The notes under the pieces were generated by a model. It was not told the origin of the DNA, made no database searches, and saw only the letters and a list, made by a program, of their open reading frames with translations. Below, in pieces: positions 1-39,477 of a DNA stretch of 39,477 bases. The position numbers were made by a program, and so were the translations under genes. The stretch is from a virus: IMG/VR virus record IMGVR_UViG_3300045988_134561; one strand, given 5' to 3'. Numbering within the stretch: position 1 is the first letter of the stretch; every line of letters starts with the position of its first letter.

Positions 1-55
1 CGCACTGCGGCTCACCTGGCCGCCGGACGGTAACGGCAAGCACCGGAAGTGAGAG
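1..55. repeat. Terminal overlap copy 1 (identical to 39423-39477); carries the 3' end of the CDS that starts at 39358 (stop TGA at 50-52)
   Basis: Read directly: cgcactgcggctcacctggccgccggacggtaacggcaagcaccggaagtgagag occurs at both ends. Confidence 0.95.
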
Positions 56-135
56 ACGGCGGGGGTTGAAAATGTCCCAATCATCTTCAATCCCCGCCCT
101 CCTGGTCAGGGTACATCCTCTCGGGAAGGAACACC

Positions 136-318
136 ATGACTGAGACCGGCCGCCGCCGCGTTGTGATCGCCTCGCTGGCTGTCGCCGTCGTCCTGGCCCT
201 GGGTGGTGTCGTCGCCGCAACGACCACCGCGCTGGCGCTCTGGGTGATCTGGGGTGCGAGCCTCTGCGTCGCCTCCGGCAACCTGGCCACCGCCTTCGCC
301 CGCCGCAACAAGAACTAA
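136..318 (+). CDS. 60-aa predicted two-TM membrane protein
   Basis: ATG preceded by GGAAGGAAC. Two hydrophobic stretches (VVIASLAVAVVLALGGVVAA and LALWVIWGASLCVA) with basic ends. Confidence 0.65.
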   Translation: MTETGRRRVVIASLAVAVVLALGGVVAATTTALALWVIWGASLCVASGNLATAFARRNKN

Positions 319-375
319 CCACACCCATCGCCCGCCCCGCGCTGGGGCGGGCACCCCCCGGAAAGGAACTCCCCC

Positions 376-711
376 ATGGCCCACTACAACTGGCACCCCG
401 CCAAGTACTACGACACCCCCGGCGCTGTCCTCGCTACTGATGCCCCGGATGGTGCGCACATCACCTTCTTCCTCGACTTCATCGACGACGACGTGCAGGC
501 GTCGTTCATGGTGCGCCACCCTGGCGGCTACTACTCGACGACGGAGGACCCGGATCGCTGGCCCGAGCTGGAGCGCTACCTGCCTCGCTCGGAGTGGCCC
601 GAGGAGATCTACGCCGGCCAGCACGGCCCGACGGAGCGTCACCCTGACCCGGCGGTGACGGAGGCGATCGACGCCTACCGCCGGGCGATGCTGGACGCCC
701 TGGACGACTGA
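376..711 (+). CDS. Hypothetical acidic 111-aa protein
   Basis: ATG preceded by GAAAGGAAC. GC-rich third positions. No recognisable motif. Confidence 0.65.
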   Translation: MAHYNWHPAKYYDTPGAVLATDAPDGAHITFFLDFIDDDVQASFMVRHPGGYYSTTEDPDRWPELERYLPRSEWPEEIYAGQHGPTERHPDPAVTEAIDAYRRAMLDALDD

Positions 712-767
712 CACCCACCTGCCCGGCCCTCACCTCGGGGGCCGGACCTGACCTGGAAGGAGTAGCG

Positions 768-1004
768 ATGAGCGCTGAGACTGAGCGCGCGTTGGAGGAG
801 GCGCTGTCCGCGCACCTGGCAGATGAGAAACCGGGCGACGTGCTGGGGTCGTGGATGCTGTTGGCTCACGTGGATTCGATGGACTATGCGGAGCGTGAGG
901 TGAGCGCCTATGAAGCGTTCATGAAGGGGAACGCCTTCACCATGGTGGGAATCTGCGACGCCTGGAAGTGCAAGGCGCTGATGGGCTCTGGGAGGGACTC
1001 ATGA
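768..1004 (+). CDS. Hypothetical 78-aa protein
   Basis: ATG preceded by GGAAGGAG. ATGA overlap with the next gene. Confidence 0.65.
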   Translation: MSAETERALEEALSAHLADEKPGDVLGSWMLLAHVDSMDYAEREVSAYEAFMKGNAFTMVGICDAWKCKALMGSGRDS

Positions 1005-1219
1005 GCGCTGAGGATGTCCCGAGCTTGATGGAGTTGGATCGGCTGCGTTGTGAGGTTGAGGCGGTTCGTGAGGCGCTGGGTGAGGTTGAGGATCGGCGTC
1101 GGGCTGCGGCGGTGGCTGCGGTGCGGGGCGGGAAGGGTAAGCGTCCGGTGGCGCTGGCGGCTGGGGTAACTCGGCAGACGCTGGACAAGTGGCTGGGAGA
1201 CTGGAAGCGCAAGCGCTAG
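1001..1219 (+). CDS. Hypothetical 72-aa protein with coiled-coil N-terminus and HTH-like basic C-terminus (AAGVTRQTLDKWLGDWKRKR)
   Basis: ATGA-coupled internal Met of ORF 968..1219. C-terminal helix-turn-helix-like pattern. Confidence 0.55.
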   Translation: MSAEDVPSLMELDRLRCEVEAVREALGEVEDRRRAAAVAAVRGGKGKRPVALAAGVTRQTLDKWLGDWKRKR

Positions 1220-1248
1220 AACTCGCGCCCGCTGACTGCAAACGAGGG

Positions 1249-1277
1249 AGGCGCCCCACCTGTCTGGTGGGGCGCCT
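1249..1277. terminator. Bidirectional stem-loop terminator between convergent units
   Basis: Perfect 12-bp stem aggcgccccacc / ggtggggcgcct with a 5-nt loop. It lies between the stop at 1219 (+) and the stop at 1281 (-). Confidence 0.7.
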
Positions 1278-1280
1278 TCG

Positions 1281-1535
1281 TCATGTTCGGAGGACCAGTA
1301 GTGGCCCTTCCTCTCTTGGGTGGCCTGGGAGCCTCATGATGGCGTGTCCAGGCCCGAAGGGGGTGGCCTTGGCCGGCAGCCTGCCGGGCTGGTTGACGGC
1401 GATGGCTACGCGAGCGATTGCGCCTGCTAGGCGGTCCCACTCGGCGTCCTCGGCGTCGCGCTTGGCCTGTTCCTCGGCGCTCGCGGCCACCCAGGGCGCT
1501 TCGGCCCATGGGTGCACGATCTCGACGTCGTTCAC
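1281..1535 (-). CDS. Hypothetical protein (last gene of the early operon)
   Basis: 84-aa ORF, ATGA-coupled to the upstream gene, followed by the terminator. Confidence 0.6.
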   Translation of the reverse strand: MNDVEIVHPWAEAPWVAASAEEQAKRDAEDAEWDRLAGAIARVAIAVNQPGRLPAKATPFGPGHAIMRLPGHPREEGPLLVLRT

Positions 1536-1747
1536 TTCATGGCTCCGATGGCGTCGCGGGCTTCGGTGAGCATGTCGATCACCTGGTCTATGGCCTCGGT
1601 GGCGTCGGCGGTTGGTAGGCCGGCTGCGAGGCCGCCGATGGCGGCGGCGTGTCCCATCATGGCGGCGGTGAGGCTTCCCTTCATGGATGCCTTGACGGCT
1701 TCCTCGGCGACGGTGGTGATCGCCGTCTGGATCATCTCTGGCGTCAT
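1532..1747 (-). CDS. Hypothetical 71-aa Ala/Gly-rich protein
   Basis: Internal Met of ORF 1532..2209, chosen by its ATGA overlap with the stop of the upstream gene at 1744. Confidence 0.55.
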   Translation of the reverse strand: MTPEMIQTAITTVAEEAVKASMKGSLTAAMMGHAAAIGGLAAGLPTADATEAIDQVIDMLTEARDAIGAMK

Positions 1748-2514
1748 GCTGCCTTGTCCTTTCGTCTTGCTGCGGCGGCGAGTAGGTCGCCGACGTGGTA
1801 TCGGCCGTCGTGGTCGGTGAGGTGGCCGCGGTGTTTCCAGAGTCGGATCGTGGCCGGCCGTGTGGGGTAGCCCGCCTGGGTCAACAACCGGGCACCTTCG
1901 TCGGGGGTGACTAGCCAGTCGGCGGCCGCCTCCAGGTGGCTCGCGAGGAGGGGCTGCAACTCCCATTGGGTGTCGCAGGCCGGGCAGCGCGCCCACGATG
2001 ACCCCGGTGGGGCGTAGATCGGCTGGTCGCAGGTGCCAGCGTCCCCCAGGTCGGTGAGGCACCTGCCGTAGAACCTGGCGTCCTCGGGGACGTCCACGAG
2101 CGCCGTGATGGCCCGGATGGCGGCGAGGACCTCGGGGATGAGGGTGGCTAGCTCGGGGCGGCCGGGGTGCGCGGACGCGCCCCTGAGCGCCCATGAGACG
2201 TCTGTCCACGTCTGCGGCGTGGCGGTCCCGAGCAGGTCATGCGCCGCCCACTTCCCCCACTTCAAGAGGGTCCTCTCGTGGGCGCTCGCGGCCTGGATGA
2301 TGCCGAGCCTCACCGGGGGGCGACTGCATGGGGTGACGCTGGCCCCGCCGCCCTGGCCGCGCCTGAGCCCGGCCTTGGCGACGTCCAGGGCACCCATGAG
2401 CACCGAGATGCCCTGAACGGCCCCGTCGAGCCGCCGGCAGGCCGTCACGCTCACGAACCTGTCACCCCGCAGCGGCTCCCCCGTCACCGGGCAGGAACGG
2501 GCCTCGAAGCTCAC
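1744..2514 (-). CDS. Hypothetical protein with Cys cluster and C-terminal MerR/excisionase-like HTH
   Basis: Frame of ORF 1744..2559. GTGA overlap start at 2514 (start uncertain; 2559 also possible). Motifs CPACDTQW and TRPATIRLWKHRGHL. Confidence 0.55.
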   Translation of the reverse strand: MSFEARSCPVTGEPLRGDRFVSVTACRRLDGAVQGISVLMGALDVAKAGLRRGQGGGASVTPCSRPPVRLGIIQAASAHERTLLKWGKWAAHDLLGTATPQTWTDVSWALRGASAHPGRPELATLIPEVLAAIRAITALVDVPEDARFYGRCLTDLGDAGTCDQPIYAPPGSSWARCPACDTQWELQPLLASHLEAAADWLVTPDEGARLLTQAGYPTRPATIRLWKHRGHLTDHDGRYHVGDLLAAAARRKDKAA

Positions 2515-2723
2515 GCCAGGAACCCCGCGGCGACAGGGACACGGATCTCCCCACGCCACTCATCCAAGGGAGCGACCATGCCGTCATCCTGCCCGTCGGC
2601 GACCTCACGACGAATGAGATCCGGGTTGAGGACGTCAGCGAGGTCCGCGAGCTTCTCCCCGCCGATGGTGACCTGCCCGTCACGGATCGCAAGGATGATC
2701 GCCGCCGGGTGCTGGTCACTCAC
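2511..2723 (-). CDS. Hypothetical 70-aa protein
   Basis: GTG start within ORF 2511..2864, overlapping the upstream stop region. Confidence 0.45.
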   Translation of the reverse strand: MSDQHPAAIILAIRDGQVTIGGEKLADLADVLNPDLIRREVADGQDDGMVAPLDEWRGEIRVPVAAGFLA

Positions 2724-2916
2724 GGGTGTCCTCCTTCGTTGAGTTGTTGGCCCGATCTGCGGCGTAGCGGATGGCGTCGGCGATCTGCTGGACAGCCCGC
2801 TCCGCCGTCTCAGCGCGCTCGCGGAGGCCCCTGATCTGGATGAGCGCGCACCACATGGCGACACTCAGGCACAGGGGAGCGAGCCCCGTCAGAATCCAGT
2901 GAATCCAGGCTCCCAT
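2716..2916 (-). CDS. 66-aa membrane-anchored protein
   Basis: ATGA-coupled Met. N-terminal TM (WIHWILTGLAPLCLSVAMWCALI). Confidence 0.5.
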   Translation of the reverse strand: MGAWIHWILTGLAPLCLSVAMWCALIQIRGLRERAETAERAVQQIADAIRYAADRANNSTKEDTRE

Positions 2917-3644
2917 CAGCGGTCCTCCTCCTCGATGGTCTGGGCGGCCCACGCGAGGGCGTAGGTCCCGGCGTTGATGAGTTCACCGGAGACTGAGGGG
3001 TGACCGTCACCGAGCATGCTGGCCGTCTCGCCGACAATGCCTGCGAGGACGAGGAATCTAGCTGGGTCGCTACCGATGACCTCGGGCATCGACCTGGCTC
3101 GGCTGCGCATCTGCTCGACAGCCACCACCTCCTCCTTGTCGGCCTGTACCCAGTCGGCGCAGATGCGGGCGACCATGGTGAGCGGGGCGGTCTTGCGGGC
3201 TGCGCTCTGGACGCTGGCGAGGGCATCCATGAGGAGCGAGAGGCGCTCCGCGGGCAGGGTCTCGGCGTCGACCATCGGCCCGCCCGCGTCCTTGACCCTG
3301 GTGACCGCGCGGTCGAGTGCGCCGGGCTTGCCGGCGGGCAGGTGGGAGAGGATGGTGGTGATGGCGTCCGTGACGCGCTGGGAGTCATCCGGGTCGTACA
3401 TGCCGAATCCCTTCCATGCTGCCTTGAAGTCCTCCAAGGCGGCGGTGGGGACGGCCGTGACGTCCTCCCACTCGTCGATGTCATCGGACGGGGTTTTGCG
3501 GAGAATTGAGTTCCCTGCGCGGGGGCCTGTCGCCAGGAGGTACTTGCCATCTCCGACTCGGGCCGCCAGTCCGTCATGGACCGGCTCGTTGTACTCCCTC
3601 CCGTGGATGACGCGGATTAAGGGGGCTGTGGGCCAGTTGGTCAT
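2916..3644 (-). CDS. Hypothetical 242-aa protein; C-terminus resembles a degenerate MazG-like helix pair
   Basis: Met44 of ORF 2916..3773, preceded by AGGAGA with 6-nt spacing. Confidence 0.6.
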   Translation of the reverse strand: MTNWPTAPLIRVIHGREYNEPVHDGLAARVGDGKYLLATGPRAGNSILRKTPSDDIDEWEDVTAVPTAALEDFKAAWKGFGMYDPDDSQRVTDAITTILSHLPAGKPGALDRAVTRVKDAGGPMVDAETLPAERLSLLMDALASVQSAARKTAPLTMVARICADWVQADKEEVVAVEQMRSRARSMPEVIGSDPARFLVLAGIVGETASMLGDGHPSVSGELINAGTYALAWAAQTIEEEDR

Positions 3645-3660
3645 TTCAATTCTCCTGGGG

Positions 3661-3867
3661 CTACTGGGTTCGGATTGTGACGTCTTCTGTGGTGGTTTCA
3701 TGGCCGCATTTTCGGCAGCGTATGACGGCGATTTGCCCCCAATGGACTCGGGTGACGCGGTGCGGCCGGTCACTGTTTCCGACCGCGTGGAGTTCGACTG
3801 TCACTTCCGGTTGGAGGTAGTGGTCACCGCACCGGATTCGGTGCTGGTCTGGGTCGTATACCGCCAC
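3661..3867 (-). CDS. Small zinc-ribbon-like protein (CGDH...CRKCGH)
   Basis: 68-aa ORF. GTG start 7 nt after GGAGG. Paired Cys motifs. Confidence 0.5.
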   Translation of the reverse strand: MAVYDPDQHRIRCGDHYLQPEVTVELHAVGNSDRPHRVTRVHWGQIAVIRCRKCGHETTTEDVTIRTQ

Positions 3868-3870
3868 GGG

Positions 3871-4008
3871 TCAGCCTCCGATGATTGCGCGCCAGGTAGC
3901 GACGATGATCCACAGGATGGCGCTGATGACAGCGAAGGCTGCGGTGATGGCGAGGATGAGGCCGACGGCCTGTCCGAGGCGCTGACCGAACGATGCTGTG
4001 GGTTTCAT
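3871..4008 (-). CDS. 45-aa membrane peptide (MKPTASFGQRLGQAVGLILAITAAFAVISAILWIIVATWRAIIGG)
   Basis: Not in the ORF track (under 60 aa). ATG preceded by AGGAGAACCC. Long hydrophobic segment. Confidence 0.5.
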   Translation of the reverse strand: MKPTASFGQRLGQAVGLILAITAAFAVISAILWIIVATWRAIIGG

Positions 4009-4053
4009 GGGTTCTCCTAGGGTTGAGCGGGATTCTGGTGGGTTGGGGGTGGT

Positions 4054-4085
4054 GGCTGGCCCCGGCCCAGCAGTCGGGGCCAGCC
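4054..4085 (-). terminator. Stem-loop immediately downstream of ssb
   Basis: 11-bp stem ggctggccccg / cggggccagcc with a 10-nt loop. No U-tract. Confidence 0.4.
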
Positions 4086-4092
4086 GTTGGGT

Positions 4093-4551
4093 TTAGAAGG
4101 GGGGCTCGCTGGTGGGGGCGCCCCCGGTCCCCCACGGGTCCTGCGCCGCCGCGGGGACGTTCCCCGAACCGAACGCCGCCGGCTGCGCTGGCTGACCATG
4201 CTGGGTGGGCTTCGGGTGCAGCCCCCAGGTGTCCACGTTCAGGTTCAGGGCCGCGGCCGGCTGGCCGTCGTTCCCGGCCCAGGCGCGCACACCAGGGCGG
4301 CCGGTGAGGGTGAGGAGCTGGCCTTTCTGGACGTGCTCACAAAAGGTCTCCGCCTGGTCTCCCCACACGCTGGCTCGCACCCACACGGCGTCACCGGCAT
4401 CGACCCATTGGCCTGTCTGCTGGTCGTATCGGCGTGGCGTGTAGGGGATGCTGACGTTTGCGACGGGTTTCCCGGATGGGGTGAATCGCATTTCGGGGTC
4501 TGCGGCCGCGTACCCGGTGACCGTCATTTCAAGTTGGGGCCTTGCAGCCAT
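4093..4551 (-). CDS. ssb: Single-stranded DNA-binding protein
   Basis: OB-fold-like N-terminus (LTGRPGVRAWAG..., FRLA-type context), Gly/Pro/Gln-rich linker and terminal acidic tip SEPPF. RBS AGGAAGGAA. Confidence 0.9.
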   Translation of the reverse strand: MAARPQLEMTVTGYAAADPEMRFTPSGKPVANVSIPYTPRRYDQQTGQWVDAGDAVWVRASVWGDQAETFCEHVQKGQLLTLTGRPGVRAWAGNDGQPAAALNLNVDTWGLHPKPTQHGQPAQPAAFGSGNVPAAAQDPWGTGGAPTSEPPF

Positions 4552-4576
4552 TTCCTGTTCCTTCCTGGGGTGCTGT

Positions 4577-4720
4577 TTATATTGTCGTGTTTTCGGCCGG
4601 TATTCGCGAATCGAGACACGCCGGGGCGAGATATTCCGCGATCAAATCCGCATCGAAATCAATCACCCGAATCGGAATAATCTCGTCGTTACCAGCTGCG
4701 AACCTCTCCCACGGAGTCAT
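4577..4720 (-). CDS. Hypothetical 47-aa protein
   Basis: Not in the track. ATGA overlap with the upstream stop at 4717. Locally AT-richer segment. Confidence 0.35.
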   Translation of the reverse strand: MTPWERFAAGNDEIIPIRVIDFDADLIAEYLAPACLDSRIPAENTTI

Positions 4721-5016
4721 TTCGCATCACCCGAAACGACGCCGAGAATCGTTGCGATATCCTGATGCAGGAACCCCTTACCGGACTCTTGCTCCAAGAA
4801 CATGGCCGCGACCTGCTTTGACGCCTCAGTCTCATGGCTCAACACCTTTACGAGAGCGATGAGGTTCGCGACCCGCATCTGGTCCGCGATATCAAGGAGA
4901 GCGCACACGTGCGCCTCAGCCGTCGGGTCCCCATCATCGGTCGAGAACATGGTCGTCTCAGCCACAGCCCGCCACGACGGCGGCTCCGGGAACGTCGGAC
5001 GCTCATCGAACTTCAT
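4717..5016 (-). CDS. Hypothetical 99-aa protein
   Basis: ATGA-coupled internal Met (MKFDERP...) of ORF 4717..5091. Confidence 0.55.
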   Translation of the reverse strand: MKFDERPTFPEPPSWRAVAETTMFSTDDGDPTAEAHVCALLDIADQMRVANLIALVKVLSHETEASKQVAAMFLEQESGKGFLHQDIATILGVVSGDAK

Positions 5017-5369
5017 GATTCCTCCTTGGGGGTGTACGCCGGAACGTGGACGATGCTGTAGGGGGCATACTGTTGGGGCAGTTCGGACCATTTACCGGCA
5101 ATGACATCCTTCATCAACCGCCACCATCCACCCTCCCTAGCAACCCAGGGACGCCCCAGAATATCCACGGCGATAACGCCATCCGAAGCGCCACGGGAAG
5201 CACAACCACCGTCATTGATCCCCACAGAAGCCTTCAGGTCGTCGATTTCCTCTTCGAGGACGGCGATGTGGTGGATAAGCGCGTAGATGTCGCCAACCGC
5301 ACCCCCGCAGCCACACTTCTCGTATTCGTAGTTCCTCAGCTTGTCGACAATCGTGGCCGGGACGCTCAT
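5013..5369 (-). CDS. Hypothetical 118-aa protein
   Basis: ORF coupled to both neighbours by overlaps. Confidence 0.6.
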   Translation of the reverse strand: MSVPATIVDKLRNYEYEKCGCGGAVGDIYALIHHIAVLEEEIDDLKASVGINDGGCASRGASDGVIAVDILGRPWVAREGGWWRLMKDVIAGKWSELPQQYAPYSIVHVPAYTPKEES

Positions 5370-5563
5370 CTCTCCTCCAGCCGGGTGATCTTGTCTTCCA
5401 GGGTGTCGATGTGGTCGAGGAGGTCCTCAATATCGTCAGCCATGGCCTCATGGTCTCCGGGGATTACTCCTCCGTAGCCTTTTCCTTCTCGGTAGGCGTT
5501 CAGTGCCTTGCGGATATCCTTGGTGTTCCAAAGCCAGGGGTGCCGGGCGGCTGGGGTAGTCAT
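5366..5563 (-). CDS. Hypothetical 65-aa protein
   Basis: Internal ATG preceded by AAGGAG with 6-nt spacing. The longer GTG start at 5584 is also possible. Confidence 0.5.
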   Translation of the reverse strand: MTTPAARHPWLWNTKDIRKALNAYREGKGYGGVIPGDHEAMADDIEDLLDHIDTLEDKITRLEER

Positions 5564-5580
5564 TTCATTCTCCTTAGGGG

Positions 5581-5922
5581 TCACTGGAACATGGGGCAGA
5601 CGCGCTTGTGGGATCGGATATCGTTCTCCAGGTCCCGGATACGCTCATTAGCCCAATCGAGTTGGTAGCGGGTGTTCTCGGCGTCAGCCTGGGCCGCGTC
5701 ACGCTCCCTGAGTGAGGAACTGATGCTTGGGCCACCCAACCCTGCCGGGTCGCCGATCATCTCCCGCTCCTCGTAGACCTCCAGCTCCGCTATGCGGGCT
5801 TGCATCTCCTCCCTCTCTCTTTCAAGGGCGGAGGCAGTCTCAACCAGTTCATTGACGGCCTGTATCGCCGCTTCATGGTCTCCGGCCTCGATTAGTCCGG
5901 CGATCAGGTCGACGGTGTTCAT
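5581..5922 (-). CDS. Hypothetical coiled-coil protein
   Basis: 113-aa ORF with ATGA overlap at 5919-5922. Heptad-like Glu/Arg-rich sequence. Confidence 0.6.
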   Translation of the reverse strand: MNTVDLIAGLIEAGDHEAAIQAVNELVETASALEREREEMQARIAELEVYEEREMIGDPAGLGGPSISSSLRERDAAQADAENTRYQLDWANERIRDLENDIRSHKRVCPMFQ

Positions 5923-6431
5923 CGCTCTTCTCCGTCCTGGTAGCGGGTGAGCCAGGCGAGGGCGAGGGCGCCTACCTGGGTGACTTCGGCGATGGTGTCA
6001 GCGTTGTGGCCCGTGGCCTGGGCGTTGTCGTAGGTGAGGGCGGCGGCCACCTCACCCACCTCCTCAGCCAGGGCGTAGAAGCGGGACTCGTCCGTGTGGC
6101 CGTCCGCGTCCAGGGTCATCCCCGGATGTTTGACGGCGGCCCGCTCCCACTCGGCGACGAACGCGGCCGCCGGATCCTCGACATCGAGGTGGATCAGCAG
6201 GCCGGCGGCGGCTTTGGCGACATCGCGAAGCTCGCTCGCAACCTGCTCCTCGGTCCACGCATAGGGGCCGATCCAATCGTCCCTCTCCTTCTGCCAGGCG
6301 ATGCAGCAGACGCCAGTGCCGGCAAGGCCCGTCGCCTCCATCATGTCGGCGACGTAGGAAATCGGGTCTAGCGTCGTCAAGACAGGCTCGGTGACGGCTA
6401 GCCTGTACTGTTCAGCGATCGGGTGGGTCAT
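5919..6431 (-). CDS. MazG-like nucleotide pyrophosphohydrolase (all-alpha NTP-PPase)
   Basis: Internal Met of ORF 5919..6677 with RBS GGAAGGAAC. EExGE-type motif LAEEVGEVAAAL followed by a second helix, AEVTQVGALALAWL. Confidence 0.5.
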   Translation of the reverse strand: MTHPIAEQYRLAVTEPVLTTLDPISYVADMMEATGLAGTGVCCIAWQKERDDWIGPYAWTEEQVASELRDVAKAAAGLLIHLDVEDPAAAFVAEWERAAVKHPGMTLDADGHTDESRFYALAEEVGEVAAALTYDNAQATGHNADTIAEVTQVGALALAWLTRYQDGEER

Positions 6432-6486
6432 TGGTGTTCCTTCCGGTGGGTGTGGGTGATGAGGATGAGGGTGATGAGGAGGACGG

Positions 6487-6708
6487 TCATGCCGCCCCCG
6501 TGGGGTGGTTGGGGCAGACGACCTCCCCGTCCATGTCGTCGGTGACCTCCCAGCCGAGACGGCGGGCGAGGGCGTAGGCGGCGTTGAGGAGAGTGACGTT
6601 CCGGTCCACGTCGTCGGGGCCTTCAGGAAAGTCGATCCGCTCCTCACAGCCGGGCCAGTCACAGGACATCGACACATAGGCCCGCCGAACCGGGATGACC
6701 TGGATCAT
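6487..6708 (-). CDS. Hypothetical 73-aa protein
   Basis: ORF with ATGA overlap to the upstream gene. Confidence 0.55.
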   Translation of the reverse strand: MIQVIPVRRAYVSMSCDWPGCEERIDFPEGPDDVDRNVTLLNAAYALARRLGWEVTDDMDGEVVCPNHPTGAA

Positions 6709-7490
6709 GACCGTCCTTCGTCCTGGAAGAGGTCGGTGGGGTCGGGGTACTGCTGGGGCTGCTCGACCGCCGGGGTCAGGCGGCGGGCGCCACCGTCCAC
6801 GCCCAGGTCACGCATGAGCCCATCCACCGTGAACCCCTGAATCGGGAGATGCTGCCCCTGCGCCGCCTTCACCTTCAAGGACCGCAGCCCCGTCAAGTAG
6901 GTCTCCCCCGGTGCCCGCATCTCCACGGTCCCCGTCACCTCGAACGGGAGAGACTTCTCCGCGCGCACCTTCCACGTCTTGTCCGTCGTCGGCCGCCCGT
7001 TCGCCATAACCGTCACCTGCTCCAGGCGCGCGGTCACGAGCACGGGGCCGGGGTGCGAGTTGAGGGCGGTCACGAGCTTGCGCCACTGCCGCTTCGCCGT
7101 GTTCCACTGGTCGATCGTCATGGACGACTTGCCGCGGCGGATGGTGACGGCCTCCTGCTCGCCGATGAGCATGTCCCAGACGTTGGTGATGGAGTCAACG
7201 ACGATGCAGTTCGGCTTGCCGGCCCGGGTGGGTTCGGCGCTGGCGTCTCGGACGGCCTGGAGGATGGACGCCATGGTGCCGTCGTGCTCGACGATCTCGT
7301 ACCGTGCGCCCGGCAGGGATCCATACATGTCGGCGTCGCTCTCGCCGACCTCGATCCAGAACGTGCGGCCGATGAGGTCACTCGCGGAGAACGCCGCGGC
7401 TGCGTAGGACTTGCCGGACTTCTCCGCCCCGGCGAGGAGGAGGAACGGCCAGGAGACCTGCCCGGTCGGCTTGCGTGTTTTGAGAGCCAT
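6705..7490 (-). CDS. RecA-like/AAA_24 ATPase (Sak4-type recombination protein)
   Basis: Walker A GAEKSGKS near the N-terminus. Walker B-like CIVVDSIT. Sits between a nuclease and SSB-containing early genes. Confidence 0.65.
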   Translation of the reverse strand: MALKTRKPTGQVSWPFLLLAGAEKSGKSYAAAAFSASDLIGRTFWIEVGESDADMYGSLPGARYEIVEHDGTMASILQAVRDASAEPTRAGKPNCIVVDSITNVWDMLIGEQEAVTIRRGKSSMTIDQWNTAKRQWRKLVTALNSHPGPVLVTARLEQVTVMANGRPTTDKTWKVRAEKSLPFEVTGTVEMRAPGETYLTGLRSLKVKAAQGQHLPIQGFTVDGLMRDLGVDGGARRLTPAVEQPQQYPDPTDLFQDEGRS

Positions 7491-7492
7491 GG

Positions 7493-8350
7493 TCAGTCCT
7501 TGTCTGAGTCGAGGTAGTAGGCGGGGGCGGAGATGGAGTGGACGATGGGTGGGATGCCGGGCCACTCCCCGGAGTCCAGGCACTCCCGGTAGGTGCGGAG
7601 AGCTCGCTCGACCTTGGTGCGGCCGAGGTCATCCAGGGTCCAGTCCATTTCGCAGACGGACACGAGGTAGGGGGCCCGCTTGGAGACGACGACGTGGAGG
7701 AAGCGGGCCTCCTCGCCGGTGAGGTCACGCCAGATGCGCCGGTACCAGGCTCGCTGCACGTCGTAGCCGTAGCGGGCTGCCGCCCTCGTGAAGGCGTCGG
7801 GCTGGGCGTCGTCCGTGGTTTTCAGGTCCACCAGGACGTGCGCGCCGTCCCCGCCGGCGGGGGGCATGATCCAGTCCAGGCGGCCGCGCATCCACACACC
7901 GGTGCCGGCGTCCTCACTGAACACGCTCACCTCCGGGTCTCCGTCGGCGAAGATGCGACGGCACAGGGGGTGCTCGGTGACGGCGGCGGCGCAGTCGTGG
8001 ATGGCGTCGTAGACGTCCGCCTTCAACGGGATCCCACCCTCGGCGCGGACGCCGGCTGCCCACTCGCGGGCCGCCTTCGTCCCCGTCGAACCGGACGCGG
8101 ACAGCACATCCTCCGGGTAGCACTCCAGGTGCGCGCCCACGCCAAGCACGAGCGAGTGGACAGCGCTCCCGAAGTCAAACTCGGGGCGGGGCGCTCGCGG
8201 CCTGTTCCTGTAGTAGTGGAGGGCCGCGGGGGCGTCCAGGATCATCTTGGCTTCGGTGGAGGACAGGGAACGGTGGGGTGTGGGGTCGCAGTGGTACCAC
8301 TGCTCGTCGAGGCCGTGATAGATGCCTGGCTTGTCGATGATGAGGCTCAT
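7493..8350 (-). CDS. PD-(D/E)XK (Cas4/RecB-like) exonuclease
   Basis: C-terminal 285 aa of the 696-aa track ORF. Motifs LVDLKT and QRAWY (QxxxY). ATGA-coupled start at 8350. Confidence 0.7.
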   Translation of the reverse strand: MSLIIDKPGIYHGLDEQWYHCDPTPHRSLSSTEAKMILDAPAALHYYRNRPRAPRPEFDFGSAVHSLVLGVGAHLECYPEDVLSASGSTGTKAAREWAAGVRAEGGIPLKADVYDAIHDCAAAVTEHPLCRRIFADGDPEVSVFSEDAGTGVWMRGRLDWIMPPAGGDGAHVLVDLKTTDDAQPDAFTRAAARYGYDVQRAWYRRIWRDLTGEEARFLHVVVSKRAPYLVSVCEMDWTLDDLGRTKVERALRTYRECLDSGEWPGIPPIVHSISAPAYYLDSDKD

Positions 8351-8640
8351 AGCGGGTAGGTCCTTGCTCGGCTGGGCATGGGGGCTGGGGAGACGCAGGG
8401 GTGGCCGGCGGCCGCCAACTCGGCGACGGTGGGGTTCCGGCGCGGCTTGGGGCGAGGCTTGATGCCCTGCCGCCTGCGCCTGGCTTCGGATCGGCGGGCG
8501 TTGCCGCACTTCGAGCAGCAGCCTTTCCCCTGGTGGGGGAGACTGCCGGGCCAGTCTTCGACGTCGGCGCTCCGGGGGCGCATGAGGACCCCGCAGGCGA
8601 CGCAGTGCTGGGGGATGCCCCAGTCGATTCTGCGGCTCAC
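8347..8640 (-). CDS. Small zinc-finger protein with Arg-rich tail
   Basis: GTGA-coupled GTG start. CVACG...CCSKCG motif. Confidence 0.45.
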   Translation of the reverse strand: MSRRIDWGIPQHCVACGVLMRPRSADVEDWPGSLPHQGKGCCSKCGNARRSEARRRRQGIKPRPKPRRNPTVAELAAAGHPCVSPAPMPSRARTYPL

Positions 8641-8816
8641 CGGTCGCCCCTCTCGGTGATGCGGATGAGGGAGTGGTCGCGGCGGATGAGGCCGGTGGGG
8701 AGGGAGCCGACGTGCTCCCAGCCGTCGCGCTGGAGCTTGCGGACCCGGCGGAGGCCGATGGGCCCCCAGGTGGGGATCCACTGGGACTCGTAGAGGAAGA
8801 GGGTGCTGGTGTCCAT
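8637..8816 (-). CDS. Hypothetical 59-aa protein
   Basis: Met preceded by GAAAGGAAC (MDTSTLFLYESQ...). Confidence 0.5.
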   Translation of the reverse strand: MDTSTLFLYESQWIPTWGPIGLRRVRKLQRDGWEHVGSLPTGLIRRDHSLIRITERGDR

Positions 8817-8844
8817 GGGGTGTTCCTTTCGGGGATGGGGGGGG

Positions 8845-9105
8845 TTAGAGGCCGTTGGTGAGTGCGTCGGCATCGACGCTTAGGAGGGTGGCGAGGGATT
8901 CGAGGAGCCTGGCCCGGTGTGCGGCGTGCTGGCCGAGGGCGCCCCAGGGGGTGTGGGCGTCGATTCGGCCGGCCCCGCGGCGTTGCCGGTCCCGCTCGTC
9001 GAGGGCGGCGGTCTCGCTGTCCTGGTAGTCGGCGCAGGCGCACAGGAACTCGGCCGCGTCGCCGACGTCCACGTCGTCGCCGGTGACATCTTCGAGGCGG
9101 GTCAC
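8845..9105 (-). CDS. Hypothetical acidic 86-aa protein
   Basis: GTGA-coupled GTG start relative to the stop at 9102. Confidence 0.45.
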   Translation of the reverse strand: MTRLEDVTGDDVDVGDAAEFLCACADYQDSETAALDERDRQRRGAGRIDAHTPWGALGQHAAHRARLLESLATLLSVDADALTNGL

Positions 9106-9713
9106 TTGTCCGCCACCCACGCCATCCAGGCGGTGGTCTCCTCGGCGAGGTCATTGGAGGAGAGGGTGTCGTCCCTGGTGGGGGTGGCCCAGACTCCGCC
9201 GTCCTCGTCGTCGATGCGGGTCCAGGCCCGCCCGGCTTCGTCGCGGACGACGGTGCCGTTCGGGAGTGCCCAGAGGTCGTGGGAGTACATGCGGGCCCGC
9301 CCGTAGGCGGTGGCAGTGACGGCGTGCAGGATGGATTCGAGTGCGGTGATTTGGTCGGCGTTGACCTCCTTCTGGCTGAGTTCAGCGAGGATGGAGGCGG
9401 CGTTGTCGGCGGCGGTCTTCCACTGGTTCCGGTAGAGGTCCACCTGGCCCTTGAGTTGGTCGATGGTGTCGCGCTGTTCGCGGACGGTCTGGGCGAGGGC
9501 CTGCTCGCTGAGGGTGGGATCCGCGGCCTTCTCGGCGGCTTTGCGCTGGTCGGCGGCGAGCATGAGGAGGCTGATCGCGCCAATGGGGTCGCTGCCGCTG
9601 CGGTCGAGGAGGTCGCGGGCCTTGTCGCCGTAGGTGGCGGTGGCTCGGGCGCGGTCCTCGACGGCTGCGGCGGGGACGTAGCGCGCGGGCTTGGGGTGAA
9701 GGTTGACCTTCAT
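9102..9713 (-). CDS. Hypothetical 203-aa coiled-coil protein; first gene downstream of the duplicated promoter/operator module
   Basis: ORF with AAAGGACC upstream of the ATG. Confidence 0.6.
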   Translation of the reverse strand: MKVNLHPKPARYVPAAAVEDRARATATYGDKARDLLDRSGSDPIGAISLLMLAADQRKAAEKAADPTLSEQALAQTVREQRDTIDQLKGQVDLYRNQWKTAADNAASILAELSQKEVNADQITALESILHAVTATAYGRARMYSHDLWALPNGTVVRDEAGRAWTRIDDEDGGVWATPTRDDTLSSNDLAEETTAWMAWVADK

Positions 9714-9770
9714 TTTTCATGGTCCTTTGATCTGGGGATAGTGTGGGTTGGGTTGGGGTGCCCGTGTTGC

Positions 9771-9858
9771 CCACATGGATAACTTAGTGCTCCATGTGGA
9801 GCATATGCAAGCCGAAAGCGTCCCGGTTACCGAATCGTGATGACGGGGGTGTGGAATC
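9771..9858 (-). promoter_or_regulatory. Second copy of the switch-type promoter/operator module (leftward)
   Basis: Minus strand reads TTGCAT (9810-9805), an 18-nt spacer, then TAAGTT (9786-9781). Inverted 8-mers CCACATGG (9771-9778) and CCATGTGG (9792-9799). GTTACCGAA box at 9826-9834. Ungapped colinear with 15993-16056. Confidence 0.6.
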
Positions 9859-9920
9859 GCCTAAGGCCCCTCAGGCGCCCCAAAAACGGGCGACCCTACA
9901 CGGGCACAGACGCGGGGGCG

Positions 9921-10601
9921 TTAGGCCGCCCTAGTGGCCTTACGCGCACGATTCGAGGCACCCCCGGGGCGCCCACCACCCCCAGGGTGCGACGAACGCG
10001 CCAGAGCGGCCAACACCTCACGAGCCCGAGCCGCCCCATCACCCGACGACTCAGGCGACGGCGCAGCCGTCAACTCAGCCACCGGACGGGCCGACGGAAG
10101 CGCGTCAGCCCACGGCACACGCCCCGCACCCAGAGCGTGATCCATCCGAGCCAGCACCTCCGGCAGCGGCGTCGACGGCTCCAGCTCGGCCACCTGTGCC
10201 GCCTGCGCCAACGCAGCGCGCCCATGCCGGTCCGCGTCCACGTCGGCAGCGCCGTTGCCGATGGCCCTCAGGAAGCCCCGCAGGTACGCCGACTGCTCGA
10301 AGCCGCTGCGGCCCTCCGTCGGCAGGCTGTGGCGCTCACGCCAGGCCCGGATGCGCTCGCCCCGGACGGCCTTCGCGGCTCGGTTCACGTGCTGCGGCTT
10401 CGCCGCCCCGTAGGTCTCGACGTCGCCGGACGCGACGCGACGCACCGCCTCGGCGAGCACCTCGTCGGTCATGTCCTGGTCGAGGAGCGTCATCCAGGCG
10501 CGGATGCGCCGCTTGCCGCCCTCGGCGTCGACGATGCCGGGCAGCATCCCGGCATCCACGAGGATCCCGATTGCCAGGCTCACGCCCGTTGCGGTTGCCA
10601 T
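9921..10601 (-). CDS. Hypothetical 226-aa protein (replication-module position)
   Basis: ORF ATGA-coupled to the replication initiator gene. Confidence 0.6.
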   Translation of the reverse strand: MATATGVSLAIGILVDAGMLPGIVDAEGGKRRIRAWMTLLDQDMTDEVLAEAVRRVASGDVETYGAAKPQHVNRAAKAVRGERIRAWRERHSLPTEGRSGFEQSAYLRGFLRAIGNGAADVDADRHGRAALAQAAQVAELEPSTPLPEVLARMDHALGAGRVPWADALPSARPVAELTAAPSPESSGDGAARAREVLAALARSSHPGGGGRPGGASNRARKATRAA

Positions 10602-11524
10602 CAGAGCCCCTCCTTCGCGAACTGCTCGGCCAGGTCGTAGAACACCTGGCCGCCCTGGGATTGCCCGCCACGAGGCCGCTGGGACTGGAGGCGGAGCGTG
10701 TCGAACTTCTGGCGGAGCTTGGGGACGCTGAGGACGTTGGCGCGCCAGAAGTCGTTGCCCTCGGCCCAGTCGATGACGCGGGTGATCTCCTCGACGGTGC
10801 GGCCGTCGCGGTCGATCATGAGGCGGGCCTGTGTGCGCCAGGCGGCGGTGATGCGGGGGGTGCGTCCGGTGCGGCGCTGGACGCTCGCGGCCATGGCGTC
10901 GCAGACGGCGTCGACGTCGGGGCGGTGCTCGGCGATTGGGGTCGGCTCGGTGGCGTCCTCGTCGTCGCGCGCGCGTCCTCTCTCCGACGTAGTCGGAGAG
11001 AGTTTAGAAGTACGTAGTACTTCTTCTTTCTCTTTCTCTTTCTCTGTATTACCGCTGGTAGTACGACTCGTATCCGGGTTCGTAGTACGAGTCGTATCAC
11101 GAGTGGTATCGCGTCGCTCCCACCGGCGACGGACATTGGCGGAATTCCGCGCCCTACGGGCATCCGACTGCTCCTTGGAGTCCTGGTGCTCCAGGAAGTC
11201 ACGCAGCACGTAGTCCCCGGTCTCGTTCACCTCCAAAGAGGGCCTATCAGGGTGGTTCGTACGCAGTTCCGTAATAGGGTCCGTACTACGACTCGTATCC
11301 GGGTTCGTAGTACAACTCGTATACGAGTCGTATCCCCAACGTCGATCCGCGTACACCCTCGGGATCACCCCATCGGTCTCGCCGCGCCGGCACCAGAGGA
11401 TCATCTCCACCAGCGCCCGGAACGCGGCGTCCGACAGGACCACCACCTTCGGGGAGTCCGCGAAGTCCACCGTCATCCGCGCCCAGATGCGGCGGTCACT
11501 GCTGCGAGTCATCGCCGCCCCCAT
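10601..11524 (-). CDS. Replication initiator / DnaD-like replisome organiser with internal origin
   Basis: N-terminal winged-helix-like region. Low-complexity Thr/Arg/Asp linker encoded by DNA iterons. Conserved-looking C-terminal domain (ITRVIDWAEGNDFWRANVLSVPKLRQKFDTL). Start may be 11512. Confidence 0.6.
   Translation of the reverse strand: MGAAMTRSSDRRIWARMTVDFADSPKVVVLSDAAFRALVEMILWCRRGETDGVIPRVYADRRWGYDSYTSCTTNPDTSRSTDPITELRTNHPDRPSLEVNETGDYVLRDFLEHQDSKEQSDARRARNSANVRRRWERRDTTRDTTRTTNPDTSRTTSGNTEKEKEKEEVLRTSKLSPTTSERGRARDDEDATEPTPIAEHRPDVDAVCDAMAASVQRRTGRTPRITAAWRTQARLMIDRDGRTVEEITRVIDWAEGNDFWRANVLSVPKLRQKFDTLRLQSQRPRGGQSQGGQVFYDLAEQFAKEGL
11001..11335. repeat. Putative origin of replication: palindromic iterons plus AT/pyrimidine-rich tract
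   Basis: TACGA(C/G)TCGTA at 11062, 11086, 11287 and 11322, plus a 1-mismatch copy at 11311. Exact 27-nt direct repeat at 11062-11088 and 11287-11313. AT-rich tract 11001-11056 in a high-GC genome. Confidence 0.6.
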
Positions 11525-11693
11525 CCGTCGTCCAGAACGCTTCCAAGGCCACCGGGCACAAGGAGTCCTCGTCGTAGTCCAACTCGACCCGTGAGTCCGC
11601 GTGGGCTCGCACCTGCTCGGCGAGCGCCAGCAGGTCTGCCCTGGGGATCACCTCACCGTCGAGCGGGATCCTGGCAGTCATCTCAATCATCAT
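11496..11693 (-). CDS. Hypothetical acidic 65-aa protein
   Basis: ORF ATGA-coupled to the upstream gene. Confidence 0.5.
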   Translation of the reverse strand: MMIEMTARIPLDGEVIPRADLLALAEQVRAHADSRVELDYDEDSLCPVALEAFWTTDGGGDDSQQ

Positions 11694-12145
11694 TTCCTCC
11701 TAGCATTTGTTACGGGGCTGGTTTGCATGCGCCAGGTGAACGCCGTCCACGCTTCGTCGTCCCACGCCTGCGTGGGATCAGCGTCTCTGGCTGCGCACTC
11801 GGCAGCGGACTCGGCAAGCTCTTCCAGGTAGCGCCCCCACATACCTGCGGTATCGAACAGGAACAGATAGCCGGAGACACCGACATCGCCCATGGCCTCA
11901 TACGCCCAATCCTGGAAGTCGCTGCCACAGTAGGAGTCGTCGCTGTAGGGGCCCTTCCACCTCATGACGTGACTGACCACGGCTTGGCATGGCTGGCACT
12001 CGCGCCACTCCCAGATCGCCCCGTCGTCGACGACCGTCGACCGGCGGTACCGCTCGCCCTGGGGGATGCGGCGGCCACAGTCATCGCACCGGACGCGCCC
12101 CCGCGACCGGGGAGACCTCTCGTGAATGACATCCACGATGTTCAC
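11690..12145 (-). CDS. Hypothetical protein with zinc-ribbon motif (CDDCG...CQPC)
   Basis: 151-aa ORF with ATGA overlap at 12142-12145. Confidence 0.6.
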   Translation of the reverse strand: MNIVDVIHERSPRSRGRVRCDDCGRRIPQGERYRRSTVVDDGAIWEWRECQPCQAVVSHVMRWKGPYSDDSYCGSDFQDWAYEAMGDVGVSGYLFLFDTAGMWGRYLEELAESAAECAARDADPTQAWDDEAWTAFTWRMQTSPVTNARRK

Positions 12146-12774
12146 CGCCCTTCCTGGGCTGCGAGGCGTGCGGGTAGGTCGATCGCGTGAGCGCTGTAGG
12201 TGTACTCGTCCTCGCGGCCGACGAGAACCCAGTCACCTAGATACAGGTGGAACAGGTTGCCGTATGCGTCCATCAGGACTGCGCCGGCAGGCGCGTTGCG
12301 GACGTCGTTGATGGTGGTGAGGGACTGGCCGGTGACGTGATCCTGAGCCTTGGAGACGCGGACCTGGACGCCGACGAGGTGGGTGTTGTCGGCGTAGCGC
12401 TTGACGGCGGACCAGCCGACGATCCGGGAGTCATCACGCAGGACACCGGGCCGCTTGTAGGGGGCCAGGGCGTCACCGACGGCGCGCTGGAGCTTGTCCA
12501 AGTCGGGCTTCATCTGCGCGTGCTTGCGGGACTTGGGGGCGCTCTTGGGGCGTGGGAGCCGGAACTCTGCCCACACCTCGACTGGGCCGTCGTAGCGGGG
12601 TTCCCAGTAGGCGGCCTGTGCGGCGGCTTCGGCGGCTCGGCGGACTTTGATCCGCCACGCGTCCAACTCGGGTCCGCGGTCGTGGGTGACGACTACACGC
12701 TGACCAGACGCGAACGCGCGCGTGGAGCCCTCGGTGATCGGCTCACCGGGGACGAAGAATGAGAATGAGTCCAT
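12142..12774 (-). CDS. rusA: RusA-family Holliday junction resolvase with C-terminal extension
   Basis: N-terminal FFVPGEPITEGSTRA, then FRLPRPKS and KPDLDKLQRAVGDAL...RDDSRIV, typical of RusA. About 65 extra C-terminal residues. Confidence 0.75.
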   Translation of the reverse strand: MDSFSFFVPGEPITEGSTRAFASGQRVVVTHDRGPELDAWRIKVRRAAEAAAQAAYWEPRYDGPVEVWAEFRLPRPKSAPKSRKHAQMKPDLDKLQRAVGDALAPYKRPGVLRDDSRIVGWSAVKRYADNTHLVGVQVRVSKAQDHVTGQSLTTINDVRNAPAGAVLMDAYGNLFHLYLGDWVLVGREDEYTYSAHAIDLPARLAAQEGR

Positions 12775-12800
12775 GATGGTTCCTAGTGTTTGGGGGCGGG

Positions 12801-13193
12801 CTAGGCCGCCAGGAGAGAGAAGAGGTCGCCCTGCTCGAGCGCCGGTGCGGCGTCAGCGTGGCCGGTGAGGTAACAGGTGCAGCGAGGGTCATGGGTGACG
12901 TTGGTGTCCCACACCTGCCAGGAATCGACGCCAGCGAGGATCGGGACACGCCCCTGGGTGTCGGTGACCCAGCAGAGGGGCGCGTCGGCCGGCCAGCGGT
13001 CCATCCGGTGGGTGCAGGCGGCGTGGTCACCCGCCCGGCAGCCTTCGCACACGCCGCCATTGCCGTAGAAGCGGCGGCAGGGGCACCGGTCGTAGAGGTG
13101 CGGCCACTGGGTGTAGTCGCGCCGCATGGGAGGCAGCCAGGCGTGCTCTCGCACCCAGGTCGCCTCCTCAGCGGGCATCACGGGGGTATCCAT
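12801..13193 (-). CDS. Hypothetical Cys/His-rich protein
   Basis: 130-aa ORF with multiple CxC/CxxC motifs. Confidence 0.55.
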   Translation of the reverse strand: MDTPVMPAEEATWVREHAWLPPMRRDYTQWPHLYDRCPCRRFYGNGGVCEGCRAGDHAACTHRMDRWPADAPLCWVTDTQGRVPILAGVDSWQVWDTNVTHDPRCTCYLTGHADAAPALEQGDLFSLLAA

Positions 13194-13196
13194 CGG

Positions 13197-13460
13197 TCAG
13201 AAGAGGGGGATGGTCCCCATGGTGGGGTCCTCGACGTCGGTGGACTGGTGGGCGGTGAGGCAGGTCGGGCAGACCTGCGCCTTGGTGATGTTCTCCTCGT
13301 CGGCGGGGGCGTACTGGCTGCCAACTGAGTCCCACAGGGCGATCGTTCGCCTCCCGGCGCAGAGCGCCTCAATCTCGACGGCGGTAGGCCCGTAGAGCGG
13401 GGCAGGTGTGACGTCAGCGATGTGCCGAACCAGCAAGCCGGGCGTCAGGTAGCGGGTCAT
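13197..13460 (-). CDS. Hypothetical 87-aa protein
   Basis: ORF with ATGA overlap at 13457-13460. Confidence 0.55.
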   Translation of the reverse strand: MTRYLTPGLLVRHIADVTPAPLYGPTAVEIEALCAGRRTIALWDSVGSQYAPADEENITKAQVCPTCLTAHQSTDVEDPTMGTIPLF

Positions 13461-13978
13461 GACTCCTCCTGCCAGAGTCCGCGCTCGGCAGCCAGAGCCG
13501 CACAGATAGCCTCGAAGAGGAGATCGTGGAGGCGGTAGACGATGATCTCCCCGCTAGGGTCGTAGCCCTGGTGGTAGCAGGATGCGAGGTCTCCTAGGGC
13601 GCTGAGGAGCCAGCCGATCCGCTCGGCGGGGTCCATGCCCAGGTCTCGGTCGCGGAGCTCGTATCCGATCATCTTCAGGATGGGCTCGAGGTAGCCGTCT
13701 GGGTCCCGTTCACTGAGCGCCTGGAGGCATCTGGCGGCGACGAGGGTGGCGAGGTTCTTCGCCTGGTCGCTGGGTGGGTGGCCCTCCTTGGCGCGTTTGG
13801 CTGCGGCTGCCCATGAGGCGCACAGTTCGGCGACGTCGCGGGCGAGGCTGGCGACAGGCTTCCCTGGCGTGTCCTCTTCCGTCGCCCAGAACTTGCTGAT
13901 CGCCTGCCGTGCCCGCTCGGCGTGAGCGAGCATGGCCTCGAAGTCGGCGCGGCGCTGTTTCATCGTCAGGGTGGTCAT
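13457..13978 (-). CDS. Hypothetical 173-aa helical protein
   Basis: ATGA-coupled Met (MTTLTMKQRR...) inside ORF 13457..14185. Confidence 0.55.
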   Translation of the reverse strand: MTTLTMKQRRADFEAMLAHAERARQAISKFWATEEDTPGKPVASLARDVAELCASWAAAAKRAKEGHPPSDQAKNLATLVAARCLQALSERDPDGYLEPILKMIGYELRDRDLGMDPAERIGWLLSALGDLASCYHQGYDPSGEIIVYRLHDLLFEAICAALAAERGLWQEES

Positions 13979-14766
13979 GCTGCGGCCCCCTGGGTGATGG
14001 TGTAGCGGCCGGTGAGGAACCCGTCGATGAGGTCGGCTTGGCCGGCTGCGGTGATCTTGGGGGTGGTCTTCTCTTCGCTGCCGTGGTTCGTGGTGATGAG
14101 GGTGACTGAGGCGCGCAGGAAGCCCTTGTCGAGCGCCCACTGAGTGGGGGCGTTCCAGAGGCGTCCGCGGTTGCGGCACAGCCACCCGTGGTCGCGGAGC
14201 CAGGTGAACAGACCGGGTTGGGAGATGCGGACGCCTTCGGCGGTGATGGCGGCGGCGACCTGTTTCACGAGGAGGTCTCCGTCTGAGGCGGCCAGTGTCC
14301 GCCCGAACCGGGTCATGGGGGCGTCCTCGGCGACTTTCGCTTCAAGCTCGGCGCGTGCGGCGCGCTCGTTCTTCAGGTCGGTGGCGAGGCGGATGAGGAG
14401 GTCGGGGTCGGTGAGGACTTTCTCCAGGGTGTCGGGGGTCATGTATGCCCCGTGCTTGCGGATGCTGGGGAGGACCTCTGTGGTGATCCAGCGGCGGAAC
14501 GCTTTGGCCTCGGGCTTGTCGCTGCGGAGGATGACTTCGTAGAGGCCGGCCTCGGTGATGATGGTGGTCGCCTGGGTGCCGCCAGGGGTGTCCATCGGGT
14601 GGACGCCCTTCATGTCGGTGTCTAGGCGGGCTGAGACGTTCCGGGTATTTGTGATCCCGAGGGCGTGGCAGACGTCTGCGAGGACGAAGCGGGGTTCGCC
14701 GTCGGGGCCGGTGAGGGTGCGGACGGCGTGTCCCTGGTAGTCGAATGGGGTGATGGTGGTGGTCAT
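13975..14766 (-). CDS. Antirepressor (BRO-N domain plus KilAC/ANT-like C-terminal domain)
   Basis: FDYQGHAVRTLTGPDGEPRFVLADVCHALGI...EAGLYEVILRSDKPEAKAFRRWITTEVLPSIRKHG matches the BRO-N pattern. ATGA-coupled start at 14766. Confidence 0.75.
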   Translation of the reverse strand: MTTTITPFDYQGHAVRTLTGPDGEPRFVLADVCHALGITNTRNVSARLDTDMKGVHPMDTPGGTQATTIITEAGLYEVILRSDKPEAKAFRRWITTEVLPSIRKHGAYMTPDTLEKVLTDPDLLIRLATDLKNERAARAELEAKVAEDAPMTRFGRTLAASDGDLLVKQVAAAITAEGVRISQPGLFTWLRDHGWLCRNRGRLWNAPTQWALDKGFLRASVTLITTNHGSEEKTTPKITAAGQADLIDGFLTGRYTITQGAAA

Positions 14767-15065
14767 GCTGCTTTGGCTTCCTGGTCGTTGTGGTGGGGGT
14801 GCTGGGGCTGTTGGAGGGCGCGGGCTTCGTGGTCGCTGGCGTACCGGGCGCGGATGGTGAGGGTGAGGATGGGCTGAGCCCCGTGCTGGATTGAGGCCCT
14901 GGGGTCGGAGAGGAGGACCATGCCGAGCGTGCGCAGTAGGTCCATGAGGTCTGCGGTGGCCTCGCCGCGCTGGTGGACCACGGGCACGTCGGGGATCATT
15001 CGCCACAGGTAGCGGTACTCGTTGCCGCCCATGGGGGTGATCTTGGTGATCGGGGAGATGGTCAC
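14763..15065 (-). CDS. Hypothetical 100-aa protein
   Basis: GTG start preceded by GAAAGGAAC with 5-nt spacing. Part of the shadow-extended ORF 14763..15374. Confidence 0.5.
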   Translation of the reverse strand: MTISPITKITPMGGNEYRYLWRMIPDVPVVHQRGEATADLMDLLRTLGMVLLSDPRASIQHGAQPILTLTIRARYASDHEARALQQPQHPHHNDQEAKAA

Positions 15066-15076
15066 GGGGGTTCCTT

Positions 15077-15265
15077 TCAGGCTTCGGGGAGGCGGTCGAT
15101 CCAGGCTTCGAGGTCGTCTCGGCGGATGATGTACTTGGTGCCGGCCATGTGGGCGGGGAGGTGGAAGTCGGGGTCGGTGGCCTTGACGGCCTTGCGGATG
15201 AAATCGACGGACAGGCCGGTGGCGGCGGCGGCCCCGGCGAGCGTGTAGGTGAGGACGACGGTCAT
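15077..15265 (-). CDS. Excisionase-family / MerR-like HTH DNA-binding protein (candidate Xis)
   Basis: 62 aa. The pattern LSVDFIRKAV...GTKYIIRRDDLEAWIDRL resembles excisionase-type winged HTH proteins. Confidence 0.5.
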   Translation of the reverse strand: MTVVLTYTLAGAAAATGLSVDFIRKAVKATDPDFHLPAHMAGTKYIIRRDDLEAWIDRLPEA

Positions 15266-15426
15266 CAGTGCCCCTCTTTCTCGGTGCGGATGGTGTGGGT
15301 GACGGTGGCGGCGGTGAGGGCGGCTGCGAGGAGGAGGACGCCCGTGTGGTGGCCGAGCGTGGCGCTGAGGGCAAGCTCGGTGAGGATGGCGGCGGCAGCG
15401 GCGGCGGCGAGCGCGTAGGTGGTCAT
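15265..15426 (-). CDS. 53-aa Ala-rich membrane peptide
   Basis: ATGA overlaps at both ends (15423-15426 and 15265-15268). Two hydrophobic stretches. Below the ORF-track cutoff as an independent ORF. Confidence 0.45.
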   Translation of the reverse strand: MTTYALAAAAAAAILTELALSATLGHHTGVLLLAAALTAATVTHTIRTEKEGH

Positions 15427-15731
15427 GCCGCTACCGCCTCGGCGCTGAGGTGGCGGCGGCTGCTGATGAGCCAGCGGCCGACTCTGCGGCTCGTGGACTC
15501 GTAGGTGTTCCCGCTGCGGGTGTAGATGGTTGTGGCTTTGAGCCCGAGGAGGCCTGCGAGGGCTTGGGCTCCGCCGTCGTAGGGGATGAGGTCGATGGTG
15601 AAGAGTCCGCTGTGGTGGGCGAAGACGTCGACGGTGCGGATGTCGATGCAGTTGCGTTCGGCCTCTTCGATGAGGGCGTTCACGAGGGGGAGCGCTTCGC
15701 TGATGGGGCGCTGGGTGGTGGGGTTGCACAT
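15423..15731 (-). CDS. Hypothetical 102-aa protein
   Basis: ORF with AGGAAC upstream of the ATG. Confidence 0.55.
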   Translation of the reverse strand: MCNPTTQRPISEALPLVNALIEEAERNCIDIRTVDVFAHHSGLFTIDLIPYDGGAQALAGLLGLKATTIYTRSGNTYESTSRRVGRWLISSRRHLSAEAVAA

Positions 15732-15768
15732 GGGGGTTCCTAGAGATGGTGGGGGGGGTAGGTTGGGG

Positions 15769-15996
15769 TTACTTGGTGGCCTGCGTGAGGAGGTCGGTGG
15801 GGGTTGTGTTGAGGGCTCCGGCGAGGCGTTCGGTTTCGTCGATGGTGAGTCCGTGGCCTTGGTTGTGGAGTCGTCGGTAGAGGGTTGGGTAGGGGATGCC
15901 GGTCTTCCGGCTGGTTTCGGAAACCGAGAGGTTGGATTCTTGGAGTTGTCGGTTCAGGACCTCCGCGAGGCGGGCGGTCATCGGCGCGTTAACCAT
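15769..15996 (-). CDS. Cro-like XRE-family HTH regulator (first early gene, possibly leaderless)
   Basis: HTH pattern LSVSETSRKTGIPYPTLYRRL. The ATG lies 6 nt after the predicted -10 TAGATT. Divergent from the repressor. Confidence 0.7.
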   Translation of the reverse strand: MVNAPMTARLAEVLNRQLQESNLSVSETSRKTGIPYPTLYRRLHNQGHGLTIDETERLAGALNTTPTDLLTQATK

Positions 15997-16091
15997 ATGG
16001 ATAATCTAGTGCGCCATATGGATCACTGGCAACTTCCTGGGAGCCGCGTTACCGAAATGCGATCTTGTTCCCCATATGGAATAGTGATCGC
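15993..16091. promoter_or_regulatory. Genetic-switch intergenic region with three CCATATGG operators and divergent promoters
   Basis: CCATATGG at 15993, 16014 and 16072. Leftward TTGCCA (16032-16027), 18-nt spacer, TAGATT (16008-16003). GTTACCGAA at 16048-16056. Confidence 0.65.
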
Positions 16092-16397
16092 ATGGCCAAG
16101 ATCGACAAGGACCCCACCAAAGGGCTGAACGCCGCCGTCGCTGCCGAGCTCCGGGCCGAGCGCGTAGCCCAGGAAGTCACCTTCGATGACCTCGTGGAAC
16201 GCGTCAGCCTCTCCAGGGCCACGACCTGGAGGCTGCTCAACGCCGAGCGCCTCATCACCATCGAAGCCCTCGTGGAGTTCGCCGGAGCCCTCGGCGTCAG
16301 CGTCCTGGAGATCGTCGAGCGCGCCGAGAAGCGCCTAGCAAGGGAGGCACCCCCCCCCCGCCGAAGGGGGCGCCGCCACGCCCTAGCGATGGCGTAG
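16092..16397 (+). CDS. CI-like XRE-family HTH repressor
   Basis: HTH pattern VTFDDLVERVSLSRATTWRLLNAER. Divergent from the Cro-like gene and followed by a terminator. Met10 of ORF 16065..16397 chosen (no SD; possibly leaderless). Confidence 0.7.
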   Translation: MAKIDKDPTKGLNAAVAAELRAERVAQEVTFDDLVERVSLSRATTWRLLNAERLITIEALVEFAGALGVSVLEIVERAEKRLAREAPPPRRRGRRHALAMA

Positions 16398-16414
16398 CGC
16401 CCTAGAGACACAGA

Positions 16415-16443
16415 GAGGCCCCCACCGCGATGGTGGGGGCCTC
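16415..16443 (+). terminator. Intrinsic terminator after the repressor gene
   Basis: 12-bp stem gaggcccccacc / ggtgggggcctc with a 5-nt loop, followed by a T-containing tail. Confidence 0.65.
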
Positions 16444-16518
16444 AGTGTTGTTGGCGGCTGGCTACCCAGGGCGACGTGACCTTTCGTTGGGAATACTGGG
16501 GAAAGTCGGTTTGTCGGA

Positions 16519-16750
16519 AACATTGCTATCCAACTGCTATTTTGGGGGTAGTTTCGCGGCGTGGATCTGCGGTATTCTGCCGATCATGGGGGTCAAGGCC
16601 CGCTGTCTTGTAAACAGCAGGTCGTCGGTTCGAGTCCGACAAGCGGCTCCACGAATCCGCGGAATCATGCGGAAAACCACTCCCCCACGGTACGCTGTCA
16701 TGCGACAGTCTAGGCAACACATTGCTATCCAAACTGCTATCCGCTGCTAC
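16519..16750. other. attP region: tRNA-derived core flanked by arm-type direct repeats
   Basis: ACATTGCTATCC(A)AACTGCTAT at 16520-16540 and 16719-16740 (plus CCGCTGCTAC at 16741-16750), flanking the tRNA-like core. Lower GC than the surroundings and directly upstream of int. Confidence 0.6.
16579..16651 (+). tRNA. tRNA-Thr(UGU)-like sequence, probably only the 3' portion is authentic (attP core)
   Basis: Clean anticodon arm gctgt-cttgtaa-acagc, T-arm gtcgg-ttcgagt-ccgac, and acceptor 3' strand plus CCA. The D-arm is truncated and 2 of 7 acceptor pairs mismatch. Confidence 0.45.
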
Positions 16751-16763
16751 CCGAGGAGGAGTC

Positions 16764-18026
16764 ATGGCGTACGGCGAAGGGTCCATCTACCAGCGCAAGG
16801 ACGGGAAGTGGGTCGCCGCCCTCCCCGTCGGCTACACCCGCACCGGCGGACTCAAACGCGCCACCCGGATCCGCAAGACCGAAGCCGAAGCCAAGCGCGC
16901 CCTACGCCAACTCCGCCGCGACCACGCCGCCGGCCAGACCCAAGGCGCAAGCCCAAGAACCACCCTCAAGACCTGGTGCGACCAATGGAAGCAGGCGGCC
17001 GCCCAGCGCCTCCGCCCCAAGGCATACCTCAGCGCCAAAGACCAGATCGACCACTGGATAGTCCCCACCCTCGGACACAAACGCCTCACCGACCTCACCC
17101 CCGCAGACATGCGCACCCTCGACCGCGCCCACGAGGCCGCCGGCAACTCCACCTCCACGGCGCGACGCACACGCGCCGTCCTCTCCAAGATCCTCACCGA
17201 CGCACGCAGCGAAGGCCACCACGTCCCCACCAACGTCCTCGACGTCCCCCTCCCCAGAAAGGCCCCCAACCCGAGGGGAGCCATCCCCGTCAACGACGCC
17301 GCCACACTCCTCCACGCCTCCACTGAACCCGACGCCTGGCCGCCCCTCCCGACCAACGTCAGCACCCAGCAGCGCAAGTCCCGCCGCCTCGCCGGCGAGC
17401 AAGACGCCAGCCGGTGGGTCGCCGCCCTCCTCCAAGGCGCACGCCAAGCCGAATGCCTCGGCCTCACCTGGGACCGCGTCAACCTCGACGACGGCACCCT
17501 CACCATCGACCGCCAGCTCCAATACATCCCCACCCGCGCCATGGAAGGCGACCGCCCCCCGTCCTGGTACGCGGCCGAGCACCTGACTGGCCGATACTGG
17601 CTCGTACCGACCAAGACTCAGGCCGGGAAGCGAGTGCTGCCGATGACGCCGTGGATGGCTGCAGCCCTGAGCGCCTGGCGCGACCAGTGCCCGCCCTCCC
17701 CCTACGGGCTCGTGTGGCCCCGCTCGGGGGGCGGCCCGTGGTCGGGGGGTGACGACCGGCTGGCCTGGCGAGGGCTCCAGGATGCGGCTGGTGTCCACAA
17801 GGGCGGATCCGGCACCGAGGGTGACCCGTGGTCCTACTGGACGGTCCATGAGGCCCGGCACTCGACGGCGACGCTCCTCATGGCCGCTGGCGTCCCGGCC
17901 ACCGTCGTCATCTCAATCATGGGCCACTCAGCCATCACCGTCACCCAGAACTACCAGCACGCCGATCTGGAGATGGCTCGACAGGCGCTCGAATCGGTCG
18001 CCCCAAGACTGGGCCTCAGCGCGTAG
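16764..18026 (+). CDS. int: Tyrosine integrase (phage integrase family)
   Basis: N-terminal MAYGEGSIYQRKDGKWVA arm-binding-like motif. C-terminal HEARHSTATLL...GHSAITVTQNYQH catalytic motifs. SD GAGGAGGA 3 nt before the ATG. Confidence 0.9.
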   Translation: MAYGEGSIYQRKDGKWVAALPVGYTRTGGLKRATRIRKTEAEAKRALRQLRRDHAAGQTQGASPRTTLKTWCDQWKQAAAQRLRPKAYLSAKDQIDHWIVPTLGHKRLTDLTPADMRTLDRAHEAAGNSTSTARRTRAVLSKILTDARSEGHHVPTNVLDVPLPRKAPNPRGAIPVNDAATLLHASTEPDAWPPLPTNVSTQQRKSRRLAGEQDASRWVAALLQGARQAECLGLTWDRVNLDDGTLTIDRQLQYIPTRAMEGDRPPSWYAAEHLTGRYWLVPTKTQAGKRVLPMTPWMAAALSAWRDQCPPSPYGLVWPRSGGGPWSGGDDRLAWRGLQDAAGVHKGGSGTEGDPWSYWTVHEARHSTATLLMAAGVPATVVISIMGHSAITVTQNYQHADLEMARQALESVAPRLGLSA

Positions 18027-18035
18027 AGACAACGA

Positions 18036-18073
18036 AAGGCGCCCCTCCCACCCGAAGGTGAGAGGGGCGCCTT
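18036..18073. terminator. Bidirectional terminator between int and the end of the lysis cassette
   Basis: 12-bp stem aaggcgcccctc / gaggggcgcctt, with extra inner pairing cacc/ggtg. Confidence 0.65.
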
Positions 18074-18077
18074 CCCG

Positions 18078-18341
18078 TCAGTCGTCGGCGAGATCACCGA
18101 TCGGGGACTCCCCAGGGCCGCGCGGCAGGTCCCCCAGGGGCGCCCCACGGTCGAGGGCGATAGCGCGCGTGCGGCGGGCGACGCATTCCCATTGCGCCGC
18201 TTCCCGCCGCGCGATCTGCGCCTCCGTCTCCCTGCCCTGCTGGGCCCGCCAGAGAGCGCGCACAGCGGCGGCGATCTGCCCGAGGAGCGCGGAAGCGAAC
18301 CCGCTGGTGACGACAACGGCTATCAGCTCCGTGGCTCGCAT
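18078..18341 (-). CDS. Small N-terminally anchored membrane protein (lysis-cassette accessory)
   Basis: 87-aa ORF with TM segment LIAVVVTSGFASALLGQIAAAV. Last gene of the late operon. Confidence 0.5.
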   Translation of the reverse strand: MRATELIAVVVTSGFASALLGQIAAAVRALWRAQQGRETEAQIARREAAQWECVARRTRAIALDRGAPLGDLPRGPGESPIGDLADD

Positions 18342-18838
18342 CCAGTGTCCTCCCTCTCTATGGCGCGGGCGGCGGCGTCGGCTTCGATGGCCTTCGCCGC
18401 GGTCGCGCCGATCATGGCCTGCCGGAGCGGCGTGTCAGGCTCGCAGCCCGGCTGCCACGTGCGGCCCCAGACGCGGGCCATCCGCTGGCCGATCATGAGG
18501 AGAAGAGCAAGGATGATGAACAGCGGCCAGCCGGGCCAGTGATCGCTACTGAGGACGCGTGCGGCGTCCTCGCCGGCGACGACGATGAGCCCGAGGGCGA
18601 CGAGGGCCGCCGACGGGCCTTCAACGCCCCACCATCCCCGCCACGCCGCGGGTGCCCCGATGGAGCACCCGCAGATGGTGGTCAGGCACCCTACGGTGAC
18701 GTCCCACGGCTGGATACGCGGGGAGCCCAGGATGAGGGCGACGGCCACGGCGATGAGCGTGTAGGTCGCTGCCATCATCGCTGAGATCGCCCTGGGCTCG
18801 TGGAGCGTCGACCAGATGCGGCGGCCCCAGCCCATCAC
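18323..18838 (-). CDS. Four-TM membrane protein (holin-like or lysis regulator)
   Basis: 171-aa ORF with four hydrophobic segments and ATGA overlap with the holin gene. Confidence 0.55.
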   Translation of the reverse strand: MMGWGRRIWSTLHEPRAISAMMAATYTLIAVAVALILGSPRIQPWDVTVGCLTTICGCSIGAPAAWRGWWGVEGPSAALVALGLIVVAGEDAARVLSSDHWPGWPLFIILALLLMIGQRMARVWGRTWQPGCEPDTPLRQAMIGATAAKAIEADAAARAIEREDTGCEPRS

Positions 18839-19185
18839 GGAGCCTCGTGACGGGGCGTGTAGTGGTCCCTGGTCTCACCACCGGGGGTGACGATGCCGGC
18901 CCAGTTCAGGACCGAGACGCCGCCGATCTTGATGCGAGAGAGGACCTGATAGCCGGCCCACGCGAAGCCGAGGAACTTGCCGACCTGGCCGGCCAGGAGC
19001 TCAACCTGGAGCGGGTAAGCGCTGAGTGCCCAGGCGCCCACGGTGAGGACGACGGCGGCCCCCACGACGAGGGCGACGCGGCGTCCTCGGGTCCACCACG
19101 GCCGGTCCAGGGCCGCCTGCACCAGGGGCCACAGCGTGCCCAGGATGACGGTGGTGACGAAGGGGTCAGAGAAGAGTTCCTTCAT
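18835..19185 (-). CDS. Holin (three predicted TM segments)
   Basis: Met (MKELFSDPF...) preceded by GAAAGGAAC. Lies immediately downstream of the endolysin. Hydrophobic segments with a charged C-terminus. Confidence 0.65.
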   Translation of the reverse strand: MKELFSDPFVTTVILGTLWPLVQAALDRPWWTRGRRVALVVGAAVVLTVGAWALSAYPLQVELLAGQVGKFLGFAWAGYQVLSRIKIGGVSVLNWAGIVTPGGETRDHYTPRHEAP

Positions 19186-19207
19186 GTGTGTTCCTTTCGG
19201 TAGGTGG

Positions 19208-20935
19208 TCACCAGAGGCGGCCAGAGTTGGAGCGAGAATTGTTGAGCGCTCGCTGGAGAGCGCCGATCGTTGCCGGCCCCGCCTCGCCATCCACCCAATC
19301 CGCGAAGTCCCAGCCATCCGGCAAGTACCCGCGATGCCAAGCCATCACGAGGTACTGGAACGTCCTCCACGTGTCCGGGCCGAGCACGCCGTCGACGTCG
19401 AGCGCAGGCGAATCGTTCAGATCAGCCTGAGTGTTGGCCGGCACCGCCGAGTTCAGGAACTCCTGGAACCGCTCCACCGCGGGGGAGCCGTCCTCGTCCA
19501 GAACGCCGTCAATGGTGGTGCCCATGACCTGCTGGAGCCGGCCAATCGTCGCGGGCCCGAAGACGCCGTTACAGACAAGATCGCCCTGACCGTCACTCTT
19601 GTTCCACGCCCCGGTGTAGGAGCTCGCCTGCGGCGCGGACGTTGCCGGGGCGCTCACGGTGACGTGCCCGCCGCCGATCATCGCGTCCCAGGCTGCCCGG
19701 TCGCGCAGGCGATCCAGGTCGAGGTGGCTGTTATACCCCGGCAAATAGCCATCCTCGGTGTACTGGTGAATGAGGACGTTGCCTCCCCAGTAGGGGACGG
19801 GCGGCGTCGGCGGGTCGCTGTACGCCTGCCCGTAGGAGGCGTAGTTGGGGCCTCCGGCGTACCACAGCGGGAACCGGGAGGCGACGGCGGACCAGTCCCC
19901 GCTCCCCATACCCTCCCCGTTCAGGTAGATGCCCGGGGTGCTGCGGGTCTCGGCTGCCATCTGATGCAGGATCACGAGGGCGTCCGAGGGGGCCAAGTTG
20001 AGGGCGTCAGCCTCCCAGTCCAGCCAGAAAGTTGCGCGGCCCGCATATGCCTTGGCGCGGTCAAGGAAGAACCGGGCCTGCTCGCCCGCGTCCTCGTCGT
20101 TGGCGAAGAGATAGAGGCCGAGGCGCTTGCCGGCCCTGAGGGTGGCCTCCGCCTGAGCCCTCCAGTAGGGATTCTCGTAGCCGGTGCCCTCCGCGACTTT
20201 GACGATCACGAAGTCCGCCCAGATCGCGCCGATGTTCAGGCCGCCCTGGTGGCTGGAGATGTCGATGCCGTGGGCGTGGGCCGGGGCCGAGGAGGCCGCG
20301 GGGGCTGCCGGAGCCGGGACTGTGGAGGTCGCCCTCCCCTTTGCGAACTCGGGCCACTGCTGGAAAAACTTCGCCTCGTTGAACCGGTGGCAGGAGGTCC
20401 ACGCCCCGCGCTGTGTGTACGGGTGCTCGCTGTACCGGGCGGTGTGGGTCTCCTGGCCGGTTTGGTCGCCGCGCTCGCCGTAGAGGTCGCCGGTCTCGGC
20501 GATCCACGCCTCGGACTCGAGCGGGTCGTAGCCGTTCTCGACGATCACGATGACGTGGCCGACGCCGCCTTCGTTCCCGGCGGACAGGACGATATCGCCG
20601 ACCTGGAATCCGCCGTCCGGCGTCAGGTTCTCATCCGGCCAGTTGACCTCATCGAAGCCGCGGGCCTCCATGCCGGCGCGGAGGTTCCCGGTCCAGAAAT
20701 CGTTGATCTCCAACAGGGCCTTGTGACCCCATGGTACGCCGTAGACGTCGTGCAAGCCGTAGGAGATCGACCCAGCGACTAGGCTCGAACAATCCGCGTT
20801 CTGGGGGCTGGAGCAATGCCCCGCCCAGTCCGCGTTCGCGTACCAGCTGCGCCGGTCCTCGCCCTGGCTGTAGCCGACGGGCTCGACGTCACAGATTTGG
20901 CGGGCGATACGCGCGGTGACTGCCCCGACGGTCAC
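19208..20935 (-). CDS. Multidomain endolysin: N-terminal Cys-His peptidase/amidase (CHAP/Amidase_5-like), central GH25 muramidase, C-terminal PG_binding_1-type repeats
   Basis: DCSSLVAG...GDIVL...GHVIVIV in the N-terminal domain. HGIDISSHQG...VIVKVAEGTGYENP...FWLDWE in the centre. Three GPATIG/GPDTW repeats at the C-terminus. Confidence 0.85.
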   Translation of the reverse strand: MTVGAVTARIARQICDVEPVGYSQGEDRRSWYANADWAGHCSSPQNADCSSLVAGSISYGLHDVYGVPWGHKALLEINDFWTGNLRAGMEARGFDEVNWPDENLTPDGGFQVGDIVLSAGNEGGVGHVIVIVENGYDPLESEAWIAETGDLYGERGDQTGQETHTARYSEHPYTQRGAWTSCHRFNEAKFFQQWPEFAKGRATSTVPAPAAPAASSAPAHAHGIDISSHQGGLNIGAIWADFVIVKVAEGTGYENPYWRAQAEATLRAGKRLGLYLFANDEDAGEQARFFLDRAKAYAGRATFWLDWEADALNLAPSDALVILHQMAAETRSTPGIYLNGEGMGSGDWSAVASRFPLWYAGGPNYASYGQAYSDPPTPPVPYWGGNVLIHQYTEDGYLPGYNSHLDLDRLRDRAAWDAMIGGGHVTVSAPATSAPQASSYTGAWNKSDGQGDLVCNGVFGPATIGRLQQVMGTTIDGVLDEDGSPAVERFQEFLNSAVPANTQADLNDSPALDVDGVLGPDTWRTFQYLVMAWHRGYLPDGWDFADWVDGEAGPATIGALQRALNNSRSNSGRLW

Positions 20936-21279
20936 AGGACACCTCCCTGCTGCTGCTCCCAGCCCGCGGCGAAGTTGATCGGGCCGGCTTTGAAAGGCGA
21001 AAGCCAGGCACGGGCGACGTTCTTGTAGGTCTTGCCGTCGACCACGATGCGCTCACCAGGGCCCACCATTGCATCCCGCTGGAGGTCCTTGATGTTCTTC
21101 GCCTCAGAGGCGGCCGCACTCTCGTAGGCGTCGATGAGCTTGTCGACGTCGGCCTTGCAGTCGCTCAGGAGTGAGCGGCGACTAAACTCGCTCGATACGC
21201 GCTCCATGAGGGGGTAGAAATCGGTGTCTGCCATGAATCGGAGACCGCGCTCCGACGTGTCCATGAATCCGCCTGCCAT
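20932..21279 (-). CDS. Hypothetical 115-aa protein (tail/lysis junction)
   Basis: ORF overlapping its neighbours (TAATG and ATGA junctions). Confidence 0.55.
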   Translation of the reverse strand: MAGGFMDTSERGLRFMADTDFYPLMERVSSEFSRRSLLSDCKADVDKLIDAYESAAASEAKNIKDLQRDAMVGPGERIVVDGKTYKNVARAWLSPFKAGPINFAAGWEQQQGGVL

Positions 21280-21929
21280 TATGCCATGCTCCTTGGTGTC
21301 GCTGTCGCTGTGATTGAAGAGTAGGAGGAGTCTCCGGTGACGGAGAATGTTCCTCCCTTGCCGTATGCGCCAGTGAATCCGGCACGAATTTTCGGGTCCC
21401 TTCCGGCGGGGACCACAACCATTCCGGTCACGGTCACGGTCGCACCCGTTGAGTCATTGGGGAAGCGTGCCCGGAATTGGCGGTCCATGATGAGTATGGT
21501 CGCGTCGATATCGCCTGCCGCGACCCTCCCCCATACCGTGAATGCGACCTGGACGAGCCGGTCATAGGGGCGCACCCCGATATCAACCTGGGTGGCGCCC
21601 GAGTATTCACGATCCTTGAGCGCGAGCGTGTTAGTGAGTTGCACCCGGGATTCGACGGCCTGGACCTCGTTGATTGGGGCCAGGACCCAGACGGCCCCAT
21701 TCTTGGCCCCGTCGGAGCGGTAGAGGATTCCTCCGACGTCGAGGTAGGCGGGGTGCGCTGCCGTCGGGGCGTGGCCGGCAGCCTCTGCCTTCGACAGAAT
21801 CTCGCGGCCCGCAGCGACAGACTGGGCGGGGAAGACGATCCCCGCGGCGTCCAGGGCGTTCGTCCACGCCGCCAGCAGGTCATCCCCGGCATCCGGGACC
21901 GGGACACCCTTCCAATGAGTAGTCGGCAT
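21279..21929 (-). CDS. Minor tail protein
   Basis: 216-aa ORF downstream of the fibre gene. Beta-rich composition. Call is position-based. Confidence 0.5.
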   Translation of the reverse strand: MPTTHWKGVPVPDAGDDLLAAWTNALDAAGIVFPAQSVAAGREILSKAEAAGHAPTAAHPAYLDVGGILYRSDGAKNGAVWVLAPINEVQAVESRVQLTNTLALKDREYSGATQVDIGVRPYDRLVQVAFTVWGRVAAGDIDATILIMDRQFRARFPNDSTGATVTVTGMVVVPAGRDPKIRAGFTGAYGKGGTFSVTGDSSYSSITATATPRSMA

Positions 21930-21941
21930 TCATTCGCCCTT

Positions 21942-23981
21942 TCACTTGGTGTAGTCGACTGCAATCACGCAATCATGGGACCAGTAGCCGTATGACGCGG
22001 ACCCTTGCGTCTCGAATGTGATTCCCCGGTAGGTACCGTTCTTGAAGTTCGGCCACAGGGCCTTCGGGATAGGCAGCCATCTGCCTTCGCCGCGGCCCCA
22101 TCCGGCCGTCTCAAGCCAGCGGCCATTCGACGCGAACTGCGCCGGCGCGGAACCCCACCCGTGAGCACCGATGCTGGCGACTCCCGTCTGCCCATACCAG
22201 TGCTTCGCGTACACGTAGAGGGCCATTCCCGTAATCGTTGCACCACGAAGATCAGCGGTCATATCCGGGAAGCCGACAATCGAATTGTAGACGCGGCCCC
22301 CATACGATCCCTGCGGCAAAGAATCGGGCCACGCCGAATCGGGGGAGTTATTCGAGTAAGCCCGCCACCAATTCGACTTGTAATTCTTGTGGTAGTTCCG
22401 CTTCGGTGCGGGCTGCTCCTGCGGCACAGTCTTCCCCAGCGACACTGACTTATTTACCTGGAGCGTAGGCCGCACGGCTTGCCCCATGTCGCGCACAAAC
22501 GCCTGCGGCTGCGGCAGGCTCTTATCCTCCACGGTCAGTGTCACAGCGTCATCCCCATACGCCGAAGCGGCCAGGAACAGGAGCCGGTGAGCTCCAGACA
22601 CTTTCGGCGTCCACAACGGGAATGTGGCCCGCCCCGTCTGAATCTGGCGAAGATTTTCCGACACCATGCGGAAACGGTGCTCAACCTGCTCCCCGCCATT
22701 GATAGGCGAATACCGGAGCCATATTTCCAGCATCGCATTCGCTTTGGATGAGAACCACGGAGTCAGCATCTCCACCTGGTACAGGCGGCCGGGATCGACG
22801 TCGACCACGAACTCGAAGAGGGAATCAACGTGGCTGACAACATGCCGGTTTTCATTCCCCCACGGCCACACTGACCCGTGGGCGATCACGCCGCGGGGCA
22901 GGGCAGCCAGGGTGTCGGCGAGGTCGGTGCCGCGCCAGGTGATCCGGTCGGCCACAGCGAGCGACTGTGTGGTCACCTCGCCGTCGCCGGTGATCGTGGC
23001 CTTAGCGAGCCCGTCGGTGCCGGTGATGGAGAGGAAGTCTTTCCCAGCCGTGCCGAGCGTGACAACCTCGCTGGGCTGGCCGCCGACCGACTTCACCACG
23101 TGCAGCCCCGTGGAATCCATAATCGCCGCGTCCCCGGAGGGGTCCCCGGCGACGATCCGCGTGGACAGGCGGATGGTGTCAGCCAGCAACTTGCCGGTGA
23201 CCTTCGCGTTCCCTGCCTGGAGCATCTGCGTCGTCACCTTCGCGAACACTCCGACCTTCGCCCAGAGTTCATCCGAGGCGGTGATCTTGGGGGCGGTGAC
23301 AGCGCCGTCGGCCAGTTGGACGTTGCCGACCGAGCCGGGGACCAGGACCTTCCCGGCGACCAGCATGTAGTCCTGCCAGGTTTTCGCGGCGGCGGACCAC
23401 ACCTTGACGCCGGTGGCCTGCTTGTCAGCGCCGGTCACCACCCACAGGTCGCCGTCGGCCGGCTCGGCCGGGGCAGTCCCGGCGACGGTCACGCGACCGA
23501 GAGCCCGCTTCAGAGCGTTCGCGGCCGCCTCACCCGACGTCGTCGCGACGTCCTTCGCGGCCTTGACCTCGTCGGCCAGTTGCTTCTGTGCCGCCTCGAT
23601 CTCGGCCTTGGCGGCGTCCAGTTCGGCCTTGGTGCCGGCCGCCTCGAGGGCGATCTTCCCTGTTGCGCCCGTGGCTCGCGCCTGGCCGCCCTCGGGGAGC
23701 GCGGCGGGGCTCACCACCTGGTAGACGCGGCCGGTGCCGTCCTGGAGGCACACGCACTCCGCGCCGATGGCGGTCACGCCGCCGTCAGCCGGGGCGACGA
23801 CCTCACTCACCGGCTCGTCGGCTGGGAGTTCGACGCGGACCATGCCGCCGTCCTCGACGTCGACGACGCGGCCCGTGGCCCAGGTACCGGCCTGCGAGCC
23901 GCTGCCGTAGGACGCCAGTTGGCTGGCGACGGCCGTAGCCGGGGACGGCTTGCGGTCGATCCACAGGTTCGGCTTCACCAT
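21942..23981 (-). CDS. Tail fibre / receptor-binding protein
   Basis: 679 aa with a central coiled coil (KAELDAAKAEIEAAQKQLADEVKAAKD). The C-terminal roughly 280 aa are encoded by lower-GC DNA. Confidence 0.65.
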   Translation of the reverse strand: MVKPNLWIDRKPSPATAVASQLASYGSGSQAGTWATGRVVDVEDGGMVRVELPADEPVSEVVAPADGGVTAIGAECVCLQDGTGRVYQVVSPAALPEGGQARATGATGKIALEAAGTKAELDAAKAEIEAAQKQLADEVKAAKDVATTSGEAAANALKRALGRVTVAGTAPAEPADGDLWVVTGADKQATGVKVWSAAAKTWQDYMLVAGKVLVPGSVGNVQLADGAVTAPKITASDELWAKVGVFAKVTTQMLQAGNAKVTGKLLADTIRLSTRIVAGDPSGDAAIMDSTGLHVVKSVGGQPSEVVTLGTAGKDFLSITGTDGLAKATITGDGEVTTQSLAVADRITWRGTDLADTLAALPRGVIAHGSVWPWGNENRHVVSHVDSLFEFVVDVDPGRLYQVEMLTPWFSSKANAMLEIWLRYSPINGGEQVEHRFRMVSENLRQIQTGRATFPLWTPKVSGAHRLLFLAASAYGDDAVTLTVEDKSLPQPQAFVRDMGQAVRPTLQVNKSVSLGKTVPQEQPAPKRNYHKNYKSNWWRAYSNNSPDSAWPDSLPQGSYGGRVYNSIVGFPDMTADLRGATITGMALYVYAKHWYGQTGVASIGAHGWGSAPAQFASNGRWLETAGWGRGEGRWLPIPKALWPNFKNGTYRGITFETQGSASYGYWSHDCVIAVDYTK

Positions 23982-25036
23982 GCCAGTTCCTCCATGTCTA
24001 CGCGCATCTGCCCGCCGGGCTTGTCCACCGGTAGGGAGTAGGCGGTGACCTTGCCGACGATGACCTCGCCGGCGTCCGTGTGGACGGCGATCACGTCGCC
24101 CGCCTCCAGGCGCGGATCCGGGGCGATCTCCACGGAGCGCCTCGACGCCGCCGCGAGGGCGGTCGCCATGTTCGTGCTGGCGGCCTTCTGGACGGCCGAG
24201 GCGGAGGCTGCGGCGTTGAACTCTTTGCGCTCAGTGACCTGCCCGTACACGCTGGGCTCGTAGGGCCAGGAGGAGGCGACGGCGGTCCCGGTCCACTTCA
24301 CGGCCGGCTTCTTGTCGTCCGACTGTTGCGGGGAGCCGACGACGACCCACCGGTTCGGGCGGCGCTCCACGCTCTTCCTGGGCGCCTCGATGAGGAGGTC
24401 CCGGCCCGTGTACCGGGCCACCGGCTCCGAGCCGTTGGCCTGCGCCCACAGGTGCAGGCAGCCATCCGCCTTCACCGCCCAGCCCAGGCCCCGGGCCACG
24501 CACAGGTCCCGGATCGCCTCAGTCCGACTGTGACCCCACTGAGTGGACGGGCTGACCAGCGGGTTCGGTGTGCCCGGATCCAGAACCACCGGGAGGGCCC
24601 CGGCGAGACGCTGCGCCTCAGACAGGACAGTCGCCCCGCCACGCGGGGACGACGGCCACGCCATCGGGTCCTGCTCGAGCACCTGCAGCAGGTCCAGGCA
24701 CTCGACCTTCACCTTCCCGGAGGTGTCCTCCTCCCAGGACTGGTGCTGCCACCACCCCAGGTCCACCTCATCCCGGCCGGCCGGGGTCTCGAGGACGGCG
24801 ACGACGTGACTGCGCTGCCCGAAGTTGTTGAGCGGGCTGGCCGGGCTGGTCGGCACCCAGGACGCGGGGCACTCGTAGGTCAGCTTGCCGGGGACCACTC
24901 GGTCGCTGGACCAGTCGATCTGCACGCCCTCGCACGGCACGTCCAGGGCGATCACGGTGCGCCCCAGGTGGACGTCAATCCTGGCCCCTACGGCGACAGG
25001 GCCGGCCAGGGCCTCGGTAGACGGGCCGGGCCTCAT
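23975..25036 (-). CDS. Tail tip protein (Tal position)
   Basis: ATGA-coupled Met of ORF 23975..25078. Follows the Dit-position gene after the tape measure. Confidence 0.55.
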   Translation of the reverse strand: MRPGPSTEALAGPVAVGARIDVHLGRTVIALDVPCEGVQIDWSSDRVVPGKLTYECPASWVPTSPASPLNNFGQRSHVVAVLETPAGRDEVDLGWWQHQSWEEDTSGKVKVECLDLLQVLEQDPMAWPSSPRGGATVLSEAQRLAGALPVVLDPGTPNPLVSPSTQWGHSRTEAIRDLCVARGLGWAVKADGCLHLWAQANGSEPVARYTGRDLLIEAPRKSVERRPNRWVVVGSPQQSDDKKPAVKWTGTAVASSWPYEPSVYGQVTERKEFNAAASASAVQKAASTNMATALAAASRRSVEIAPDPRLEAGDVIAVHTDAGEVIVGKVTAYSLPVDKPGGQMRVDMEELAW

Positions 25037-25731
25037 GGCATCCCCTGCACGCGGCGGGCGACCTCGATGGCGGACCACGCCTGCCAGCCCGGAGTCTCTG
25101 GGTGTGCCTCACCGTAGTCGGCCCACTCACCCCACGTGGTCACCGGGACAGCCCCCAACGGGGCATCCTCGGCGCGGGGCTCGTGCGCCGTCCACTTCAC
25201 CGTCAGCTCGATCAGATCATCGATGAGACGCTTCCGGGAGACGCCGGTGACGATGACCATCCTCGGCGGCACCCCCGCCGTCGGGGCGGCCGGGATGAGC
25301 ATGATCGGGTGGCGCGACTGGAGCACCCACCAGACGTATGCCTCGGCGTCGGGGTGGCAGGCGATGACGCCGCTCCCCGTCTCGGGCTCATCCCGTAGTG
25401 CCCACCGGGTCACCCCGCCGACGCGCTCCACCTTCGCCGACCACTCCACGGGATCCTCGTTGGACACGTAGATGAGGCCGGGGGCGCTGCGGCCGTCCCG
25501 GCCGGCCACGTAGACGCCGTACCAGTCCCCGGCGGGGCGGGTGAGCGACACGCTGTCGCCCCCCGCTCTGTAGGTGGTCTCGACGCCGGGCGCGGCCAGC
25601 CCGTCAGCCACCAGGTGCTGCCCCTCCCCCAGGCGGGCCAGCACACGGTCACCAGCGGTCACCGTGGCCGGCCCATCCACGAGGAGGGACGGAAGCCCGG
25701 ACGTCGAGCCGATCCACCCCTTGAGTGCCAT
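25033..25731 (-). CDS. Distal tail protein (Dit position)
   Basis: 232-aa ORF directly downstream of the tape measure gene. Confidence 0.55.
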   Translation of the reverse strand: MALKGWIGSTSGLPSLLVDGPATVTAGDRVLARLGEGQHLVADGLAAPGVETTYRAGGDSVSLTRPAGDWYGVYVAGRDGRSAPGLIYVSNEDPVEWSAKVERVGGVTRWALRDEPETGSGVIACHPDAEAYVWWVLQSRHPIMLIPAAPTAGVPPRMVIVTGVSRKRLIDDLIELTVKWTAHEPRAEDAPLGAVPVTTWGEWADYGEAHPETPGWQAWSAIEVARRVQGMP

Positions 25732-25742
25732 CCTGGCTCCTC

Positions 25743-28700
25743 TCAGTCGTTGCGTGACGCCTCGACGGCGACGCGCTCAGCCTCGACGCGCATCCGGCCG
25801 ATGAGTTCGCCGTCGACGTCGCGCACCTCGAGCACCGAGGGCGTGTTGCCGCCCTTGCCGAGGATGTCGCCGATCTTGGACCACTGGCCGCCGGTGAAGA
25901 CGGGCTCGGGCTTGCCGGTGGCGTTGAGGACCGTCGTCAGGCCCGGCTGCAGGAGGCCCCCGGAGTCGAACTTGTAGAGGCCGGTCGACGGCGACCCGTA
26001 GATCGGGGTTTCCCGCACCGGGATGCCGAATGTGGGGGCCTCGACCATCCGGCCGCCACCACTGGCGATGGCGATGTGGTGCGCCGGGTACCCCCAGAAC
26101 AGCAAGGTTCCTGGGGTGTTGTAGGAGCCGCCGGGCGTGGAGCCCGCCTGGTAGCCGGCCGCCGTCAGACGCGGGATGTTGCTACCCATCTGGTGCGCCG
26201 CCCAGTAGACCAAACCGGAACAGTCGACGCCGGGCGGGATGCTCGATCCTCCCCACACGTAGGTTGCGCCGATTGCTTTCCGCGCGGCGTTGACTATGTC
26301 CGAGGCTGCCATGGTCGCGGTCTTGCCCTTGAGCCACTCCCCGAAGCCATCAACCCACTTCCCCGGCAAGGCGCCCGCCATGTCATGGAAGAACGCCGTC
26401 CCTGGCAGGCCGGCCATGGCCGCCTTCATCGGGAGCCGCATCAGGGCATCGACCGCGCCAAGCGGGTCGGTGATGATCGATGCGACCGCATCCGCCGCAC
26501 TGGACAACCAGCTCGTGGCCGCGTTCCAGCCGCTGCTGGCAGCCCCCTTGATCTTGCCCCAGATACCGCCGTCGGCGAAGGCCGCGAACCGGGCGCCCTG
26601 GTCTCCGCCGGGGATGTGCGCCCCGCTCGAGCCGCGGGCGGCCGCGTTCATCCGGTGCACGGCTGCGGGTCCGCCGACCGCCTTCACCCACTCGGGCCGC
26701 ATGATCGCCTCACCGCCGGACAGGGCCAGCGCCCCGCCGCCGTCGGGCGAGAAAAAGTGGTAGATATCCTTTCCCGGCGAATATCCGGGCAGCACACCAC
26801 CAGAGGCGTAGCCAGGGATCCCGGAGACGGACGGGAGTCTCATCGACAGGCCGAGCTTCTCCGCAATGGAGTCCGCCGTCTTCTTAATGCCGTCGCGGTA
26901 GACCGTGTTGATGATGAAGTTGATCGGCTTAGCGGCGACCGACTTAACCCCATCCCACACGGTCTGAATACCAGACTTCATGGTCTCGAATGCCTTTTTG
27001 ATATTCGTGGTGACCGTATCGAAGATCGGCTTGACCGTGTTCTGGAACCAAGACACGACCGTGTTGATTGTCGACTTGATGCCATCCCAGACGGTCTTCA
27101 AGCCATTCCACAGCGTGTCCGCGCCGGACTTGATGCCGTTCCACACCGTGGAGATGACGGGCTGCACGTAGGTCTGGAACCATGAGACGACCGTGAGCAC
27201 GGTGGCCTTGATGCCATTCCAGATGGCGACGATCCCATTCCACAGGAATTGTGCGCCCACCTGAATCCCGGTCCACACTGCGGAAATGACCGGCATGACG
27301 TAAGCAGTGAACCAATCGGCAACGACCTGCACCGCGGCCTTGATCCCATTCCAAATCGTGACGATCCCATTCCACAGGAACTGAGCCCCGACCTTGATGC
27401 CGTCCCAGACAGCAGCCAGCACGGGAGCCACGTAGGCGTTGAACCAGTCAACAGCAGTGCCGACGGCGGCCATGATCCCGTCCCACACCCAGACGATGCC
27501 CGCCCACAGGTACTGCGCCCCGGTCTTGATGCCATCCCAGGCGGCAGCGAGGACAGGCCCAACGTAGGTGACCACCCAGTCCACGACTGTCGAGATCGCA
27601 GCCCACCACATCTGGAAGTACAAGACGACGGCGGTAGCCAGGACCCACACGGCAACCTTGATGCCGGTCCACACCCCAGAAAGGACCGGGCCGACGTAAG
27701 TGGAGATCCAGTCCACGACCGTCGAGATCGCCGTCATGATCCCGCCCCAGACAGCGGTCACCGCGCCGCTCAGGACCGACCACACGCCACTCAGGACACT
27801 CACGGCACCCGAGATCAGCGGCACCACATAGGAGGTGAAGAACCCGCTGACAGCGCCCCACACCGTGTTCCAAGTCGAGCTGAGCGCGTTCAGGGTTGCG
27901 TCCCAGTAGGGGGCGATCCAGTCCAGGAACTTCTTGAACTCGGCGGTGATCGCCGCCCACGCTTTCTTGCCCGTCTCCGTCTGGGTGAAGAACCACGCCA
28001 GGGCTGCGACGACAGCGAGAATCGCGGTCACGATGAGGATGTACGGGTTCGCGTTCGAGACCACGTTGAAGGCCGCCTGCGCCTTCTTCGCGGCGTCCAC
28101 GGCCTTCTCCATTGATTTGAGGCTGGTCACCCATTTCAGGACGCTGCCGGCCTGCTTGATCGCGTCAATCGCCTGCGTCGCCTTGTGGAGGGTCCAGAAA
28201 GCGCCCGCAGCGGTGCCGACGGTGACGGCCAGGGTGGAGAGCATCCCCTTGTGCTCGATCCCCCAGGACGTGGCCGACAGGAGCGCGTCACCGACCTTCA
28301 CGATGGCGTCTCGCAGGCCCTCCAGGAAACCGGTCAGCGGCGAGTTCGGGTCCAGCCCGAACAGGGGCTTGTCCGTCTCTCCGGTGAAGATGATCTCCGC
28401 GAGCCCCTGCACAGACGGAATGAGCGTGTCATTGATCCACGTGCCGGCCTCGATAGCGGCATCACGGACACTGGAGAGGAAGCTGACCAGGCCGCTGTCC
28501 TCGGAGAGGCCGAAGAGGTTGCCGTCGTACTTGCCCGTGAACAGGAGGGTTCCGAGGCTCTCCACGGACGGCACGAGGGTCCCGGTTATCCAGTCCCCGG
28601 CGGCCCGGGCGGACTCCCCGATCTTGAAGAGGAAGTCAACGATCCCGGAGTCCTCTTCGAGTCCGAAGACCTTGGAGGAGCCGTCAAACTGCCCCTTGGA

Positions 28701-29612
28701 GAGAATGTCCCACACGCCCTGGATTCCGGGCACCAATTTGTCGTTGATCCACCCGAAGGCCGCCTCTGCGCCGGTAGAGACGTTCCCCATGAAGTCCGTC
28801 AGGGCGGGCTTGATCTGGTCGACGATACCCATCGCCCCAGACACGAGGGTGGCCTCGAGGTTGCCCCAGGCGCCCTCAATCGTCTTGGTCGACGTCGCCG
28901 CCTCCTTGGCGACATCGGTCATTCCAAGGTCCATCACCGCGGCGTTGAATTCCTCGGCGGTGATCTGGCCTTTCTCCATCGCCTCACGGAAATTGCCCGT
29001 GTAAGCGCCCGCTTCAAGGAGGGCCTGCTGGAGTTTCCCAGACGCGCCAGGAACGGCGTCGGCGAGCTGGTTGAAGTTCTCGGTGGTGAGTTTCCCCTGA
29101 CCAGCGGTCTGGGTAAGCACCATGCCGACCGACTTGAATGTTTCGGCGTTGCCCCCAGCCACCGCATTCAGGTTACCCGCGGCCTCGGCAAGTTTGTCGT
29201 AGCCCTGGACGTTGTTTGACGCCAACTGGGCGGTGATCGACTGGATATCCGACAGGCCGTAGACGGTCTTGTCAGCGTAGTCCTTCGTGGACTTGGTTAG
29301 CCGGTCGACGTCGGCCGCGGACTTGCCCGCGAAGTTCAGGGTGTTCTTGAACTTGTTCGTCGCGTCAGAGGCGGTGATCGCCTGCTTCGCGATATCCGAG
29401 AAACCCGTGGCAAGGCCAACGGTGGTGGCGACGGCGAGTGCGCCGGCGGCGATCTTCCCGACCTTACGGAACGCGCCACCCAGGCCGGAGACGATGCTGT
29501 TCTCCGCCCGCCTGGTGTTGACGCGGTTGAGCTTCCCCTCGACCTCGCGGGTGAGGTTGGAGCCCGAGATAGCGACCTGAATCCAGGCGGTGCCAATGTT
29601 GTAGCCGGCCAA
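25743..29612 (-). CDS. Tape measure protein with C-terminal NlpC/P60 cysteine peptidase domain
   Basis: 1289 aa, the longest gene. Internal 44-aa and roughly 52-aa repeats. GATYVWGGSSIPPGVDCSGLVYWA...HHIAIA NlpC/P60 motif. TTG start 7 nt after GAGGAGG. Confidence 0.9.
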   Translation of the reverse strand: MAGYNIGTAWIQVAISGSNLTREVEGKLNRVNTRRAENSIVSGLGGAFRKVGKIAAGALAVATTVGLATGFSDIAKQAITASDATNKFKNTLNFAGKSAADVDRLTKSTKDYADKTVYGLSDIQSITAQLASNNVQGYDKLAEAAGNLNAVAGGNAETFKSVGMVLTQTAGQGKLTTENFNQLADAVPGASGKLQQALLEAGAYTGNFREAMEKGQITAEEFNAAVMDLGMTDVAKEAATSTKTIEGAWGNLEATLVSGAMGIVDQIKPALTDFMGNVSTGAEAAFGWINDKLVPGIQGVWDILSKGQFDGSSKVFGLEEDSGIVDFLFKIGESARAAGDWITGTLVPSVESLGTLLFTGKYDGNLFGLSEDSGLVSFLSSVRDAAIEAGTWINDTLIPSVQGLAEIIFTGETDKPLFGLDPNSPLTGFLEGLRDAIVKVGDALLSATSWGIEHKGMLSTLAVTVGTAAGAFWTLHKATQAIDAIKQAGSVLKWVTSLKSMEKAVDAAKKAQAAFNVVSNANPYILIVTAILAVVAALAWFFTQTETGKKAWAAITAEFKKFLDWIAPYWDATLNALSSTWNTVWGAVSGFFTSYVVPLISGAVSVLSGVWSVLSGAVTAVWGGIMTAISTVVDWISTYVGPVLSGVWTGIKVAVWVLATAVVLYFQMWWAAISTVVDWVVTYVGPVLAAAWDGIKTGAQYLWAGIVWVWDGIMAAVGTAVDWFNAYVAPVLAAVWDGIKVGAQFLWNGIVTIWNGIKAAVQVVADWFTAYVMPVISAVWTGIQVGAQFLWNGIVAIWNGIKATVLTVVSWFQTYVQPVISTVWNGIKSGADTLWNGLKTVWDGIKSTINTVVSWFQNTVKPIFDTVTTNIKKAFETMKSGIQTVWDGVKSVAAKPINFIINTVYRDGIKKTADSIAEKLGLSMRLPSVSGIPGYASGGVLPGYSPGKDIYHFFSPDGGGALALSGGEAIMRPEWVKAVGGPAAVHRMNAAARGSSGAHIPGGDQGARFAAFADGGIWGKIKGAASSGWNAATSWLSSAADAVASIITDPLGAVDALMRLPMKAAMAGLPGTAFFHDMAGALPGKWVDGFGEWLKGKTATMAASDIVNAARKAIGATYVWGGSSIPPGVDCSGLVYWAAHQMGSNIPRLTAAGYQAGSTPGGSYNTPGTLLFWGYPAHHIAIASGGGRMVEAPTFGIPVRETPIYGSPSTGLYKFDSGGLLQPGLTTVLNATGKPEPVFTGGQWSKIGDILGKGGNTPSVLEVRDVDGELIGRMRVEAERVAVEASRND
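26929..27852 (-). repeat. Seven tandem 132-bp (44-aa) Trp-rich repeats inside the tape measure gene
   Basis: Units begin VVDW/VADW/VVSW...YV.PV...VW.GIK.GA..LWNGI. Register checked at 27720, 27588 and 27060. Confidence 0.8.
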
Positions 29613-29634
29613 TCCAGGTCCTCCTCTATATGCT

Positions 29635-29669
29635 GGGAGGCCCCACAGCGGCGTGCTGTGGGGCCTCCC
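29635..29669 (-). terminator. Strong intercistronic stem-loop between the chaperone and tape measure genes
   Basis: Perfect 15-bp stem gggaggccccacagc / gctgtggggcctccc with a 5-nt loop. No U-tract. Confidence 0.45.
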
Positions 29670-29678
29670 TTGTGTTGG

Positions 29679-30439
29679 TTATGTGCTGGCTTGGGCGGCC
29701 AGTTCTGGGTGCCTGGCAAGCCAGCGGCGCGCCTTGGCGTCCTGCCGCTCCTGCGCCTCCCGTGCCTTCTGCTGCCAGCCCGGTTCGGGCGGCTCGGGCG
29801 GCTTCGGCAGGTCGGACTGCTTGGCTCCGACGGCGCTGGCGATGTAGCAGCAGATCTGCCAGGCGGCCATCCTGACGGCGGTGACCTCATCGGAGAGGGC
29901 GACGTCCCCGCCCATCGCGCGCCCCAGGGCCGAGCCGGGCGGGAGGCCCCGGATGAGGACCAGCAGCCGCCTAGGCGTCAGCCGGCCGCGCCACAAGTCC
30001 AGCAAGTCGACGCCGTACACGCGCAGCAGGTCGGCCTCGATCTCCTCCCCATGCTCCCGCAGGAGCCCAGGGAGGCCGATCAGTTTCCCGCGTTCAGGGC
30101 CTCGAAAACCCGCTGGAGGAAGCCGCCCATGGCGTCCGCGTCGACCTTCCCGCCCCGGCGGACGTGCTCCTTCACGTCGCCGTAGGCGTCACCCAGGACG
30201 GCCTTGGTCACGCGCATCATCGCCGAGGGCGAGGCGCTACCATCCTCCATGGCTGCCAGCGCCTCGATCACCTCCCAGTCGGACTGGAAGACGGTCGGGT
30301 CAACGGAGACGGTGAGACCATCGACGGTCACCTCCACGATGCCGCCGCCCTTGGCCTCAGCCTCCTGGAAGTCCTTCGGGGTCGCGGCCCCAATCTCGGC
30401 GGCGCGCTTCCCGGTCTCACTGGTCTTCTTGCTAGTCAT
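29679..30439 (-). CDS. Tail assembly chaperone GT-type fusion made by a -1 programmed frameshift at 30083-30089
   Basis: The -1 frame is open across the GGGAAAC site and continues ...GKLIGLPGLLREHGEEIEADLLRVYGVDLLDLWRGRL... to the stop at 29679. Confidence 0.7.
30080..30439 (-). CDS. Tail assembly chaperone (G-type, zero-frame product)
   Basis: Met24 of ORF 30080..30508 preceded by AAAGGGA. Lies between the major tail and tape measure genes. Confidence 0.75.
   Translation of the reverse strand: MTSKKTSETGKRAAEIGAATPKDFQEAEAKGGGIVEVTVDGLTVSVDPTVFQSDWEVIEALAAMEDGSASPSAMMRVTKAVLGDAYGDVKEHVRRGGKVDADAMGGFLQRVFEALNAGN
30083..30089 (-). promoter_or_regulatory. Slippery heptamer G GGA AAC for -1 ribosomal frameshifting
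   Basis: The zero frame reads gcg gga aac tga. It has the X XXY YYZ pattern and sits immediately before the stop codon. Confidence 0.7.
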
Positions 30440-30486
30440 GTCGGTCCCTTTCGGTGGTTGGCGGTCCCAGGTGTGTGGTGACCCCA

Positions 30487-30519
30487 CCCCGGCGCAGGGA
30501 CCGACCATCCGCGCCGGGG
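30487..30519 (-). terminator. Stem-loop downstream of the major tail gene
   Basis: 9-bp stem ccccggcgc / gcgccgggg with a 15-nt loop. Confidence 0.35.
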
Positions 30520-30538
30520 CAGGGAGAATGAGGGCCTA

Positions 30539-31141
30539 TCAGGCCGGGATCAGCGACTTCGCGTTGCTGTAGATGGTGTAGTCACCCAGCACCGAGAGCT
30601 TGTAGGACCAAGCCGTCAGTTCGCCCACCTTGAAGGCGACCTCGCCGCGCTCACCCAGTTCGAGGCGGGGGAAGACGATCCGCATACGGGTGCGAGCGTC
30701 CCCGGTGGAGGCGGTGTCGAAGACATCGAGGACGCCGGACAGGACGGTCACCGTGCGCTGCGCCTTCGCCGTCAGTTTGGCGACGTCCGTCTTCTGCGGG
30801 CCGGCACCGATCTGCTCCTGAATCTTCTCCGCCTTGGCGTTCAGGAAGCGGGTCACGATGCCCAGCTTCGACTCCAGGAGGGCAGCCTCCAGGCCGGTCT
30901 CCGAGGAGTCCATGAAGGTCCTCACGACGCCGTGGCCTTGGTGGCCTTTGATCTTGGTTACGGAGTCGTCCATGGTCAGCTTGATACCGTCGTCGGACAG
31001 CCATCCGCAGTCCTCAAGTGCTGCGGGAATCTGGGTCGTGAGGCCCTGGATCTTGGTGGCGAGGGCGGGGTCGTAGGGGCCCAGGAAGAGTGAGTCGTCG
31101 TCCGACCCGAAACCGAGCACATTGTCGGCGTTGACAGCCAT
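30539..31141 (-). CDS. Major tail protein
   Basis: 200-aa ORF immediately upstream of the G/GT chaperones. Call rests on canonical synteny. Confidence 0.7.
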   Translation of the reverse strand: MAVNADNVLGFGSDDDSLFLGPYDPALATKIQGLTTQIPAALEDCGWLSDDGIKLTMDDSVTKIKGHQGHGVVRTFMDSSETGLEAALLESKLGIVTRFLNAKAEKIQEQIGAGPQKTDVAKLTAKAQRTVTVLSGVLDVFDTASTGDARTRMRIVFPRLELGERGEVAFKVGELTAWSYKLSVLGDYTIYSNAKSLIPA

Positions 31142-31150
31142 TCTGTCTCC

Positions 31151-31534
31151 TTAAGAATTCCGTGTGGTGATCTGGTAGGTCGCGGTCGCCCTGGCCGCTG
31201 TGATGGTCGGATCAGGTGACTCGGCGGGCGCGTTCCCGGTCACTCGCGTCACCGGGTAGTCGCTGCCCGCCGTGAGGGCGTTTATTACGGCGTCAACACG
31301 AAGGGCCAGGCTCATTGCCTGGCCCGTAGTTGGCGCGAAGGAATCGATGGTGACCTGCCCGGTGGAGAGCACCCGCTGGTGCTGGCCCTGGCCGCCGGTA
31401 GCGATCACCAGGACCAGAGGATCCGGCGGGTCACCGTTCGCGTAGGGGACGCTGGACATGACCTGCACGTCAGGCAGGGCCGCCTTCAACGCGGCCATCA
31501 CCAGGGCCTTCGTGTCCCTCGACGTGCCAGCCAT
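31151..31534 (-). CDS. Tail terminator / tail completion protein
   Basis: 127-aa ORF; position-based call. Confidence 0.5.
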   Translation of the reverse strand: MAGTSRDTKALVMAALKAALPDVQVMSSVPYANGDPPDPLVLVIATGGQGQHQRVLSTGQVTIDSFAPTTGQAMSLALRVDAVINALTAGSDYPVTRVTGNAPAESPDPTITAARATATYQITTRNS

Positions 31535-31779
31535 CAGCCGCTCCCTCCGCCGTAGACGCGCTCCAGGACGTGCTTACGCGCCTGTTTCAGGCCCGCCTCA
31601 CGGGTGCCGGCACGCACGTAGGCGCGGGCACGCGAAGTCGTCGAGGAGTGCACCTTGAAGCCCTCCCCCGCCCGCTCAGCGAGCCCCTTCGCGGCCCCAG
31701 TGACGGCTTCCTGCGCCTCACGAGACTGGAGCATCTGGGCGACGCCTGGCCCGTTGAGCCGGAACTTGATCTTCCCCAT
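31534..31779 (-). CDS. Neck protein (HK97 gp10-like position)
   Basis: 81-aa ORF overlapping its neighbours by 1 nt. Confidence 0.45.
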   Translation of the reverse strand: MGKIKFRLNGPGVAQMLQSREAQEAVTGAAKGLAERAGEGFKVHSSTTSRARAYVRAGTREAGLKQARKHVLERVYGGGSG

Positions 31780-32120
31780 CAGGCGCCCCCCGTCTGTCTT
31801 GGGTCGGTGGCTGCGTGGAGCGTGACCACGGATCCTTTGGGCCAGCGCGCCGGGGCGCCCTCGACGCGGTACGTGGTGCCTGCGATGCGCAGTAGGTCCG
31901 AGGACCTGATGTCCGGGTGCTTGCCGCGCCAGTACAGGGTCGGCTGGCTGACGACCGGCAGAGAGCCGGCAGTGACCGGCTCGCTCGTGCCGCCAGGGTT
32001 GAACAGGGCGGGCGGCAGGGGCGTCTCCACAACCGGTCCGGGGACAGCCTCACCGTACTGGTCGCGCCCACCGTCGCCCGCCCTGAGCCTCATCACCTGG
32101 ACCAGGCCGGCGGCGATCAC
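31779..32120 (-). CDS. Head closure / head-tail joining protein
   Basis: 113-aa ORF; position-based call with ATGA overlap. Confidence 0.5.
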   Translation of the reverse strand: MIAAGLVQVMRLRAGDGGRDQYGEAVPGPVVETPLPPALFNPGGTSEPVTAGSLPVVSQPTLYWRGKHPDIRSSDLLRIAGTTYRVEGAPARWPKGSVVTLHAATDPRQTGGA

Positions 32121-32518
32121 GGGGCCACCGCCGGAGCCAGCAGGTCCACCTCGAACGCCGCGCTACGGCGGCCGCCTAGTTGCTTCAGTTCGGCCGCCCG
32201 GAGGAAGAGGTCCCCCTCGGGATTCGAGTAGGTGTACTGATCGCTGAACGGCCCCGTCGTGTGGAGCTCACCAGACACGAGCCCGCGTGGCTCCGGCAGT
32301 CCGTCAGCCGCCCCCTGCTCGGCCTGGAGTGCGCGCTTCACGACCGCGCAGGTGATGCGCTTCAGCGTCCCCGCAGTGGCGTGCTGCCACCTTGGGGCGG
32401 ACGCCTTGATGAGGTCCGTCGCATCCTCCAGGAGGACCGCGGCCCGCTTCCGCTCCTGCTCGCTCAGGCCACGCCAACGCGCCTCCAGGTCCTCCACCGT
32501 GGCGAAGACTTCAGCCAT
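32117..32518 (-). CDS. Head-tail connector (adaptor) protein
   Basis: Internal Met (MAEVFATVEDLEARWRGLSEQE...), typical of the gp6/gp15-like adaptor N-terminus. The rest of ORF 32117..32704 is a shadow extension. Confidence 0.55.
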   Translation of the reverse strand: MAEVFATVEDLEARWRGLSEQERKRAAVLLEDATDLIKASAPRWQHATAGTLKRITCAVVKRALQAEQGAADGLPEPRGLVSGELHTTGPFSDQYTYSNPEGDLFLRAAELKQLGGRRSAAFEVDLLAPAVAP

Positions 32519-32756
32519 TCTTGCCCCGCTTCGGGGACTCCTCCTCGGGCGGAGCGGCGTCCTCGGGGGCTTCGGGCTCCTCGGGGCTGGTCTCGGCGTG
32601 CTCGCCACCAATATCGGCGGCGTCGATACCCCACTCCTCCAGCAGCGGAGCAAGCGCCTGCATCGTGGCCTCATCCACCTCGGCCACCCCATCCACGAAC
32701 TCAACGCGCGGGGTAGTCACCAACAGCGACGGGTGCTTGTGGCAAGTGATCCTCAT
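32511..32756 (-). CDS. Hypothetical 81-aa acidic protein downstream of the capsid gene
   Basis: ORF with GAGAGAGGG upstream of the ATG. Confidence 0.45.
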   Translation of the reverse strand: MRITCHKHPSLLVTTPRVEFVDGVAEVDEATMQALAPLLEEWGIDAADIGGEHAETSPEEPEAPEDAAPPEEESPKRGKNG

Positions 32757-32781
32757 GATTCCCTCTCTCTCAGGGCCAGCA

Positions 32782-32810
32782 GGGGCGCCCCACGCAATGC
32801 GGGGCGCCCC
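32782..32810 (-). terminator. Stem-loop after the major capsid gene
   Basis: Two copies of the self-complementary 10-mer ggggcgcccc (32782-32791 and 32801-32810), separated by 9 nt. Confidence 0.45.
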
Positions 32811-32817
32811 AAGCCGG

Positions 32818-33795
32818 TCAGCCAGCAGCCACCGTCAGGCAGCCGTGAGCCTTCTCGTTGCCGTACTCCAGGCCGATCTCCCCGTAGAGCTGCACGTCAT
32901 CCGACGCGCCGGTCTTCGCCAGCGGCTCCGCGAAGAAGTGCCCCTTGTCTGGGATCTCCATGAAGACCGGAGACAGCTGCTCCAGGGACGCGACGATCAG
33001 CTTCGTCGCCGGCACGTACCGGTTGAGCATGATGTTCAGGGCCCCGAAGTCGGTCTCGATGGTCTTCAGGTTGACGCCGCCAACGTTGCGAGACGCCTCC
33101 TGATACTTCGCCTCCTTGATGAAGACGCGAGTCAGGGCACGCTTCAGCGTGGAGTTCACGATGAGGGTGCGGGTCTCGCCCTCCTGGAGGCCGCCGCTGT
33201 TCCAGACCTTCTCGATGAGGTCAACGACGTCAGCCTCAGTGAGTTCGCTGGCCTTGTGGGTGGTGGTCGCCACGTTCGTGGTGATCGCCTCGATGAGGCC
33301 GCGAGTCTTGCGGGGTGTCTGGTTGTCCGTCGGCTTGGCGTACTTCCCCGTGATGAAGGTCTTCTCGACGTCGCGGCCAATCTGCTTCAGCTGGGCGCTG
33401 ATCTGGAAAGCCAGTTCGTCGGCAGGAAGGACGGTGCCGCCGATGGTGACAGTGGTCGCCCCGGTCGCCGGGGTTACCTGCTTGGTTGCGCCCTGCCGGG
33501 TGTAGGAGACGGACACGGCCTCCTGGTGGATCTCGGTGACGTTGGAGGCTGCGAAGCGCTTGCGGGCCTCGAAACTGGGGGCCTTCGCGCCCTCGGTGCG
33601 CTGGCGGCCATCCTCGGCGTCGCGCAGGTCGTAGCCGGACCAGGACCACTCGGTCCCGCCGATTGACTTGCCGCCGGTCAGGCCACCAATGGAGGACAGC
33701 AGCGGCGTGTCCTCAGGGCTGGCGGCGAACAGTTCGCCGACGTAGTTGGGGCATGAGTAGGTGGTTGCCATTCCGGTGATTCCGGGCATGGTCAT
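32818..33795 (-). CDS. Major capsid protein (HK97-fold)
   Basis: 325-aa ORF after the scaffold gene. Sequence style typical of actinophage major capsid proteins. RBS spacing favours the ATG at 33789. Confidence 0.8.
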   Translation of the reverse strand: MTMPGITGMATTYSCPNYVGELFAASPEDTPLLSSIGGLTGGKSIGGTEWSWSGYDLRDAEDGRQRTEGAKAPSFEARKRFAASNVTEIHQEAVSVSYTRQGATKQVTPATGATTVTIGGTVLPADELAFQISAQLKQIGRDVEKTFITGKYAKPTDNQTPRKTRGLIEAITTNVATTTHKASELTEADVVDLIEKVWNSGGLQEGETRTLIVNSTLKRALTRVFIKEAKYQEASRNVGGVNLKTIETDFGALNIMLNRYVPATKLIVASLEQLSPVFMEIPDKGHFFAEPLAKTGASDDVQLYGEIGLEYGNEKAHGCLTVAAG

Positions 33796-33817
33796 TCCTT
33801 TCGTTCGTGATGGCTCA

Positions 33818-34375
33818 TCAGTGGGAGCCGAGCTTCAGGGCCTTCAGGGAGGCCGTGAGTGTCCGGTCCCCGGCCGCTTCGGCTGCGGCGATACGCTCAT
33901 CGAGGGAGGCCGCTCCCGCTCCGGGCGGGTTGCCGTGGTGGCGGACGACCGGCTGGGCGGGGGCCTCGGCGGGCTTGGCCTGCTCGGTGGCCCACGCCTT
34001 GACCTGCTCGGCCCAGGCGGCGGGGTCGTCTCCGGGGCCGGCGAGGATGTCGACGGGGACGCCCGTCTTGGCGGCGACCTCGGCGCGCTCCTTCTCGGCC
34101 CGCATCGCGGCAAGGTCGGCCTGGAGGGCGGCGAGCGCGTCGGCCTGCTTCTGGGCCTCGGTCTTGCCTGCGTCCTCAGCGGCCTTGATCTGCGCTGCGA
34201 GGTCGTTGGCGCGCTTCTCGGCCTCTCGGCGGGCGGCGCGCTCGGCGGCCAATGCCTTCTTCCCGGCATCCCCTAGGGCCTCGGCGGCGTCGCCCGTCGC
34301 GGGCGCCTCCCCCGTGGCCTCGGCGGGCTCGGTCGGCTCCACGGCCTCATTGGCGGCCTTGGTGGTCTTGTCCAT
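33818..34375 (-). CDS. Scaffolding protein
   Basis: Ala/Glu/Lys-rich helical 185-aa protein. Met preceded by GAGGGAGAACCC. Lies between the MuF-like and capsid genes. Confidence 0.7.
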   Translation of the reverse strand: MDKTTKAANEAVEPTEPAEATGEAPATGDAAEALGDAGKKALAAERAARREAEKRANDLAAQIKAAEDAGKTEAQKQADALAALQADLAAMRAEKERAEVAAKTGVPVDILAGPGDDPAAWAEQVKAWATEQAKPAEAPAQPVVRHHGNPPGAGAASLDERIAAAEAAGDRTLTASLKALKLGSH

Positions 34376-34457
34376 TGGGTTCTCCCTCGGTGATTGGTGC
34401 CATCGCGGCACGACAAAGCCCCCACCGTCGCGGCAGGGGCTCGTAGGTATGGTTGGG

Positions 34458-35219
34458 TCACTCGGCGGGCTTGATCCCGTCAGTGAAAGACTCAGGGGCG
34501 ATACGGCGCATCTCGGCGGCTATCGCCTTGTCATCGACGGTGGCACCGGACGCCTTCACGGCCGCCCTGGCCTTGTCGTAGGTGGCGCGCAGGCCCTTCG
34601 GGTCGTAGCCGTCGATCGACGGCTTCTGCCCCTTCCACAGCGGCGTCGGGACACAGTGGCAGTCATGGTGGTAGGAATGCCCCTCACCGCCAGCCGTCGC
34701 CTTCGTCGCGTAGACAAAACCGCGGCTGGCAAGCATCGAGCACCAGGCGCAACAGCCGCCGGGGCCGGGTATGCGCGCCCACCTCGGGCGGGCCGGGTCA
34801 GCGGCCGCACTCATCTCCACAGTCCGCTTCCCCTGCGCGACGATCGAACGCGCCAAGTGGTTCCGCAGCTTGTCGAGCGTGTCCTCAGGGTCCCCGTCAA
34901 ACAAGCCCTTGGCGGCCCACCTCATGGTCCGCTCCACCTGCTCGGGCGACAGGCCATCGGCCAGGACGGCGGTGAACCCGTCGCCGGCGGCGGACACGTC
35001 ACGCAGCGCGTCATACCAGTCAGCGGCAGACGCGGCCGAGATGTCCCCGTACCGGGTCAGCAGCCGGTCCATTACCTCACCGAGCGCGTCGCGCGCCACG
35101 GCAGGGTCAAGGGCTGCCAGGTCCAGGCGTGCGGCGAAGGCGTCGAAGTCCTTCACCGCCATGTCGGCCGCCCGGTCCAGCGCTTTGTCCAGCCGCTCCA
35201 GGTCAGCCCGCGTCGCCAC
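34458..35219 (-). CDS. Head morphogenesis / MuF-like minor capsid protein
   Basis: 253-aa ORF directly after the portal gene. Cys/His cluster CCAWCSML...HSYHHDCHC. Confidence 0.6.
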   Translation of the reverse strand: MATRADLERLDKALDRAADMAVKDFDAFAARLDLAALDPAVARDALGEVMDRLLTRYGDISAASAADWYDALRDVSAAGDGFTAVLADGLSPEQVERTMRWAAKGLFDGDPEDTLDKLRNHLARSIVAQGKRTVEMSAAADPARPRWARIPGPGGCCAWCSMLASRGFVYATKATAGGEGHSYHHDCHCVPTPLWKGQKPSIDGYDPKGLRATYDKARAAVKASGATVDDKAIAAEMRRIAPESFTDGIKPAE

Positions 35220-36690
35220 CGCTGGTCACCTCGACCGGGGCCTCAGCGGGCTCCTTCGGCGCTTGCTCGGCCGGGGTGGGCGTGGACGCCAGCAGACGAT
35301 CCAGCACCCCACCAGCCTGCGCCCGCCTGATCTGCGACCGAATCCTGACGATCTGCTCAGCCGAGTAGCCCAACTCTTCCAAGGCCACGTCAGTCTGAGC
35401 AAGCTCCGGGATCGCCGAAATCTGCTTGACCACGGCGTCGGACTGGCTGACAACGGACGGCATGGCAGGGTTCCGCCACCTCGTGGCGAGGTTCCGCACC
35501 TCATCGTCCATCTCCGACACGGGGATCCCGTCACGGAGGCAGATCGCGTCCTGGACGATCCGGTTCAGGCCGTAGCCGATCGACCGCGTGGTGTTCTGCG
35601 CCTCGATCACCAGGTCTTCCTTGGCGGCGTAGATCGCCTCGGCGCTACTCGGGTTGTCCTGGACGATGCCGAGCGCGGAAATCGGCAGCGACGTCGCCGA
35701 AGCGAACTCAGCCGCCAGGGCGCGCTTCATCGCCAGGAACGGCTCCATGGACTGCTGCGGGATCACCTGCAGGTCGGGCTTGTCCCCGTCCTCATCCTTC
35801 GGCAGGGACTTCAGGCGCCCCATGTACCAGGACCAGAGCGGAACCTTGTCGCCCTGGGCGTTCTGGAACATGGTCTCATCCGCGCCCAGCAGCAGCAGCG
35901 CCGGGGCCGCGTACAGGTCGCTACTGACCTCGGTGCGGAAGCCGGCGCGGACCACCCTGTCGGTGATGGACATGACCTCACGGCTGATACGCGACCGCCC
36001 AAACGGGCGGCCGAGCGCCGGCCGGTACGGAAGCGGCTCCATCGGGACCCGCCCCAGGGAGTGATCCATCCTAGCGACAGCCACCCACCCCCGGTCACCC
36101 AGGGCCAGGCGAGTCACATGCTCGGCCGTCAACAGCAGCACCGACGTCGGCTTCCCGTTATCGTCGGCGGAGTCCACCAGCAGGCCAGCCTCAAGGCCAC
36201 GACGGCGCACGTCCCACAGGCCCGTCGCCCAAAGAGCGTCAGCGCCCGTCACAACCACGTCAGGATCCCCCGCGGCCGGGTCACCCGGCAGGGCCACCAC
36301 GAACGAGCAGCAGTAGGTCAAGGTGGCGTCCACAAGCTCGGGCACCAGCAGGTCAAAGCGGTTCTCATGCAGCAGCGACATGGCCCCCAGGGGATCCTCC
36401 TCGCCCGACGGCGACGTAACCCCATCCCACATGCAGCGCGACGCCAGCGACGTGACCGCCTTATCCGGCCAGCCACACACGATATCCAACTGGTCCCGCA
36501 TGTAGGGAGGCACCGAGGCGCCCAGAAACGCCACGTTCACCTGCATGTCCCGGTACTGGCGACGGAGAGCATTCCGTGCCCGCTTGGCCTGCCACTGCTT
36601 GATGAGGCGCCCCATGACGGCGGCGTCATCCTCGGCGAGCCCGCGGACGTCGGTAGGGACAGGGGCGTAGTAGGCCCGGAAGTCCATCAC
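35203..36690 (-). CDS. Portal protein (SPP1 gp6-like)
   Basis: 495-aa ORF ATGA-coupled to terL. Size and position are canonical. Confidence 0.85.
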   Translation of the reverse strand: MMDFRAYYAPVPTDVRGLAEDDAAVMGRLIKQWQAKRARNALRRQYRDMQVNVAFLGASVPPYMRDQLDIVCGWPDKAVTSLASRCMWDGVTSPSGEEDPLGAMSLLHENRFDLLVPELVDATLTYCCSFVVALPGDPAAGDPDVVVTGADALWATGLWDVRRRGLEAGLLVDSADDNGKPTSVLLLTAEHVTRLALGDRGWVAVARMDHSLGRVPMEPLPYRPALGRPFGRSRISREVMSITDRVVRAGFRTEVSSDLYAAPALLLLGADETMFQNAQGDKVPLWSWYMGRLKSLPKDEDGDKPDLQVIPQQSMEPFLAMKRALAAEFASATSLPISALGIVQDNPSSAEAIYAAKEDLVIEAQNTTRSIGYGLNRIVQDAICLRDGIPVSEMDDEVRNLATRWRNPAMPSVVSQSDAVVKQISAIPELAQTDVALEELGYSAEQIVRIRSQIRRAQAGGVLDRLLASTPTPAEQAPKEPAEAPVEVTSGGDAG

Positions 36691-38162
36691 ATCACCACCC
36701 CTACGCGGCTGCCAGCCAGTTCGCGCGGCCGTCTCTTCGTTGTCTTCGTGGCCCAGTGGGCCAGTGTCAGTGCGTCCATGCCCGCAGAGGTCATCCCCTC
36801 CGGGGCGGTCCAGCCGAAACCGCCGCCCGCGCCGATCTTCCGGCGGCTAATGACGGCGGCCTCAGCCTCTAGCTCGGCGTCGTCCGGGTGCGACAGGGAC
36901 CGGTCTCGGATCGCGGCGTCCATCATGGCGTGAGCGGCGATGACCTGATCCGTCGTCGGCGTCCAAATCACCTTCGGACTGAACCCCGCGGCACGGAGCC
37001 GATCAACCAGGTCGCCGGCACCGGACTTGCCGTCCACGACGATCTGCGCCCACCGATCCCGGTGCTCCAGCAGGTAGTCAATGATCCAGTGCACGCCCTC
37101 ACCCATGTTCCGCACCCCCTGCGAGGTGCACAACTGGGCGTAGACCGCCTCACTCTTGCGCTCGGGCTTCCGGCCAGCGCGAGCCAGCGCTACCGTGGAG
37201 CCGTCCACCGAGAAGCGGACGGCGGCGCACCAGCGCAGCCCAGACGGCGGCTCATCCACCGTCAGCGCGTTCCACGCCTCACGGCCAATCGCCTGGCTGG
37301 CGACCTCCGGGTCCCAGATACCCAGACCCTCACGCCGGAAACTCTCAGGACCAAGCTGGCGCTTCATCCGCAGGATCGCCGACTCCGGCGTCCGATGCGG
37401 GTAGGAGGGGTTTCCTTTCTTCCACTGGCGGCGGTCTTCCGGGTCGGCGTCGTCATCTGCGCCTACCTCGGCATACAGGCCATCGCGCAGGTCGCCGGCG
37501 AGGGCCTGCTTCCTGAACGTCGTGAAAGCCTCAGACGGGTCCGTTGGTCGCGGCGGCGTGCCCAGCCGCAGGATGAGCGGGTTCGGGGCCGTGTTGACCG
37601 CGGGCACCATGTCATCCAGCGCCCGCTGACCGAGGATCTGCGCCTCGTCAAAGACGATGATGTCGACGCCAGCGAAGCCACGACCGAAGCCACCCTCTCT
37701 AGCGCCAAACAGGATCCGGGAGCCGTTCGTGAACTTGATCGACTGCTGACCGTTCGCCTGCCTTGGTCGGCCGTCGATGTACGGGGCGATCTCCGGTTTC
37801 AGGGCGAGCCCCTGCATCGACGCGAACGTCTCATCGGCGGTACGCGTCCTGTGCGCCGTCCAGAGGACGAACAGGCCCTCGTTCAGGGTGCACAGAGCGA
37901 ACACAATCGCCCCGAAGGTGTAGGTCTTCCCGACCTGCCTAGGCATCGATACCTGCACGCCGTCGATCCCCGCCGCGTAGAGCCCACTCTTCCGCTTCGC
38001 CAGGATCGCGCGCCCCAGCCCATCCTGCCAACGGTCAAAGCTGAGCCCGAAGCGCTTGGCGCGATCGCGGACGGCCGGCCAGCCCGTGGACGTGATGCCC
38101 TCAGGCAGGATGAGGTGCTTCGCGATGTCGGACAGGCGGGGCTCAGATGTCGCCGAGCCCAT
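36687..38162 (-). CDS. terL: Terminase large subunit
   Basis: Walker A-like PRQVGKT and Walker B IIVFDEAQ, plus a C-terminal nuclease region. Met chosen inside ORF 36687..38279, overlapping terS by 20 nt. Confidence 0.9.
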   Translation of the reverse strand: MGSATSEPRLSDIAKHLILPEGITSTGWPAVRDRAKRFGLSFDRWQDGLGRAILAKRKSGLYAAGIDGVQVSMPRQVGKTYTFGAIVFALCTLNEGLFVLWTAHRTRTADETFASMQGLALKPEIAPYIDGRPRQANGQQSIKFTNGSRILFGAREGGFGRGFAGVDIIVFDEAQILGQRALDDMVPAVNTAPNPLILRLGTPPRPTDPSEAFTTFRKQALAGDLRDGLYAEVGADDDADPEDRRQWKKGNPSYPHRTPESAILRMKRQLGPESFRREGLGIWDPEVASQAIGREAWNALTVDEPPSGLRWCAAVRFSVDGSTVALARAGRKPERKSEAVYAQLCTSQGVRNMGEGVHWIIDYLLEHRDRWAQIVVDGKSGAGDLVDRLRAAGFSPKVIWTPTTDQVIAAHAMMDAAIRDRSLSHPDDAELEAEAAVISRRKIGAGGGFGWTAPEGMTSAGMDALTLAHWATKTTKRRPRELAGSRVGVVM

Positions 38163-38442
38163 CCTCATCCTCCGTCGCCTCAGTCGCCGTCTGCCGCTCA
38201 CGCTCCTCGCGAGCCAGGTCGATCTCCCGGATCGACTTGTCCACCTCGATGAGACGGCGCGACAGAGCAGCCAGGTCACGCGGGGGCGTATCAGGGGCGC
38301 TCACCGCGGCCGCGAGACGACGACGGAGCGCCACCATCACGTCCCGATTGTCCCCATGCTCCGTCGCGTCCAGGACGCTCATAGGGGCCGCGGGGGCCGT
38401 CTCGCCAGCCTTCACGGCGCGAAGTTTCCTCGCGGCACCCAT
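38143..38442 (-). CDS. terS: Terminase small subunit
   Basis: Roughly 100-aa helical, acidic-tailed ORF directly upstream of terL. ATG at 38442 lies 5 nt after AAGGGGG (GTG at 38448 also possible). Confidence 0.6.
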   Translation of the reverse strand: MGAARKLRAVKAGETAPAAPMSVLDATEHGDNRDVMVALRRRLAAAVSAPDTPPRDLAALSRRLIEVDKSIREIDLAREERERQTATEATEDEDGLGDI

Positions 38443-38554
38443 AAGCACCCCCTTGGGAAAAAACAGTGGGGAGAGATGCCGCTATACCCACGGGGGTGCG
38501 AGAGCGGGGGACGGGAGGGTATTCCCCCCTGTCCCGGCGTTTCTGGCGGCTACT

Positions 38555-38926
38555 CTACCAGGTTTCTGTGTCGGTTGTCTGTTGAATTCGGGCCACTGTG
38601 TGACGTTTGCGTTTCGGTGGCCGTGGTTTTCTGCCGTTTCCTTTGCGTTGGTTGCATTTTCGGCAGATGATTTGAATGTTCTCTAATGAGTCGTTTCCGC
38701 CTCGACTGTGAGGCACGATGTGGTCGGCCTCAGGGCTACTAGGCAGTAGGCCAGCGTCCCAGGTGAGGCGGACGTGGCAGAGTGGACAGTGCTCTAGTCC
38801 TGCGGCGCGAGCGCTGTGCTTAGCTGTGGCGGAGTTCCTGAGCCAGCGTGTGGTGCCGGTGCGTGAGGTGGCCGTCGGTCCTCCTCGCGCGTGTGCGCAC
38901 GCGGGCCGCGTCGTGCTGCTGTGCAC
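38555..38926 (-). CDS. HNH endonuclease (terminase-associated type)
   Basis: CPLCH...ADHIVPHSRGGNDSLENIQIICRKCNQRKGN HNH motif. Visibly lower GC in its 3' half. Precedes terS. Confidence 0.85.
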   Translation of the reverse strand: MHSSTTRPACAHARGGPTATSRTGTTRWLRNSATAKHSARAAGLEHCPLCHVRLTWDAGLLPSSPEADHIVPHSRGGNDSLENIQIICRKCNQRKGNGRKPRPPKRKRHTVARIQQTTDTETW

Positions 38927-39100
38927 GTGCGGCCCGCGTCGCTTCTCCCCATTCCCTTCTCCCCAGAAGGGTAGGCAGTAGTGGAGCCCAGCGACCGTGC
39001 GGGTCGGCTGGGCTCTGACACTTTGCCTATGTTCGTATGATGCGCGTTTCAGTGTGGGTGTGCAAGTGGTGGCACGTCTGGGCGTGTTGCGGTTTGGTCA

Positions 39101-39268
39101 CGGGGTGGGGGCTGTCTGTTGTGGGGTGCCCCCATTGTCGATCCCCCCTCCCCCTGTGTTGATACCCCTGCCCCCTTGTTTGATGGGGGTGCCCCTGTTT
39201 TGTGAGGGGGTGGGGTGTTTGTTGCAGGCCCCCTTTTTGTGTGGCCTACCCCACTGTTTGTGTACGCC
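39101..39268. repeat. Eight phased 21-bp degenerate tandem repeats (G/C run followed by TGTTTG-like T/G tract)
   Basis: Units start at 39101, 39122, 39143, 39164, 39185, 39206, 39227 and 39248. GAT/TGA ends recur exactly every 21 nt in units 2-5. Confidence 0.75.
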
Positions 39269-39276
39269 CCTCAGGC

Positions 39277-39306
39277 TTGCATTCATTCAGTATGCTGACA
39301 TACACT
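39277..39306 (+). promoter_or_regulatory. Promoter-like element for the rightward cassette
   Basis: TTGCAT (39277-39282), 18-nt spacer, TACACT (39301-39306), in a locally AT-rich stretch about 50 nt upstream of the GTG at 39358. Confidence 0.45.
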
Positions 39307-39357
39307 TAAGCCATCGGGAACGAACCCGATACCCCAACTACATAGAGAGGAGGAACC

Positions 39358-39474
39358 GTGAACCAGGTTCTCACCATCATCGGCACGGTAGCGTCGGTGC
39401 TGGGCCTACTGGTCTCGCTGATCGCACTGCGGCTCACCTGGCCGCCGGACGGTAACGGCAAGCACCGGAAGTGA
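39358..39474 (+). CDS. 38-aa single-pass membrane peptide (VNQVLTIIGTVASVLGLLVSLIALRLTWPPDGNGKHRK); first gene of the rightward cassette
   Basis: GTG start 4 nt after the strong SD GAGAGGAGGA (39345-39354). Hydrophobic core with a basic tail. Below the 60-aa cutoff of the ORF track. Promoter-like TTGCAT-18-TACACT lies upstream. Confidence 0.6.
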   Translation: MNQVLTIIGTVASVLGLLVSLIALRLTWPPDGNGKHRK

Positions 39475-39477
39475 GAG
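39423..39477. repeat. Terminal overlap copy 2 (identical to 1-55)
   Basis: Exact 55/55 identity with the window start. Confidence 0.95.

Follow-up and report, generated by a model that had tools for sequence, protein, structure and literature searches.

A promoter/operator module of the immunity switch duplicated 6.2 kb away in the early region of a probable Actinomyces phage, and its likely control by the same small repressor

The DNA analysed here, a stretch of 39,477 bases (67% G+C; hereafter the window) in which nearly all genes lie on the minus strand, contains a short promoter/operator-like module between a repressor gene and a Cro-like gene (copy B) and a second version of it among the early genes (copy A), which raises the question of what the second version does. 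The first-pass annotation had proposed that it is a second repressor-controlled early promoter ahead of the recombination and SSB genes, and this proposal is supported by the conservation of both modules and by the joint change of recognition helix and operators among related phages. We therefore favour, as the probable reading, that copy A would be a second early promoter duplicated from copy B and controlled by the repressor encoded at 16092-16397. The identical 55-bp ends of the window (1-55 = 39423-39477) indicate a circular assembly of about 39.4 kb (39,422 bp). The genes and features on which the argument draws are the following.

4093-4551, minus strand: SSB
6705-7490, minus strand: Sak4-like ATPase
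7493-8392, minus strand: exonuclease VIII-like protein
9102-9713, minus strand: 203-aa gene, the first downstream of copy A (GC3 0.91)
207-bp gap between the 9102-9713 and 9921-10601 genes: copy A module
9921-10601, minus strand: 226-aa gene
10601-11524, minus strand: O-like/DnaD-like replication initiator
12142-12774, minus strand: RusA
13975-14769, minus strand: anti-repressor (BRO-N + KilAC)
15077-15265, minus strand: Xis-like HTH_17 protein
15769-15996, minus strand: Cro-like HTH_26 protein, 75 aa from a putatively leaderless ATG or 70 aa from the second ATG (Pfam HTH_26, 35.1 bits; PHROG 4583)
16092-16397, plus strand: repressor, 101 aa, XRE-type helix-turn-helix (Pfam HTH_31)
16579-16651, plus strand: tRNA-Thr(TGT)
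16722-18026, plus strand: tyrosine integrase

Copy A is flanked by the initiator and RusA genes upstream and by the exonuclease, Sak4-like ATPase and SSB genes downstream, and no Pfam or PHROG match was found for the 203-aa protein that directly follows it. The repressor gene (plus strand) and the Cro-like gene (minus strand) at copy B are divergent and 95 bp apart, and both encode helix-turn-helix proteins.

The similarity between the two copies was examined first at the nucleotide level. Positions 9771-9834 align with 15993-16056 without a gap, and a recount gave the 25 identities over the first 30 nucleotides that had been reported; the ungapped identity from these starting points was 31/43, 43/64 and 46/70 over longer stretches. 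The best ungapped local score between the two intergenic regions was 25, whereas 2000 dinucleotide-preserving shuffles gave a mean of 8.2 and a maximum of 16, with none reaching 25. Furthermore, the 29-nt core CCAYATGGATAAYYTAGTGCNCCATRTGG was found at two places in the window and nowhere else, even when up to three mismatches were allowed. Both copies have a common layout on the minus strand, consisting of a TTCGGTAAC box, 15 nt, TTGnnn, 18 nt and TAnnnT. In copy A, this reads TTCGGTAAC (9834-9826), 15 nt, TTGCAT (9810-9805), 18 nt, TAAGTT (9786-9781), ATCCAT and GTG (9774), and in copy B TTCGGTAAC (16056-16048), 15 nt, TTGCCA (16032-16027), 18 nt, TAGATT (16008-16003), ATCCAT and ATG (15996). 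The hexamers, the 18-nt spacer and the box at offset +55 are in register exactly where they had been placed originally, and the TGGAAT motif described beyond a 3-nt length difference is present at 9852-9857 and 16077-16082. These comparisons confirmed that copies A and B are a duplicated promoter/operator module, 6.2 kb apart.

In order to follow the module beyond the window, relatives were collected with an operator-only pattern, which gave ten IMG/VR loci, with the Cro-like protein, which gave 12, and with an alignment of the repressor, which gave 34; a pattern from the flanks of copy A gave 18 metagenome loci. All contigs found with the operator pattern carry TTGnnn-18-TAnnnT. Both modules were present in every group-1 relative, that is, in the immunity group of the window, that was long enough, at a distance of 6.1-7.3 kb (about ten contigs). 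No second copy was found within 10 kb of the switch in group 3 and more distant relatives, though the layout is kept there with other operators, which suggests that the duplication is derived in the lineage of groups 1 and 2.

The two copies share the 8-bp sequence CCAYRTGG in the spacer and again on the -10/start side. These positions had been described correctly, but the interpretation of the boxes as operator halves did not hold, since each CCAYRTGG is the core of a full 18-bp dyad. CCAYRTGG by itself was rejected as the operator because it is only weakly enriched in the window (8 found versus 3.8 expected), leaving the 18-bp dyads as the meaningful unit. When the whole window was scanned with a position weight matrix (PWM), five operator-like sites were obtained, two at A and three at B, and the next-best score (13.9) belonged to an unrelated sequence. 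The predicted operators are listed below.

9766-9783: O1A, 18-bp dyad GTTGCCCACATGGATAAC, PWM 23.7, overlapping the last 3 nt of the -10 and the predicted start (~9774)
9787-9804: O2A, 18-bp dyad GTGCTCCATGTGGAGCAT, PWM 23.2, filling the entire -35/-10 spacer
15988-16005: O1B, GTTAACCATATGGATAAT, PWM 28.5, overlapping the -10 and the start and containing the ATG of the Cro-like gene (15996-15994)
16009-16026: O2B, GTGCGCCATATGGATCAC, PWM 25.6, filling the 18-nt spacer
16067-16084: O3, a weaker third operator with core CCATATGG at 16072-16079, PWM 14.6, overlapping the extended -10 of the repressor gene

By PWM and symmetry, the predicted operators overlap the -35/-10 elements and start of the lytic promoter, with one more at the repressor's own promoter; an equivalent of O3 is absent at copy A. 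The centres of O1 and O2 are 21 bp apart in each copy, a spacing of two helical turns that would place both sites on the same face of the helix. When complementary pairs among the nine position pairs of each 18-mer were counted along the A copies, dyad symmetry across ten distinct A copies was 7.6/9 at O2 and 6.8/9 at O1, compared with ~2/9 elsewhere. For instance, O2A of locus L010 is the perfect palindrome GTGCTCCATATGGAGCAC, and symmetric differences on both arms were observed between GTCGCCATATGGCGAC and GTCGTCATATGACGAC (L014) and between CTCCATATGGAG and CCCCATATGGGG (L011). Such paired symmetric substitutions in the A dyads point to selection.

These observations bear on whether copy A could be a functionless relic of a duplication or a recombination junction, kept similar to B by occasional gene conversion. 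Its homology does include parts that would have no role at A, such as the in-frame RTG at +1, the box and a decayed TGGAAT, and the -10 variants TAAGTT, TAGGTT and TAGATT are shared as a patchwork among A and B copies of different genomes. However, the dyad symmetry of both A sites is kept in every copy, sometimes through paired changes, the repressor-proximal part has decayed while the operator/promoter part is intact, and the module is kept in all ~25 group-1 and group-2 genomes and fragments that reach this region. We consider a relic quite improbable.

If copy A is a promoter, its hexamers and start should be recognizable, and its predicted elements are compared here with those of copy B.

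9826-9834, minus strand: A box TTCGGTAAC (plus strand GTTACCGAA), 15 nt upstream of the -35
9805-9810, minus strand: A -35, TTGCAT
9781-9786, minus strand: A -10, TAAGTT (TAnnnT type)
9714-9774, minus strand: predicted A 5' untranslated leader of about 60 nt, with an AAGGA ribosome-binding site at 9723-9727 and the ATG at 9713
16048-16056, minus strand: B box TTCGGTAAC, 15 nt upstream of the cro promoter -35 and 35 nt before the repressor ATG
16027-16032, minus strand: B -35, TTGCCA, part of the only sigma-70-like hit in 9000-17000
16003-16008, minus strand: B -10, TAGATT, from the consensus promoter scan

Measured against the E. coli consensus, copy A matches at three of six positions in each hexamer, and the consensus scan of 9000-17000 missed it and called B only. 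In actinobacteria, the usual promoter form is TAnnnT with TTGnnn. Both copies have this housekeeping-sigma form, in which TTGnnn lies 16-19 nt upstream of TAnnnT (TTGCAT-18-TAAGTT in A and TTGCCA-18-TAGATT in B). By the E. coli consensus, copy A appears weaker than B, and yet it fits the actinobacterial form. In ten distinct A copies, the TTG of the -35 is invariant while positions 4-6 vary (CAC, AAC, CGT, CAT, CGC, CTC, CTT), and in the -10 no A copy departs from T1, A2 and T6, whereas positions 3-5 are variable (AGT, GGT, GAT, CAG). Within the eight distinct group-1 A copies, the invariant positions are the -35 TTG, T1/A2/T6 of the -10, the operator cores and the right arm of O2, and the variable ones are positions 4-6 of the -35, positions 3-4 of the -10 and the outer left arm of O2. 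Transcription starts had been suggested near 9775 and 15996; our predicted starts are 9774 and 15996, the former from the same geometry as at copy B. The predicted leader of A has no notable fold.

A 130-aa ORF (9382-9774, minus strand) starts with the GTG at the predicted +1 of A; it is out of frame with the 203-aa gene and has a weak coding signal. Relatives maintain its frame into 'ATGAAAAATGA', even L014 with a length difference of 12 nt, and the ORF is probably a by-product of the copied leaderless cro start. In addition, a 9-bp inverted repeat, CACGATTCG and CGAATCGTG (9948-9956 and 9831-9839, 108 bp apart), encloses the gap upstream of A and borders on the box; one of its arms is coding, and changes in relatives are uncompensated.

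Copy B shows what a start in this position would mean. An in-frame ATG or GTG lies exactly 6 nt after the -10 of the Cro-like gene in groups 1-3, L051, L053, L054 and L056, and 7 nt after it in the more distant L055 (-10 AATGAT); in several groups, this RTG is the sole possible start of the Cro-like protein. An RTG 6 nt past the -10 is a hallmark of leaderless mRNAs, so the cro transcript probably lacks a leader and would start at 15996, inside O1B. The 203-aa gene behind A does not follow this pattern, having a predicted leader of ~60 nt with the AAGGA site. On the other strand, the pattern TGn-nAnAnT, 6-7 nt, ATG recurs in front of the repressor gene in groups 1, 2, 3 and L053, and in the window it reads TGG-AATAGT-GATCGC-ATG (16077-16094; extended -10 at 16077-16085). 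The repressor mRNA is therefore probably also leaderless, with an extended -10 promoter overlapped by O3. By this reading, the TGGAAT of the first-pass annotation would be the TGn and the first half of the repressor gene's -10. The corresponding -10 is decayed at copy A (AATCGC in the window, GCGGAAGC in relatives), and TGGAAT is absent from the A copies of relatives, which have GCGGAAGC or GTGGAAGC there; the TGGAAT of copy A is probably what is left, after decay, of the extended -10 that belongs to the repressor gene. The duplicate of B from which A arose thus seems to have extended into the repressor promoter.

Taken together, the proposed mechanism is as follows. A duplication of ~90 bp of the promoter/operator region of the Cro-like gene (B, 15988-16056) would have given rise to A (9766-9834), a housekeeping-sigma-type early promoter read leftward from ~9774. 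Dimers of the 101-aa XRE repressor on O1 and O2 would keep RNA polymerase off. In a lysogen, the repressor would silence the unit behind B, comprising cro, the anti-repressor, RusA and the replication initiator, and likewise the unit behind A from 9713 on, comprising the exonuclease, the Sak4-like ATPase and SSB, and upon its loss both promoters would fire. That the same small repressor also silences the recombination genes is most likely. The further claim that replication and recombination are separately gated is not established, because a consensus scan found no canonical terminator between the 9921-10601 gene and A. A GC-rich compound hairpin is predicted upstream of A (z = -1.8), with covariation of almost nil (-0.3) in ten relatives. 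Copy A could be either the sole source of the exonuclease, Sak4-like ATPase and SSB transcripts or a booster on top of read-through from B.

The link between the modules and the repressor comes from phages of another specificity. The repressor matches Pfam HTH_31 with 30.5 bits (cut-off 27) over residues 16-72; in Pfam, no S24 domain was found, and HTH_26 and DUF134 scored below their own cut-offs. A single-sequence structure model of low confidence (pLDDT 52) has helices at residues 9-23, 31-38, 42-50, 57-67 and 71-85 and would place the recognition helix at about residues 42-50 (nt 16215-16241), with the variable patch on the third helix, a placement that agrees with the extent of the HTH_31 match. 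In group 2 (L014, L015, L019 and L020), the Cro-like protein is 83-94% identical to that of the window and its helix-turn-helix is identical, whereas the repressor homologue is 69-76% identical, with the differences concentrated in the recognition helix, where RATTWRLLN of group 1 is replaced by KSTLLLLFN and SLSRATTWRLLNAERLIT becomes SLSKSTLLLLFNARRLIS. The group-2 switch has the same layout and the same 21-bp spacing with different operators, GGTCGCCATATGGCGACC at O2, GTGTTCATGTGAACAC at O1 and GTGTTACATATGAACAC at O3, and copy A of L014 and L015, 6.2 and 7.2 kb away, respectively, carries group-2 operators as well (AGTCGYCATATGACGACC, TACA, GTGTTCACATGGACAC); the contigs of L019 and L020 end before the expected position of A. 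The window and L014 are collinear, with the same gene order and 83-93% identity, apart from three short divergent patches, namely the helix-coding segment of the repressor gene, the B operators, and a stretch of 52% identity made up of the A operators and the beginning of the A leader. Upstream of the A -35, by contrast, identity over 200 bp is 83-88%. This co-change of helix and operators is the strongest evidence that the same phage-specific protein, encoded at 16092-16397, reads both modules.

The pairing of helix and operator extends further, each recognition helix being accompanied by its own operator arms across six specificity classes. For example, the group-3 helix RSTVLNTLN occurs with operators TTTCCATATGGAAA and TTGCGnnCGCAA, the helix SARTLMRKL of L056 occurs with GTGACC-N4-GGTCAC, and L051, L053 and L054 have in common both the helix KRTLLRLLN and the arms GTGCC...GGCAC. 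Groups 2 and 3 have two different dyad sequences inside one switch. Among the IMG/VR loci L035-L056, at least four more immunity types were seen, with the same switch layout and different dyads.

It is also conceivable that the dyads are bound by the Cro-like protein or by a host factor rather than by the 16092-16397 protein, since a Cro protein normally shares its repressor's operators and since groups 1 and 2 and one group-3 site have the central CAYRTG in common. However, all operator arms differ between groups 1 and 2 while the helix-turn-helix of the Cro-like protein is unchanged, the recognition helix of the repressor alone co-changes with the arms, and differences in specificity among phages would be left unexplained by a host factor. 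Another binder of this kind is very improbable, and the Cro-like protein seems not to share the repressor's operators.

The matching of A and B operators within a genome could be brought about either by selection or by gene conversion from B to A, and the latter could copy operators and hexamers without selection on A. With an A that no longer matched, the genes downstream of it would escape repression in a lysogen. Against a strict match, L011 has an O2 variant at B, CCCCCATATGGGGT, without a counterpart at A. No third specificity with an A copy was found in IMG/VR and the metagenomes, so that a single evolutionary switch, that between groups 1 and 2, underlies the evidence for a joint change of A and B.

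The same matching, seen within both immunity groups, would also be expected if A were mainly a distal operator pair, with repressor bound at A and B looping out the 6.2 kb between them and thereby tightening the repression of cro or tuning its own promoter, a function that is compatible with promoter activity at A. The two dyads in each module, with the same geometry, and the weaker match of A to the promoter consensus are in line with this. In contrast, the TTG of the -35 and the T/A/T of the -10 at A are kept in all copies while their neighbours drift, A, within a 207-bp gap, precedes a gene that has a ribosome-binding site of its own, the 101-aa repressor has no oligomerization domain recognizable with Pfam, and relatives of other immunity groups lack any distal site. 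Looping as the main role of A is therefore a minority reading that we regard as unlikely, and a second early promoter under the repressor is preferred.

The box shared by the two modules had been left without an assignment. At copy B, it lies at about -56 relative to the cro start, covering roughly -60 to -52; on the other side, 35-37 nt separate it from the repressor ATG, which puts its centre near -40 of the repressor promoter. Groups 1 and 3, L053 and L054 have unrelated operators but share the box or a close variant (TYGGTAAC, TTCGATAAC) 15 nt upstream of the B -35, and L051 has a shorter box, GGTAACG, 14 nt upstream of the -35. In the group-2 B copies it is degenerate (TCTGATAAC) and 11 nt further away, and it is absent from L055 and L056. 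Its occurrence at B-type switches with unrelated operators indicates that the box is not tied to a single immunity type. It is present in every A copy, group 2 included, and in ten out of ten distinct A copies of relatives it has the same position and spacing (TTCGRTAAM); these copies are all closely related and the box is no better conserved in them than its flanks, so it may merely have been carried along at A by the duplication. In the window as a whole it is not enriched, with 5 one-mismatch matches compared with 4.8 expected.

Several assignments of the box were considered and rejected. A hairpin or dyad around GTTACCGAA (CGCGTT-ACCGA-AATGCG, 16045-16061) has arms that are not kept and an axis that differs between groups; as a -35 of the repressor promoter, the box would be 25 nt from that -10, which is too distant; and as a LexA site of the Cheo type, it has its half-sites in the wrong order, according to a comparison by eye with the known consensus. 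Among the regulators, only the Cro-like protein, in which IPxxTLxRRL is found in all groups, is conserved to the same degree as the box; it may plausibly bind the box and switch off the promoter of the repressor gene. The box may equally well serve as an upstream contact for RNA polymerase or a host factor. A combined scheme, in which the repressor reads the variable dyads, the Cro-like protein reads the box, and A is kept matched to B by gene conversion, appears doubtful as a whole. If it were true, binding of the Cro-like protein at the box would stop repressor synthesis without competition for the operators, and a change of immunity would need three short patches and no exchange of a block.

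The arrangement described here is ordinary phage control and falls within known kinds. In lambda, one repressor acts on two early promoters (OL/PL and OR/PR) through multipartite dyad operators that overlap promoter elements, and OL acts on OR via looping. The phage analysed here resembles lambda in its divergent repressor and cro genes, in the third operator at the repressor's own promoter and in the probably leaderless repressor mRNA, and, as among the lambdoid phages, its heteroimmune relatives have another recognition helix and other operators at both sets of promoters. However, the lambda promoters flank the repressor gene divergently, 2.4 kb apart, whereas here both point in the same direction, 6.2 kb apart and on one side of the repressor gene, with two operators at A and three at B, each of 18 bp. 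The lambda repressor has C-terminal oligomerization and RecA-dependent S24 self-cleavage, whereas the repressor here has 101 aa and consists of a single XRE domain, and the genome carries an anti-repressor gene instead. Furthermore, lambda Cro shares the operators of the repressor, which the Cro-like protein here probably does not, and a change of specificity involves three separate short patches here rather than one exchangeable block of the lambda type.

Repressors with many (more than 10) dispersed operator or promoter sites are C1 of phage P1 and the c repressor of Streptomyces phage phiC31. The likeness is that a single repressor silences several early units via repeated operators; the sequences and the protein families are different, and the second site here is a plain duplicate of the switch promoter. 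The closest solved structure by sequence to the repressor family is Corynebacterium ClgR (PDB 3f51), at a marginal E value of 9e-4. ClgR is a cellular activator of protease genes that binds dyad sites. Both are small actinobacterial XRE helix-turn-helix proteins, but the predicted sites of the phage repressor overlap core promoter elements, which suggests repression, unlike the activation by ClgR. Cluster A mycobacteriophages such as L5 and Bxb1 have an operator at Pleft and dispersed stoperators, asymmetric sites of 13 bp that number up to ~30 per genome, are oriented with transcription, are bound by a monomer, lie mostly outside promoters and block elongation (PMC6550527, PMC9283540). They too are actinobacterial phages with sites far from the repressor gene and a motif that tracks repressor divergence among heteroimmune phages (PMC6550527). 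Unlike stoperators, the sites found here number five, are all dyads and lie in two promoter modules.

With regard to the host, a megablast search of sequenced phages with 9000-17000 and a tblastn search with the repressor as query gave zero matches, and no prophage turned up when GTDB genomes were scanned with the repressor alignment. The nearest cultured phages are those of Propionibacterium freudenreichii, with a large terminase identity of at most 56%. The 3' part of the phage tRNA-Thr (16601-16651, 51 bp) is 100% identical to tRNA-Thr genes of Actinomyces oris, viscosus, johnsonii, stomatis, acetigenes and bowdenii, and matches to an exact 45-nt pattern from this stretch were restricted to Actinomyces genomes. 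Identity to the 3' part of a tRNA gene is the usual signature of an attachment site, so 16601-16651 is probably the attachment-site core and the host of this temperate phage is probably an oral Actinomyces. The stretch is flanked by direct repeats ACATTGCTATCC (16520-16531 and 16719-16730), which may be arm-type integrase sites.

No published description of an immunity switch was found for temperate phages of oral Actinomyces, and the present analysis provides a testable regulatory map for an uncultured group of temperate phages with probable hosts among them. The general picture of temperate phage control is unchanged. What is added are the natural pairings of helix and operator, six in number, which are useful for studying how small XRE repressors read DNA and are possible orthogonal repressor/promoter pairs for high-GC bacteria, and the conserved upstream box. 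It also provides a case in which a distant operator set stays matched to the repressor through a change of immunity.

Several further repeats were noted in the window. A run of ten C at 16345-16354, at the 3' end of the repressor gene, has 8-14 C in relatives, and past ...ERAEKRLAxxxPPP the tail of the repressor switches among three frames (RRRGRRHALAMA, PPKGAPRPSDGVAP and AEGGAAP); L019 and L020, for instance, have the same downstream DNA except for a difference of one C in the run. Either slipped-strand variation of the repressor tail or assembly noise could account for this. Iteron-like direct repeats, with units like TCGTAGTACGAGTCGTAT, are present at 11043-11109 and 11268-11322 within the O-like initiator gene, which resembles lambda with its origin inside gene O. 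Finally, four tandem 132-nt repeats (62-72% identical) at 27067-27594 lie within a 1289-aa ORF (25743-29612) that is probably the tape-measure gene.

Follow-up and report, generated by a model that had tools for sequence, protein, structure and literature searches.

Which function is served by a block of G/C-rich tandem repeats that lies in the divergent region between the late operon and a small rightward cassette of a phage genome? The question is posed by positions 39101-39268 of the window, that is, the whole stretch of 39,477 nt of viral DNA analysed here. The initial annotation described this block as eight helically phased units suited to cooperative protein binding and offered three candidate roles: a TerS recognition array, a regulator array for the cassette or late promoter, and a centromere-like site.

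Genomic setting and anatomy of the array

The first 55 nt of the window are identical to the last 55 nt; it is therefore a circularly assembled genome, of approximately 39.4 kb and 67% G+C, which looks like that of a temperate siphophage of actinobacterial host type. In the GC3-based gene map, the minus strand carries nearly all genes. Read in phage orientation, the map runs through cos, terS, terL, structural and lysis genes, integrase/repressor, and an early operon including an Ant-like protein, RusA, an O-like initiator, an exonuclease, a Sak4-like protein, and an SSB. The early operon ends with the gene of a 256-aa protein, an 84-aa ORF, and a terminator-like hairpin near 1245-1270, followed by a small opposite-strand cassette that runs from 39358 through the junction to 1219. 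Between this cassette and the HNH endonuclease gene lies a 430-nt intergenic region containing the array. The features outside this region are as follows.

1744-2514, minus strand: 256-aa zinc-ribbon and HTH protein, candidate late regulator (full-length alignment with gp58 of P. freudenreichii phage B22)
10601-11524: O-like initiator of the early operon (profile scans)
16065-16397, plus strand: repressor (gene map and profile scans)
16722-18026, plus strand: integrase (gene map and profile scans)
36687-38279: terL (gene map)
38143-38442, minus strand: terS, small terminase subunit (phrog_1459, 8.8e-23; 40% identical to B22 TerS)
38443-38554, minus strand: cos region (contig ends; likeness to the deposited left ends of B22 and Spartoi)
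38555-38926, minus strand: HNH endonuclease gene, the first late gene (Pfam HNH, 1.6e-11); in start codons compared with relatives, the conserved position 38875-38873 is ACG in this genome

The intergenic region itself contains six elements.

38876-39030, minus strand: predicted 5' leader of the late operon with three hairpins (fold z = -7.66, covariation)
39037-39065, minus strand: predicted late promoter P_late, TTGCAC-17-CATCAT (sequence; flanks invariant in relatives)
39083-39100, no strand assigned: near-invariant block CGTGTTGCGGTTTGGTCA(C) (per-column conservation in 26 genomes)
39101-39268, no strand assigned: repeat array of eight 20-21-bp units (layout, autocorrelation, outlier scan, conservation)
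39277-39306, plus strand: predicted cassette promoter, TTGCAT-18-TACACT (sequence; conserved in relatives)
39290-39303: conserved inverted repeat GTATG-N4-CATAC, overlapping the spacer and -10 of the cassette promoter

In a 21-nt register counted from 39101, each unit is composed of a G/C block of 9-11 nt followed by a tract with the consensus CTGTTTGTTGA. The block has the form S4-5, T or TG, S4-5 (GGGG/CCCC, T or TG, GGGG/CCCC), while the tract is T/G-rich on the plus strand and A/C-rich on the late-sense strand, giving the plus strand of the array a strong asymmetry of 10 A to 53 T. The eight units and their 21-nt register, as first described, are confirmed by the layout and by an autocorrelation with a peak of 0.50 at lag 21 and a second peak at lag 42, and units 2-5 do end in GAT, GAT, GAT, and TGA. 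The phasing was first described as "exact", but the best spectral period is 20-20.5 nt, not exactly 21, and the copies in units 7 and 8 are weaker. Because of the degeneracy of the units, Tandem Repeats Finder picks up no more than 39129-39179 (2.5 copies at period 20). The units also abut one another without unique spacers, which rules out a CRISPR array, in agreement with the initial annotation.

The array contains 15 G4+/C4+ runs per 170 nt against a genome mean of 2.20 (sd 1.75) and nine in the runner-up segment. For the periodicity of these runs, the power reaches 9.1, where the genome averages 0.37 (sd 0.51) and the runner-up has 2.74. It is the single most extreme segment of the whole genome in run density and 20-21-nt periodicity.

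The array is non-coding. The overlapping ORF 38997-39455, which had been raised as a possible 7-aa-repeat protein, has a GC3 of 0.59 compared with 0.83-0.90 for real genes; among relatives, the longest open frame over the array switches strand and frame, and the array length of close relatives differs by 1-3 nt. The coding hypothesis is rejected on this low GC3 and the lack of a conserved frame. ORFs annotated over such arrays, such as Spartoi gp55 and PAD20 gp47, are probably spurious. An Rfam scan of 38400-39477 at E <= 1 gave no match.

Conservation of the array and its flanking elements

A terL search of IMG/VR yielded approximately 40 contigs, largely from human-associated (HMP-type) metagenomes, with terL genes about 86-98% identical to that of the window. 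The intergenic region is present in 25 of them at 70-92% identity, and the array is kept in all 25 relatives whose loci reach the region. For prophage relatives, a GTDB genome scan found only a 46%-identical Bifidobacterium terL. The array spans 173-179 nt in 15 genomes, 193-199 nt in eight, and 217-219 nt in three; these classes lie about 20 nt apart, and units are therefore gained and lost whole. The phasing seen in the single genome is thus kept among relatives, with length shifting by entire units. The majority fraction is 0.88 in the G/C blocks, 0.76 in the tracts, and 0.85-0.91 in the flanks, and the identity of each run as G or C is kept, with no compensatory G-run/C-run swaps.

More distant lineages preserve the same plan. 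For instance, L064, found via homologues of the 256-aa protein, has array units of the GGGGAGGGG-CACAGCCAC type; L061 has a homogenised, perfect 20-nt tandem of CGGGGGCACAGCCACGGGGG in at least four copies beside an assembly gap; and L098, from an HNH search, has nine units such as GGGGcaCCCC-attgagcaa. From these three arrays, it follows that the grammar is retained while the unit sequence turns over. Only the window group, L098/L099, and L143 have a strong excess of A over T, and this excess is rejected as a universal orientation mark.

The array stands between two predicted promoters pointing away from it, which supports the divergent arrangement first claimed. On the cassette side, the TTGCAT-18-TACACT promoter of the initial annotation is indeed present at 39277-39306 and conserved in relatives, as a prediction; the array lies 8 nt upstream of its -35, and the cassette genes behind it differ between relatives. 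On the late side, the array, upstream of P_late, stops 35 nt short of the promoter's -35 (TTGCAC, 39065-39060), which is followed by a 17-nt spacer, the -10 (CATCAT, 39042-39037), the leader, and HNH-terS-terL. P_late was not called by a generic promoter scan; promoter-like elements occupy the same position in L064/L061 (TTGCAC-18-TAGTCT/TACTCT) and L111 (TTGACA-17-TACTCT), and TTGCAC-17-CATCAT is predicted to be the late promoter. The block at 39083-39100 is possibly a promoter-proximal binding site.

The predicted leader, about 155 nt long, has hairpins at 38984-39015, 38954-38971, and 38900-38938. Among its 50 consensus pairs, 13 have compensatory double changes, and the G-U pairs fit a minus-strand RNA. 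Since the changes in the hairpins fit RNA of the late sense, transcription probably starts between the array and the leader.

A proposed late-operon binding platform and its rivals

An array that is non-coding and conserved, changes by whole units, and lies between divergent promoters is reasonably read as a site of cooperative protein binding. The corresponding claim of the initial annotation gains from the conservation, the unit-wise length change, and the position; the binding itself, the identity of the binder, and its activating effect are proposals. Among the three roles first proposed, the regulator array for the late promoter fits best. Our tentative reading is that the array may be a multi-site docking platform for the 256-aa zinc-ribbon/HTH late regulator, comparable to the Ltr/RinA regions. 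It would present eight to 10 sites on one face of the DNA, two helical turns apart and directly upstream of P_late, to which the late regulator would bind cooperatively; the bound complex would then recruit or stabilise RNA polymerase at P_late, a promoter with imperfect -35 and -10 elements. The same complex would probably modulate or insulate the cassette promoter, because the array abuts its -35. In this way, the platform would control the late operon of HNH, cos, terS, terL, and onward. Both promoters and the leader in this scheme are predictions from sequence.

Position and weak homology suggest the assignment of the regulator. B22 gp58 and the 256-aa protein can be aligned from end to end, and 22 columns do not vary, among them a CxxC pair and the HTH. 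B22 gp58 and PAD20 gp24 match only sigma-70 region 4, in both cases below threshold (18 bits for B22 gp58 against a cut-off of 42.9). The 256-aa protein itself gave no match in Pfam (E <= 1), NCBIfam, or PDB folds; its AlphaFold2 model (pLDDT 75.6) has no significant Foldseek match in the PDB, and a profile comparison with Spartoi gp53 was negative. Its gene is the last large gene of the early operon and is separated from the array by the 84-aa gene, the terminator, and the divergent cassette of 1.3 kb. The regulator gene and the late control region are neighbours in B22 and L111, and B22 also follows the order of regulator gene, small gene, terminator, array, and late operon, from which the window group and L064/L061 depart chiefly by the inserted cassette. 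Against the assignment, lineages with a similar G/C-block grammar have regulators that are only 27-60% identical. The HTH protein encoded at 1001-1219, previously put forward as a binder, is unlikely to be a universal one: L064 lacks a homologue but keeps both cassette and array, and the small cassette protein is therefore not the general binder.

L111 serves as a natural control. Its HNH is related (71% identity), its cos is of the same type, and it encodes a homologous regulator (27% identity), yet the array is missing. In its stead, two copies of CATGAAT 20 nt apart and an inverted copy stand directly upstream of a consensus promoter, TTGACA-17-TACTCT, which would be the same logic on a smaller scale.

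Other observations weigh against a platform. In many relatives, the cassette promoter recurs immediately behind the HTH gene, and this second copy stands without an array. Comparable G/C-run regions elsewhere (PAD20/L147, Spartoi/L145, and L116/L125) appear to be situated downstream, either of the late promoter or of HNH, so a promoter-upstream role would not be general if all of these are the same element. The array is also far larger, at 170-220 bp and eight to 10 units, than known Ltr sites.

How far such regions extend was addressed with the window and three further complete genomes, those of Rothia phage Spartoi, P. freudenreichii phage B22, and C. acnes phage PAD20. In each of the four, the segment that ranks first for run density and 20.5-21.5-nt periodicity has its start 634-799 nt from the right end, and unbiased whole-genome scans of Spartoi, B22, and PAD20 place it just upstream of HNH. 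A wider HNH-based sample has arrays upstream of HNH, between HNH and cos, or none at all (L111 and L108). For instance, L116 and L125 have repeats of GGGGTA plus an A-rich part between HNH and cos, running into the cos palindrome, while PAD20/L147 and Spartoi/L145 have conserved promoter-like elements upstream of the G/C-run region, which may there be a transcribed leader similar to the hairpin leader of the window. Two hits are false positives: the top G/C-run segment of L111 falls within the coding sequence of its regulator gene, and the fourfold GGGGAACA repeat that L108 has 2.4 kb upstream of HNH is unrelated. The G/C-run elements across lineages are not demonstrably one thing and are treated as a lead only.

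The position near HNH suggests a second explanation, in which the array is a cos-linked packaging accessory site bound by TerS, TerL, or HNH upstream of the cut; together with a T-tract downstream of the cut, it would aid the assembly of the cleavage complex or slow the motor before the terminal cos, in the manner of SPP1 pacL or lambda cosQ. At least eight independent IMG/VR contigs, some with fold-back artefacts, begin within 38478-38505, and the late-sense sequence at the inferred left end, AGCGGCATCTCTCCCCACTGTTTTTTCC (AGCGGCATCTCTCCCC... from about 38483), resembles the deposited left ends of B22 (AGCGATATCTCCCCGGGTTTTTCC) and Spartoi. Together, these two lines of evidence place the cut between HNH and terS, at about 38483. 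A G6-AATA-CCCTCCC palindrome lies upstream of it and the T-tract CCCCACTGTTTTTTCC (38456-38471) downstream. A cos at the array itself is rejected by the clustering of the contig ends.

The packaging explanation draws on the 634-799 nt between the top segment and the right end in the four genomes and its place beside HNH, on the L116/L125 repeats that reach the cos palindrome, and on the resemblance of this palindrome (G5-6, N4-8, C4-6) to the G/C blocks. The 11-mer CCCCACTGTTT of unit 8 (39249-39259, plus strand) recurs inverted at 38461-38471 (minus strand), +13 to +23 from the left end, and the antisense 6-mer sharing between left end and array is matched by only about 0.07% of background segments in the window and 0.5% in PAD20. 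TerS ring stoichiometries also resemble the eight to 10 units of the array. However, no enrichment in 6-mer sharing is found in B22 or Spartoi; a PWM of the unit, which is of low information, ranks the cos site only ninth in the genome; and there is no co-variation, relatives with CCCCACCATTTT at cos keeping CCCCACTGTTT in unit 8. L111 and L108 share the cos type but lack the array. The T-tract coincides with the position of the HK97 TerS site (+15 to +29), where one element of 15 bp downstream of the cut makes up the whole site (PMC11331095). The array, however, lies approximately 620-785 nt from the cut with a promoter, the leader, and the HNH gene in between. The TerS recognition role of the initial annotation is weakened by this distance and by the HK97 position, and we give a packaging site a low probability.

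Somewhat less probable still is an array acting without a dedicated protein, as a non-B-DNA or supercoil-sensitive spacer that couples or insulates the divergent promoters. Negative supercoils from the promoters would drive the G/C runs into a G-quadruplex, i-motif, or hairpin, or the array would act through intrinsic curvature. The only motif of the genome with four G4+ tracts and loops of up to 12 nt is at 39129-39175 on the minus strand; 22 of 26 relatives retain it, and none has it on the plus strand, although this retention may simply follow from the conservation of the C-runs. G-runs and C-runs are mutually complementary, with a single-stranded DNA fold z of -2.46, which is a modest score. 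Predicted curvature in the array is in the top 0.2% of the genome, as a relative result that depends on the wedge parameters, but the relatives have values of 0.80-0.96 against a background of 0.96; on this relative measure many relatives are at background level, and intrinsic curvature is rejected as a conserved property. In addition, B22 has a comparable array but no divergent promoter.

We give a similarly low probability to a broader proposal, namely that the array belongs to an undescribed class of genome-end-linked G/C-run elements of HNH-cos actinophages, acting on the DNA itself and not on transcription, with hosts in Cutibacterium, Propionibacterium, Rothia, and oral Actinomycetota. 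Possible actions include a brake or marker that the packaging motor meets before the terminal cos, an anchor for the last-packaged/first-injected end, or a Chi-like, orientation-specific shield against end-processing nucleases of the host; the variant in the window lineage would be a G-quadruplex or supercoil switch coupling the cassette and late promoters.

A neutral by-product of slippage or unequal crossing-over in a functionless spacer is very unlikely. Whole-unit gain and loss and the homogenised tandem of L061 are the products expected of slippage, and the tracts are less conserved than the flanks; against this, the array persists in 25 of 25 relatives and in divergent lineages despite the turnover of units, its G/C blocks equal the flanking functional blocks in conservation, and it is the most extreme region of the genome. 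A transcribed RNA element, be it late leader or antisense RNA with an attenuator, Rho-loading, or processing region, is slightly less likely again: it would suit the strand asymmetry with its A/C-rich late-sense strand, the promoter-like elements upstream of the G/C-run regions in PAD20/L147 and Spartoi/L145, and the L116/L125 repeats inside the late transcript, but in the window lineage, no late-sense promoter is found upstream of the array, a conserved promoter-like element lies downstream of it, Rfam gives no match, and the runs keep their G or C identity without compensatory swaps. The centromere-like site of the initial annotation is disfavoured by the integrase and repressor that the phage encodes and by scans against Pfam or PHROGs, partial in coverage, which found no partition gene among 39 of approximately 60 predicted proteins.

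Known phage systems and what the array would mean

The earlier statement that no standard phage element matches the array is too strong, as the Ltr/RinA regions, Cox/Apl sites, iterons, and SPP1 pacL are all phased arrays. The operators of P2 Cox and 186 Apl consist of six to seven boxes every ~10.5 bp, to which a small HTH protein binds cooperatively as a filament. Similar to the array, they are helically phased direct repeats that share one face of the DNA between divergent promoters, and one complex controls both promoters, as is proposed here; they differ in serving the lysis-lysogeny switch and excision instead of a late operon and in their ~10.5-bp instead of 20-21-bp spacing. No Cox/Apl homologue was identified in this genome. 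In SPP1 pacL/pacR and lambda cosB/cosQ, repeated, phased, or bent sub-sites lie near the cut on both sides and are bound by the oligomeric small terminase. All of these sites are within about 200 bp of the cut, whereas the array lies some 620-785 nt from it, on the far side of a gene.

Iterons, such as those of the lambda origin in gene O, share with the array tandem units of ~20 bp spaced two helical turns apart, but they come with an initiator gene and an AT-rich unwinding region, and beside the array neither is found. The O-like gene has its own 12/24-nt repeats at 11063-11333 with a dip in G+C, and the replication origin is likely inside this gene (10601-11524); iterons are set aside for the array on that account.

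The closest parallel is the family of Ltr regulators (RinA/ArpU/LtrA-C). Ltr sites consist of two to four repeats of 7 nt upstream of the late (terS) promoter in Firmicute siphophages (PMC3753634). As with the array, the direct repeats lie between the regulator gene and the first late packaging gene and upstream of the late promoter, which in the window is the predicted P_late. The LtrA family resembles sigma-70 region 4 (PMC3753634), which B22 gp58 and PAD20 gp24 recall at sub-threshold level. The differences are considerable: eight to 10 units of 20-21 bp over 170-220 bp against two to four of 7 nt, hosts in Actinomycetota instead of Firmicutes, a divergent cassette separating the regulator gene from the repeats, and a 256-aa zinc-ribbon protein without a Pfam family at E <= 1 instead of a small basic protein. 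Profile searches gave the candidate regulator no match to an Ltr family (ArpU, Sigma70_r4/LtrA, DUF1492, RinA, or LtrC). With this reserve, the array may be regarded, by analogy and provisionally, as an enlarged version of the repeat regions used by the late regulators of Gram-positive phages. In the literature searched on C. acnes, P. freudenreichii, and Rothia phages, neither such arrays nor transcript maps are described.

Late-gene control and cos recognition are essentially uncharacterised in actinophages, including the Cutibacterium acnes phages under development for therapy. A conserved and easily recognised cis element by the HNH/terminase module predicts where the late promoter lies and where its regulator would act, and the B22 gp58-like zinc-ribbon/HTH proteins, now annotated as "sigma factor", offer a candidate regulator family for testing. 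Should the element instead act on packaging or DNA ends, this would add a new component to HNH-cos packaging systems.

Genome junction and cos end

The window was assembled as a closed circle, and its first 55 nt are identical to its last 55 (1-55 and 39423-39477). At the junction, a 38-aa ORF (39358-39474) extends into this terminal duplication. The genes and the interval that bear on the physical end are the following:

38555..38926 (-): HNH endonuclease gene, the first late gene
38443-38554: cos region, between HNH and terS
38143..38442 (-): terS, small terminase subunit gene

Many independent metagenomic contigs start within approximately 25 nt of one another between HNH and terS, among them those of the related-phage loci L010, L017, L019, L021, L022, L026, L028, L030, L035, and L036, and this clustering marks the physical cos end at ~38483. 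Several of the contigs starting there bear an inverted fold-back of their last ~26 nt. The palindrome G6-AATA-CCCTCCC is located ~35-55 nt upstream of the cos cut, with counterparts in the Propionibacterium freudenreichii phage B22, the Rothia phage Spartoi, and the loci L111, L116, L124, and L125.

Late-operon leader and HNH start

At the 5' end of the late operon lies a structured leader:

38876-39030 (-): late-operon leader, three hairpins, backed by compensatory and G-U changes
38900-38938: hairpin 3 of this leader

Some relatives carry an altogether different stem in hairpin 3, and L025 and L014 have a flipped loop there. The leader might act in attenuation, as a target of antitermination, or as a stability element. 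At the HNH start-codon position, 20 relatives have GTG (13) or ATG (7), while the window has ACG instead (38873-38875), 3 nt downstream of the Shine-Dalgarno sequence GAGGAGGA; an in-frame GTG is found at 38926, within the loop of hairpin 3. The GC3 of the HNH gene, 0.63, is unusually low.

Repeats and candidate regulators in other lineages

Periodic G/C-run regions upstream of HNH are overlain by annotated reading frames in two of the compared phages:

Spartoi record 34512-34748: hypothetical ORF gp55
PAD20 (Cutibacterium acnes phage) record 28492-28626: hypothetical ORF gp47

Both are probably not genes. The array is homogenised in the L061 lineage, where, at 3734-3910, four or more perfect copies of the 20-nt unit CGGGGGCACAGCCACGGGGG come directly after a scaffold gap (N run), and the homogenised array probably broke the assembly. 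L108, of a lineage lacking the array, has GGGGAACA four times in tandem at 88-135, beside a CCCCGGGG palindrome and 2.4 kb upstream of HNH; this tandem is a repeat element distinct from the array.

In RefSeq, B22 gp58 is called 'sigma-70 family RNA polymerase sigma factor', and its match to sigma-70 is limited to region 4 and is sub-threshold (18 bits vs a cut-off of 42.9). Together with PAD20 gp24 and the protein encoded at window 1744-2514 (-), it looks like a zinc-ribbon/HTH regulator rather than a complete sigma factor.

Probable origin, predicted curvature, and cassette promoter

The O-like replication-initiator gene (10601-11524) contains 12/24-nt tandem repeats of the ACGAGTCGTATC and CGTATACGACT types (11063-11333) and also a local G+C dip, the same arrangement as that of the lambda ori inside gene O, which points to 11063-11333 as the probable origin. 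Another tandem repeat, of 132 nt (~2.5-2.7 copies, 73-75% matches, 27041-27548), lies inside a 1289-aa ORF (25743-29612) that presumably encodes the tape measure protein. Elsewhere in the window, only two regions equal the array (39101-39268) in strength of predicted intrinsic curvature: 4581-4800, just upstream of the SSB gene start (4552-4716), and 16441-16650, between the repressor and the integrase.

The cassette promoter (39277-39306) includes the inverted repeat GTATG-N4-CATAC. In many relatives, a second copy of both follows the HTH gene, ahead of another gene (for instance, L020 1591-1631 and L003 1334-1367), and the genes immediately behind the first copy vary among relatives. The cassette resembles a moron or accessory locus; on entry into the cell, its DNA would be the first to follow the right end.
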